The position numbers were made by a program, and so were the translations under genes. Source: Mobula hypostoma (lineage: Eukaryota). Taken from it: DNA of 64,000 nt. The notes beneath the pieces are model-generated. The model was not told the origin of the DNA and made no database searches. It was given only the letters and a program-made list of their open reading frames with translations. Below, piece by piece: positions 1-64,000 of this stretch; the stretch's first letter is position 1; each line of letters starts with the position of its first letter. The DNA is taken from the NCBI RefSeq assembly GCF_963921235.1, contig NC_086108.1:90336001-90400000 (forward strand), written 5' to 3'.

Positions 1-360
1 CTCAACTGAATTATGTGCTCTGTTCACTCCTGCCCTATTCACTTAACCATTAAAAATAGCCTCTTTTCAAGAGTACTCTTCAAGTTCTTTACCAAATGGC
101 AGTACTTGATTGGTGAGATTCAGCATTGGCTCAACTGTTTCCTTCCTATTATTTCAAGCAGGAAATTTCACAGGACGAAATTAAATAATTTCCCCATCTA
201 TATTTAGATTTGTAAAATTAATGGTATGTAATTGCAGGTATCAACTATAGAAGGCAACGAGAAAACATGATAGAAAGCCATTGGTAATGGAGATTTGTTT
301 TCAAACGTAATAAAAACATAAGATATAGGAGCAGAATCAGGCCCTTATGTGTAATTTCAA

Positions 361-1250
361 AGAGATCTTGATTAGCTGGACAGATGAGCTAAGGAATGGC
401 AAATGTATTTCTATTTGCATAAGTATTGGATGATACACTTTGGACAGTCAAACCCAGGTAGGATCTATACAGTAAATGGCATGCATTGACAAGTGTTGTG
501 GAACAGAGGGACCTGTGAATGCAAGTGCACAGTTCACTGAAAGTGTCTGCACAAGTAGGCAGGGTGGTGAAGAAGCAATTTAGCAAAGTTCAAAGTAAAT
601 TTATTATCAAAGTACATACATGTCACCATGGACAACGCTGAGCATGGTCATTATTAGTTAGGGCATCAAATTTAAGAGTAAGAACATTATGTTGCAGTTA
701 TATAAGTCATTGTTGAGGCCAGATTTGGAATATTGCATACAGTTTTGGTTACCCTGTTTTAGGAAAGATATTGTCAAGCTGTAGAGTGTGCAACAAAGGT
801 TTACAATGATGCTGCCTGGATTAGAGGGCCTGAGTTTTTGGGAGAGATTGTCTGGATCTGTATTCCTTGGAGTGCAGGATAATGTGCGATGGAAAAGTTT
901 ATAAAATCATGAGAGGGGTGGATCAAAGTGGATGGTCCTATTCTTTTGCCCAGGGTTGGGGAGTATAAAATTAGTGTTTACAGATACAAGGTAAGAGGAG
1001 AGAGATTTAAAAGAAACCTGAGAAGTAAATTTCTTACACAGACGGTAGTGAATTCTTGAATTGAGCTGCCAGAGGAAGTGGCCAAGGTGGGGCTAATTTC
1101 AACATTTAACAGGCATTAAAGTAGGTGTGTGGGGGTGTGGTGGCAGAAGGGGCGTGGAAGGATATCGGCAGAACTCGGACCACTGAGACTAGTACAGATA
1201 ATGGACTAGTTGGCAGGCAGGGCCTGTTTCCCCACTGTATTAATCCATGA
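361..1250 (+). mobile_element. Degraded CR1-clade LINE 3' fragment (RT C-terminus and 3' UTR), with a short Rex1-type tail inserted at about 586-645
   Basis: Decayed CR1 motifs (LEYCIQFW-like tggaatattgcatacagttttgg; FTQxVVxxWNxLP-like); same layout as the copy at 41100-41618. Confidence 0.8.
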
Positions 1251-1744
1251 CTCTTTGACAAATTTAAGTGATTGTGATCAGTCATATGCATTGCCTCCAA
1301 AGTTGAAAAGAATGCATGAATGTAAGTCTCCACTTCCCTGCAGAAATTAACTGCCTTTCACCTTTTGTTCCTCCCTTGTCATGTGGGTGAGATTACGAGG
1401 TTGTTATAAGGTCAATATCAATATGCATTCCATGTTCCACTAATCTGTTGCAAAGCAAATGAGGTGTAATGTTGCAGCTCCATGTTGAAGAGTTTTGTTT
1501 TAAAATGCTTTCAGTTGGGTGTGTGCTCTCAAAAAAACATGCAAAGTGTGGGTGAATGTATGTTTGCAACACACCTGTTTTATTTTTTCCCTCCACTTCT
1601 TTTTGAGGATGGACCGAATCAAAGCCTGGCAATGTAAAATAGTGGAAGAAATACTGAAAATAAAACTTGGTCCTAAAGAGAAGGATGATTAAATATTATC
1701 TTTATTTAGCATGTGTGAAATGCTTCATTTGTGTCAAAGCAAGT

Positions 1745-1980
1745 CATTATTGATTGTGCTGAGCATCCCTGCAAGTGTTGTCATGCTTTCAGTACCAGCA
1801 GCATGCTCACAACTCACTAACTCTGACTGTACGTCTTTAGAATGTGGGAGCAAACTGGAGCAAGTGGAGGAAACCCATGGGATCACCAGGAGAATGTACA
1901 AACTCCTTACAGACTGGCAGGTTTCAAACCCTGATTCTACAAATGATGCTGTAAATAGATTCTGCTAACTACTGCTATAG
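1745..1980 (-). mobile_element. V-SINE/HE1-like SINE fragment
   Basis: Reverse-complement V-domain motifs (ggagaatgtacaaactccttacagac; gggagcaaactggagca) shared with copies at 7570, 31365, 33335 and 52150. Confidence 0.7.
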
Positions 1981-2351
1981 CTCAGTATTTATGGAACTTC
2001 AAATGTTTTGGAGTCCTTAAACTCTTGTCCCAGCTTGCCTGCTGTTGAAACTCTTTTTCATTGCATTGCTACCTCTGATGACTTCAATGCATGTCTGCTG
2101 CTCAACATTGTTCTAGTATGTTTAATATTATTTGAAACTCTTCTGGCTGCATTCTGACTTGCACCAGATCCCACTTGCAGATTGTTCCTGTTCTTGCAGG
2201 CTATTCTTGGCTTATGGTTAAACAGTGCCTTGATCTTAAAATTGTAGTGCTTGTTTTCAGATCCACTCCATCGTCTTGACCTCATTCTTCTGTGCTTACA
2301 ACGCCCAAAGATATTTGCTCTGAAAAATGCCTATGCTCACTAAACTTGGGA

Positions 2352-2566
2352 TAGTACTGCGCAAAACTCCTGGGCACGTATATAGCTAGGGTACCTTTTG
2401 TACAGTACTGTGGATTGTTTAAAATAGGCTGTCATCAGGAACCAGAAATAAGAGTACTCAGCTTTAAGTATTAAGTATTATTTGGTAACTGAAAAGACAT
2501 AATATGCAGTACTGACTTAGCAACCTATAGTAGCTCTGCATGTACCTAAGACTTTTGCACAGTACT
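2352..2566. mobile_element. Two tiny Tc1/mariner-like MITE relics (2352-2410 and 2507-2566)
   Basis: Inverted ends (C/T)AGTACTG(C/T)GCAAAA ... TTTTG(T/C)ACAGTACT(G) around cores of about 30 bp. Confidence 0.55.
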
Positions 2567-5500
2567 TTCCTATCCATCAGTCTCCCTTTTTGCTTTCGAC
2601 TTCCTTCACCTTGCACTGATCTTAAATCTCCCAAATAACTTTTAGCTTGCTCACACTCCTGTGAAGTGCTTTGCTACCTTGTGTAAAAGTATGCATTGTC
2701 CATTTCGGCATTAATTATTTTTGTCTCATTTTAAAACATCATGCTCCTGTTAAAAAGGTTCAGATTTTATATTAAAGTTTGTTTTAGATCAATAAGGTCA
2801 ATGGAGATGAAATCACCTCCACTTAATGAGAAATAATTTGAAACTTTAGTTGGGGACTTGAGGATGCTTGTCGATTGATGAAGAATTATGAGCAGAATCA
2901 CACACTCGCTCTTAATTATCCTGTGGCATGTTTTCTAACATTCCTGGAGAGGTGCTTAATCTCCTCTGCTCTCAGCCTGCATGGATGCTATCATCATGCA
3001 AGGGGTGGAAATATGTTGCGCAATCTATCATCCAATATGATAGAAAGGCTAAGATACCTGACAGATTAATTGAATTCTCATATATATTCAGTGCTTCAAT
3101 TGCAGCAAGTCTTTCCATTCCCAATCTGAATAGATATTGTCAGCATCATGAGATTTATTTATAGACTATTTTTAGTGACAAATACCAAAATGCAGCTTGT
3201 GAAGGTAGTATTGATGGGTCTAATTTCAGTACTAAATTTGGAGATTTTGTGTCTGCTTATTTGTCATGACATTATTCTGTGCAGGTCAAAGGAGAGTGAA
3301 GAGAGGGAGACTGGGCCTAATTGGATTGCTGTCTTGGGGAATCTGCTATGAACTCAATGGGCTGAATGGCCTTTTCTGTGTTATTATAAGAATTTGCTGA
3401 GGGCTATAATCCTTTGCATCCTCAGGCACTTTAGCCACTGTAGATGAATAAAAATGTTTGTATAGAGAATTTAAATTTACAATATTAAAGCATGGTTTGA
3501 TTTTTTGTTCTCATTTTTAAAATGTGTTAGTTTATCGTGTCCATTTTCAGCTGTACAGTACAGGGGAATACATTTATCCGGAACCAAGTAGACAGCTCAC
3601 TTGTGCCTTTGCACACTAAATAATGTGAGTCTCTTCAATCTTGTTTCTTGTTTATCTGAAAATGGATCATCTATCTAATTTTTTTGGAAACAAGATTTTA
3701 GTAAGTAGGAACAACTTCCCAATCTGGTCATTTCAAGTAAAAATGCAGTAAATAGTGTCACCAAAGTGGTGGACAACTTTTTTATTTTTAACCCCAAAAG
3801 CATTATTTTGTCAGAACCTGAGAAATAGCACAAAATCCATGATTTAAGTTTGGAATTTTTATGTTTTTTGATATTTTTTAAGGGATTAGAAACTGCCAGT
3901 TGAACAGAAATTGCTTGGGTTCTGCTAACACAAGGTTTGCATTTTACAAGGGAACAGTTGCTCTCAAAAGACCTTCCTGCCTGGTAGCAAATCTTTGAAT
4001 TCAGATGGGGTAAAATTATATGATAGCATGCAGTTTGGAGGCTTGCAGTGAATTGGCGGGATTTCAGCAATTTTGACACTTAACCAGTGGTACAGTAGGA
4101 TTGGCAAGTTGCCTGGTGATCAATTATGGCAGCTTGTGCGATTGATGTAGCTGGAGGCAGTTGTGAGCAGGTTTGTAATAATAATATGCCAGCCACATCA
4201 CAGATGAGTTGGGCAGAAAAGGTAACTGCTGGATAGATCGTGGGATCTGTGAAACAATGTGAACCTCTGAGATCCCAAGCACAGCCGATAAACCTCTTCA
4301 TGATTCTCACCTGAGGTACGTATAGACTAAAATGTCATTCATCTGCCTACTCTGACAGCATGTGTTCTTGCAGTTGGCAGATAGATTCCTCATGGTGAAA
4401 ATTATAATCTGCTTGTATACAGAAAGCCCACTATCAGCTGCAACAATATTTTGACCAGCCAAGCATAGGCTTGACTGTTAATTGATAACTGGCACATTTA
4501 GCTTAGCCATGTAGTCAGAAACAGTTGGTGATTTGATTAATTAAAAAAGAAAACTGAGAAATTAGAGTTTTTCAGCACAATCAAGTGAAAATGAAAATTT
4601 AGAATTAATATTCTAATCGTTCAACTAACATGACTTCAACATATCTTGAAAACCTATCATTTAATAGTGTTTAAGAGTTATTAATTAGAGTTGTTCACAC
4701 TTTTAGCTATCGTGGCTTTTATTCCCAGTAAAATGTCTCGCCACTGGTAGGGCACTGTTCGCTCCAGTGTCACCTGCTGATGGTCTAGTTGTCTTCATTT
4801 AGGACTTAGTAAGTCCAAGGTCACCTTGTATATTGAACCTAATAAGTTCTGTGCCATGGAGGTTTGGCCATGTGATAATTGCTTTTATTTAAGCTTGTTC
4901 TCATGTTTGTGAATTATGACAGCCACATGCAGTGTAAATGTGAGCACCATCCTTTATCACCCATCTGCATATCTAATGCACTGAAAAAAAGAATCTGGGT
5001 AGCTGGGCTCCGAATTATTCTGTAGTCCATCCTAACAGGTATTGACATAGGCCATAGATACTGGAATATATTTCATTACTTGTTAAATTATTTATGTTTA
5101 TATTACTTTATGTGTGGTACGTGAGTTACATGTACTGTGTTGTGTACCTTGTTCTGGAGAAATGTTTCCTTAAATGGTATGCATGTATATGGTTGAATAA
5201 CAATGAACTTGAACTATACAAACCCAGATGGGTATATTCTGTTAATAAGCCATTTTGGAACAGGTATTTTGATTTCTTTCCTTCTAATTTCTCCAGATTA
5301 TGCATCAAATGCAGTTCAAAATAGTGCCTGATTACCTGAGTTCCAGTCCATAACATTGCTCTGAATTTCCCATAAGAGATAGATATCTCAGTGATTAGTA
5401 GAGAAAACAAAATTTTCTTTTCCAGACTGTCTGGCCTTAGCTCATTATTGCCCAACTGCTAAGATAAGAATGCAACTGAACAAGATATCTGATGAAAGGT

Positions 5501-5849
5501 AATAGGTCTGAGGCTTTTGTCACATAACGACACCATTTTCAATAAAGATCAGTGTCAAAGAAGTTGCATCATTGCTCCAATCTTTTCTCAGTCTTCCTTA
5601 CTTACTACTATGCTGCAGCTCACCTCAAATAAATTTCCTGCAGCTAATCTTCAGAACCTGGGGAAACCATTGAAACTACAGAGACAATACTTGACGACAG
5701 GTAGAACCAAGATCACCAAGTGCTCAGAGGACCTGCCTGCTGCAGCAGGTGATACGCGGATTTGTACAAACTCCTTTAAAAGCATATAGGAGAGTGCAAG
5801 AGCAAGGTTGTCTACCAGCTTACCTCTGCTACATCGCATTGCCCTCAAC

Positions 5850-7035
5850 CGATAATGGTATTAGTTTACTAGTGTCACATGTACCCAGATACAGTGAAAA
5901 GATTGCCTTATCATATCATTACCCTGTGCATTATGGTTAAACAAGTTAATGCAACAACAATGCAGAATGAATTTAAATAGCTTTAGAGAAAGTGCAGTGC
6001 AGGTAAACAATAAGGTGAAAGATCACAACGAGGTACGATAGGTTGTGAGGCCGAGAGTCTATCTTATCGTACTAGACAATGATTTAATAGTCTTTATAAC
6101 AGTGGGGTAGAAGCTATCCTTGAACCTGGTGGTAAGGGAGGGAGGAGAAGATGGCGACGCGACGCAGCGCAGTGCACGCGGCCGTTCCAAATGATATCGT
6201 ATGTGTTAACTAGGGGCCATGCACAATCCTGATTTGATGGAAACAGCCATGAGAAGCATGGAAGAACACCAGGAGAAACTTCTGAAATGCCCACTTCGCT
6301 GCTGCTGCTACTGTGCGATCGAGAATCTCCGGAGGGGAAGGCCCCAAATCCTCAGCTTTGCCTGTTGTTGGGGCCGGGGTCGAAGCACTCGGCAGAGATG
6401 GTGCTCGGTTTCGGAGAGCTGGTTGGAGACTCGGAGTTTTCAGATGGACTCTGAGTCGGACTGTGGTTGAATGCTTAAAGAATGCTGCATCGGCAAGTTT
6501 GCGGCGCTGGAGGTTCACCATCTGCGTGAGATGATAGGACTTTCGAGAGACTTTGAGACTTTTTACCGTGCCCATGGTCTGTTCTTTATCAAATTACGGT
6601 ATTGCTTTGCACTATTGTAACTATATGTTATAATTATGTGGTTTTTGTCAGTTTTTCAGTTGGTTTGTCATGTGTTTCTGTGATATCATTCTGGAGAAAC
6701 ATTGTATCATTTCTTAATGCATCCATTATTAAATGACAATAAAAGAGGACTGTGTGTCCTCATAGTCTAATTTTATCTAAGTGCTTTCTAGTTCTTCTAC
6801 CCCACGGGAGATGGGAAAAGAGAAGATGTCCAGGGTGGTTCGGATCCTTGATTATGCAGGCTGCATTACTGAGGTATGGAGAAGTATAGCCAGAGTTCAT
6901 AGAGGGCAGGCTGGTTTCCATGATGTGCTGAATGAGCTGTGTCTATCCCTCTCTGCAGTTTCTTGCAGCCACATGCAGACTGGTTGCCACACCAAGGTGG
7001 AATATATTCAGATGGGGACAATCTATGGATGCTTT
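5850..7035 (-). mobile_element. Rex1/Babar-like LINE 3' fragment, split by the insertion at 6137-6780
   Basis: Flanks match the 3' region of the Rex1-like element at 25021-26945 and the copy at 51190-51550. Confidence 0.6.
6137..6780 (+). mobile_element. Non-coding non-autonomous retroelement with a CpG-rich 5' end starting AAGATGGCG
   Basis: The 5' ~350 bp is homologous to 45268-45640 on the minus strand; ends with AATAAA and a short repeat-like tail; no real ORF. Confidence 0.7.
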
Positions 7036-7059
7036 GATTAATAGTTGGTAAGCTTCACA

Positions 7060-7545
7060 CTAAAACCCAAGAAAATGTGGACCATTTCCCATATATTAGG
7101 AGTCATCTCTTGGCAAAGGCAGATGTCAGTGCTGAAATCCATCAAACTTTAGCAGATTGAGCTGAAGAGTACTTGAAGATCAGAGCTTCAAAAAACATAA
7201 ATCTCGTGATCTACAGGACTGCAATGGTCTCTGCCCTCCATTTGGTTTTGAGACCTAGACTACATATGGCAGGCATCTAAAGGCACTGGAAAAATGCTAA
7301 TTACACATTCTCTGAAAAATCCTCCCAACCCACTGGAAGAATAAGCGAATCAATGTACACATCATCTCTTACACTAATGTCCCCAGCAATAAGGTCTTAG
7401 TTACTCTCAATCAGCTACGTTGGGCAGGTCATGTTGATTGCATGCCCAACATCAGATATTCAATTCTGGGCTGTGCCATGGAAAATTGCCAGGCAAACAG
7501 ACAGAGGGAGAAAGATGGAGAGATTTTCAGAGGAGTTCTCAAAAC
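7060..7545 (+). mobile_element. Degraded RTE-clade LINE fragment
   Basis: DHFPYIxSxL...EIHQ and LRWAGHV motifs typical of the RTE RT C-terminus. Confidence 0.6.
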
Positions 7546-7569
7546 CGCAAAGATAAAAGATTTTGTAAG

Positions 7570-7870
7570 ATTAGTTTTATTTGCCATATGTATCTCAAAG
7601 CATACAGTGAAATGCATAATTTTGCATCAAAAACCAACATAGTTAGGGAATATGCTGGGGCAGCCCACAAGTGTCATCTTGCTTCTGGCACAAACTTAGT
7701 ATGCCTACAACTTACTAACCCTAACTGTATGCCCTTTTGGAATGTGAGAGGAAACCGCAGAACCCGAAGGAAATCCATGTGGTCACAGGGAGAACATAAA
7801 AACTCCTTACAGATAGTGGCGGGAATTGAATCTCAGTCGTCCACTTGCTAGCACTGCAAAGTGATTAACA
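7570..7870 (-). mobile_element. V-SINE/HE1-like SINE
   Basis: Reverse-complement V-domain motifs plus a B-box-like gggaattgaatc. Confidence 0.7.
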
Positions 7871-8269
7871 AACTGCTTCAGTAACTTGCCACATTGAATA
7901 AGTAAATTCCCCACTGCCTCTGAGCCTCTTGCCCGTGACCACTTAAAAACGGAGAAGGGACAGTTGGAATCGTGTTGAGAACTTAAAGGCTGTGCATCAG
8001 GATCACAGAGAAGCCCTGTGTAGGTGTCAAAAGGTTCACCCCAACCTCGCTAACTTGGGAAAAGTCTGTCATTCCCATTTTGGTCCCATTAGCCTCCTTA
8101 AGCTTGATGAATCAACGTGGAAACAAGTCGTCCCTGATCCCAAGAGATGGCTGAAGAATAATATTTGCAACAGTGTGGTCAAAATCTGAATGGATGACCA
8201 CATTGCACATAGAGTTTGCACATAGCAAACTCCCATGAGGAGTAAAGTAGTAAAGAGCAGATAATATTT

Positions 8270-8510
8270 TCTTATTGATGTTACTAAAGGAACAAATATT
8301 GTCTAGAATGCCGGAAATAACTCTCCTGCTGTTAAATTGAATTGCTGAATCTTTTACATGCAATTGAATGGCACACAGTAATGTCTTCACGTCACATCTG
8401 CCAGATGGCATCCTTGAGAATACAGCATACTTTCAGTGTGCTGCGGGAGCATCGTTCTGTGTTTTTGTACTTCATCCTCCAGAGCGGGATTTGAAATCTA
8501 AAAGCCACAA
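8270..8510 (-). mobile_element. Old Deu-domain SINE relic (SacSINE/AmnSINE-like)
   Basis: Resembles the reverse complement of the Deu core and head (gaatcttttacatgc...agatggcatcc...gcgggatttgaa); recognised from memory. Confidence 0.45.
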
Positions 8511-9494
8511 GGGGTTGGAAGTAATATAATGATATGAAAACTGGCTGACAGGCAGGAAACAAAGAATAGACATAAACTGGTCTTTTGACAGTGGAGGAGG
8601 TAATGAGAGGAATACTACAGAGAACAGTGCTTAGGAGCCAGTAGTTCGATGTATGAATCAATGAGTTGGCTGAGGGAACCAATTGCAGTCAGTTTGCAGA
8701 TGAGTGAACTCGAGTTCGGAGGAAGATACAAAAAGGCTTCAAGGTAAGATGTGTTGAGCTACAGATGCAGTATAATGTGGATTGGATCATCCATTCTGAT
8801 GCTGAAGTTCGATGGAGGGTCTATCCTTCCATAAAGGGGTTCCCCTTAAAAGTACCCTGTTCTAGTTACTGCACTTGTTAGTACTTTCATCATCCTCCCT
8901 GGCATGGCCCATTATCTCTGTTCATTTTTGCTATCTCAGAGTTCACAAGAGTCTTTCCTTCACTTTAAATTTATGGGAATGGAAACTACTTTCCGACTGC
9001 CCCATTTAGTCCAAGGGATAGTCAGTGTCTTTGAGCTAATTAACAAGCAGCTAATCTCATCACTGTGGCCTAACCAGTTTAAATTGCTCTCTGAAATCAG
9101 AATGCAGGCAGAAGAAAGGAAACAGACTGTGTTTGTGGAACTGGGTTCAATAGCTCTGCCTGGGTGTTTACTGTTTTGTGTTTGGATACATGTGTCTCAG
9201 AGTGAAAGTGTATGAGATACGTTGTTGGAGTAAAACAACAATTCTTCCATGTGGGGCAGCACATTACCCTTTTAGAGAACCTAACTGATTGTCACAGGAA
9301 ACATACAAACAACAATTTATTTATTATTGTATCTTTTAGTATACTATGCCAAAGGTACTTCATAGAAGCAATGAGGCAAAATGAATATTCAGTTGCAAAA
9401 GCAGGTATCTAGAGGGTAACTAAAAGTCTGATCCATAAAGTTTAAGGACTGCTGTACAAAGGAAGAATAATGCAGAGTCTAGCAATGGTAGAGG

Positions 9495-9696
9495 CAAGCC
9501 GGGGATGTAGTGGCATCTGCATTCAACTCTGGAATAAGTAGTCCTGGGTTTGAATCCTGGCTCCTTGCACACTTTCTGTCTGTGCTGGGTTGAGCATTGA
9601 GCTCGCAACTTGGCCTCGTGAAAACCAGACAAGTGCTAAAGAAACAACAAGACTGCCGCCCGATGCGCCACGAGGCACGGAGAAGAACAACAACAA
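9495..9696 (+). mobile_element. Short tRNA-derived SINE with an (AAC)n tail
   Basis: A-box-like GTAGTGG, B-box-like GGTTTGAATCC (9547-9557), gaacaacaacaa tail, imperfect flanking repeat tggtagagg/tggtggagg. Confidence 0.65.
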
Positions 9697-10124
9697 TAGT
9701 GGTGGAGGGATGTGGGAGGAATTTTAAGGTAAATGATGTCTAGACAACTAAAAATATCTTAATAAATAAAGGAGAGAAGGAGACGTTGTTGATCAGAGTT
9801 AAAGGAGAAGGGATTTTGAGGACGGGGTGGTTGATGTAGTTGTAAGGCTGGAGGGGATGGGCAAAGAAAATGTCGTGGGTGGATTTAATAGGATTTAAGC
9901 ACGAAGGGGAGGATAATGGTTCTGTGGAATTCAGTGCAGACTAGAAAGGAGTAAATGTTAAGTAGGAGGAGTTGGACATTTGACTGCTTTTGCCTGTTCT
10001 TGTCATTCATTCAGATCAGGGATGATCTTTTACCACCATATCACTTTCCTGTATTAGTTCTTTATCTCCTGATTTTGCCAGTATTTAAATATATACCAGA
10101 CTCTTTATTAAACTAGTCAGATAT

Positions 10125-10558
10125 TGGCTGGATTATGAGGATAGATTGAACGAGCTAGGGCTTTTCACTTTGGAGTGAAGGAAGATGAGGGGTGACTTGA
10201 TAAAGGTGTACAAGATGATAAGAGGCATATATTGAGTGGATAGCCTGAAACTTTATCCCAGGGTAGAAAAGTATAACACTAGAAGGCATAATTTTAAGGT
10301 GATTGGAAGAAAGTATATATAGGGGTAATTTTTGTTTATGTACGCACAAGTGGTGAGTGCATGGAATACCCAGCAAAGGGTGGTAATAGTGACAGATACA
10401 TTAGAGACATTTAAGAAAGTTTAGATAGGCACATGGATGATTGAAAAATGGTGGATTACATAGGAGGGAAGGGTTATTTTGATCTTGGAGTTAAAAGATC
10501 AGCTCAACATCCTGGGATGAAGGGCTGTACTGTGCTGTAGAATTCTGCTCTATGTTCT
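10125..10558 (+). mobile_element. CR1 LINE 3' fragment
   Basis: ELGLFTLExRxMRGDLIKVYKM-like coding remnant and CR1 3' UTR ending tctatgttct. Confidence 0.8.
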
Positions 10559-11389
10559 TAACTGAGCTTCCATAGCCCTCTTGAGTAGGAAATTAATCAT
10601 CCGTGTGGTGAAATGATTTCTCCTGATCACCCTTGATGGCAGACCTTATATTTAGAGACTGTGACCCTTAGATTTAGACGTCCCAACCTGGGTAAAAGAC
10701 AGCCCAGATCTAACCTATCAAGATAATGTTTCTATGGGTTTAAACTTTACATGGGGGAAAATGAGGAACAAATAAGAGGATTGCTATCCAAATAATGTGT
10801 TTGAAAAAGTGCAGAAGGTTTTAATGGCAGGCTAACAAACAATCATTTTAAGCTTTGGACAGTAACTGGTTAGACAGGCTATGCAACTGGGGAGAGGGGA
10901 AAATAGTAGTGGAGAGGCCCTGAGGATGGTACGATTAGAGTTTATGTTTGGGATAAAGGTCAGGCCAGAACATGATGATGGGGGACTCGAGGAAGACTAG
11001 AAGCCAAGTGTGTTTTATTTTATCTTCAAGGGCATCTGTCAGCAGCCAGTTCCCAGGGCTGGATTCCTTGGACTGGATCTTGCACAATCAAGGTCCTTTA
11101 ATGCTTTGTCAATACAGATGGCACATCGCTCATGAAGGATTTCACTTGGAAGAGTGCATGGACCACACACTAGTTTTATAGGTGAATTTAAGTTAGCATT
11201 GTTGGTATCCGGGTTCTTCCATGCATTTGCACCACAGAGGGCACAAAAGCATGATTACGAACTTTATCTGTCATCTGTTAATATCGCTCACAGCAAGGAG
11301 AGCACTGTTTACTTTTATGTTGGTGTTTTGAAATATTTCTTACCATTCTACTTACTATCATGTGTATGTTTATAAAGTTATATCTTCAT

Positions 11390-12150
11390 AGTTCAAAGTA
11401 AATTTTACATCAAAATACATATGTCACCAGATACTACCATGAGATTCATTTCCTTGCAGGCATCCACAGCAAAACAAAGTAGTACAATAGAATCAATGAA
11501 AAACTGCACATAAAGTTTGATAAATTGTGAAAATACAAAAAGAAACTAGTAGTAGTAGTAGTAATAATAATAATAAGAAATAAATTAAGTCTGTGAGTTG
11601 TAGAGACTTGAAAGTGAGTCCATGGATTGTGTTCCATAATTACTTTCAGTGTTGTGAATGAAGATATCCATGCTGGTTCAGGAGCCTGATAGTTGAAGGG
11701 TGATAACTGTTTCTGAACCAGGTGGTGTGGCATCTAAGTCTCCTGCAGCTCCTTACTAATAGTGACATTGAGAAGTGAGCATGACCTGGATGGTGGGGTC
11801 CTTGATGATAGATGCTAGTTCCTTGTGGCAGCGCCCTTTGTTAGATCTGCTCAGTGTTGGGGTGGGAGGGGGCTTTTCCTGTGACGAAGTGGGCTGTGTC
11901 CACTACTTTTTGTAGGCTTTTCTGTACTTGGGCCCTGGTGTTCCCATGCCAGACCAAGATGCAACCCATCAGGATACTCCCCATTGTGCCTCTATCGAAG
12001 TTTGCACATATTCAGCATGTCATCTAAAACTCTGACAAACCTCTGAAAAAGTAGAGGCATTGCTGTATTTTCCTTGAAATGGCATTTAGTGCTGGTCGCA
12101 GGACAAATCCTCTGATATGATAATACCCAGGAACTTAAAGTTACTGACAT
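11390..12150 (-). mobile_element. Rex1/Babar-like LINE 3' fragment containing a (TAG)n(TAA)n microsatellite
   Basis: gttcaaagtaaat tail and IIKDPTxPGH-like remnant on the minus strand. Confidence 0.7.
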
Positions 12151-12485
12151 CTCTTGGATGTTCCTTACTGAAGCTGAAAGCTTTCAATATTTGATTTGAA
12201 CTACTACATTTAAAACCAGGAAGCTGTCTTCCTATTCTCTGCACCGTCTTATGACATTTAAATATTTGTTGTATTTTTTTCTATGATCAGAATATGAAAC
12301 CAAATAAAATTCTCGTAACTATATTTTTATGTAGCTTAATTACTAATTCCTCTGGGTTGCTTTCTTTGATTTGGGTATTTATTATTATTCCTGTTCTATT
12401 GATTGCAGCATTTGAACAAGTTTAACATTGATTCTTTCAGGGTTGTCCTTGGCTGTTTCAATATCTTTCTGTAAATGCATATATA

Positions 12486-12975
12486 CACTTAGTGGCCACT
12501 TTATTAGATACACCTTGTTAATACAAACATCTAATCAGTCAATCATGTGGCAGCAACTCAATGCATAAAAGCATGCAAACATGATCAAGAGGTTTGGTTG
12601 TTCAGACCAGACATCAGAATGGAGAAGAAATGTGATCTAAGTGACTTTGAACATGGAATGATTTTGGTGCCAGATGGAGTGGTTTGAGTATCTCAGACAC
12701 TGCTGATCTCCTGAGAGCAACAGTTCTATGGACAAAAATGCCTTGTTAATGAGAAAGATCAAGAGTGAATAGCCAGACTGTTTCAAGCTGATGGGAAGGT
12801 GACAGTACAGTAACTCAAATAACCATGAGTTACAACAGTGGCAGAAGAGGATCTCTGAACGCACATCACACCGAACCTTGAAGTGGACGGGCTAGAGCAG
12901 CAGAAAACCATGAGCATCTATTCAGTGGCCATTTTATTAGGTACCTCCTGTATCTAATAAAGTGTCCACTGAGTG
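12486..12975 (+). mobile_element. Non-autonomous Tc1/mariner deletion derivative
   Basis: TIRs CACTTAGTGGCCACTTTATTAGATACA / TGTATCTAATAAAGTGTCCACTGAGTG flanked by TA on both sides; internal frameshifted LSDFEHGM..GAR..GLSISDTADLL resembles a Tc1 transposase N-terminus. Confidence 0.85.
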
Positions 12976-13304
12976 TAATTCTTTTATGACCTTATTTGTG
13001 GCATTTTACATCCAGGCCATTTTAGCATTATTTCCAATTGATTGACACACACATTTATTAGTTCAGTTTATTTTGTAATACGTAGTCCTTTCTGTGAAGG
13101 AAACTAAATCATACTGGATTGAGTTTGAATTGGTTCTTTTGTGGAAATTGTAATTAATGAAAGCACTGATACATGAGTCCTGTGCACTGTATTATATGTC
13201 TCCACATCAAACTTGCCCAACAAACTAGTCCTTACTGCTTCCTACCCTATCACCCAGTTTACTGCCTGTACCTGAACCCGCATCACTTTTGTATGCAACT
13301 TTAT

Positions 13305-13885
13305 AGGACCATAAAACTTTGCAAGAGAAATAGGCCATTCAGCCCATCAAGTCTGTTCTGCCATTCCATCATTGCTGATTTATTATCCCTCTCAAGCCCA
13401 TTCTCCTGACTTCTCCCCATTACTTTCTGATCAAGGACCTCTCAACATCCACTTTAAATGTACCTAAATATTTGGCCTCCACAGCCATCTGTGCCAATGA
13501 TTCACTACCTTCTGACTAAAGAAATTCCTTCTCATCTCAGAGAGGACCAAAGGGTCACACATATATTCTGAGGTTGTACCTCTGGTGTTGGATTCTCCCA
13601 CTGTAGGAAACTTGTTACATACACCTGTTAGGGTGCATTCTCCAGTTACCTTATAAGGTAACCGTAGCCTTCAGCCAACATCCTTTTCAAATCCACTCTA
13701 TCTAGGTGTTCAATATTTGATAGGTTTCACTGAGTTTCCCTTCATTCTTCAAAACTCCAGTGAGTACAGGCCCAAAGCCATCAAATACACCTCACATGTT
13801 AACAGTTACATTCCCGGGATCATTCTTGTGAACCTCCTGTCGACCAATCTCCAATTTCAGTTTATCCTTGGATAAGGGGCCCACT
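13305..13885 (-). mobile_element. CR1 LINE 3' fragment
   Basis: Reverse complement of CR1 3' UTR and RRFTRMIPG-like coding remnant. Confidence 0.75.
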
Positions 13886-14439
13886 ACAAAAGCATAAATG
13901 TATTTTGGATTGGCATGAGCATTTGTGACGAGCATCAAGTTATGTTTGTGCCTTATTTATGATTACCTGCTGGCTAGTGACTTTATTTTCTCCAAAGAAC
14001 ATAATTTAAAACCAATCCTCAAAAGGCATGCTATGACATTACCTTGCACTTCATGCATAGCCATTGGGATTTACTGTATTGGAAAACCAGCTTTTAAGGC
14101 AATTCCATTGAATGTATTCCCAAATGCTTAGCTCTGGTGGTAATAACTGAATATACTCCACTGCTAGAAACATTTTAACATCGATCAAAGACAGCTAAGC
14201 AATATCATGGTATAATTGGGACCACTGTAATTTTATTTGTGAAAATGTATTTTGCAATAGGAACAGTGGAGACTTGCGAACTTGTAACATGTAAATGCTG
14301 GATGCTTTTTGTTGTAGCCCTTTGACAAAGCTATTGAGAAACAAAATTCTACAAAACACTATAAAGTCTTATACAGTGTGTTCTAAAATCTATATAGTGT
14401 ATTATATAATAAAGTGTATTGTATAGATATGTAGTGCTT

Positions 14440-15070
14440 AATGTATCGACTGGCTACACACAGCCTGGTATGGAAACACCAATGCCCCTGAAAGGAAAAT
14501 CCTACAACGTTAGTGGATGTGGCCCAGTCCATCACAGGTAAAGCCCTCTCCACCATTGAGCACATCCACACAAACTATTGTACAGGAAAGCAGCGTCCAT
14601 CATCAGGGACCCCCTCCACCAGGGTATGCCCTTTTCTCTCTGCTCCCAATAGGAAAAAGGTACAAGAGCCTCAGGACTCACACTACCAGGTTCAGGAACA
14701 ATTATTATCCCTCAGTCATCAGGCTTTTGAAAGAGAAAGGATAATTTCATTCAACTTCACTTGCACCAAATATTAAATGTTCCCACAACCTATAGACTCA
14801 CTTTCAAGGACTCTTTATCTCAGGTTCTCAACACTTACTGCTTTTTATTATTATTATTATTATCTTTTTCTTTTTGTATTTGCACAGTTTGTTATCTTCT
14901 GCACCCTGTTTGAACTCAAGTTTATGTAGTCTTTCATTCATTCTATTATAGTAATTATTGCTATTATGGATTTATTGAGTATGCCTGATAGGAAATGAAT
15001 CTTGGGGATTTTATATGATGACATTTATGTACTTTGATAATTAATTTACTTTGAACGCTGAACTTTGAAG
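14440..15070 (+). mobile_element. Rex1/Babar-like LINE 3' fragment
   Basis: GYALFSLLPIGKRYKSLRTHTTRFRNNYYPSVIRLL C-terminal motif; tail aataattaatttactttgaac. Confidence 0.8.
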
Positions 15071-16211
15071 TCAACATATCTGTTGTGTGCCTACTTCCAG
15101 ATAGATTTTCTCTGTTGTTCTGCTTTCTTTGTAATAACTTTCGGTAGAACATAACCGCCTGTTTTGACATGAACCATTTCAAAAGTCCTCTGTTATTTGA
15201 ACACAACAGCTTTGAAACAATATTTGCAGAAAGGTTCAATGTCTGTTGCTTGCTTCTGTGAATGATTATCTTTCTGTAAACCTGTTTGTTACGTTTTGTA
15301 ATGAAAAGTGTCAGCCATGACTTATATTAACATTGCATTTGAAGTGATGTGGGTGTTGGGTTATTATCCATGGATTGTGGATGGGTTAGGGTGAACTCCA
15401 AGAAGTGACAGCTATTTTCTTGATAACAGGCATGTTTAGTGCAGATCCTACATGTATTCTTGGCCTGGAATGTTCCTTCCCAGTTTAGTTCATTCACGTA
15501 GAACTGATTTTATTGCATGCTAGCTGGCAATTCTGTAGTGAATGGTGAGCTAGTTGCTGTGCCAGAGTCGGATCGCACCTGACTTCTGTGCTTGCACATT
15601 GCAATGCACATTTTAGTAGCAAACCAGAGGTCATATTGAAGTATCCATTCTCCTGTTCCATCACTGGACAGCATTCAAACAAGGCTGACAATCAGTTGTA
15701 TTGTTTGCAGGGTCCAGTTGCCTTTCAGATTCTGATTTATTCTTTATGTACATCAAAATATGCAGAGAAATGCACAATTTAACAACCAGCAGATCCAAGG
15801 GTCTAAGAATCTTGCGTCTAAGTAGCATACCCACAAGGCTCGGCAAAACAGCACGGGACACAAAATCGAATACAATAGAAAAAACAAAACAACAATAGCA
15901 ATACAAGCCCGACTCCTCCCTCACACTCACACCCTCTTCCAACACCAGGACAAGCCATCTTTGGCCTTCAGCCTGTGGACTTGGATTTACAGACATTGGG
16001 CCTTCGATATCCCCAGTGGACTCGAGGTGCCAGCCATTGGGCCTTGACTTCCAAACTTCTAATTGACCTTCAGGCTTTGATCTTGAGTATTGACCCCAAG
16101 GACTTGCCAATGCTGTTGAAGAGGATCTGAACTTCAGGCCTCGACCTCCATTTTCGCTGAGGATGAGACCTTGAACACTGGGCCTTGAACTCCAAGCCTG
16201 TTGATTCGCAT

Positions 16212-16540
16212 ATACGAGGAATTCTGAAGATGCTGGAAATTCAAGCAACACACATCAAAGTTGCTGGTGGACGCAGCAGGCCAGGCAGCATCTCTAGGAA
16301 GTGGCACAGTCGACGTTTCGGGCCGAGACCCTTCGTTAGGACTAACTGAAGGAAGAGCTAGTAAGAGATTTGAAAGTGGGAGGGGGAGGGGGAGATCCAA
16401 AATGATAGGAGAAGACAGGAGGGGGAGGGATGGAGCCAAGATCCTCCCCCTTTTCTTTCTCCCTGGGCCTCCTGTCTCATGATCCTCTCATATCCCTTTT
16501 GCCAATCAACTGTCCAGCTCTTGGCTCCATCCCTCCCCCT
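16212..16540 (-). mobile_element. Penelope-like 3'/terminal-repeat copy with an internal inversion
   Basis: 16212-16440 is near-identical to 63768-64000; 16441-16540 is the continuation in inverted orientation compared with the collinear copy at 18140-18240. Confidence 0.85.
16307..16344 (-). ncRNA. Minimal hammerhead ribozyme motif, core-mutated (CUAACGA, G5A)
   Basis: Minus strand reads UAGUC-CUAACGA-AGGGUCUCGGCCC-GAAA-C-GUC-GACUG. Confidence 0.7.
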
Positions 16541-16639
16541 GGCTGTCACTCCACTTCTGCTATCAGTCCACTTCTGAGGCAGTTTTACATCGTCAAAAGT
16601 GCTGTCATGTAGACAAGAAAGTAAAACAAGATCTAATCT

Positions 16640-16925
16640 CGGGGTGACAACAAAGAGCTCGTGGCACTGTTTCAGAGGAGAACAGGGTGTTGTGCCCAGT
16701 GACCTCATCAATGCTTATCCCCATTACCGTCCCTAAGCGTATCCTGTCTGTTGCTGTTTGTCATGCAGGAATTACTTACGGTGTTCCCCATATTGGATGT
16801 TAATCAAGAGCAAAAGCACGACATGTGAATACTACAATGCTACATTGAAGCAGTACTTGATTGGCTGTATTATGACTTAGATGATTGCAAGATCATAAAA
16901 AGGCATTGTTTCAGTGTACTCATTT
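16640..16925 (+). mobile_element. Old Deu-type SINE 3' relic
   Basis: ggcactgtttcagaggagaacagg ... gtacttgattggctgta ... aaaggc resembles a SacSINE-type 3' region. Confidence 0.45.
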
Positions 16926-17975
16926 CTCTATTTCATTCTTCTTTCTCTGTTTTATTCTTCTAGCATACTGTTTGTGTGGTTTCTTTAATATGAAACCTTT
17001 TTAACCAGCCAAGGAATGGAACACCCAAATATAAACTGATAGATGTAGGGATCTATAGAACAGGTTGGATCCTTTAATACAGGTGTGCTCTGGTTTACTG
17101 TTGGAATTTGTTGCTTGTTTTGAGAATGATGAATATTGATCAGAATTTGTATCTTAAAATCTAATTTGCAGTCATGGTAATAGGTTATGTTTAATGGTTA
17201 ATGCCTTTAAATGGGTGGCTGCTGTTTGGACAAACAAGAGGTGGAATAATACTAGAATTACCATGGCCATTCTCCCATTGGCCACCAATGGATCTGGATG
17301 TCTTTTGAAGTGCAGTCCAATATGCTTATTAAAAGTGTTGGTAGGCAATCTCATCAGCTTTTACAGTAATGCAACGACAAATGATCCAGTGAACCGTAGG
17401 CGACTGTGTGAACAACTACATTCTGAAAGTGTGATGGAATGGACAGAAAGACTACATGCATCTCTCCGTTTAAAATTTGAGGCATAGAATTCTTGGTGAT
17501 GCAACAAAGAATGGACATGTAAATTCAGAAGGAAGATACTGATGGAAATGGCATAACAACAAAAGACAGATACTAACATATTAATTCCTTAGTGTGTCCA
17601 GATTCATAAAACTATTAAAATAAACAATGGTATTTGGGGTTTATAAATTGAGGCATAGAACAGAGAGATAAAGAATATTTGGTGTATTTTTAGAGACTGC
17701 AATACCTAGCATTTGTAACTGACTTGAACCTTGGAAATTAGCCCCAGGAGCTTCTCAGGGATGTGTTCAGAGACAAAAAAAAAAGATAGCTGAGATGTTG
17801 GGTAGATATTACTACATCTGGCTGTCAAAAGATATTTGTCATTAATTAATATTTATGGCTAAAGTTTTTCAGCTTTGGATCCTTCAATTCAAAAATCTTT
17901 TTCCTTTCCCATTAAGTTATTGAAAGTGGATGTAGATAACAGTGCAAAAAAGATGAACACCTAGGTCCTAAGTGA

Positions 17976-18401
17976 CACACATCAAAGTTGCTGGTGAACG
18001 CAACAGGCCAGGCAGCATCTTTAGGAAGAGGTACAGTCGACGTTTCAGGCCGAGACCCTTCGTCAGGACTAACTGAAGGAAGAGTTAGTAAGAAATTTGA
18101 GAGGGGGAGGGGGAGATCCAAAATGATAGGAGAAGACGGGAGGGGGAGGGATGGAGCCAAGAGCTGGACAGGTGATTGGCAAAAGGGATATGAGAGGATC
18201 ATGGGACAGGAGGCCCAGGGAGAAAGAAAAGGGGGAGGGGGGGGAATAACCCAGAGGATGGACAAGGGCTATACTGCGAGGGACAGAGGGAGAAAAAGGA
18301 GAGAGAGAGTAAGAATGTGTCTATATAAATAAATAACGGATGGGGTACGAGGGGGAGGTGGGGCATTAGCAGAAGTTTGAGAAGTCAATGTTCATGCCAT
18401 C
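17976..18401 (-). mobile_element. 5'-truncated Penelope-like element: last ORF codons plus 3' terminal repeat
   Basis: Begins with PDGMNIDFSNFC* (GIY-YIG domain C-terminus, compare LQPDGMNIDFSFR* at about 20490-20530); flanked by AGGTCCTAA(G/C)TGA at 17963-17975 and 18402-18414. Confidence 0.9.
18034..18071 (-). ncRNA. Minimal type-I hammerhead ribozyme motif with an intact core
   Basis: UAGUC/GACUG helix I, CUGACGA, AGG/CCU helix II, GAAA, palindromic ACGU helix III; predicted cleavage after GUC between 18039 and 18038. Confidence 0.8.
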
Positions 18402-20110
18402 AGGTCCTAACTGAACAGGTTTCCAAGCATATATCTTCTCAGTCAAAGACTGGCATCAGAATATTAAAAATCAGCAGGATTGGACATCTTTACAGTATTG
18501 CTAGAACACTTGGAACATTGTTCAGAAGAAATGCTTCATCATTGAAGAAAGGATAAGAAATTCTGATCTTTGGAGAAGGCCTTTAACGTGAAGACTACTG
18601 ACTTGTCATGGCATTGGCTTCTAACTTTGCTCAACAAGCATCACTGGAACTACCAGTTCAATTTTACACTCCAGTTATTACCACCCACAGTCACGCTGAA
18701 GAGCAGCTTGAACATCTGCCTCTACTTCACCCTGTCCCATCAAGCGTGGGAGTATTGTGAAGCCGCAGCACATGTTTAAGGGTGACCTTTGTCGGGTAGA
18801 GGAAGTTTAAATTCAGATCTGTTTCAATTTAGCAAATGAGTGCCATCTCTGAAATGGCAACTCACTACATATAAGCCAGGTGGTTTGGCATCATGATGCT
18901 GTGTTAACATTTATAGAGCATGGTTGGTCATTTTTTTTTTCAACAGAACTCCTCTAATTATTCATTTTACTGAAGCTAATGTAATACTTCAGTCTTAAGA
19001 GTAAATTTGGCAAGCGCATTTGAACATGAGCAGTGTGTGTCACCGAGTTGTGGGCACTGTGCAAATTAGTGGCTGGAACATTTGATAAAATCTGCTAGTT
19101 GGATGCTTTTTGGTGGTGTGGTGTCACAAAATGTATGTGTTCATTTTTTATTTTAAAATAAAAAGTTCATGTTCTAAGACACCATGTCTCAATTAATAAC
19201 AAAAACATTAATACATATATTTTCAGACAATAATTATGATAGTTTAATGATATCTGGGGAATTATTTTATGATGGTGTTTCTTTAATGCTTGTATCTCTC
19301 AACTTGAGTATTTAATTATCTAGTACAGCAATAATTAAGTCAACACCTTTTTAACTTCCAACATGAATTCAGCTCTGTTGCATTTGTGTTGTAACTCCTG
19401 ACCTTGCATTGAAAAGTGTCTGGGGACCAGGGAGTTGCTGGGGATGATTTAAGAATGGACTAGGTTGTGGTAAAGCAAACCTGCATTCCCAGAACAAGAG
19501 CTCAGTTGATCTTGAACTCCCCTGCATTTCTCTCCACAATAATTTCCATATTTTTCGATTTCAGTGTAAAAGTACATTTTCCTCTTATTTCTTCCCCTGC
19601 AAATTTCAAAGGAATTTTAAGAAAAGTTTGTATCATGCAATGTAGCTTTGCTACAGTATACTGTTGTATGAGAAGTTATTGTACCTCTGTCCCTTCTGCA
19701 TGCTTTTACTTGTGGCAAAGCCAGAGAACCTAGAGATTATCACCCTGGCAATTGGTTTTACATGTTCTTGCTCATAAGAACAGGAGAATAGATATATTGT
19801 GGTGAAGCTAGAGAACCATGCTCTCATGGTAGGCATGGCAAAAAATGAATGCATGAAATGTATACAACAGATCAAACAGAATGAGTAGAATCAGCCATTT
19901 CCTCTGTGTACTTTTGCATGCAATGTGTGGAGCTGTTCTTGAAGGCAGGTTCCATCATTGAGAGTGCAGGGAAGATATAAAATACATGGGAGGAGGGCAG
20001 TAGACATGGAGAAGCAAGACAGAGGTGAGCCCAGTGGTACCAGAGCTCATAGAGGAGTCAGAATTATTATCAGAATCAGGTTTAATATCACTGACGTATG
20101 TCATGAAATA

Positions 20111-22061
20111 TAAACACAGGAGATTTTGTGGATGCTGGAAAGCCAGTGCAACACACAAACAAAATGCTGGAGGAAGACAGCAGGTGAGGCAGCATCTATG
20201 GAAATGAATAAGAAGTCAATGTTTTGAACCAAGGCACTTGTTCAGGACTGGGAAGGAAGGGGGAAGATGCTAGAATAAAATGGTGGAGGGAGAGAGGCGA
20301 TAGGTTAAGACAGGTGTGTGGGGAAGTTAAAGAACTGGAGATGAAGGAAGCTGTTAGGAGGGGGGAGTGGACCATGGGAGAAGGGGAAGAAGGAGTGACA
20401 CTGGGGGTTGGGGGGGAGATGATGGGTGAGGAGAAGAGGTAGGAGGACAGAGTGGGGAATAGAAGAGGGAAGGAGGAGGGAAACATACTTTACCGGAAGG
20501 AGAAATCGATGTTCATTCCATCAGGTTGAAGGCTACCTGGAAGTAATATGAGATGTTGCTCCTCCACCCTGAGAGTGATCTCATCATGGCAAAAGAGGGG
20601 GCCATGAACAGACATGTTGGAACAGGAATGGGGTCAGGAATTTAAATGGTTGGCTAATGTTATATTCTGCTTATGGTGGTTGAAACAGGGGTGCTTAACA
20701 AAGCGGTCCTCCAATTTACGTCGGGACTCACCAGTGTAGAGGAATCCAATTAGGAGCACCGGATACAATAGATGACTCCAGCAGATTTGCAGATGAAGTG
20801 TTCCCTAACCTGGAAGGCGTATTTAGGGCCCTGAATGGAGATAAAGAAGGAGACAAATTCTCCCTTGATTGGTCAAGGCATGAAGGGATATGAGGAGAAT
20901 GCAGGAGAATGGGGCTGAAAGGAAGATAGGATCAGCTATGATGAAAAGGTGGAGCTGATGTGATAGGTCAATTGCTGCAATTCTCCTTTATCTTACAGTA
21001 AATGGGCAGTGTAACATCTCTATCGCTTGCAGGGGTAAGTGCCAGGAGAACAAATGTGCCAGAGATGAAGGAACTGAGAAAATGAATAACATTTTTACAA
21101 GAGACAGAGTGGGAAGAGGTATAGTCAAGATCGGCATGGGAATCAATAGGTTTATAAAAGATTACAGTGGACTGCATCTCCAGAGATGGAGACAGAGATT
21201 GATAAAGGGTAGGAATGTGTTAGAAATGGACCAAATAAAATTTAAAGGCAGGGTGGAAGCTGGAGGTAAAGTTGATGAAATTGATGAGCTCAGCATGGGT
21301 GCATGAAGCTGCATCAATACAATTGTCAATGTAGCACAGGAAGAGTTTGGGTGCATTACAAGGGAAAACTTCGAACATGGACTGTTCAACGTGGCCAAAA
21401 AAAAAGGATGGCATAGCTAAGGCCTATGTGGGTCCCCATGGCTGCCTCTTGAGTAAGGAAAAACTGGGAGGAGCCGAAGGAGAAATTGTTGAGGGTGAGG
21501 ATCAGTTCAGCCTTACGGAGAAGGGTGATGGTGGAGGGGGATTGGTTGGGTCTTTTGTTGAGAAAGAAGTGGAAAGCGTTAATGCCTTCTTGATGGGGGT
21601 TTGAAGTGTATAGGGACTGGACATCCATGGTGAAAATGAGGTGGTCAAAGGTGGGAAATTGAAAGTTGTTGAGGAGATTGAGAGCATGTGAAGTTTCAGA
21701 GAGTGGAGGAGGAACTGAGCCAGTGGGGATAGAATAAAGTTGAGGTGTATGGACATGAGTTTAGTGGGGCAGAAGTGGGCCTACCGGACAGTCATGTTTG
21801 TTAGTCTTTGGTGGAAGGCAGAAATGAGTAATGTGGGGTATGGGAACTATGAGTTTGATGGCAGTGGAGGGGAGTTCTCCAGAGTTAAGCAAGGTAAAGG
21901 TCAGCAACCCTTTTGTCTGTGAGCAGAGGGCAGTGTGTTCACAAGAGGTAATATTGGAAAAGGAGTGAGGAAAGTTGAAGGTGAGCCGGTGGTGTTATTT
22001 ATTTTTGCTGGGATATGTGCCAGGAGGGAGAATAGTGGGAAGGGATGAATGGACATGAATG
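20111..22061 (-). mobile_element. Degraded Penelope-like retroelement (RT plus GIY-YIG endonuclease), internally deleted, with a CR1 3' piece inserted at about 20857-20998
   Basis: MDVQSLYTSNP, AAMG, YIDN(D), YKPIDSH..LDYTSSH RT motifs; GVIYCIRCS..LYTGES GIY-YIG; EEQHL..GSLQPDGMNIDFS terminus; TSD TGTC(A/G)TGAAATA at 20099-20110 and 22062-22073, splitting a Rex1 tail. Confidence 0.9.
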
Positions 22062-22127
22062 TGTCGTGAAATACTTTGTTTTGCGGTAGCAGTACATTGT
22101 AATAATAAATACTATAAATTATATATA

Positions 22128-22385
22128 CAGTGGATTACAGTGAATTGGGACACATCGGGACTAGTATATGTTGGCCTAGCTTGCTGAAGAAGTGAATTTG
22201 CTTCATTTTCACTCTCAGCCACAGTGAGTAAGACAATTCTGATTGATCTTTCTGCTTATTTCTTGCCAATGACAAGTGACAAAAAACACTGCTCTTTGAA
22301 CACAAACACACACATCTTCAGCAAGTGCATGTGACTGATGCTATTAGAAACTGCTTGGCAAAAGTCTCCTGTCCCAATTAAGCAA
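22128..22385. mobile_element. Possible pogo/Tigger-like MITE relic
   Basis: TA-CAGTGGAT... start with aattgggaca near the left end and tgtcccaatt inverted near the right end. Confidence 0.4.
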
Positions 22386-22990
22386 CAAGCAACAATCCTC
22401 CCTCCCCACCTCCCACCAAAAAAAAGCATCGGCTCCCGCCATCGAGCACTCAAGTATGCAGCAAAGCAACAGCAAAGACACAGACTTGCAGTACCCCAAA
22501 GGCTACTCGTTCACATACCCCAGGCATTTTCTGTCCCTAATTAGGGAGAAAGGGATGTCTCTGTTTCACAGTGCGAGGAGAGGAATAACAAACAACTCGC
22601 TGGTTTACCATGTTAAAAGTCCGTTGCGTCGCTTTTTCCAAACTCTGTGCCCAAAGATCTCAGTTCTCCGGGCACACAGCCATAGATCTTCTAACTCCCA
22701 TGACGGCACACCGATTTCCTACCGTGACACCGACCTTCGATCAGCTTGTCTCCAGAGCCATGAAATCTTGGACCTTCGTAGGCGAGCGAATAACGGCCAG
22801 TCGTGAGACCCTGCGAGCAGGTCCCATTCCCACAAAGAACCAGGGTCAGCGTGTAACTCCAGGTCAGGGTCTTCAAAAGAACCCTGAAAGGGAAAGATAG
22901 ACATATTAAAGATAGAAATAGTGCAGTTTCTGAAGATGCAAGCAAAAGAGTCACTGTTAGGTACCATTGACTCTCCTAAGCTCCTCCTCC
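22386..22990 (-). mobile_element. Non-coding non-autonomous retroelement (same family as 52697-53412)
   Basis: Collinear homology, e.g. gacttgcagtaccccaaa and cagcgtgtaactccaggtcaggg..aaagaaccctgaaaggg. Confidence 0.7.
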
Positions 22991-24845
22991 TATATCCAAG
23001 TACATATATTTCACCATATACAACCCTGAATTTCATTTTCTTGTGGGCATACTTCATAAATCCATAATAGAATAATTACAATAATAGAATCGCTGAAAGA
23101 CGGCACCAACTTGGGAAATGGTTGCAGAATATTGTTTGTCTTTCACACAAGATGATGCTGGTTAACCTCAAAAAATCTTTAAGGGTAACGCAGACATTTA
23201 CTACAAGTGTACCGAGTCTGCATGGCATTCAGACAAATTATGGCAATCATGGTGCTAGGCCACAGATACCCTGTGAATGTAGATAGGGAAAGCCCTGGAT
23301 TGGCCTGGAATCTAAGAGTACAGCATATGTTGAAACTGAGATGGAAATGAATGCAGTTTAGGTATAGTAAAGGAGAAACAACGTGGGAGTGGATAGACAA
23401 TTCATGGTGAGCTAATCTGTAGGCTGCAAATTCCCAATGAATAGCACAAATACATGGCATGTTTCAAAGGGAGATGTGGGCCAAACGTTGGCACATGGGA
23501 CGAGCTCTGATAGACTTCTTTGTCGGTATGGATTAGTTGGGTCAAAGAGCCTGGGTCTGTACTCTTACCCTAAGATATTCATTGCACTTAGGATGGTAAG
23601 TTTTGACATGAGGGAGGATAGAGAGGAGGATGCATAGTTGGGAAAGGAAACAGAGAAGCTACAGTGACAACAAGTTGTAGGCAAAAGTAGTTTGAACTCA
23701 GCCATGAAAGAAGATTACATTTTGGAGTCAGAAAGCAAAAAAAAAATGACAAAGACAAGTTCAAAGAAGAAGCAGGCAATGAGAAAGCAAATGAAGCTTA
23801 AAGATGATATGAACTATGACTCTTGTCATTCAAATTATCCCCCAATGTATGTCTGATCTGTGTTCTTCAGAGAATATCAAATTGAGCCCACTTAGTCCTC
23901 AAAAGAAACATCAAGCAAAATTAAGGCTCAGAAGTTTCTTTCATAATCTGGGCAATGGCAGATCAAGCCTTAGGCTACCAGTAGGTAGTGTCAGTGTGAT
24001 ACAGCTCTGGCAGGCAGGTGTATGAGTGGAGTATTCTGATGGGGCAGACACTTAGAGACATGCTTCAAAAGATCTAGCCTATATCAAAAGATGCTAATGG
24101 AAAGAAAAGAAGTGCAATTTAGGAATTGGAAGAGAAGGAAAGTAGTGATGCAATGCGGCCTGAAAACGGAGATACGATTATTTAGAATGCCGTAAAGCAA
24201 TGAATATCCTTATTAATCTCATGATATTTTGTAGCCTGACCAATTACTTTGATGTGAAACATGGTTTTACTGCCTCGAAAAGACAAAAAACCGTTGAGCC
24301 CTCTTCTGTTCAGAGATATCAAACTGATAATCTGTTCCGTGAATCAGTAGCTTAGTAAAACACCGATTCTCAAGACAGACAAACAAGTTTAAAGTTTTTG
24401 TTTAAAGAAGCTACATAGAAATTCAATTGCATCACTCTTTTCAGGGTTTTGCAATTGAAAATTTCCATTGTGAAACACTTCTGGGCTGTTTGATGTCTTT
24501 CCAGAAATTTTACAAGGCATTTCTTACAGGAGTTGCCCTTTGTGCCTGACGCAAGTTCGGCCCCTGTATTTGTTCAGGACAATGTCATTTGTTGTTCAGC
24601 AACCCCTTTGGAGCATGAACTGTGTTATTTTGAGTCGACAAATCTGTGCACATTTTGTGGTATCTTAATGCCCACAGAGAAATTAATTATTTGCTGTTAT
24701 ACCTTATATGAATGTACAATATCACCAATAATAAAACACCAAAGCATATCTGTAATGGTCTTAAAAAAAACAATTATTCTTTATTCACAGAATAACAAAG
24801 CTTTACTAATTCCACTTACCCCCAAACTTTAATTGTTTAAATATA

Positions 24846-24980
24846 AGTGCAAGAGATTCTGCAGATGTTGGAAATCTTGAGCAACACATGTAAAATACTT
24901 GAGGAACTCAACTGGTCAGGCAGGATCTATGAAAGGGAATAAACAGTCAACATTTCAGACCAAAATGCCTTCATCGGTTT
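24846..24980 (-). mobile_element. Older Penelope terminal-repeat fragment with a degenerate hammerhead core
   Basis: gattctgcagatgttggaaatc start; minus strand CCGAUGA..GAAAUGUUGACUG. Confidence 0.7.
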
Positions 24981-25020
24981 GGATATAGCTCAGATTTATA
25001 AGGAGCATGGTTTTTTTTTC

Positions 25021-26945
25021 AGAATCAAGTTTATTATCACCGGCATGTTAACTTAGCAGCAACAGTTCAATGCAATACATAATCTAGCAGAGAGAAAAAT
25101 AAATAAAATAAAATAAAACATAATAAATTAACATGTAAATCAATTATGTATATTGAATAGATTTTAAAAAACATGCAAAAGCAGAAATACTGTATAATTT
25201 AAAAGAAAGCGAGGTAGTGTCCAAAGCTTCAATGTCCATTTAGGAATCAGATGGCAGAGGGGAAGAGGTTTTTCCTGAATCACTGAGTGTGTGCCTTCAG
25301 GCTTCTGTACCTCCTCCCTGTTGGTAACAGTGAGAAAAGAACATGCCCCGGCTGCTGGAAGTCCTTAATAATGGACGCTGCTTTTCCGAAACACCGCTCC
25401 CTAAAGATGTTCTGGGTACTTTGTAGGCTAGTACCCAAGATGGAGCTGACTAGATTTACAACCCTCTGCAACTTCTTTTGGTCCTGTGCATTAGCCCCCC
25501 CCCCCGCCCCCACCCTCATATCACCCCCAGTGATGCAGCCTATCAGAATGCTCTCCATGGTACAGCTATAGAAGTTTTTGAGTGTATTTGTTGACATGCC
25601 AAATCTCTTTAAACTCTAATGAAGTATAGCTGCTGTCTTGCCTTCTTTATAACTACATCGATATGTTGGGACCAGCTTAGATCCTCGAAGATCTTGACAC
25701 CCAGGAACTTGAAGCTGCTCACTCTCTCCACTTCTGATCCCACTATGAGGATTGGTATGTGTTCCTTCATCTTACCCTTCCTGAAGTCCACAATCTGCTC
25801 TTTCGTCTTACTGACGTTGAGTGCCATATTGTTGCTGCGGCACCACTCCACTAGTTGGCATATCTCGCTTCTGTACACTCTCTCGTCACCACCTGAGATT
25901 CTACCAACAATGGTTGTATCATCAGCAAATTTACAGATGGTATTTGAGTTATGCTTATCCACACAGTTATGTGTATATAGAGAGTAGAGCAGTGGGCTAA
26001 GCACACACCCCTGAGGTGCACCAACCTCTCAAAGCATTTCATCACTGTCGATGTGAGTGCTACTAGGCAATAGTCATTAAGGCAGCCCACATTATTCTTC
26101 TTGGGCACTGGTATGATTGTTGCCTTTTTGGAGCAAGTGGGAACTTCTGCCCTTAGCTGTGAGAGGTTGAAAATGTCCTTGAATACTCCTGCCAGTTGGT
26201 TGGTATAGGTTTTCAGAGCCTTTCCAGGTACTCCATCAGGACCTTCTGCCTTGCGAAGGTTCACTCTCTTTAAAGACAGTCTAAGATCAGCCTCTGATAT
26301 GGAGATCACAGGGTCATCAGGTGCAGCAGGGATCTTCACAGCTATGGTTGTATTCTCTCTTTCAAAACGTGCATAGAAGGCATTGAGTTCATCTAGTCGT
26401 GAAGCATCGCTGCCTTTCCTACTATTGGGTTTTGCTTTGTGGGAAGTAATGTATTGCAGACCCTGCCAGAGTTGCCATGCATCTGATATTGCCTTCAACC
26501 TCATTCAAAATTGTTGCTTTGTCCTTGAAGTAGCCCTCCACAAACCATACCTGGTTTTCTGGTACAGGCCTGGGTCACCAGACTTAAATGCCACAGATCC
26601 AGCCTTCAGCAGACAAGGTACCTCCTGGTTCATCCAGGACTTCTGGCTTGGGAATGTGGGCACACACTCATCCACACAGGTTTTAATGAAGTCGGTAACA
26701 ACTGCGGCATACTCATCCAGATTCAAAGATGAATTCCTGAATACAGTACAGTCCACCGATTCAAAGCAGTCCTGTAGGCACTCCTGTGCTTCCCTTGTCT
26801 ATTTCTTAGTCCTCACTGCTGGTGCTGCAGTCTTCAGTCTCTGCCTATACTCAGGGAGTAGAGTACAGCTAGGTGGTCAGACTTCCCGAAATGAGGGCAT
26901 GGAATAGCGCGGTAGGCATTCTTGATGGTGGTGTAGCAATGTTGA
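25021..26945 (-). mobile_element. Rex1/Babar LINE, 5'-truncated, with an internal RT deletion
   Basis: ORFs contain KAEGPDGVPG, IIPVPKK..LNDY..VALTS..MKCFERLV, PQGCVLSPLLYSLYT, KFADDTTIVG, LNVSKTKE.IVDFRK, FKFLG; (GATTCT)-type tail. Confidence 0.92.
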
Positions 26946-29900
26946 ATAAAAACCTATCTTGCTTTGTACTTGTCATGCTAAATCATCCTATCTGCTTCCT
27001 GTGTTTTCATGGTCCTCACGGAGTGGTGACTGACAGGCTCTTTTCATGAAGCTCACTATGCACTCTTTGCTAGCCAGGAGCTTTTCTGTCTTGGAGCCCA
27101 GCAGATATAGTTGAGATGAGACAGGTCACTAAAACAGAATTCACCAACAAACCTGCAGGTTCACAATGACCACTATGATTCAAAAATTGCTGAGTGTCAA
27201 CTCTGAATAAAATATGTAAATTGAATTGTGGTCAACATACACAGCAGCGGACAGGGTTTTTGACCTATGAAGTTCACACCGACCATCAAGCAACTAATGA
27301 AGGTGATCCTATTTTATTCCATCCGTCAACACCTAATTGATACCAGTCGCTGTTGGATCAGTTCAGCTAGCAGCTCTATAGGATTTGCTCAGATCTTTGC
27401 TGGACTCAGGCTGTGGTCTGCAACTAGCGGACATCTAGATTGGCTGCATTGTGAACTTCAGTTCTGAATGCTGTTTGCTTTTATTTTTTGCACAACTTTT
27501 TTTTCTTTCTCTTTTAGCATACTGGCTGTTTGATGGTCTATTGTTTTTAATGGGTTCTGTTGGGGTTCTCCATTTCATGGCTATAAAATGTTCTTTCAAC
27601 TTTAAACCAGCTGCAATTTACAGTAGTTAATGACCCTACAACTTGTGTGCCCCTGGGAATGTAGAAGAGAACTCGAGTACAGAGAAGAAACCCATATGAT
27701 CGAAAGGAGAATTTGCAAACCCCATCCAGGCAGCATTCTATAGGCCAGGACTGAGACCAGGTCTTTAGAACTGTGAAGCAGCAATTCTACTGACTGCTAT
27801 TGAGGGTAAGTGTGAGCATCTTGATCACGTGAAGGTGCATCTCAATGAGTTATATTAGAATTAATTCTTTTCTAAACCAAATACTGTGTGTTGTTACTTT
27901 GATAAAGTAGCCCTTTGCAATTCTGTGGAAAAGGAGAAGGAAGTATGTAGGGTTCATTTTGTGCTCTGGAGACGAGCAAGAAATCACATTTTACCTTTCA
28001 GAAGTGTAGAAAGCTGATGTTGAACGTACGGAGCAGAAATAGGTCATTTGGTTTTATTCAGGGTTCGGGTTTATCACGTGTACATTGAAACATATAGTGA
28101 AATGCATCATTTGTGCTAACAACCTGAGGGTGCGCTTGGGAGAGCCGCAAGTGTCGTCACACTTTCTGGTACCAACGTATGAGGACGTGGACAGGAATTG
28201 CAATGCTGATGTTTAGAGAAATACTTGCAAGCATCCATCGTCTTATGGAGTGAACATGTATGTTTCTATAATTTTGTTTTTTTTCTTTTGATGATCAAAA
28301 TTGTTCACCCCCTCCATCCCCCACACATAGAACATTACAACATAGTACAAGCCTTTTGGGCCACAATGTTATGCCAAGCTTTTAATCTACTGCAGAAGGA
28401 TTATGGGTTTAATGCCTCTGCTTGTTCTTACCTCATATATGATGCTGGACTAACTAATCTGGTTCACACCTTCACATCATGCTTATTTTACTCTCCCACT
28501 ACTCCACTTTACTTCTCCAGCTTCCTCTAAAACACAACTCTGCTTTTCTTAGCAAGCAATCCATATGACAGTAATTTCCTTCTAATGAAAGTGCTTTCAA
28601 TTTCCATAGTCGTTCCTACAATGAATGGAATAAACCTAGTATAATGCATTATATGCAGTTGAAAAACCTATTTCGATGCCACTGCGCAAAATCATTTATC
28701 ATTATTAAGTTGCACTTCCCTTTCAATTGGCTTTCCTGATGTAATATTATGATACTTCACTGTGAAAGTCTTCACATTTTCTGTTCCTGTCCATCTATTG
28801 TCCTTCAATTGTACGTGTATGTGTTGGTTCCTTTTCTGTCCAACATCATTGTTATTATCAAAGGAAATCAAAAATCTCCATTTTCCTTGAGTAATAGGAT
28901 GTACGTTTCTCCTGAATGAATTAAAAGCATTGTAAGAGAAGGGGAGAAAGGGCTTCTTTATACAGTAGGCTGGAAACACTCAAATTCCTTGCTTCCAGTC
29001 CATGGCCCTGACTATACTGCATTTTATCATCCCAATTTACCGCTTCCTACCCGTTGCATTCCCAAACTAATAGTGTTTCATTATCCTGTATGATGCTTTG
29101 ACTTGTCACACAGATTCATTCCACCAGTTCTTCCAAAGCCCTTAATCCTCTCGATATCTGCATTTGCTCTCTGTACCCGTCCACATGACTCTAAATTCAT
29201 GCTACCAAGTTCACCTGCACAGTGGCAGAATCAGCACGGGAAAGGCCTTACACCATAGAACACCTTAAACTGTAAAGTATGCTCCCTTGAGCCTCATGGG
29301 GGATAGAACTTAGTGTTTGGAGGTCCTGGACAAAACTTCACTGCTCCATTTGGACATTCAGCGGTGCTTTATAGCAATGAGCATTGTGATGTCCAGATAA
29401 TCAACCTCAATTAATGGTCAGGGTCCATGGCATAAAGACGGTGGGAGCCCCTGAGACACCTGATTTTGATGAAGTTTGGTGAGGAATAAATCAAAACATT
29501 GGTGAGAATTTGTTTGCTAAGCCTGGGTAAAGTATCATTTTTGAGAGGTGTATCTATCTGAAATGCAGATCTTTCAACAGTGCACTTAGTATAGCACTAA
29601 GGCTGGATCTCTGTGTGTAAGCACTGGAAGTGCGAATGTTCTGATATGCAAATAAGTGTAATAACGGAGCTTCAGCTAAGGCTAAAGAAAACTGCCGCTC
29701 ATGCTTTAGGAGCATGTTGCAAACCTGTCAAAGGCATTGGGTTGGAAGTTCATCCATTATGTATGAGCTAGTACGCTAGCATGGAAGTCTGCTTCAGAAA
29801 TTCACTTCCACTGAAGTTGCTGGAAACAAATACATTTGTCTCTCTGTCTCTCTAACTTGTGGACAAATTTGATTATGGACATTTATAAACATAGGACTTG

Positions 29901-30799
29901 TTTGCTACCCATGGATGCCACTATATGTTAAATGTAAATTTTGAGTGTTTTCAAATAAAGAATTCTGTATAAGCTGCTTGGGAATTCAATCCAATTTATT
30001 GTTATATCTGAGAAGAGTATGTATATTTGTATTATACAAATACCATTTCATTCCTGTACTTGAATTAATACTTTTATTCTTGTGAAGAGTAATGCTGCAG
30101 TGGTGCAGTTTTCACCTCTTCCTTTGCTTTTGAGGAACCTTTGCTCTGTACAATTAACTTCCCTGCTTTTTTGTCATCAGATGTCAGTATGAAAAATTCC
30201 TAGTTGAATATTACATGAACCACATGCAGAGTTAAACTCTTCTTTCTTTACTCTTACAAGATGATTTTTGCCTCTGCTTCTAAGAGCAACACAAATTATG
30301 GTTCATTTGTTTTGCATTTTCACACTGAAACCATCCTTAACCTTGTTATATCTGTCTGTCTATCTCATATGTGTGTATGTATTATGTATCTCACACTGTG
30401 GTCTTATTTCTATCGGCAATGGCCCAGATTTTGATTGAACAGTGTACTTTGGTGGGTCCCTTTATTTACAGTGTCTTGTGAGCATGCTTAGAATTTGGCA
30501 CCCAGCAGCACTGCAGTGGGTTTGGTGCTTTAACAGCGTGGGACCTTGGAGCTCGCATTTCACTTCTGTCACCATCTGTAAGGAGTTTTTACATTCCCTC
30601 CGTGACTGCATGGGTTTCCTCTTACAGATGGTGGATCATGTGAGCCTGACGTGCTGGTTCTGTGCTGTATATCTAAATAAATAATTCCAATTGGCTGCAC
30701 CATACTTATGCAAGATATCCCATTGGTACAATTGTTACAAGGTAGGATATACTATACAGGTCTGTAATTCTTGAAATTTGTAAACTCCACAATGACGAG

Positions 30800-31185
30800 G
30801 AAGGTTTGATCGTTTTGTGATGTGTCATGTGATGCAGGTGATCATGGACTTTCCACGGCAATGATTCTTCTTGGTAAATTTTTCTACAGAAGTGGTTTGC
30901 CATTGTCTTCTTCTGGGCAGCGTTTTTATAAGACTGGTGAACCTAGTCATTACCAATACTCTTCAAAGATTGTCTGCGTAGCGACAGTGGTCGCATAACC
31001 AGGACTTGTGATATGCACCACTTGCTCACAGGGCCACCCACCACCTGCTCCCATGGCTTTACGTGAACCTGATCTGGGTGGGCAAGCAGGTGCCACACCT
31101 TGCCCAAGGATGACGTGCAGGCTAGCTGAGGGAGGGTGTGCCTTGCGCCTCCTTTGGTAGAGATGAATCTCCACCCCACCACCTC
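30800..31185 (-). mobile_element. RTE/BovB-related SINE-like element
   Basis: Minus strand gaagacaatggcaaaccacttctg resembles the Bov-A/Sauria-SINE motif derived from the BovB 5' UTR. Confidence 0.55.
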
Positions 31186-31364
31186 AGGTGCGAGAGGATA
31201 TAAGCTAAAAGGATAGGGAGCAGTCCTAATGGTTTAAAGTGGATAATGAGGTGGAAAAAGAAGTGCTGAATAGTGTTGCATATGTAAGGTGGGTGATAAG
31301 GATAGTACTTTGATGCCTGCCATCTTTTTGATCAGAGTTCTGCCATAAAGGAAAATATTTCCTT

Positions 31365-31910
31365 CATTGTTGCACGCATATCGAAACACGCAGTGAAATT
31401 TGTCATTTCAGTCAAATCAAATCAGTGAGGATTGTGCCGGGCAGCCCACCAGTGTTGCTGCACTTGCAGCACCGACATAATGTGTCCACAACTCACCAAC
31501 TCTAACTGTTTGTCTTTGGAATACGGGAGAAAACTGGAGCACCATGCTGTCCCAGGGAGAATGTACAAGCTCCTTACAGACAACAGCAGGAATCAGAATC
31601 CGGTTAAATATCCCTGACAAAGGTTGTGGATTTTTCTTTAGTTTTGCAGTGCAATACATAAAACACTAAAATTACAATAAGAAAAAAATATAAAAGATAA
31701 GCAGTGCAACAAGAGAGCAAAAGTAGTGAGGTGGTATTCATGGGTTGGTTCATTGCCCGTTCAGAAACCAGTAGGCAGAGGGGAAGAAACTGTTCTGAGA
31801 ACATTGAGTATGTGTCTTCTGGCTCCTGTACCTCCACCAATCGAACCCCGGTCAGTGGTTGCTGGTGCTGTAAAGCAATTGCATTAACTGCTATGCTACC
31901 GTGCTGCTGT
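31365..31910 (-). mobile_element. V-SINE interrupted by a Rex1-like 3' fragment (about 31595-31838)
   Basis: The B-box reverse complement ggaatcgaaccc is split into ggaatc / aatcgaaccc around the insert. Confidence 0.7.
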
Positions 31911-32599
31911 AGGCACCTACTCGAATACTATGGCAGGTGGTGGGCCTCTTCTAGGTCAGATCTGAATTATCTTGGTTGAGTCAATAGAAATATTGTCATA
32001 GAGTCATATAGCAGAGAAGTAGGCCCTTTGGCCCAACTGGTTGATGTTGACCCAGATTGCAATCTGAGCTAATTCCATTGCGACTCCTGACCCCCCCCAC
32101 CCCATATTGGACCAAGCACTTTAAAAAAAATGAATGTTGTCAAAATATCTACCTCAGCTACTACTCTGGTAGCTTATTCAATATATTGAACACCATCTGG
32201 GAGAAAAGGTTGCTTTCAGGTTCCTATTAAATCTCTCCCCTCTGATCTTAAAGCGATGTACGCACCCTTGTTCTTCATTCCACAGCAGAGGGAAAAGGAC
32301 TGTGTGCATTCAAAAAGATGGTGAATTAGAATCAGTTTTATTATCAACATGTATTGTGAAATTTGCTATTGGCATTTATTCGGTTTGGACCATGTTATGG
32401 ACAGGGAGGATGAACCTTTGGGTTGTCAGGAGAAGAGGATTAGTCCAGCTACCCATGATATTGTGTATCAGCAAACATGGGCGCAAACGGGAATAACCCA
32501 ACTTAGGTTCTTTGCACTAAAGAAATTCAAAGCATTAGACAGTGAAGAAATCCAGGAACAAATCATGCTTTTGCAGCTTTCTCTTTGATCAAGGTGCTG

Positions 32600-33130
32600 G
32601 TAGTGATCTCGTGGCAAATTTCTCCATTCGTCCCGTGCGGAGCGTTCTGACTGGCAGCATCACCGTCTGGTATCGGGGTTGGGTGGGGAGGTGTGGGTGG
32701 CACAGCACAGGATCGAAATAAGCTGCAGAAATTTGTGAACTCAGTCAGCTCCATTATGGTCTCTAGCCTCCCCCGCATTGAGGACATCTTCAAGGATCGA
32801 TGCCTCAAAAAGAAGGACCCCCATCACCCAGGACATGTCCTCTGCTCATTGCTACCATCAAGAAGGAGGTATAGGAGCCTGAAGGCATATGCTCAATGAT
32901 TCAGGAATAGTTTCTTCCCCTCTTCCATCAGATTTCTGAAATGGATATTAAACCCATGGACACTACCTCACTACTTTTTCTTGTTTTCCTCCTTTTTGCA
33001 CCATTTATTTAATTTAACTTTTTAAAGTGTATATACTTAATTTACGGTATATTGCATTGTAATGTACTGCTGCAGTATAACAACAAATTTCATGACTTAT
33101 GCTGGTGATATTAAACTAGATTCTGATTGT
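32600..33130 (+). mobile_element. Rex1/Babar-like LINE 3' fragment
   Basis: AQDRNKLQKFVNS..LPRIEDIFKDRCLKK..DPHHPGH..LLPSRRRYRSLK; attaaactagattctgat tail. Confidence 0.85.
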
Positions 33131-33557
33131 GATGTATAAGCGCAGATGGAATCCGATAACAGTTCATCTGATGGGGAATGTGTTGCTTGAACCGAAAGGA
33201 ACACTGGACAGTTAAAGAGGAAACCTTCCTGACAGGGACTAGACTAGCAGTAGGTAGCAGACCATGAGCTCCATTCTCCTGTTCTTTATCCAATATTCTC
33301 TTTCATATCATTCAAATTTACTTTTGAAAGAAAGATTAGCTTTATATGTCACATGTATGTTAGAACATACAGTAAAATACTTTGCATCCAATCCAATCAG
33401 CGAGAGTTGTGCTGGGCAAGTGTTGCCACATGTCCGGGTACATAGGATGCCCACAACTCACTAACCCTAACCCATACATCTTTGAAATGTGTGGTGGGGG
33501 GCAGAATACCAGAGCATCTGGAGCAAACCCCACACGGTCATAAGGAAACACACAAAA

Positions 33558-34067
33558 GGCTGATTTATACTTATGCGTCAAATGACGCCGTAGGTACGGT
33601 GTCACTGTGAACCCTACGTAGAGCCTACGCAGATCCCTATGCCGTAGCCTGATGCGCACCTCTCCCAAAATGTAACTACGCGTCATGGCAATGCAGACCG
33701 CAACAACTGTAATTGGTCCACTTCGTAGCATTGCATTTCCTCCTACGCTGCAATAGCTTCCCATTGGGTGACTGAAGGGTGGGGAAGGAACTCTGACTGC
33801 AATGCTTTCCATAAAGCTTCACAGACCTCCGAAATTATGGAGGGCACATTTCACTTTTACGAGAAAAGATGCTTTAAACCTGTTTACCCTGAGAAAGACT
33901 ACCATGACTATGAAGCCTTGTGCGGGCAGGTGTGTGTGCGCATGCGCGACGTGCCCGAATTGCAGAGCGACGCAGACACACCAACGCACAAGTATAAATG
34001 CTCTCAATGCGCGTAGGCCACTTGCGTAGGTTACGGCGTCCATTTAACGCAGAAGTATAAATCGGCC
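33558..34067. mobile_element. CpG-rich MITE, PIF/Harbinger-like, inserted in a V-SINE (33335-34105)
   Basis: ~35-bp TIRs GGCTGATTTATACTTATGCGTCAAATGACGCCGTA versus the reverse complement of the right end GGCCGATTTATACTTCTGCGTTAAATGGACGCCGTA; flanks AAA / TAA. Confidence 0.8.
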
Positions 34068-34633
34068 TAATCTCCTTACACAGTGACGGGAATCGAGCCC
34101 CATTTCTTACATTTGGTGCTTCTGTTGATCCTGTCTAAAGCAGTCATGATCTTGCAGCCCTCTGTTAATTTTCTGTATTCCCTAGCATTGCTATTCTAAC
34201 CTTATCACTATTATCTCCCACTAGAAAAATAATTCTAGTCAGTCTTTTCTGCTGTCATTCTAGTAAGACCATTTCATTCTTCCCAAAATGGGGGAAATTG
34301 GGCTGACTTCAAGAGTTCCAGCCAGACTAATCTTTCGTAAAGATTTAAAACAAGATGTCTAATTTTTGTATCCTGTGCTTCCATGCTTTAAGAATCCCAG
34401 GGTTCCATCTGCTTTACTAATCACTATAAATTTTGAATTGTGACTTGATATTTAACTAGTATGTTTTCATCACTAAGGAAGAATTTCTGGTAAATGTAGC
34501 ATTGTGCACACTACATTACTTCTCACTGAAATATGGTCAGCTAAATAGGTTATAAACTTCCTGTAGATTTATAAACTGCGGGCTCTGTATTTCATTTAGC
34601 CCATTTGCTTGTGAATTTGGACTCAGACTAACA

Positions 34634-35340
34634 GTTGTTGTTGTTCAGTCATTAAGTTGAGTCTGACCTTTCATGACCTCATAGACTCCTGCACACCAAG
34701 CCTTCTTGTTGGAAGCTGCCTCTCTAAGATCCCCCGGTCACACGCATTGTCTGAGTAATATTATCTATCCATAGTAACCTCGGTTGTCCTCTCCTTCTTT
34801 TACCTTCTGTTTTACCTGACATGAGAGTCTTCTCCAAGGAATCATGTCTTCTCATGATGTGGCCCAAATATTTGAGCTTTTGTCTCATAATCAAGCCTCC
34901 TAGTGAGCAGTCTGTCTGTATTTCTTCAAGTATTGACTTGTTGGATCTTCTTGCTGTACAACAAGCTCTTAACACTTTCCCCCAGCATCCAAGTTCAAAG
35001 GCTTTGATTATTTTGTATTCGGTCTTACTAATAGTCCAGCTCTCACGGCCATACATCACAACTGGAGATAACAAAGACTTAACTATACTTCGTAGACAAT
35101 GTTAGGTCTCTGCTCTTCAGTATTTTATCTAAATTTGCCATTGCTGACCTCCCCAGAAGTAAACACTATTTAATTTTGTGGCTGCAGTTACCATATATAG
35201 AAATCTTTAAACCAAGGAAGACAAAATCTGCCATGGAGTTAATAAATGGAAAGATTATGGTCGACATAATCTTGGTTTTCTTAGTATTGAGCAACAAGCC
35301 AGCTTTTGCACCTTCTTCTTTCACTTTGATTAGAAGCTTC
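34634..35340 (-). mobile_element. BovB-like RTE LINE 3' fragment
   Basis: KVKEEGAKAGLLLNTKKTKIM, GRSAMANLDKILKSRDLTL, PVVMYGRESWT, TARRSNKSIL, GHIMRRHDSLEKTLM.GK.EGKRRRG; ends gactgaacaacaacaac. Confidence 0.85.
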
Positions 35341-37504
35341 ATCACTAACTACTTGTCTTTAATTTCCTTGCACTCCAGAATTATTTTCCCTCAATAAAAT
35401 TCTCTTTCCTAACCTTGTGAGTTAAAGAGCAAGAATGGCAAGATTGTGCTTTCTCCTGCTCCTGAAGAGATGAAGAGTAAAAATGGAACTTTAAAAAAAA
35501 ATGCTTAAGATTCCAGAGCCTGGCATGTATTTATTTTGGGATTAACCAGATAGCCAACAGAGTTGTACATCTTATCATCCACAATTCATCTGGGGAAGTA
35601 AAAACCAGCGACAGGTAATGTTAGCATTGGTATAGGAAAGCTGCCTATTGCAGATCTGAGCAGAATTCATTCAGATAAGCAAAATGAACAAGCAGAATTC
35701 CTAATGTTGGAAAATGTTAGAAGTGAGATTCAGAGTTGAAATGAGTGATACAGTTTGAAAACCCGTGTTTTTGGAAGGTATTTTACATTCGTAAAAAAAA
35801 ACTGCAAAAAAAAACAATTTGTTAGGTTGGGGTAGTAAGACAGAAAAATATTCACTCTTGTACCCTTTGAAAGACTAGAGCAGAGCAAGTGTGGCAATCA
35901 AGCAGATGGCATGCTCTCTCTTGCTCCTGTGGAGATCAAGAGAAAATCTACTCACAGTTTACACCTCTACATAACCTTCTGTTACAATTTTGGGCATTTT
36001 ATATAACTGTAATTTACCTTAAGGGTTCAACAGCACTTTCCTGCAACCTGGATGCTGTCCCTTTCAGTAACCTGTTCCAGAAGAGCATATACTTAGCTTA
36101 CCTGCAATGGAAGCCTGGATATGACCTCGGACCAGGGCTCACCACTGAACATAATGATAATCAAATAGAAATGGGAAGTAGAGTAAATATTTTTTTAAAA
36201 TGCCAGATAAATCCAGAAAATGCTTGTATTCAGTCAATTTCTTGGCTGTGGTGAAGAATTGCATCCTTAGACTTGAAAATCATCCTGCTTTATTGTCAAG
36301 AAGTGTTCAGCTGCTTCCACCTCCTATGGTGTTGGCATATCACATTGCATGAGCTCCCTTAGCAAAGAGTTTGCCGAGAGTCCTCCATCTGATGATTCAT
36401 CAGATAACACAAGAAATCAAACAGTTTCAGGGAGCATTGAAATATGGATGTTTAAATACGCTTTATGATATCAAATATTTTCGCACGTATGACTGAGTGA
36501 TTTCAGGGATTAGGCATTTTCACACACTTCACTGTCGATTTTGCCAATGTGCTGTGCAAAATTTATAATGGAAACAAAAAATAGACTTCTTATGGCCTTG
36601 CCAGGAATTCACATTGATACAGCTGGCGACAATTTAAATTAGTGAACCATTCTGATCTAAATTCAAAAACCACTTTGGAATTATCACCCTCACTGAATGC
36701 CATCTATTTGATCATGAAGAATTCATTTTCAAAACTCTAATTAAAATAAAACATTTATCACACTATCTTTTAATTCGGAAATTGATTTGTAGACCCTAGG
36801 CTGTTAATTCGTGACAGACCAATTCCAAAGGCAAATGTTATAATTCAGGTGTTCTCCACATCCTTTATATAGAGTTTTGTGCTTTTCCAATTGACAAGAA
36901 GTCTCCTTACTTCCCTGGCTCCTCACACCCGTGAACTCTGATCACGCCAACTGCGTGGCATTACAGTAAGAGCCAAACAACTACAAGCATATTAGTGGAG
37001 GATGTTGTTGGTCTCCAGAAGGTGCGGTTCTGTTGCATTCATCAGTCCAGATTATATACACCCCTTGAGAATGGAGACTTCATGGTAATGTAATGCATTC
37101 TGGGAAACATGGCCAACTGGAGGGAATATTTGGTGTCTGAAGGTGGCTCTGGAATGACCTCCTTTTGCTAGGCTCAGGTAGTGACATAGCAGGCATTTTG
37201 AGGTGAAATTAATATTTTCTCCCACAGGAATGTGTTAAATGGACATTTTAAACAAAGAAGAGTACTGTTAACAATTGGATTTCAACCATTCATCAATCTC
37301 TCATTGCATTTCATCCTCCAGCACAGTTTAATCCATTGATAAGAATAATGAAGTCAGCCAGAAAGACTTCTGAAATAGAGTTTCTGTGGTTTGCACTCAA
37401 GAGTTGTGCGGTGAAATAGAATCTATGCATTCCTCAATTAGATGTGAATCACGTGATTGGCGATCTGAAAAGGGTACAATCCCCATAGTGTTCTCCTTCA
37501 TCAC

Positions 37505-37760
37505 CATAAGACCATGTTCATAAGAACAGAACTAGAACATTCAGTCCAGCGAGTTTCCTCTGCCATTCCATCATGGATGATTTATTATATCTCTCAAACC
37601 CGTTTTCCTGCATTCTCCACACAACCTTCAAAGCAGTGACTAATCCAAAACCTATCAACTTCTGCTTAAATATATCCAGTGACTTGGCCTCCACAGCCGA
37701 CTATGGCAATGAATTACTGAGATTCAACACCCTCTGGCTAAAGAAATTACTCCTCAAATT
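37505..37760 (-). mobile_element. CR1 3' UTR fragment; probable template of the local duplicate at 38575-38763
   Basis: cataagaccat tail (reverse complement); near-identical to 38575-38763. Confidence 0.75.
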
Positions 37761-38920
37761 CCTTAGAAAATGGATTTCATTATTTCATTAAACTATTTGC
37801 ATTTGTTCCTTCAGCACATTTAGGTCCATTGCAAAAAATAGTGACAACACATTACTTTGTATAGAATTTCAATGTGTTCTTGAAGAACTGTGATCTTCCA
37901 GGAAAGCTGACCCTTGACTTTCAGGGGATCCATTCTTGTGGGTGGTGCTGGCTTTAGAAAACTTTGGCCATTTTGGATAAATATAGCATTTTCCTCAGTG
38001 CTGGGTGGGATTAGCCAAGGTAGCTCCTTTTCCTCTGGCATTGACAAGATTGGAAGATGGAGTCCTGATATTATATGGATATGAACATGAACTGCTGGAA
38101 ACACTAGGCAGGTTAGCCAGCATCCATGGAAGGAGAGACAGGTTCAGGTTGATGACCTTTGTCAGATGATTCTAATGGTCAGAACATTTCAAGTTGAAGA
38201 TCTTTTGTCAATTCTCTTGCCTTTTCCATTGAATACTAGCTGATCTGATGAATGGTTCTAATGTACCCAGTCGAAATGTTAAATGTATTCTGTTCCATAG
38301 ATGCTGCCTAACCTGCTGAGTTCCTCCAGCAATTTGTGTGTGTTGCTCAGCATGCCCTGGTTTTATTTTGGATTTTTATCATCTGTAGCTCTTGGTTTAT
38401 TTACTGCTGCAATTTTGCTTTTTATTTCAAAGGCAGCAAAACACTGGAGAAGGTCCAGGGAGATTCACCTGATAACTATTTGGGATGGATTATCTTTGTC
38501 ATGAGGATAGACTGGATAGTTGTTTTTTTTCCCCGTTTGAGTGGAGATGGCTGAGGGGAGACCTGATAAAGGTCAACAGAATTAGAACATTCAGTCCAGC
38601 GAGTTTCCTCTGCCATTCCATCATGGCTGATTTATCATCTCTCTCAAACCCGTTTTCGTGCATTCTCCACACAACCTTGAAAGCAGTGACTAATCCAGAA
38701 CCTATCAACTTCTGCTTTGAATATACCCCATGACTTGGCCTCCACAGCCGACTATGGCAATGAGGGGATAGATAGGTTAGATAAGTATTATATATTATCC
38801 TGTGAAAGAGGCATATATAACAAGGGGGCATAGGTTTAAGTTAAGAGTAAGAGGTTCAGTATGTTTATTTTCAGCCAGATAATGGTTGGGATTTTGAATG
38901 CACTGCCTGAGAGGAGATTC

Positions 38921-39250
38921 TCAGAATCAGGTTTATTATCACTGACATGTGTTGTGAAGTTTATTGTTTTGTGGCTGCAGTACAGTGCAGTACATAAAAT
39001 AATTACTATAAGCTGCAATAAGAAAAGTAAAGATGAGTGTTTCAAAAGTTAGTGAGGTAGTATTGAGAGGTTCATAGATATTTGGAATTCTGATGGCAGA
39101 GGGGAAGAAGCTGTTCTTAAAACATTGAGTGTGTATTTTCAGGGTCCTGTACCTCCTGCCTGATAGCAGTAATGAGGAGAGGGCATGTCCTGGATGCGGA
39201 GGGCCCTTTATGATAGATGCCACCTTCTTGAGGCACAGCCTTTTAAGAAG
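38921..39250 (-). mobile_element. Rex1/Babar-like 3' fragment
   Basis: ASIIKGPPHPGHALSSLLLSGRRYRTLKIHTQCFKNSFFPSAIR. Confidence 0.8.
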
Positions 39251-39309
39251 AATCTAGATGAGAACTCCATCCACCAACACATGGAAAGCCATGCATAAAG
39301 TTTTGGTAA

Positions 39310-39745
39310 AGCAAGATAGTATAGACGCGTTCTTAATCATCGTCATGGCTCCGCCTGTCTAAGTAGACACTGGGGGGGCGCAGACCTGGATGATGAATAT
39401 GGAGTTCCTGGGCTGCCCAGACATCAAGATCCCCCTCTCGGCCTTGCGGATGTGGTCCAAAGGAATGCGAAGCAGTACATTTGGCATCAGCTTGGCTGCA
39501 GGAGTTGCCGGGAGGTGACGTGATACGTCATCCAACCACCTTAGGGGCTCCACTCTGGATTTGTGTAGGGTTTACTCTGTAGCCTTCTCTTCTCCCGAAG
39601 ATACCCACAAGGCAGTGGGATCCGTAACCCTGGATAGGGGCCCATACCGGGTACTGTCAGCCGGAGCCAGCTGAGCCCAGGACTCGTGTAAGGCAGGGTC
39701 GTCACGCCCTGTAGTAGTGACATATGGAGCCACTACCCACTATGG
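39310..39745 (-). mobile_element. Probable RTE-related non-coding repeat
   Basis: GC/CpG-rich block with taaaccctacac..ggagccccta resembling RTE 5' UTR motifs also seen near 61740. Confidence 0.4.
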
Positions 39746-40399
39746 GTACTTAATGGTCAGTAGGGATTGAGTGGGCTGGAGGGCTTGCTTTTGTGCTGTA
39801 TGACTCCTTGACTCTGACCTAATGGTTGAGATGGAAAAGAGGTTAAAAAAAGAGAAGGTGATAACTGTCGGTTTCATTCAAATAGATAAGGAAGTCTTGA
39901 TCCATGAGGTACAAAGAAGTAGAATGATATTGGATGGTAAGGCATGGGAAGAGCCTGACAAGAAATGGCTCCTCGAGGCACATGAACTTCCACTCACTTG
40001 AGCAATACGGAAATGGATATCACAAGGAGCATAAATCAGGATTCCATTCATTGTTGTGTCATAATCAGCTCATCCATATAGCTAGATCTGACAAGAAGAA
40101 CATCTGGATTATTGTCTGTAACGTGGACTCTCTCAGGTGTTTTTCAGCAAATTACATTAATGTTAAGGATTAGGGTGTAGAAAGGACAATTTTGTCGACT
40201 TAGGCACCATGAAAAATGTTTCTCTGTTGGGGTTTCTAATGTCTTCCTTCTCTGCTGGGAGATGGAGCTGATGATGTTTCCCTTCTTTGTTCTACCTCAT
40301 GTTGCTCCTGTTCTGTTCCTCCGGCCCAGGTCTTCTGGCTGCTCTTTGCCAGATCCTGCCTGATCCCTCTTGTTGGTCAGTTTATGTACCATGTAGAAC

Positions 40400-40775
40400 A
40401 TTACAATGAAGTTTCCCTCTACGCTGGGCATGTACAGGAATGTGTTCCCAAACTGATGAATGCAATGAAGCTACATCTCCTGATCATTAACAGCACTTTT
40501 TTAACTCCAGGAAGCATCACTGAAGGCAGTGTGAAAAACATTGGAAGTTTGGACACCCTGTACATATGCTTCATTTGCGTTACCCAGAAACATGCATTCA
40601 GTATCAGAAGATTCCTCTCATGATCTGCAGTGACATGATCATTGAAGAGAGGAAACCTTTCCACTTGGGTGAACAGTTGAGCCCTAACAGGAACACAAGT
40701 GAAATCAGTGTTGTGAGACCAGCTACTGTGGCAAATCCCAGTGTCCAAGGTGGCACCTGTTCCTCATGATGATGA
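40400..40775 (+). pseudogene. Possible degraded hAT (Charlie/Buster-type) transposase remnant
   Basis: Across frameshifts: KLMNAMK (compare LSNEAMKPS), IIEERKPFHLGEQL (compare IAKxxKPFTIGEEL), VPHDD (compare IPLSDDT). Confidence 0.4.
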
Positions 40776-41099
40776 AAGTTCCCTGGCTATAAAGGTCAAC
40801 ATACCCAATGCACTCCTAACCACCCGATCAAATTCTGTGGCAACTTTGAGGGATGTATGGACTTGTACCCTTGATCCTGCTGTTCCTGTTCAGCTGTTGC
40901 TGAAAATCCTGCCATTAACTTTCAAATTCCAGTATATTTATTATCAAGGTAAATTTATTACTTTAACTTTCATGGAGAGAGTATTCTGGAGTAAATAATA
41001 GGAGCTCTGGTAAGTCTGAGGCTGAAAATACATTACTAACCTATGAGTTTCAAGTAAAATGTGTTTCTAAAGTTCTGTGGGAGGAGGCTGTTTAAATAC

Positions 41100-41618
41100 T
41101 TGGTACTGTGTCCAGTTCTGGTTGCCTCATTATAGGAAGGATGTGGAAGCATTGGAAAGGGTACAGAGGAGATTTACCAGGATGCTGCCTGGTTTAGAGA
41201 GTATGCATTATGATCAGAGATTAAGGGAGCTAGGGCTTTACTCTTTGGAGAGAAGGAGGATGAGAGGAGACATGATAGAGGTGTACAAGATAATAAGAGG
41301 AATAGATAGAGTGGATAGCCAGTGCCTCTTCCCCATGGCACCACTGCTCAATACAAGAGGACATGGCTTTAAGGTAAGGGGTGGGAAGTTCAAGGGGGAT
41401 ACTAGAGGAAGGTTTTTTACTCAGAGAGTGGTTGGTGCGTGGAATGCACTGCCTGAGTCAGTGGTGGAGGCAGATACGCTAGTGAAGTTTAAAAGACTAC
41501 TAGACAGGTATACGGAGGAATTTAAGGTGGGGGGTTATATGGGAGGCAGGGTTTGAGGGTTGGCACAACATTGTGGACCGAAGGGCCTGTATTGTGCTGT
41601 ACTATTCTATGTTCTATG
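41100..41618 (+). mobile_element. Young 5'-truncated CR1 LINE with an open ORF2 C-terminus
   Basis: Uninterrupted YCVQFWLPHYRKDVEALERVQRRFTRMLPGL...WNALP; TTCTATG-type tail; 7-bp TSD TAAATAC at 41093-41099 and 41619-41625. Confidence 0.92.
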
Positions 41619-42409
41619 TAAATACGGGGATGTCTTTACTTCTGGTCCATTCCCGTTGATCAACCCTGTGCAATCTGACTTTGCCCTACCAATTCCAACA
41701 ATAAAGTCATTAGTGTTATCACTGAGGTATCTATTGAGTGAATTCTTCAGCTGCTAAATGCTGGTGATGACACATGCCGTTAACTGAAGCACTCATAGCA
41801 TTGGAAGGTGTGTGAACAGACTGCAATGAGTTTTGAAGCAGTGCAGTCAAGAGTCCTTCTGTAAAAGGACTGCAGGGCATAGTTTTTGTTAGGCATTCAG
41901 GAAAGACGGTATGTTTACAGTAAGATGGTGCTGGACACAGCGGCCACTCTGGGTCCAATCAAAGGAGTATTTGTTCGTATTTTACGTCTTTTTTATGATT
42001 TCAAGTTGCTATTGCATACCGAGACTATCAAGTACTGCAGGACTATCCCATCAGCAAGTTGCTCAATAGCGATGGAGCCAGACTTGTTGTGTACTGTTGT
42101 GATATCACCTGGACTTGATGTGTACCATTGGATGGTGCACAGTGCAAGTGATTGTTTTGCATGTTTTTATTGAGATCTTTTCAGAGTAGTGCTTTGATTA
42201 GTAACAAATTCAACAAAGCAGATGACACTAAAGTTGTGCTTTACAAGTTGAATAACTTCTGTAGATTGGACTTTAAAATTTTCATTATGACACCACCTTT
42301 TGGCCTTCTACCTTCTCTCGGCTATTTTGTTTCCAGTTGTTAATGGAAAACCAATGACTTGATTTCTTCACTCCCCTCATACACTCCAAATGTGCTTATT
42401 GTCTCCACT

Positions 42410-42700
42410 TATCACCTACAACTCTGTTACTATCCTCAACTTCCCTCCTACACCTGACTCCATCTGTCAGTCAATCCCTCCTCACCTGAAAACACCTGTT
42501 GATTTATAGTTCTTGTCCGACCCCTACCCCTCACCTCTTTATACTTGCTAACTCCCCTCGACTCTTCTAGCCCCGCTGAAGAGCCACAACTTGAAATGTT
42601 GCCTCTATTTTCCTTCACAAATGTTGCCTGACCTGCTGAGTCCCTCCAACAGATCATATATTGCTTCAGATTCCAGCATCTGCAGTCTTTTGTGTCTCTG
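42410..42700 (+). mobile_element. Old Penelope terminal-repeat fragment
   Basis: Pyrimidine-rich tract, degenerate ctgaaga..gaaatgttg, then gcctgacctgctgagt..ttccagcatctgcagtc. Confidence 0.65.
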
Positions 42701-45267
42701 TTTAAATTTGTCGCCAGTGAACATCATTTCCTCGGGGAACATCTTCCAGATAGTCCACAAAACTCTGTATTTCACTTCTTCTACATCTTTTTTAATTTAA
42801 ATGTGTTTCTGGTACTATCAGAGTCTGCGATTTACAGTTCGAAGTTTGATTGATCTAGTGCTTTGCTGTCTCCAAGTAAATCCTAGGAGGTGAGTGACCT
42901 CGGGCAAAGAAGCTGGGAACCCATGATCAACTCCACTTCTTGCCAATTAAGGTGTCGAGGAAGATTGAAATATCGAGGTGAATGCGGAAGTTGTGCAAGT
43001 GTTCAGTGCCAATTACCAGCCTCTCACTCACTGCTGGAGATGGTGTCTGTGTCTGATAAATCTCTCCCTGGCTGCCACTGAGGGAAGGCCTCCGTGGTAT
43101 CTCTCTCCCTCAGTGCTGTCGGAGGAAGTTACCAATATTCTGTGATTTATGGATTGAGCTGTGGACTGTAGTTCAAACTGGAGGACTTCAGTTTTATGTT
43201 TTTATATTCTGTGTTTTCATCCGTTCTTTGTTGTTGCTGTTTGCGTGATTTGTTAGTTTTTTTGTGTGGAGGTGGGGATTAGGTTTGGTGCTGTTGCTGC
43301 CATTTGCTTTTTTTTTGTGTGTGTGGGGGGGGTGTTTTGATGTTCTTGTTACAGTTGCAGCTGATCCAATTTTCTGGCAACTAATTTCATGTGTATTTCA
43401 CACATGGTCCTGTAATTTCACCACAGATAATGCCTTAAACATTTATGTAATCACTTTAAATTCATTCCTTTTGATAAATCAAATGAGTTTTCATCTCCTT
43501 GTCATAAAATTCATTGCTCTGATCAGTAGAATGGATTTCACATACCTTGAGCTGAAGACAACAGCGAGAAATCAAAGAAAATTCTCATTATGTAGTTCAG
43601 TAAGTTTAGACTAGTTCTTAAACTAGTTTTGTAAGATCGTCCTTCCACTGTGTTCCATTGATTTACTTTTTTATCAGTATCTGGAGCAATGAATTTTACT
43701 GTATGAAAGGAGTAAATTTAATAATACAATTTTAATAGTTAGATTTGAGATTTTCTCTTCAAGATTTATTGTATTGTTTTTATTCTAATAGGATACAACA
43801 AACATTTCTCAATGATCGATGGTGACTGTATCAGCTGAACCTGCCCCAGCCACAAATGTGCAACCTGCAAGCCTTGACTGAGTGCTTCATACAGTACAGT
43901 CAGAGATTTAATGTGATCAAGCTTAAGAAAGGACAAGTGCCTCTGTTTGCGGGGGGGGGGGGGCGGTGAAGGATTGAGGGGATTGACAAACATCAAAAGA
44001 TGTTCAGTTTAGATCGTTAATTATCTTCTGGTGCAGGCCTTGTTATTGAAAGGGGAAAAAAAAGCATGGATTTGAGTTACTGATCATAAAGAAAAAGATG
44101 CTGATACAGCAGGTTGTCGATCTCGTAAACATACTTCTGAAGTGTTACCCAGAGAAAAGCAGCAAGCACCTTATTGTCAGTGTATCATATAGGAAAAATT
44201 AAAACCAATCAATTCTAGCTTGCTCTCTTTAAAAGTTTATAATACTGTATTAGAAATTCTACCAGCAGATGTAACAACTATATAAAAAAAAAGGACCAGA
44301 AAAATAAAATCAAATGTGAAAATACCGAGGTGTCAGAGAACAACCCCATCAGTTGATAGAGGATTTGGCCTAGATAAGTTGGAATCTCAGGTCATGGGGG
44401 ATAATTTTGGTACTAGATGAGAAATATAGCTGCAAAGAAAAAAAAACACTACAGAAAGCACAGAAATCTACCCCAGAGAGTGAGGCGTTTTGACATATCC
44501 TACCCAGGGTGTCCAGAAATGGATTTTAGGTCTATCCTCATTTCCCAGCTCTTAGTCCACAACTTTACAGGCTGTGGTTATTGAAATGTTCATGAGGTAA
44601 AGGTTTCTGCTCTGTTAATCTTTCATGCAGTGATTTTCAGACCCACACTGCACATTGACTGAGAACAAATTACCTCAGTTCCCCTTTGACCAATTACTTT
44701 AAATTTATGCTTCTTAATCATTGTTGTCTCTGCTAAAGGAAACTGTTCTACTCTGTTTCTAATCTCTACTTGTTGTCAATGTCTCAGAATTTTAACTTGA
44801 TCAAATTTTCACTGAGTTCTTTGTTCCAGATAAACAACTGTTCTTTATATAACCTAAAACACAATATATTATAAAATACAAAACACAAATAAATAAATAA
44901 AGTCTAATATACTTTATTCTTACCTTGAAACTGTATAATTCAAGTGGGCTCATAGAACATGCAGATTCCCCAGAAGTGCTGGGGAACTCTAGAAAGCTCC
45001 CAACCCATCAGTAGATCCTTGGTTGAGTTCAGTATTGGACTAGAGTGGTCTACTATGCAGAACTTGTCAAAGGCCTTGGTTAAGTCCCCTGTAGACACTG
45101 TTCACTGCATGTTTGTCATTAATTCTCTTGGGTCACCTTGTCAAAATACGCAATTCAATTCATGAGACAAGACTGCTTATGCACAAATCCATAAATAGTC
45201 CTTGCCTTTCTAAATAGATCCTATTTCTCGGAATTCTTCCGGTAACTTTCCACCACTTATGTTAGTC

Positions 45268-45640
45268 CGATGCCTTGGAAGCAGCTGAACACAGCCGACA
45301 CTGAGTCCATCCGTCTGAAAACTTCGAGCTTCCGACCAGCCTCTCCGATACAGCCTCCCGAGTGCCATCCTCTGCCAAGCGCCTTCGACCTCGCCCCGGC
45401 TGCTGAAACACGCAAAGCCGAGGATTTCAGGGCCTTCTGCTCCGGAGATTCTGGTTACCATACAGTAGCAGTGGCAGCGAAGCGGGCATTTCAGAAGTTT
45501 TCCAGATGTTCCTCTGTACTCTCACATCTGTCTCCATCGAATCAGGATTGTGCACGGTCCCCTACTTGACAGATAACAGACATCACCACCAAAGTGGCCG
45601 CGCGCGCTGCCGTCGCGCCGCCATCTTCTCCTCCTCCATC
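45268..45640 (-). mobile_element. 5' part of the AAGATGGCG-type non-autonomous element
   Basis: Reverse complement is collinear with 6137-6490. Confidence 0.75.
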
Positions 45641-45649
45641 TTTTTAAGA

Positions 45650-48133
45650 ATTAGGGATTTTAACATGAAAGTGAATTGGGAAAACCAGGTCAGTGCTGGA
45701 CCTCGAGAGAGAATTTGTAGAATGTCTAAGGGATGGCTTTTTAGAACAACTTAAGTTGAGGCCACTAGGGAATCGGCTGTGCAGGATTGTGTGTTGTGCA
45801 AAGATCTGGAGGTGATAAGAGAGCTTAAGGTTAATGAACACTTAGGGAACAGTGATCACAATATGATCGAGTTCACATTGAAATTTGAGAGGGAAAAAAT
45901 AAAATCCAATATGTCGGTACTTCAGTGGAACAAAGGAAATTACAATGGCGTGAGAGGGGACCTGGCCAAAGTTGACTGGAAAGGGACATTGCAGGAAGGA
46001 CAGCAGAGCAGCAATGGCTGGAGTTTCTGCGAAAAATGAGGGAAGTGCAAGACAGATATATTCCAAATGAGAAGAAATTTTCAAAGGGATGAAGAACACT
46101 ACAGTGGCTGACAAGTGAAGTCAGAGCCAAAGTAAAAGCAAAAGAGAAGGCATACAAGAATGCCAGAGCTATTGGGAAGATAGAGGATTGGGAAGCTTGT
46201 AGAAACTTGCAGAATGAAACTAAGAAGGTCATTATGAAGGAAAAGATGAATTATGAAAAGGTGCTGGCGACTAATATCAAAGAAGATACTAAAAGTTTTT
46301 TTAAGTATATAAAAGGGATAAGAGAGTTGAGGATATATATATATAGGACCGATACAAAATGACGCTGGAGATATTGTAATGAGAGACGCAGAGATGGCAG
46401 AGGAACTGAATGCGTATTTTACATCAGTCTTCACAGTGGAAGATGTCTGCAGTATACCGAACATTCAAGAGTGTCGGAAGTGAAGCTTGTGTAGTGAAAA
46501 TTACGACTGAGAAGGTGGTCAGGAAGCTTAATTGACTGAGGGTGATAAATCTCCTGGACCTGATGAAATGCACCCTCGGGTTCTGAAAGAAGTGGCTGGA
46601 GAGATTGTGGAGGCATTAACAATGATCTTTTAAGAATCGATAGATTCTGGCATTGTACTGGATGACTAGAAAATTGCAAATGTTACTCTGCTATTTAAGA
46701 AGGGTGGGAGGCAGCAGAAAAGAAACTATAGACCTGTTAGCCTGACATCAGTGGTTGGGAAGTTGTTGGAATCGATTGTTAAGGATGAGATTACGGAGTA
46801 CCTGGAGGCACATGACAAGATAGGCCAGAGTCAGCATGGTTTTCTGAAAGGAAAATCCTGCCTGACAAACCTACTAAAATTCTTTGAGGAAATTACAAGC
46901 AGGGTAGACAAAGGAGATGCAGTAGACGTGGTGTACTTGGATTTTCATAAGGTCTTTGACTAGGTGCCCCACATGAGGCTGCTTAGCAAGATGAGAACCC
47001 ATGGAATTACAGGGAAGTTACTATCATGGGTGGAGCATTGGCTGGTCGGCAGAAAACAGAGAGTGGGAATAAAGGGATCCTATTCTCACTGGCTGCTGGG
47101 TACCAATGGAGATCCACAGGGGTCGCTGTTGGGACCACTGCTTTTTACAATGTATGTCAATGATTTGGACTATGGTATTAATGGATTTGTGGCTAAATTT
47201 GCCGATGATACAAAGATAAGTGGACGAGAGGGTAGTGTTTAGGAAACAGAGAGCCTGCAGAGAGACTTGTTTAGGGGAATGGGTAAAGTGGCAAATGAAA
47301 TACAATGTTGGAAAATGTATGGTCATGCACGTTGGTGGAAGAAATAAATGGGCAGACTATTATTTAGATGGGGAGAGAATTCAAAATGCAGAGATGCAAA
47401 GGGTCTTGGGAGTCCTTGTGCAAGATACCCTAAAAGATAACCTCCAGGTTGAGTGGGTTGTGAAGAAGGTGAATGCAATGTTGGCATTCATTTCTGCAGC
47501 TAAAGAATATAAGACATAAGAGCAGGGATGTGATGTTGGGGCTTTATAAGGCACCCGTGAGACCACATTTGAGTTATTGTGTGCAGTTTTGGGCTCCTTA
47601 TTTTAGAAAGGATATACTGACATTGGAGAGGGTTCAGAGAAGATTCACAAGAATGATTTCAGGAATGAAAGGGTTTCCATATGAGGAATGTTTGGCAGCT
47701 CTTGGGCTGTATTCCCTGGAATTCAGGAGAATGAGGGGGGATCTCATAGAAACATTCCGAATGTTAAAAGGCCTGAACAGATTAGATATGGCAAAGTTAT
47801 TTCCCATGGTTGGTAGGGGATTCTAGATCAAGAGGGCATGACTTCAGGATTGAAGGACGTCCATTTAGAACTGAGATGTGGAGAAATTATTTTAGTCAAA
47901 GGGTGGTAAATCTGTGGAATTTGTTGCCATGGACGGCTGTGGAGGCCAGGTCATTGGGTGCATTTAATGCAGAGATAGATATGTTCTTGATTAGCCAGGG
48001 CATCAAAGGGTATGGGGTGAAGGCAGGGGAGTAGGGATGACTGGAAGAACTGGATCAGCCCATGATTGAATGCTGGAGCAGACTTGATGGGCCAAATGGC
48101 CTACTTCTGCTCCTGTATCTTATGGTCTTATGG
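45650..48133 (+). mobile_element. Long CR1 LINE ORF2 remnant (endonuclease C-terminus, RT, 3' UTR) with several stops and frameshifts
   Basis: GDFN, LGNSDHN, QHGFLKGKSCLTNL, YLDFHKVFD, PQGSLLGP, KFADDTK, YCVQFWAP; tatggtcttatgg tail. Confidence 0.95.
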
Positions 48134-48635
48134 ACATATATTTTCTCTTTTTAATTAAAAAAAACAGCTGTGAGGATTTAATGTCCTCTCAGAAATTGGA
48201 TGGCAGATGGGAAGAGGCTGTTCCTAAAGGTTCAAAGGTTAATTTTATTATCAAAGTATCTATGCAGATTACAGCTCTAAAAATTGTCTTCTCCAGATAG
48301 CCATGAAATACAGAAAACCATAGAAGTAGTTAAAAGGAAGTCATCAATCTTTCCCTTGCCTCTAGTTGTAACACCCCCCACATGAAAATAAAAAGAAAGA
48401 AAAACTTGCAAACCTCAAACCCCCTCAACCCCTCCTTCGCATAAAAGCTTATAGATCACCCACTTGGAGAAACAACATCAAGAACATCAAACTCAAACCC
48501 CCAGCCCAGGAAATCCAGTTCTGTTTTTAACTGTATAACTAATAAAAGGGAGATTGGAGCTGCCAATGGGACATAAATGGAGTAGCAGATTGCAGCAGTT
48601 AGTCCTCCGCTCTCATGACTCCAGTGACGCAAGTT

Positions 48636-49515
48636 TAAAATGGCACTACTGAACGTGGGCAGCAGATTACTGATGGTACTTAAAGAAATTTGACTAAATA
48701 CTCTGTTAATAACACTTGTTTTATATGGAAAATTGTGGTAAATGATCACCATAAACAATGAAGAGACAAATGAAGGCAACGCTGATCCGAGGGTCAAGGC
48801 ATGTGGGTGTGAGACAGAGCTGGAGCAAGGTCGAGGCGCATTCCAGAAGAAAATGGAATCAGAGTCGGTGCTGGAATTGGAGACACAGCTGGAGTAAGTG
48901 AAGTGGAGAAAAGCTGATTCTGAGCTGTCTCAGAGCCCGTCCATCTACAGCAGGTGCGAGGTTTGATCCAGCCAAGAGCCAGGCCAATTTGGAAAGGTCA
49001 AGTATGGGCTGGATCCACCCCAGGACATATCACTGTGGTGCGGCCCAGTCCCAAGTTCAGGGGATGACCTGGTACTTGTACAATTTTAACGTTGGGCCAG
49101 ATGGACCGAAAAGGCGGGAGCAGAAGCGAGAGTTGAGCCGGTTCAGCTCTGCGATGCTTTACTCGGCGCTGATGCCATGGCTGTGTCGTGTACTGGGCTT
49201 AGCATCTGTGTGCTTTTCGGTGATTTGCCTCTGCGTGATGGACGGAGACTGAGACTGTGGGCCTGTTCCGGCTGCTCTCGTATTCGGGTCTATGGACTCA
49301 ATTTCCTTCTGAACGCTGATGCTTGCTTTATTTTTTGCATGATTTGATCAGTGTTTTTATTTTCTCTCTGTGCACTGGGTGTTGGTCTTTTTTTAAAAAT
49401 TGCGTTCTTTTGGGTTTCTTGTTTTGTGGCTGCCTGTAAGCAGACAAATAGACAACTAAATATCAAGGTTGTGTAATTTTGTAATTTATACTTATTCTGA
49501 CAATAAAATGTATTC
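48636..49515 (+). mobile_element. Non-coding non-autonomous retroelement with a Rex1-type 3' tail (related to 62142-62900)
   Basis: Starts aaaatggcactactgaa (compare aagatggcgctactgaa at 62144); ends gcctgtaagcagacaaa..caaggttg..aataaaa. Confidence 0.6.
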
Positions 49516-50595
49516 TGAAAATTTTGTTGAACCCGAATGAAAACTGTGTGGGGTTTGTTTATTTTCCATTAACCTTGTGGTTTTTCTCAAGGTGCTTCCC
49601 CCCCACCCCCCAAACTAATGCCTCAAAGATGTTTTGATCTGTTAATTCATCAATGTAAATTGCTCCTAGTGTAGGTGAGTGGTGAGTGAATATTGGGAGA
49701 TGTGTGTAAAAGAGCACATGAGAGAAAATAGATTACAGGGAAAATATTGGTTGAATATCATAGATGAGATTGCTCTGCAAGCTGGCATACTCTTGTTGAG
49801 TTGTATGGCTTCCCTCTGTGATGTAAGAAAATACGAAACGTAATAGAACAAAACCTTCTTATGAGCTGAGACACCATAGTCGAGGCATCAGATGAGCAAT
49901 TTGTTTCTGCCTTTATTATAGAAGAGTAAGTTGCTGATGTAAGAGAAAAAGGAGAGTTTGCACTGAAATTGAATGAATTTTTTTGAAAATGAGACATTTT
50001 TCATGATTGTAAGTGTTGTCACACCATCCAGATGGAATGCACTCTAGATGACTTTGGGCAATAATACACCTGGTCTTAATTTTCCGTTTTCCTTGTGATA
50101 GCAAAAGATTAGCAGTTTGGAAATGTTATACTCTTGTTCAATAAAGTGGATCAAGATTAATTAATGGCTTCAGGTTAATCAGCTTAATGTTGTTTTGGCA
50201 AACTTTGGAGACGATCTTGAACAAAAGGAATTGGCATCTGGTAAAGAATAGGCTAAGAAATACTTCCTTTGTTTGCCCAACTTAATTGAATTCTTTGATG
50301 AAGTAACAATAGAGTTGATATTACCTAAATGTATTATCTAACGTTACATTTGATTAGGTACCAAATCATAGAATTATTAACAAAGCTAAAGACCATCGGA
50401 TTAATGGGACAATGGCTGTGTGGATAATAAAACTGGATTTTCCAAATTGATGGAAGTATTCAGTGATTTCTGTAAGATACTTGTTAGAACTAGTATTCTT
50501 TGTTATGTTAATAACCTCATATATCACACATTGTATTTCCAAATTTATATATTTCCTCAACATAGAAAGAGACCCTATTGAGTGCCTTCTCTATG

Positions 50596-50730
50596 ATGGT
50601 CCTGATGTAAGGTTTTGATCTGACATGTCGACAGTTCCTTCCCTCCCACAGGTGCTGCTGAACCCACTGAGTTCCTTCAGTAGATAGTTTGTTGCTACAG
50701 ATTCCAGATCTGCAGTCTCTTGTGTCTTCT
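50596..50730 (+). mobile_element. Old Penelope terminal-repeat fragment with a degenerate hammerhead core
   Basis: gtcctgatgtaagg..gacatgtcgacag..attccagatctgcagtc. Confidence 0.6.
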
Positions 50731-51596
50731 CTGGATGGGTGTTGCCTTGAAATTCGTTGGCTACGCTGGTGACATTATTCCCATTTTGGCTCTCTATATT
50801 GCTGCAGATTTGTAAGAAAATAAAATGGCATTGATCATTCATTCCTGAGATAATTGCCTTCTGAGGCAGATAATTTGCAGAGCTTCCTGAAGGCGAGTAA
50901 TATAAGTAGGTTCTGTTGTGGGATTGACCAAAGGAGGAGTAATGTGAAGAATGAAAGCAAATTGAGGAAAAATCCTCAATGGTGTGACCATCATTTTTGG
51001 CTCAACTTCTCCAAAACCAATCTCAGCTGTGTTGGATGCGGACAGTTTCCTCACAGATTATTATTGTTTGAATTGAATCTATCTCCCAGGTCTGAAGATT
51101 GGCTATTTGAACAAAGGGCCAATGATGAGTTTCTTTTTTCAATTGTACGGCATAGAAACAGACATGTCTATATTTGGTTTTAGGTTTTGGCTTATTATTG
51201 CCAAGCACTGTGGGAAAACTTTTCTTGCATACTGTTCATACAGTCCAGATCATTACACAGTGCATTGAGATAGAGCAAGGGAAAATAATAACAATTCCGA
51301 ACAGAGTGCAAGAGCTACAGAGAAAGTGCAGTGCAATAGAAGTTCAAGTTCAGGGTCGTAACAATGTACATTATGAGGTCAAGAAACCATTTTATTGTAC
51401 TAAGGAACCATTGATAGTCTTATTACATCAGGGTAGAAGCTATCCTTGAGCCTGCTGGTACATGCTTTCAGGCTTTTGAATCTTCTGATGGGAAAGGAGT
51501 GAAGAGTGACATTCAAGGTGGTTGAAGTCTTTGATTGTTATGGTTGCTTTACTTAATCCCACTTGCCTGCTTAATTCCATATCCCTCTATGCTTTG

Positions 51597-51833
51597 AGAA
51601 ACATACATCAAAGTTGCTGGTGAACGCAGCAGGCCAAGCAGCATCTATAGGAAGAGGCGCAGTCGATGTTTCAGGCCGAGACCCTTCGTCAGGATGAAGG
51701 GTCCTGACGAAGGGTCTCGGCCTGAAACATCGACTGCGCCTCTTCCTATAGATGCTGCTTGGCCTGCTGCGTTCACCAGCAACTTTGATGTATGTTGCTT
51801 GAATTTCCAGCATCTGCAGAATTCCTGTTGTTT
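51597..51833. mobile_element. Palindromic Penelope terminal-repeat insertion with a 15-bp TSD
   Basis: Perfect inverted arms 51600-51694 and 51702-51796, loop TGAAGGG; TSD TCCCTCTATGCTTTG at 51582-51596 and 51834-51848. Confidence 0.95.
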
Positions 51834-52149
51834 TCCCTCTATGCTTTGCTCAGTTAGGCATGCATCAGGTTTATTGGAGTCAGCTCTAAAAAAATTTGTT
51901 AAATCTTTAAGGTTCAGTCAGGATTGGATTTCCTAATGTAAGTGAAAGAAGCTATGCTGGCTCTCAGAGTAACCTGGTCATTGGAATTGCCCCAATTATT
52001 TCCCCTGTTACCTGTTCTCTCTCACATGCCCATCCACACATCGCTGATTTGATATGGTTGGGTCGTCCGGTTTTAAACTTAGCAATTTTCTCCCTTTCTC
52101 AATCAATCCTGTTGTTGAGGGCAGTCTTGGCTATGGAGTACAAAGTTGC

Positions 52150-52555
52150 AAAGTAGTTAACACAAAGCTTTAGTGCCATCTGTAAAATTGGGTTTCGATT
52201 CTCCTCGCTGTCTGTCAGGACCTTGTACTGTCTCCCCATCAAGGTGCTCTGGTTTCCTCCCACATTCCAAAGACTATACGGTTAGGGCTACTGAGTTGCG
52301 GGCATGCTATGTTGCCACTGGAAGCATAGCGACACTTCAAGTTCAAGCTTACTGTTACACACAGTATAGTTACGCACAAACAGCTACAAAATAATATTAG
52401 CACACGTCTCTGAGTGGCAGACCCTGAAGATTGACAAGCTGACATAAAGTGTGAGGCTGCTCAGTACAACCCGCACTGATTTGATGTGACGCAAATGACG
52501 CATTTCACTGTACCGTACGTTTCGATGTACACATGACAAATAAAGCTAATCTAAT
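52150..52555 (+). mobile_element. V-SINE/HE1-like SINE
   Basis: B-box-like gggtttcgattc, V-domain tgctctggtttcctcccacattccaaagac, 3' end tgacaaataaagctaatct. Confidence 0.7.
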
Positions 52556-52696
52556 TTCTTTTCTTTATTTGTTAGATGCACATGAACGAATGTGTTTGTT
52601 TTTGATTTGAAAGGCAAGAGCAGGTCCCAAGTACCCTGTACATATCCTTTCCTGGCCCAGACTTCTCAGAGAAACGTTCTTGTTGCTCAACTTTAG

Positions 52697-53412
52697 ATAG
52701 TTTATTGTTTCAATAGGTACATTTAATGTCAGTATACATCCTAACATTCTTTTTCTTCGCAAACATCCATGAAAACAGAGAAGTGTCCCTAAGAATGAAT
52801 GACAGTTAAGCGTTAGAACCCCAAAGGCCCCCCTCCCACGCATAAGCAGCAGCAAAGCAATGACCCCTCCCCCTTCCCCCACCAGCAAAAAAGCATTGGC
52901 ACCCCCCTCCCCACTGAGCACTCAATGCATGCACCAAACTATCAATAAAGACACGGACTTGCAGTACCCCAAAGACTACTCATTCACCTGGTAATTCGAC
53001 ATATCACAGGCTCTCTCTCTTCCCTAATAAGGGAGAAAAAAGGTGTCCCTGTTTCACAGCATGAGGGGAGACATAACAAACAATTTGCTGATTTACGATG
53101 TTAAAAATCTGCTGCATCAGGAATTTGGGTCTCTGGGCACACAGCCAGCAGCCATCTCGCTGCTTTCAATCTTCTGTCTCCCACAATGCACCAGTTTTCA
53201 GTGGTGGCACTGACCTTGAGGAGTACCCCACCGAGCCACGAAATCCTGGAACCCTGAAGGCGTGCTAGTCTTCTATCCCGTGTCCTTGGTATATTGAGTA
53301 GTGGCCAGTCATGAGACCCTGAGAACGGGTCTCATTCCCACAGAGAACTGAACTCAGCGTGTAACTCCAGGTCAGGGTTTTCAAAAGAACCCTGAAAGGG
53401 AAAATAGAAATA
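52697..53412 (-). mobile_element. Non-coding non-autonomous retroelement (same family as 22386-22990)
   Basis: Collinear with the 22.4-23.0 kb copy; 3' end attaaatgtacctattgaaac on the minus strand. Confidence 0.7.
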
Positions 53413-54279
53413 TCTTGTGTGGGTAATCCTTCCATTATTGTGTGTGCAATGATCTCGTCTACAGAGCAATGCTCCCCTTTGGCTCCGTACCTTGAAGGGA
53501 TAAAGTACGAAGAGTTGTTTCCTCTTTATGGGTAGGCTGCTGCTCTTTGCAACCAGGATTAGAAAAATCAGGGTCACTTTCTGTCATTGCCACTGTTTCA
53601 CCTTGCACTTAATGCTCTGTTTACTTCTCTGATTCTTTCTCCTTGGGCACCCTGTTGTTCAGGTGACATTTTGTGGTTGATTAAATACGTCTACCAGCGG
53701 ATCCTGAGCTCTATTAAATTTTCAAGTGGGGCTTTCCAGTACTATTATTGCATTTCATTTGGTGCTTTACTGACCCTTTCTATCTAGCCTCAGCTTCCTC
53801 TGGTATATTTAAAAAAATATGGGTATGTTTCAGCCTTATTCTTGTGACAAATACATATATTGATTGTATGTGCACTCACCTGCCATTTCAAATTAAAGTT
53901 AAACCATGTAAATCTTTTCCACCTTATAGAAATTGCTTGAAATTTGTCATTTGAGATCCATCATTGAGTGCTTGAAAATTGAATTTCATCCTTTTTTAAA
54001 TGGATTAAAGATGCTCTGCATATTATGTCAGTGTCTGGCTGGATTTCCTGTGAAGGATTTGTGAAATTGCCCAAAAATACAGTAAAAAAAGATGTAAGGG
54101 TTGTTTACAACCACAAAAATGCAATAAAGTGGAATCACGGTTCCCAACAGGACTAGGTTGACATCGAATGCAGTCTTCGGCACTGGAGGCATGCCAATCT
54201 GATAAGGATGTGGTGCTTAAAGGCATACTCCCGATTGCATCTACAAACCAGCATTGCACGTCATACAAACTTAAATTCA

Positions 54280-54795
54280 GAGACCACTACAGCACAGAAA
54301 CAGGCCTTTTGTCCCATCTAGTCCACGCCAAAGTATTATTCTGCCTAGTCCTATTGACTTGCACCTGGAACTTCGCCCTCCAGACCCCTCCCATCTATGT
54401 ACACATCCAAATTTCTTTTAAATGTTGAAATTGAACTCGCATTCACCACTCTCACTGTCACCATCCTCTAAGTGAGGAATTCCCCTGAAGCATTTCATCT
54501 TTCACCCTTAACCTATTACCTCTAGTTCTAATCTCACCCAACCTCAGTGGGGGAAAAAGCCTGCTTTCATTTGCCCTATCTATACCTCTCATGGTTTTAT
54601 ATTCCTATATCAAATCTCCCCTCATTCTCCAGTGCTCCAGCAAATCTCCCCTCATTCTCCAGTGCTCCAGGGAATAAAGTCCTCACCTATTTAACAGATC
54701 CTCAAGTTCTGGCAACATCCCTGTTAATTTTCTCTGTACTCTTCATAACTTATTGATATCTTTCCTGTAGGTAGATGACCAGAACTGCACACAAT
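54280..54795 (-). mobile_element. CR1 3' fragment containing a 30-bp tandem duplication (54611-54670)
   Basis: Reverse complement of CR1 3' UTR; CAAATCTCCCCTCATTCTCCAGTGCTCCAG occurs twice in tandem. Confidence 0.75.
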
Positions 54796-55189
54796 TATGA
54801 CTAAAATTAAAACACAAAAAACTTTGGAATAACTCAGCTGGTGAGGCAACATCTGTGCAAGGTACAACAGAGATAACATTTAAGATCTAGGGCTCTTCTT
54901 TAAGATGACAGAGTGGAAATTGGCAGCATAAGTAATGTATTTTTCAAGCTCTGTGTGGGTACAGGAAGCAATGCTACTGTTTGCATTGCTGTACCAGAAT
55001 GTTGAGGGTGAAGGAGGCCCACAGTGAAAATGGACAGGAATAGAAAGAGAGTGGAGTTGAAGGAAGAACGATCAACTAAGGTTAAATTAGTTTATAGCTA
55101 TATGCACCAGGGTGCAATGAAATTCCAGGTTGGCTTGAAGTCCATAGAGTAAACAGTGTACCTCATAATAATAAACACACTGAGTAGCA

Positions 55190-55329
55190 CTCTCAAAATG
55201 GCCTGAGGAATTCAGCAGGTCAGGCAGCATCTATAGAAAGGAATAGAAAGTCGGTCCTGATGAGGGCTGGAACATTGACTCTTTATTCTCTTCCATGGAT
55301 GCTGCTGGCCTGCTGAGTTGCTCCAGCAT

Positions 55330-55368
<39 letters not shown>

Positions 55369-55405
55369 CTGGATTTCCAGCATCTGTGGAACCTCTTGCA
55401 TTTCT
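55190..55405. mobile_element. Older inverted Penelope terminal-repeat pair with a (GT)16 microsatellite
   Basis: Minus arm 55190-55252; plus arm from GTCCTGATGA at 55254; GT run 55333-55364. Confidence 0.7.
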
Positions 55406-57009
55406 AATAGAATGCTGAAGGTAAAACAGCAGAACAGTGCACGGATAGTAATGCAGTCGAAAGGAGTGCACCAAGTGACAACAGAATAATATGTGGCAGC
55501 TCCACTGAGTAGTGGATGTAAAAGATGTGATTGCTTTAGAAGATCGACTGCAGTGGTTGGAGGTGGGGGGAGCTCTAATTGAGTGTGTATGTCTGGGCTT
55601 TTGAGCTCTCGTACTTCCTCCCAGAAGACTGAAGAGAGAAAAGGGAATCCTGGATGATGCTACTAGCCGTCTTAAAGCATAGCACTGCGACAGTGGACTG
55701 GGTGGAGGAAGGTGGACTGGATTAGATCAGAGAGTCATTCACTGAATGCTGTGATCAGAGTAGGTGAACCTGTAAATGAGGATGTGAAGGATGATTATCT
55801 GTTGTCTGGGCTCTTTTGGCTGGTTACTGGTGAACTTTGTTAGGGCAAAGCAATAGAGTGTGAAGAAACTCACTTTGAATGTGAGATTATGATTTAGAAA
55901 GATGCGTGTATATCCTTGTTGCTCTTACAGTCAATGCCTCCCCCACAACTCCATTGGGACATGAAGCTGGTGATGTTCTGCTGGCACTTCCCATCATCTT
56001 GCTCCCCTCTATTTACACAGTAGTACTGTGATGATTTATAAGAGAAAAAATCTTTTAAAGGCAATTGCACTTTTTCTACTTGACCTTAGTTTGACACAGG
56101 ACAATATTACGTGTGTCAGCAGAGAAGCCTGATAAAGGTCACATGTGCCCAACGGACGGAAATCCTTTTAACAGTTGTGTTTCTGACTGGTCTTTTAATG
56201 GCTATTTCAGAATGTATATTTGGAGGATTGGTAATATGAACTGTATCCAGAATAGCATTTTCATATATATATTAGCCTAATTGTAATTCCGATAACTTGG
56301 ATGTTTGAGTGTGTTACTGAATGACATTATAATTATTTTAAATGATTAAACATCATTTTAAAGTTGCATTCCAAATGTTTCCAGACCATAATATTTCAAA
56401 TCTTTAACCTTAAGATCTAATGTAGATTGATAATAGAGAAGGATTATCGCGTTGGTGCACTTAGCAAATCCTTTTGTCAATTACAAGCTATCGAGAATAG
56501 TGGTGTAGTGTGTTTTTAATGTGAATGATAATGCGCTGGCATATGTGAATAATAGTGGGGCTGTCACTGCTCACCCTTATACTGGAGGAAATCTGGCAGC
56601 AACTTTTGCAACATGCCAGTGTGTATTTAAGTACAGAAATAGCCTGCTCCTTCGCTCGCAAACCACATGCTATAATAAAAACAACAAAAGAATCATCTGA
56701 TGAACTTGCACGTTACTTTACAAATGGAGCATTACTAAGTTTTCAGTGGAGCCCTCTTGCTATGCCCATCCACCACTGACAGACACAGTGACATCGGTTT
56801 ACATGGTGCATGTGAAAACAAGATTGGCAGCGTCACAGTATACTGCAGTCTGCAAACCCCTAATTACTCCTGATCAGTCCCCCTGGGGCCGTGCAAAAAC
56901 TTGCCTGTGTTTCAACTGCAATTTGCTCTGAATATTTATTTCTTAAATTAAATAGTTTTAGAGTAAAAGAATTTTATTGTCAAGTATTTTTACATTAATT
57001 CATGCATAT

Positions 57010-57078
57010 ATTTTGTATTTAGTTTAAAATGCAGGTTGAAATTTTGTATTTAGTTTAAAATGCAGGTTGAAATTTTGT
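57010..57078. repeat. 31-bp perfect tandem duplication
   Basis: ATTTTGTATTTAGTTTAAAATGCAGGTTGAA twice, followed by ATTTTGT. Confidence 0.95.
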
Positions 57079-57699
57079 TCTTGGTTTTGGTATCTGCCAG
57101 AGTTTTTCCATTTGACTGGCTATACAGCCAGTTGATATCTGTACTGGCCACCATAGTCCCTGGAGCAAGTGTCTGATTGCAGCTGGTGTCAGGAAGGAGA
57201 AAATGCAGACCACAAAGCCAACTGAATCCTTTTCGGGAAGGTTTATTCTTGGTCAGCAGGCAATGCCATCATTGCGTTGTTGGTCATTGCCTCAATTGTC
57301 ACAGTGTGAAGATAGGAATAATGTTGACTGAGAGTGCTCGTGTCCAAACCATTGCTGCTTTTTTTATTATAGAAAGAGCATTTTCACTTAATACACTGGC
57401 AATACCCCTCAGGTTATTGGATTTTTCAAATAAATCCCTTATCATCCTTTTAATCTCTGGTGGATTCAACCTGCCCAATTATCAAAGATAGAATATAGAA
57501 CAGTTCAGCACAAGAACAGGTCTTTTGGCCTGTAATGTGTTAAGCTAAGCTAGTAACATCTAACTTTCCTGCACACGGTCCATATTCCTTCATTCTCTGC
57601 GTCTTCACATGCCTATCTAAGAGTCTCTTATTGTGTTTTGTTAATTTAAGGAGGATAGAAAGAGAATTTTCGTGGTTGATTCAGGATAGGTTCAAATAA

Positions 57700-60635
57700 T
57701 GATCAGATCTGAACAGGACTATTCCTCTGATCCTGGATTATTTTTAATTACTTGGATCATTGGAACCTCTACTGGGGCAGTGGTGAACTGTACAAAAGGG
57801 ATGGGTATACCTCAACTGGAAGGGAACTAGTATCTGACCTGTTTTACTAGTGGTACTGAAGAAGGTTTAAGCTAGTTTGGTAAGAGGATGGCAAACTGAT
57901 CACCAGGTCAGAAAGTGGAGGGATGGAGAGGAAGGTAGATGCCAGGTTCAGTAAAAACAGGCAGGAGCAAGGTAACAGATATAATGCGACGGATAATTTC
58001 AAGTGTTTGTATTTTAATTCCTTAAAGTATTATGGATAAAGGTGATAAATTTAGAGCATGGATCACCACAGTGAATTGTGATGTTGTGGTCATAACAGAA
58101 ACTCATTTGAAAGGAGGAGAGGAATGGGTGCTTAATGTCCTAGGGTTTTGATGTTTTAGAAAAGATGGAGAGGGTGGTTAAAAGGAGGGAGGGGAAGTTC
58201 TGTTAATTAGGGACAATATCACAGCTGCATTCAGAGGGAACATAATGGAAGGTTCATCCACTGAGTCTATATGGGTAAGACCCAAAAATAGGAAGGCTGC
58301 AATCACTCTGATAGGATTATAATACAGACCTCGCCACTGACTGCCATCAGAACTTTGAGGAACAGATATGCAGGCATATTAAAGAAAGGTATAAAAACAA
58401 TAGGGTTGTTGTCTTGGGGGACTTCAAGTACCCTAACATAAATAGTGATTTTTTTAGTGCAAGAGGTTTAGTTGGTGTAGAATTTGTTGGGTACTTTCAG
58501 GGGGGTATCTTATTTCTATATGTAGATATCCAACACGAGGAGAGGCTGTACTGGACCTGGTGTTGGGCAATAATTCTGGCTAGGTGATTGACCTCTCAGT
58601 AGATGAGTAGTTAGGGAGAAGTGACTGCAGCTCCTTTTAAGATAGCTGCAGATAAGAATAAGTATGGACCTTGCAGAAAATTATTAAATTGGGACTTGGC
58701 AATTACGAGAACTTCAGGCCGGAACTAGGGAAAGTTAATTGGTAACAAGTGCGTTTGGGCAAGGCCACATCTGACATGTAGCGGGTTCTTAAAGACCAGC
58801 TGCACAGGATGCAGGAAAGCTATGTTTTAGTTAGAAGAAAGGATAAAGATGGCAAGGTAAGACAACCTGGGATGTCGTGAGAGGTGATGTATTTAGTCAA
58901 GAAGGAAAAGGAAAAGTATGTAAAGCTTAGGAAGCTAGAATCAAACAGAATCTTTGAGGATTATAAAGAAGCCAGAAAAGAACTAGAGGGAATTAGGAAA
59001 ATCAGGAGGGGCCACTGAATGTCCTTGGCAAGTAAGATTAAAGAGAGTCCCAAGACATTCTATGCACACATCAGGAGCAAGAGGGAGTGTGTTAGACCAA
59101 TCAAGGATAAAGGAGGAAACATTTGCTAGGATATGGAGGATTTGGGTGAGGTCCTTAAGGAGTATTTGCCAAGGAGAAGTGTGTGGAGAATAGGGAGGTT
59201 ATTGTTGAATTTATTAATCTGCAAGGGCATTTCAAAGTAAAGGAGGAGGTAGAGTTGGGTCTCTTAAAGAGCAATAAGGTGGAAAAATCTCCAGGGCCTG
59301 ATGGGATATACCACAAGTTATTAAGATAGACAAGAGAAGAGAATGCTGGGGTCATGATGAGGACTGACACAGTAGCTCATGCTGTTCCATTATTCAAGAA
59401 GGGAGCCAGAGATCATCCTGGAAGCTGTACTTCATGAGTCTTATGTCAGTGGTTATGAAGTTACTGGAAAGAGTTCTTAGAGATAGGACTTGTGAGCTTT
59501 TGGAAAACTGGCGTAATTAGGGAGTGGCAGCATGGCTTTGTGTAGGACAAATGTCTTATTAGCTTGATTGAGTTTTTGACAAAATTATGAGGGTGATTAT
59601 TGAAGGTAGATCTGTGGATGTTGTCTACATGATTTTAGAAAGACGTTTGACAAGGTCCATCATGGGAAGCTTATCCAGAAGATTAAAATGCATCCAATCT
59701 ATGTTAAATTGGCTGTTTTTTTTTAATCAGAGCGAGCTCGCCCATAGAAGATAGAGGGTAGTGGTCGAAGGGACTTATTATAGCTGGAGTTCTGTGATTA
59801 GTGGTATCATGAAGGAATCTGAACCGAGGCAGCTGCTGCTTGTGATGTAAATGAATGAATTGGATGAAAATGTAGATGGGTCTTAGTAAGTTTACAGATG
59901 ATGGGGATTGCTGGTGTTGTGGAAAGTGTAGAAAACTCGCAAGAGTATAGCAGGATATAGATCAGTTGCCGATACGGGAGGAGAAATAGCAGATGGAGTT
60001 TAATCCGGGTGAATAGGAAACGTTGGCAGGTCAAATGTAAAGAGACAGTATACTGTTGAAGACAAGACCATTAACAGTGTTGATGAGCAGAAGGATTTTG
60101 GGGTTCATGTTCACAATTTCCTGAAAGTGGCTACATGGGTTGATGGAGTGGTTAAGAAGGCATATGGCGTGCTTGTCTGTATTAATTGAGGCATTGAGTT
60201 CAAACATTAGGAAGTTATGTTGCAGCTTTGTAAAACTCTAATTACACTGAATCTGGAGTAGTGCATTCATATCTGAGGGGTGTTTATAAGATTATGGGAG
60301 ACATAGTAAACAGAGTAAGCAGATGGTATATTTTTCCCGGGGTTGAAATGTCCAGTATCAGGAGACATGCATTTAAGGTGAAAGGGGGTCATTTCAAAGG
60401 AGATATGAAGGTTAAGTTTTTATTTACAAAGAGTGTTGGATGCCTGGAATGTGCTGCCTGGGATGGTGGTAGAAGTAGATACATTTGAGACGTTTAAGAG
60501 ACGTTCAGACAGTCCCATGAATGTGAGGAAAATGGAAGGATATTGGCATTGTGTAAGGATTAGTTTAGTTGGCCATTGATTTCCAATTTAATTGGTTCAG
60601 TACAGCATTGGGTCTATTTCAATGCTGAACTGTTC
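57700..60635 (+). mobile_element. Long, heavily degraded CR1 LINE (endonuclease through RT and 3' UTR) with internal deletions
   Basis: DVVVITET, GDF, LDLVLGN, KSPGPDGIY, QHGF, FDKVHH motifs; jumps from the 'ECI' region to 'VYKIM' near 60270. Confidence 0.88.
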
Positions 60636-61449
60636 CATCGCTCACTTTTTGTGGATGTGCTTGGGAAAGCCACCATTTATGGTCCATTGCTCATTGCCCT
60701 TGGGAAGATGAGGCAATTTGCTGTCTCAAACATATATAATGCTTTTAGAGAAGATACTCCACTTTAATAAAAGAATGAAAGAAGTAGAATATTTGTAAGT
60801 GTTGAGAAATTAGGAAATATTAATGCAAAAAGGAACCTCCCTGTGCTAGTTCTGACACACAGATAGTAAACATGAAGATGATCAAGTACTTAGAAAGGCA
60901 AATGGCAAATCTACTGCAAGGTTTTAGAGTACAAAAGTAAGAAGATCTTACTGAGATTGGCCAGGGTTTTGGAGAAATCTGATAAATCTCTTTGGAGAAA
61001 TCTTTGAGGCCTCTGTACAATGTCCTCAAGGGAAGGAGAGTGTAAATTTGCTAGTCCTGGGAGATTGGGTTGGTTTGCAATGGGATACTGAGGAAGTCTG
61101 GCTTACAGGAGTTTAGAAAAAAAAGAGGCATGATATCACAAAGTCAAAGTCAAAAACAAGTTTATTGTCATATGTATCAGCGCATGTATACAGAGTTGTA
61201 ATGAAATACTGCCTTGCAGCAGTATCAGAAGTACATGGTATCATAGAAGCAGCATTCAGAAGAAAAGCATACTGTATATTAAACATACATTATGCACATT
61301 TATTCAAGAAAGAATTCAATTAGAACAAAAAAAAACTATTTTAGTCCAAAGTGATTGAAGTGGTCATAGTGTTGTTCAACTATGGTTAAGGTTGTGCTAG
61401 TGACTTCTGGTTCCTTTCGGTTATTGTAGTTGGGGTGGTAACGGCCATA

Positions 61450-61990
61450 AGCTCACACTACATATGAAATGCTCCTAGTGGCTTGCATCTCAAATAGACC
61501 TTTGACAACTAAGTTTAGCTCCTGGCCTTCATATGTGACTTAGCTACTAAGCCCTGTTGAATCATTTCTGCTGACAGGAGAAGGGGCAAGAGAAGGTTAT
61601 TTTTGCCTTAAAATTAGTTGCTTTGGGCAGATGGGGCTTATCCACATGGTTGGTAGCTCATCTAGGAGAAGGAAAAATATGAACTCAAACCTCCGCTGCC
61701 TTGTGGCTGTACCCACTCATGGGGAAGGCTTTGGGAGTAAACCCCAAGGAAAAATCTGGAGCTGCAGTTCTTAAAGCAGTCCTGTGTTGAGTTCAATGAC
61801 TGGCAGCTCCTGGCCAATGGTGTCCAGCTATATTGGTCTCTGCCATTCCTTTGGATTCATCTGCTGTGTGGAGAGGGGGAGCCTGCAACATGAGCAACAG
61901 CTTGCTCTCCATATTGACTGCCCTGGCATATCACGTAGAGAGTTGGGATGCAACATCCATGGCCAACTCACAACCAATGGAGGGCTTCCA
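61450..61990 (+). mobile_element. RTE 5'UTR-related repeat nested in a Rex1-like 3' fragment (about 61140-62110, minus strand)
   Basis: ggagaaggaaaa..ctcaaacc and gggagtaaacccc motifs; Rex-type flanks. Confidence 0.45.
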
Positions 61991-62141
61991 GTGGGTTCAA
62001 GAACCAACTGGTTGAAAGGAAATAGCTGTTCTGGAATCTGATGATATACGACTTCAAACATCTTTTTTTCTTGCCCAGTGGCAGCTGTGAAAAGGTGACA
62101 TGGCCTATTGGTAGGAATGTTCCATATTTCACTTTTCTGGT

Positions 62142-62900
62142 TTAAGATGGCGCTACTGAAGATGTCTGACAGCTTAATGGTAGATCAGAGGAAATATGAC
62201 TAAAATATTATTAATAGCACCTTTCTTGAAGTAAATAGTGGTCACCACAGACGATGAAGCACATGGAGGTGAAGCAGATCCAAAAGATGGGCCATGTGGG
62301 AGTATCGCAAAGCAGGAACACAACAACATCTTAAAGACATGGCTGCAGTCAATGTTGTTACCGCTGCCTCTGTTGGAGTGAATGATTTGGAGAGCAGTCG
62401 ATGCGGAAGAGTTTGAAGCCCGTCTGCCAAACCTGGGTGCGAGGTTGGATCGCTCCAAGCGCGGAGCTGATTTGGTAAGATCGAGAACGACTTCGGGCTT
62501 TGCTGCCCAAGCGTGTTGCTGCACCGAGATCCATTTCCTAGAGCAAGGCACTACTCAATGCTTGGACAACTTAAATGCCTGGTCAGGACCCCTGATGAAG
62601 GGTCTCGGCCTGAAACGTCGACTGCACCTCTTCCTAGAGATGCTGCCTGGCCTGCTGCATTCACCAGCAACTTTTATGTGTGTTATCTAAAAGCTCAGTC
62701 TGGTTTGGAATGCTATCGTTTTCATTTATTGTTTGCATGGTGTGTATGTGTCTTTTTTCCCCTCTTTCTCTGCACAGTGCTTATGGTCTTCCATAGTTTT
62801 TAAATTGGGTTCTTTAGGTTTCTTGCTTTGTTGGTGCCTGTAAGCAAACATATCTCAAGGTGTATACTTTGTATATTCTTTGATAATAAATGAACCTTGA
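62142..62900 (+). mobile_element. AAGATGGCG-type non-autonomous element carrying a Penelope terminal-repeat insert
   Basis: Related ends to 48636-49515; the insert at 62591-62685 matches the hammerhead family. Confidence 0.65.
62591..62625 (+). ncRNA. Hammerhead core with the helix I 5' strand lost by truncation
   Basis: C-CUGAUGA-AGGGUCUCGGCCU-GAAA-C-GUC-GACUG. Confidence 0.6.
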
Positions 62901-63186
62901 TTGATAGATGTGGCCTTCTTGAAGCAGTGCCTCCTGCAGATATGACCGATGGTATGAAGGGATGTGCTTGTTATATATTCTGTTGAGTCAACTACTTTCT
63001 GAAGCTTCTTATGTTCCTGCAGATTGGTATTGCCGCACCTGACTAACAAAGTGAAGATGCTGATGCGCCTTCATACATGTGCTAGGACCTGGATAGGTCA
63101 TCTCATTCTCTCAATCTCCAACTGCAGAGTATTGCACGTTCACCCTCTTTCCCCTTCCTGAAGCGACTGATGTTGAACAAGACATT

Positions 63187-63356
63187 GTTATTCTGGTATC
63201 ACTCAACTAAGGGTTCTCTCTCACTAACGGTAAAGGAGTTTACAAGAAGATCTTGTTTCCTCAATAACTTCTTTACCCTTAGTGAGAGAGAACACTTGTA
63301 AACTCCTTTACCATTAGTGAGAGAAAGAACCCTTAGTTGAGTGATACCACAATAAC
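63187..63356. repeat. Inverted repeat with ~60-bp arms and a third partial internal copy
   Basis: 63187-63246 matches the reverse complement of 63295-63356; extra CTTTACCCTTAGTGAGAGAGAAC at 63271-63293. Confidence 0.85.
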
Positions 63357-63767
63357 TAGGTCTTGGGGATGTTTCCTCAAGACCTATTAGGTACATTCTC
63401 AGGAAAGGAGTTGGACCTTTAGGACTGAAATGAGAAGAATACTCTGTATGCAGCAGATTATTGTTTTTTTTGGGAAAGTGTGCATGCTCATTTGTTGGGA
63501 AAATTCAAGGCTTACAATTTTTTTTTCCCCTTAAGTCTTGGAAATAGATCCATTTGGTCATTTAGTCCATGCAACAATTCCATGCCCCATATTTCCTATA
63601 ACCTTTCTCACATGCCCTTTAATGCTCCCCACAATCCTCCTACCACCGAACAGTAACAGGGATAACTTAGGTTAGTGAATCAGCCGAACATGCAGTATAA
63701 GACATAATAGCAGCAATAAGCGATCCAGCCCATTGAGTCTGCACCACCATTCAATCGTGGCTGATCT

Positions 63768-64000
63768 ATACACGAGGAATTCTGCAGATGCTGGAAATTC
63801 AAGCAACACACATCAAAGTTGCTGGTGAACGCAGCAGGCCAGGCAGCATCTCTAGGAAGAGGTACAGTCGACGTTTCGGGCTGAGACTCTTCGTCAGGAC
63901 TAACTGAAGGAAGAGCTAGTAAGAGATTTGAAAGGGGGAGGGTGAGATCCAAAATGATAGAAGACAGGAGGGGGAGGGATGAAGCCAAGAGCTGGACAGG
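63768..64000 (-). mobile_element. Penelope terminal-repeat copy running off the window end; hammerhead motif at 63865-63902
   Basis: Near-identical to 16212-16440; UAGUC-CUGACGA-AGAGUCUCAGCCC-GAAACGUC-GACUG with a weakened helix II. Confidence 0.88.

What the first reader, a model, noticed from the sequence alone, without database searches (positions are those of the whole stretch)
18034..18071. Dispersed family of minimal hammerhead ribozymes carried by Penelope-derived short repeats
Seen: the minus strand reads UAGUC-CUGACGA-AGG[GUCUCGG]CCU-GAAA-C-GUC-GACUG, with all hammerhead core nucleotides, a 5-bp helix I and a 3-bp helix II. Helix III is only the palindrome ACGU, which cannot close within one molecule. 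Close relatives lie at 16307, 51701 (both strands), 62591 and 63865; degenerate ones lie near 20220, 24950, 38270, 42575, 50600, 54870 and 55255. This copy starts with PDGMNIDFSNFC*, linking the family to the GIY-YIG element at 20111-22061. Established: Penelope-like elements carry minimal hammerheads proposed to cleave as dimers. Inference: here the ribozyme-bearing end has spread densely (about 12 copies in 64 kb) almost without coding sequence, like a retrozyme or SINE, and could cut host pre-mRNA in trans-dimers.
Basis: partly seen in the sequence, partly recalled or inferred. Interest (0 to 1): 0.72.

Follow-up and report, generated by a model that had tools for sequence, protein, structure and literature searches.

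The report
Minimal hammerheads in Penelope retrotransposon fragments
The self-cutting RNA motif is real, but it is the known "minimal hammerhead" that Penelope-type jumping genes carry at their ends; here it lies in shortened, mostly damaged copies that crowd a cartilaginous-fish genome, and nothing found here shows that it cuts host RNA.

Summary
It is not a separate SINE or retrozyme. The 18k copy is a 426-bp, 5'-truncated Neptune-type Penelope insertion. It has a 13-bp target-site duplication, an empty site in a related organism, and the last codons of the GIY-YIG ORF, into which relatives continue. The family shows the Penelope hallmarks: an optional ~33-nt tail, head-to-head inversions, and an RT + GIY-YIG parent at 20111-22061. 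Core bases are better conserved between subfamilies than most flanks (43/54 vs 25/72). Only 1 of 15 arms keeps every ribozyme feature. Its monomer folds inactive, and no host gene was identified, so cutting of host pre-mRNA is unsupported. Dispersed single minimal hammerheads from truncated Penelope elements were described in 2014, and this scan has noted the same thing before, in this genome and in shark genomes. The one open lead: many copies begin exactly at the ribozyme's 5' edge, which suggests a defined RNA end there.

The parts
18034..18071 (-). Minimal type-I hammerhead: helix I 18067-18071 with 18034-18038; CUGACGA 18060-18066; bulged A 18059; helix II 18055-18058 with 18047-18050; GAAA 18043-18046; palindrome ACGU 18040-18043; predicted cut between 18039 and 18038
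17976..18401 (-). The insertion that carries it: a 426-bp 5'-truncated Penelope-like copy (ORF end, ~295-nt pyrimidine-rich 3' UTR, hammerhead, conserved box, short 3' end without tail)
17963..17975 (+). Left target-site duplication (13 bp, 1 mismatch to the right copy)
   Evidence: empty site in organism C, record 9
18402..18414 (+). Right target-site duplication; its first 4 bases also match the element (5' junction microhomology)
18366..18407 (-). Last codons and stop of the GIY-YIG ORF (PDGMNIDFSNFC*); relatives run on into the ORF beyond 18405
   Evidence: table 7 (322 contigs in X1)
17996..18019 (-). Box downstream of the ribozyme, as conserved between subfamilies as the catalytic core; candidate protein-binding or RT-initiation signal (inferred)
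   Evidence: 108/132 non-CpG matches
16207..16540 (-). Young copy with the 3' tail, G5A in the core, and an inverted 5' piece (16443-16540 on +)
20111..22061 (-). Old, broken, 5'-truncated Neptune-type PLE: RT, Cys-rich linker, GIY-YIG, decayed hammerhead near 20220, tail; 12-bp target-site duplication; internal deletion in the thumb region
24845..24980 (-). Old short copy beginning at the hammerhead, with tail
38092..38165 (-).
   Evidence: E 0.0012
38245..38355 (+). Old short copy
42490..42692 (+). Old copy that keeps part of the 3' UTR upstream of the hammerhead, with tail
50593..50721 (+). Old 129-bp copy from the hammerhead's 5' edge to the tail, between 11-bp target-site duplications
51597..51833 (.). 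Young head-to-head inverted pair joined at the hammerheads' 5' edges; tail on one arm only; perfect 15-bp target-site duplication (51582-51596, 51834-51848)
54812..54909 (-). Very old short copy
   Evidence: E 0.0013
55183..55404 (.). Old head-to-head pair: the left arm begins at C17/G1.1, the right arm at the hammerhead's 5' edge; (GT)16 expanded inside at 55333-55364
62583..62684 (+). Young short copy without tail, preceded by an 8-nt inverted piece of the hammerhead's start
63767..64000 (-). Young copy with tail and 3' UTR, cut by the window's end; core intact, mismatch in helix II

Best explanation
These are the ends (pseudo-LTRs) of a very abundant Neptune-type Penelope-like retrotransposon of a cartilaginous fish. 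Shown: the hammerhead lies about 300 nt after the GIY-YIG stop codon and about 60-95 nt before the element's two alternative 3' ends. Copies were inserted one by one with 11-15-bp target-site duplications, are 5'-truncated to different lengths, and are often inverted head-to-head. Inferred from work on other PLEs: the element's RT-endonuclease nicks DNA and starts reverse transcription inside the RNA at either of two sites, giving the short end or the tailed end. The hammerhead is copied almost every time because it lies next to those sites, while the ORF is rarely reached. The ribozyme was under selection in the source elements, where it probably cleaves weakly, as a dimer or with help from the element's protein. 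In scattered genomic copies it decays neutrally and is most likely inert.
For: Target-site duplications of 11-15 bp at 4 of 8 loci tested; the other four gave only 6-7-nt chance matches. Empty site in organism C, with flank-to-element junctions in organisms A and B. Young relatives continue into the GIY-YIG ORF (loose ends at 18405 in X1, X6, X10). The parent-type element is 49-64% identical to the seven closest PLE-like RT proteins, one named from zebra shark, and aligns to RT and GIY-YIG of the full-length P0008. Two discrete 3' ends about 33 nt apart, and inversions, are the PLE signatures in PMC11167929, PMC3846280 and PMC8557442. A distant Neptune-type element, L007, has the same motif about 100 nt after its stop, with three compensatory pairs in helix I. 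Core conservation in old copies vs the young consensus: 43/54, against 25/72 for the linker and 53/120 for the 3' end. In one search the motif is bracketed by piles of loose ends at 18033 and 18070. Only 1 of 15 arms is fully intact.
Against: No full-length or tandem element of the young subfamily was seen; no genome is held and a scan for the motif in metagenome contigs found nothing. The old element is a different subfamily (about 42% identity over the UTR, 25/40 over the hammerhead), so it is a relative, not the direct parent. The excess of copies that start at the hammerhead's 5' edge is not expected from random truncation alone. The covariation count rests on 6 sequences, and 3 of its 4 two-sided changes come from L007. 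Cells in the conservation test are not independent and the copies were found with a profile of the same region. No cleavage data.
Confidence: 0.82

Rival explanations
1. Refinement that can hold together with the best explanation: the template RNA has a defined 5' end just before helix I (a transcription start, or a processed end at the AG that precedes the motif). Internal initiation at the nearby site then yields a fixed 95-135-nt cDNA, like a strong-stop product, and such short copies may themselves be transcribed and copied again as a non-autonomous mini-element.
For: 5 arms at 4 loci start within 4 nt of C3 at a boundary fixed by a target-site duplication or an inversion (50.6k, 51.6k, 51.7k, 55.3k, 62.6k), and 4 old arms probably do too. 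The largest pile of loose ends in all four runs is at 18070. There and at 18069 the loose parts are long (median 90-255) and of low agreement (0.32-0.44), like the true 3' end at 17975 and unlike the subfamily switches at 18033, 18101 and 18405. Head-to-head inversions are centred there.
Against: Part of the 18070 pile is the old subfamily's different upstream sequence (its consensus matches the 20.2k copy). Depth over the upstream UTR is still 39-46% of the hammerhead's and 24-32% at the ORF end in X1 (the tool warns that contig depth is no copy number). Drop-off or template switching of RT at helix I would give the same edge. In D. virilis Penelope the start site lies 46 nt before an intron that ends at helix I, not at the ribozyme. 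Contigs cannot show RNA starts.
Confidence: 0.3
2. A separate non-LTR retrozyme or SINE that spreads through circular RNA or a Pol III promoter, independent of truncation of the parent PLE.
For: Very high copy number with little coding sequence. A 2026 preprint derives animal retrozymes from PLE pseudo-LTRs and reports them in one cartilaginous fish. Rare head-to-tail junctions of the bare hammerhead unit exist in contigs of three runs (tables 5, 5c).
Against: No tandem array of the family in the window. No tRNA gene. A recalled A-box pattern is at chance level (54 vs 61 expected) with no hit inside the short copies at 50.6k, 51.6k/51.7k or 62.6k. No loose-end pile at the cleavage site among the 24 rows shown (1587 not shown), whereas a circle-derived unit should be permuted there. 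Lengths vary up to the ORF.
Confidence: 0.08
3. Dispersed copies cleave host pre-mRNA by forming dimers in trans.
For: The architecture allows an intermolecular helix III, the copy number is huge, and a run guessed to be RNA covers both unique flanks of the 18k copy, which may equally be DNA.
Against: 1 of 15 arms is fully intact. The monomer's best fold (-11.0 kcal/mol) pairs the core with the cleavage site. The active dimer scores -11.5 against -22.0 for two monomers and -30.3 for the best, inactive, dimer (the model ignores tertiary contacts and Mg). No host exon was identified. Arms lie on both strands (9 minus, 6 plus). Published: no monomer activity and low dimer activity; the anole PLE hammerhead needs the element's protein and no RNA-seq reads end at its cut site; 1 of 9 Xenopus dimers cleaved.
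Confidence: 0.04

Closest known systems
Minimal hammerheads (min-HHR) in the pseudo-LTRs of metazoan Penelope-like elements (Cervera and De la Pena 2014, PMC4209133)
   Same: Type I; no loop III; palindromic 15.2-16.2; unpaired base between A9 and 10.1; helix I of 4-5 bp; mostly single motifs from truncated elements; pairs on opposite strands; found in Neptune elements of fishes.
   Different: Host group: no cartilaginous fish was named in the parts read or in the 2 supplement files searched (file 1 not searchable). Abundance is probably 10^5-10^6 against 4,000-9,000 for coelacanth and Xenopus. Pair 10.1-11.1 is G-U in about two-thirds of the laid depth in organisms A and B, but mostly G-C in organism C. 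Helix II is 4 bp.
Neptune clade of EN+ Penelope-like elements (PMC8557442)
   Same: RT, then Cys-rich linker, then C-terminal GIY-YIG; heavy 5' truncation; inverted 5' copies; optional 30-40-bp tail; hammerhead in the end repeat.
   Different: No full-length or tandem copy seen in the window; clade assigned from domain order, linker and similarity, not from a tree with named references.
Poseidon element of Anolis carolinensis (Frangieh et al. 2024, PMC11167929)
   Same: Two adjacent 3' ends that define a tail; inverted or two-strand insertion products; minimal hammerhead just upstream of the initiation sites.
   Different: Other clade. There the ORF starts inside the hammerhead; here the ORF start was not located. 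A preferred 5' boundary at the ribozyme was not mentioned in the parts read.
Non-LTR retrozymes of animals (bioRxiv 10.64898/2026.07.22.740005)
   Same: Non-coding, hammerhead-bearing, derived from PLE pseudo-LTRs; solo monomers are common.
   Different: Defined by tandem units that each bear a hammerhead; the window has none. Only rare tandem junctions appear in contigs from elsewhere.

Membership tests
PLE minimal hammerhead | Core CUGANGA, GAAA and NUH in type-I order | tested here: met
PLE minimal hammerhead | No intramolecular helix III; palindromic 15.1-16.1 stretch | tested here: met
   ACGU at 18040-18043; also in L007
PLE minimal hammerhead | Unpaired base between A9 and 10.1 | tested here: met
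PLE minimal hammerhead | G10.1-C11.1 pair | tested here: inconclusive
   G-U in this copy; G-C in 16k, 63.9k and L007, and in 32% (X1) to 83% (X10) of laid depth
PLE minimal hammerhead | Covariation in helices I and II across families | tested here: met
   4 pairs with two-sided changes in 6 sequences, 19 of 500 shuffles as high; slid controls 0-2; small sample, mostly due to L007
PLE minimal hammerhead | Self-cleavage as a dimer or with protein | not testable with these tools
   needs in vitro assay
EN+ Penelope-like element | Penelope-type RT followed by GIY-YIG endonuclease | tested here: met
   20111-22061 aligns to both domains of P0008, which has Pfam RVT_1 and GIY-YIG; the window's own broken pieces gave no Pfam hit
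EN+ Penelope-like element | Optional 30-40-bp tail at the 3' end | tested here: met
   tail in 16k, 20k, 24.9k, 42.6k, 50.6k, 51.7k, 55.3k, 63.9k; absent in 18k, 51.6k, 62.6k
EN+ Penelope-like element | 5' truncation with inverted 5' copies | tested here: met
   16k, 51.6k/51.7k, 55.2k/55.3k, 62.6k
EN+ Penelope-like element | Partial-tandem full-length copy with direct pseudo-LTRs | not testable with these tools
   none in the window; no genome held
Neptune clade | CX2-5CxxC linker between RT and endonuclease | tested here: inconclusive
   CKRxRCYT is present near 21030, with a stop inside and a frameshift before the third Cys; complete in the relative P0008
Neptune clade | Placement in an RT tree with named Neptune references | not tested
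   no named reference proteins were fetched
Non-LTR retrozyme | Tandem units, each with a complete hammerhead | tested here: not met
   no such array in the window; rare tandem junctions elsewhere
Non-LTR retrozyme | Circular RNA joined at the cleavage site | not testable with these tools
   only contigs were available
SINE | tRNA-derived head with Pol III boxes | tested here: not met
   no tRNA gene; recalled A-box pattern at chance level and absent from the short young copies; 5S- or 7SL-derived heads not matched in Rfam

The most novel reading that the evidence does not exclude
The element's RNA begins at the hammerhead, so internal priming 60-95 nt downstream makes a fixed short cDNA that accounts for a large share of several hundred thousand copies. 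Short copies keep the start signal and the conserved downstream box and can be copied again, which makes them a self-renewing mini-element. The rare head-to-tail repeats of the bare 38-nt ribozyme would then be footprints of RT jumping across helix I in a ribozyme dimer, that is, genomic evidence that the dimer forms in vivo, and these loci would be the few that really self-cleave.
Probability: 0.2. Interest if true: 0.5.

Novelty: new member of a known kind. Interest (0 to 1): 0.2.

Why it matters
As it stands, it adds a cartilaginous-fish Neptune family, with probably hundreds of thousands of copies, to a known list. The function of PLE hammerheads is still open. A family this large, with young and old subfamilies, offers a big natural data set of insertion ends. 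If the preferred 5' boundary at the ribozyme holds genome-wide, it would say where the PLE transcript starts or is processed and why solo pseudo-LTRs are so common.

Tried and rejected
Rfam scan: no hammerhead family among 19 matches at E <= 10; the miRNA hits are the element's inverted repeats. Whole genome: none held. Motif scans: 0 matches in metagenome contigs and viral contigs. The search for related loci gave 10 loci, 1 with a descriptor hit; several end before or shortly after their ORF stop. Sequencing runs: no RNA holder listed; X5 is only guessed to be RNA, so its higher depth downstream of the ribozyme (6.5x the UTR, against 1.3x in DNA run X1) is not used as evidence. Host gene: a crude splice scan and Pfam scans of 21 and 150 frames (150 of the 352 frames of 55-99 aa, and 19 of the 63 longer ones) found only LINE RT pieces; small exons could be missed. 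Folding: no significant stability for the motif or the downstream part (z from -1.45 to +1.04, 7 sequences), so no structure is claimed for the downstream box. Intron idea: the HHR strand has a branch-point-like word, a pyrimidine tract and AG right before the motif, and the old element has a donor-like site at its stop codon. The joints 18068-18372 and 18065-18373 fit an intron-less copy but fit a divergent subfamily equally well, and the young copy lacks the donor GT; left open. Cleavage-derived copies: one arm starts at C17/G1.1 (55253), but no pile at 18038/18039 is among the 24 loose-end rows shown. Literature on hammerheads in cartilaginous fish: 'hammerhead ribozyme' + 'Callorhinchus' gave 0 papers; 'Penelope-like' + 'elasmobranch' gave 2, one of which reports PLE expansion in whale-shark introns; searches gave nothing on the motif; two ray or shark genome preprints do not use the words Penelope or Neptune. 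Lunse et al. on dimer cleavage is not held and may list such species.

Full report
Observation. The minus strand of 18034-18071 reads exactly as quoted. It has a 5-bp helix I, the core CUGACGA and GAAA, the loop-less palindrome ACGU, and the triplet GUC with C17 at 18039. A minimal-hammerhead descriptor finds 2 sites in the window, against a mean of 0.085 in 200 dinucleotide shuffles. Helix II is better drawn with a bulged A and four pairs (-7.0 vs -5.6 kcal/mol), which makes pair 10.1-11.1 a G-U in this copy. Rfam has no hammerhead match.

The insertion. The copy spans 17976-18401 between 13-bp direct repeats with one mismatch. Contigs of four public runs were laid on 17800-18550. One contig of organism C covers both flanks with only 14 letters between 17950 and 18402, where the window has 12 letters before the left repeat; this is the empty site. 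Organisms A and B have contigs that run from each flank into the element. The copy begins in the last codons of a GIY-YIG ORF, and 322 contigs in X1 continue from 18405 with further ORF sequence. So the young subfamily itself is attached to a coding element elsewhere in the genome.

The parent type. The broken element at 20111-22061 has a 12-bp target-site duplication. Its RT pieces are 49-64% identical in their best segments to seven proteins, one named from zebra shark. It also aligns to both the RT and the GIY-YIG part of the 816-aa P0008. A Cys-rich linker, damaged by a stop and a frameshift, lies between the domains; this points to the Neptune clade as defined in PMC8557442 (passages read). 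It is an older subfamily than the 18k copy: 125/295 identical columns over the UTR and 25/40 over the hammerhead. The host is a cartilaginous fish by protein similarity; I did not identify it further.

Penelope hallmarks. Copies end at one of two places about 33 nt apart: eight carry the tail, and the young arms at 18k, 51.6k and 62.6k do not. This is the tail that Frangieh et al. traced to two internal RT start sites (PMC11167929, parts 1-2 of 4 read). Head-to-head inversions occur at 51.6k/51.7k (tail on one arm, perfect 15-bp duplication), 55.2k/55.3k and 62.6k, and an inverted 5' piece at 16.4k. The same arrangement is described in PMC3846280 (passages). Target-site duplications of 11-15 bp were found at 4 of 8 loci tested; the rest gave only 6-7-nt matches.

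Abundance. 124,533 contigs of X1, 71,186 of X6 and 23,454 of X10 were laid on the stretch. Summed depth at the motif is about 8 x 10^5 times that of the unique flank in X1. The tool warns that this is no copy number, but it agrees in order of magnitude with 13 loci per 64 kb. Family DNA makes up about 6.7% of the window. Depth over the upstream UTR is 39-46% and at the ORF end 24-32% of the motif's, so a large share of copies reach well beyond the ribozyme.

Conservation. Six old copies match the young consensus at 43/54 non-CpG core cells, against 61/114 for the rest of the motif, 25/72 for the linker and 53/120 for the 3' end. A 24-nt box downstream is as conserved as the core (108/132). These cells are not independent and the copies were picked with a profile of this region. 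In the laid contigs, piles of loose ends at 18033 and 18070 bracket the motif, as expected if subfamilies share the ribozyme but not its flanks.

Activity of the scattered copies. Only the 18k arm keeps core, both helices and the palindrome. The 16k copy has G5A, both 51k arms lost the palindrome, 51.6k and 62.6k lost most of helix I, 63.9k has a mismatch in helix II, and the nine old arms are decayed. The 18k monomer's best fold pairs the core with the cleavage site (-11.0 kcal/mol). The active dimer scores -11.5, against -22.0 for two monomers and -30.3 for an inactive dimer; this model ignores tertiary contacts and magnesium. Cervera and De la Pena found no monomer and low dimer activity (PMC4209133, parts 1-2 of 4 read). 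The anole ribozyme cleaved only with the element's protein and left no ends in RNA-seq. One of nine Xenopus dimers cleaved (bioRxiv 10.64898/2026.07.22.740005, parts 1-3 of 5 read). No host exon was identified in the window. Cutting of host pre-mRNA in trans is therefore unlikely.

Not a retrozyme or SINE. The window has no tandem array of the family, no tRNA gene and no A-box-like word in the short young copies (pattern recalled). No pile of ends at the cleavage site is among the 24 loose-end rows shown (1587 not shown). The 2014 paper already says that most motifs occur as single elements probably from truncated PLEs, and that pairs on opposite strands occur.

What is left unexplained. Five arms at four loci start within 4 nt of C3 at a boundary fixed by a duplication or an inversion, and four old arms probably do as well. 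In all four runs the biggest loose-end pile is at 18070. There and at 18069 the loose parts are long and heterogeneous, like a true end, although part of the pile is the old subfamily's upstream sequence. A transcription start, a processed end at the AG before helix I, or RT drop-off at helix I could each give this. In D. virilis Penelope an intron ends at helix I and the start site lies upstream (passages). Contigs of three runs also show rare head-to-tail junctions of the bare ribozyme unit (18070 back to 18032-18036). These are leads, not results.

Novelty. The kind is known since 2014. I found no paper that describes the motif in cartilaginous fish (searches; supplement search 60, with one file not searchable; bioRxiv supplements closed; Lunse et al. 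not held, known here only through a review passage). PLE expansion in whale shark is in print (passages). Earlier notes of this scan report the same thing in this genome and in shark genomes; I reached my reading before seeing them and count them as no independent support. Verdict: observation confirmed, interpretation partly supported, new member of a known kind, interest 0.2.

Noticed in passing
window 20837-21020: Another repeat is inserted, antisense, in the old Penelope element between the Cys linker and the endonuclease. It has four more copies (13323-13425, 37531-37647, 38565-38711, 47960-48147); the last lies downstream of LINE RT pieces on the same strand (46670-47239), so it is probably a LINE 3' end.
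   Followed up: partly
joints 18069/18070 back to 18032-18036: Head-to-tail junctions of the bare ~38-nt hammerhead unit in contigs of X1, X6 and X10, each at the depth of one to a few loci: natural cis-dimer candidates elsewhere in these genomes.
   Followed up: no
window 18069-18095 (-); also near 20245 (-) and 42570 (+): Branch-point-like word, pyrimidine tract and AG directly before the hammerhead; the old element has a donor-like site overlapping its stop codon near 20493. Possible intron ending at helix I, as in D. virilis Penelope.
   Followed up: partly
window 18047: Position 11.1 of the ribozyme is U in about 68% of laid depth in organism A, but C in 83% in organism C: a weaker-looking variant seems to have expanded in the A/B lineage.
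   Followed up: partly
window 55253 (-): The left arm of the old inverted pair begins at C17/G1.1, the predicted cleavage site; a single case, with microhomology at the junction.
   Followed up: no
window 55333-55364: A (GT)16 microsatellite has grown inside a copy at the short 3'-end site, with the tail still behind it.
   Followed up: no
window 16542-16576: A 17-bp tandem duplication sits at the outer junction of the inverted piece of the 16k copy.
   Followed up: no
window 25280-26800 (-), 34724-35101 (-), 41071-41556 (+), 46670-47826 (+): Broken LINE-type RT fragments (Pfam RVT_1 at 25612-26028, 46670-46960, 46964-47239); the other stretches look LINE-derived from their translations (recalled resemblance).
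   Followed up: no
window 40240-40766: Overlapping stop-free frames of 81-127 aa on both strands in a non-repeat-looking stretch, with no significant Pfam match; possibly an exon, not established.
   Followed up: partly
L007 4472-4500 (+): Minimal hammerhead about 100 nt after the ORF stop of a Neptune-type element in a metagenome contig, with a 3-bp helix I that covaries with the window's.
   Followed up: yes
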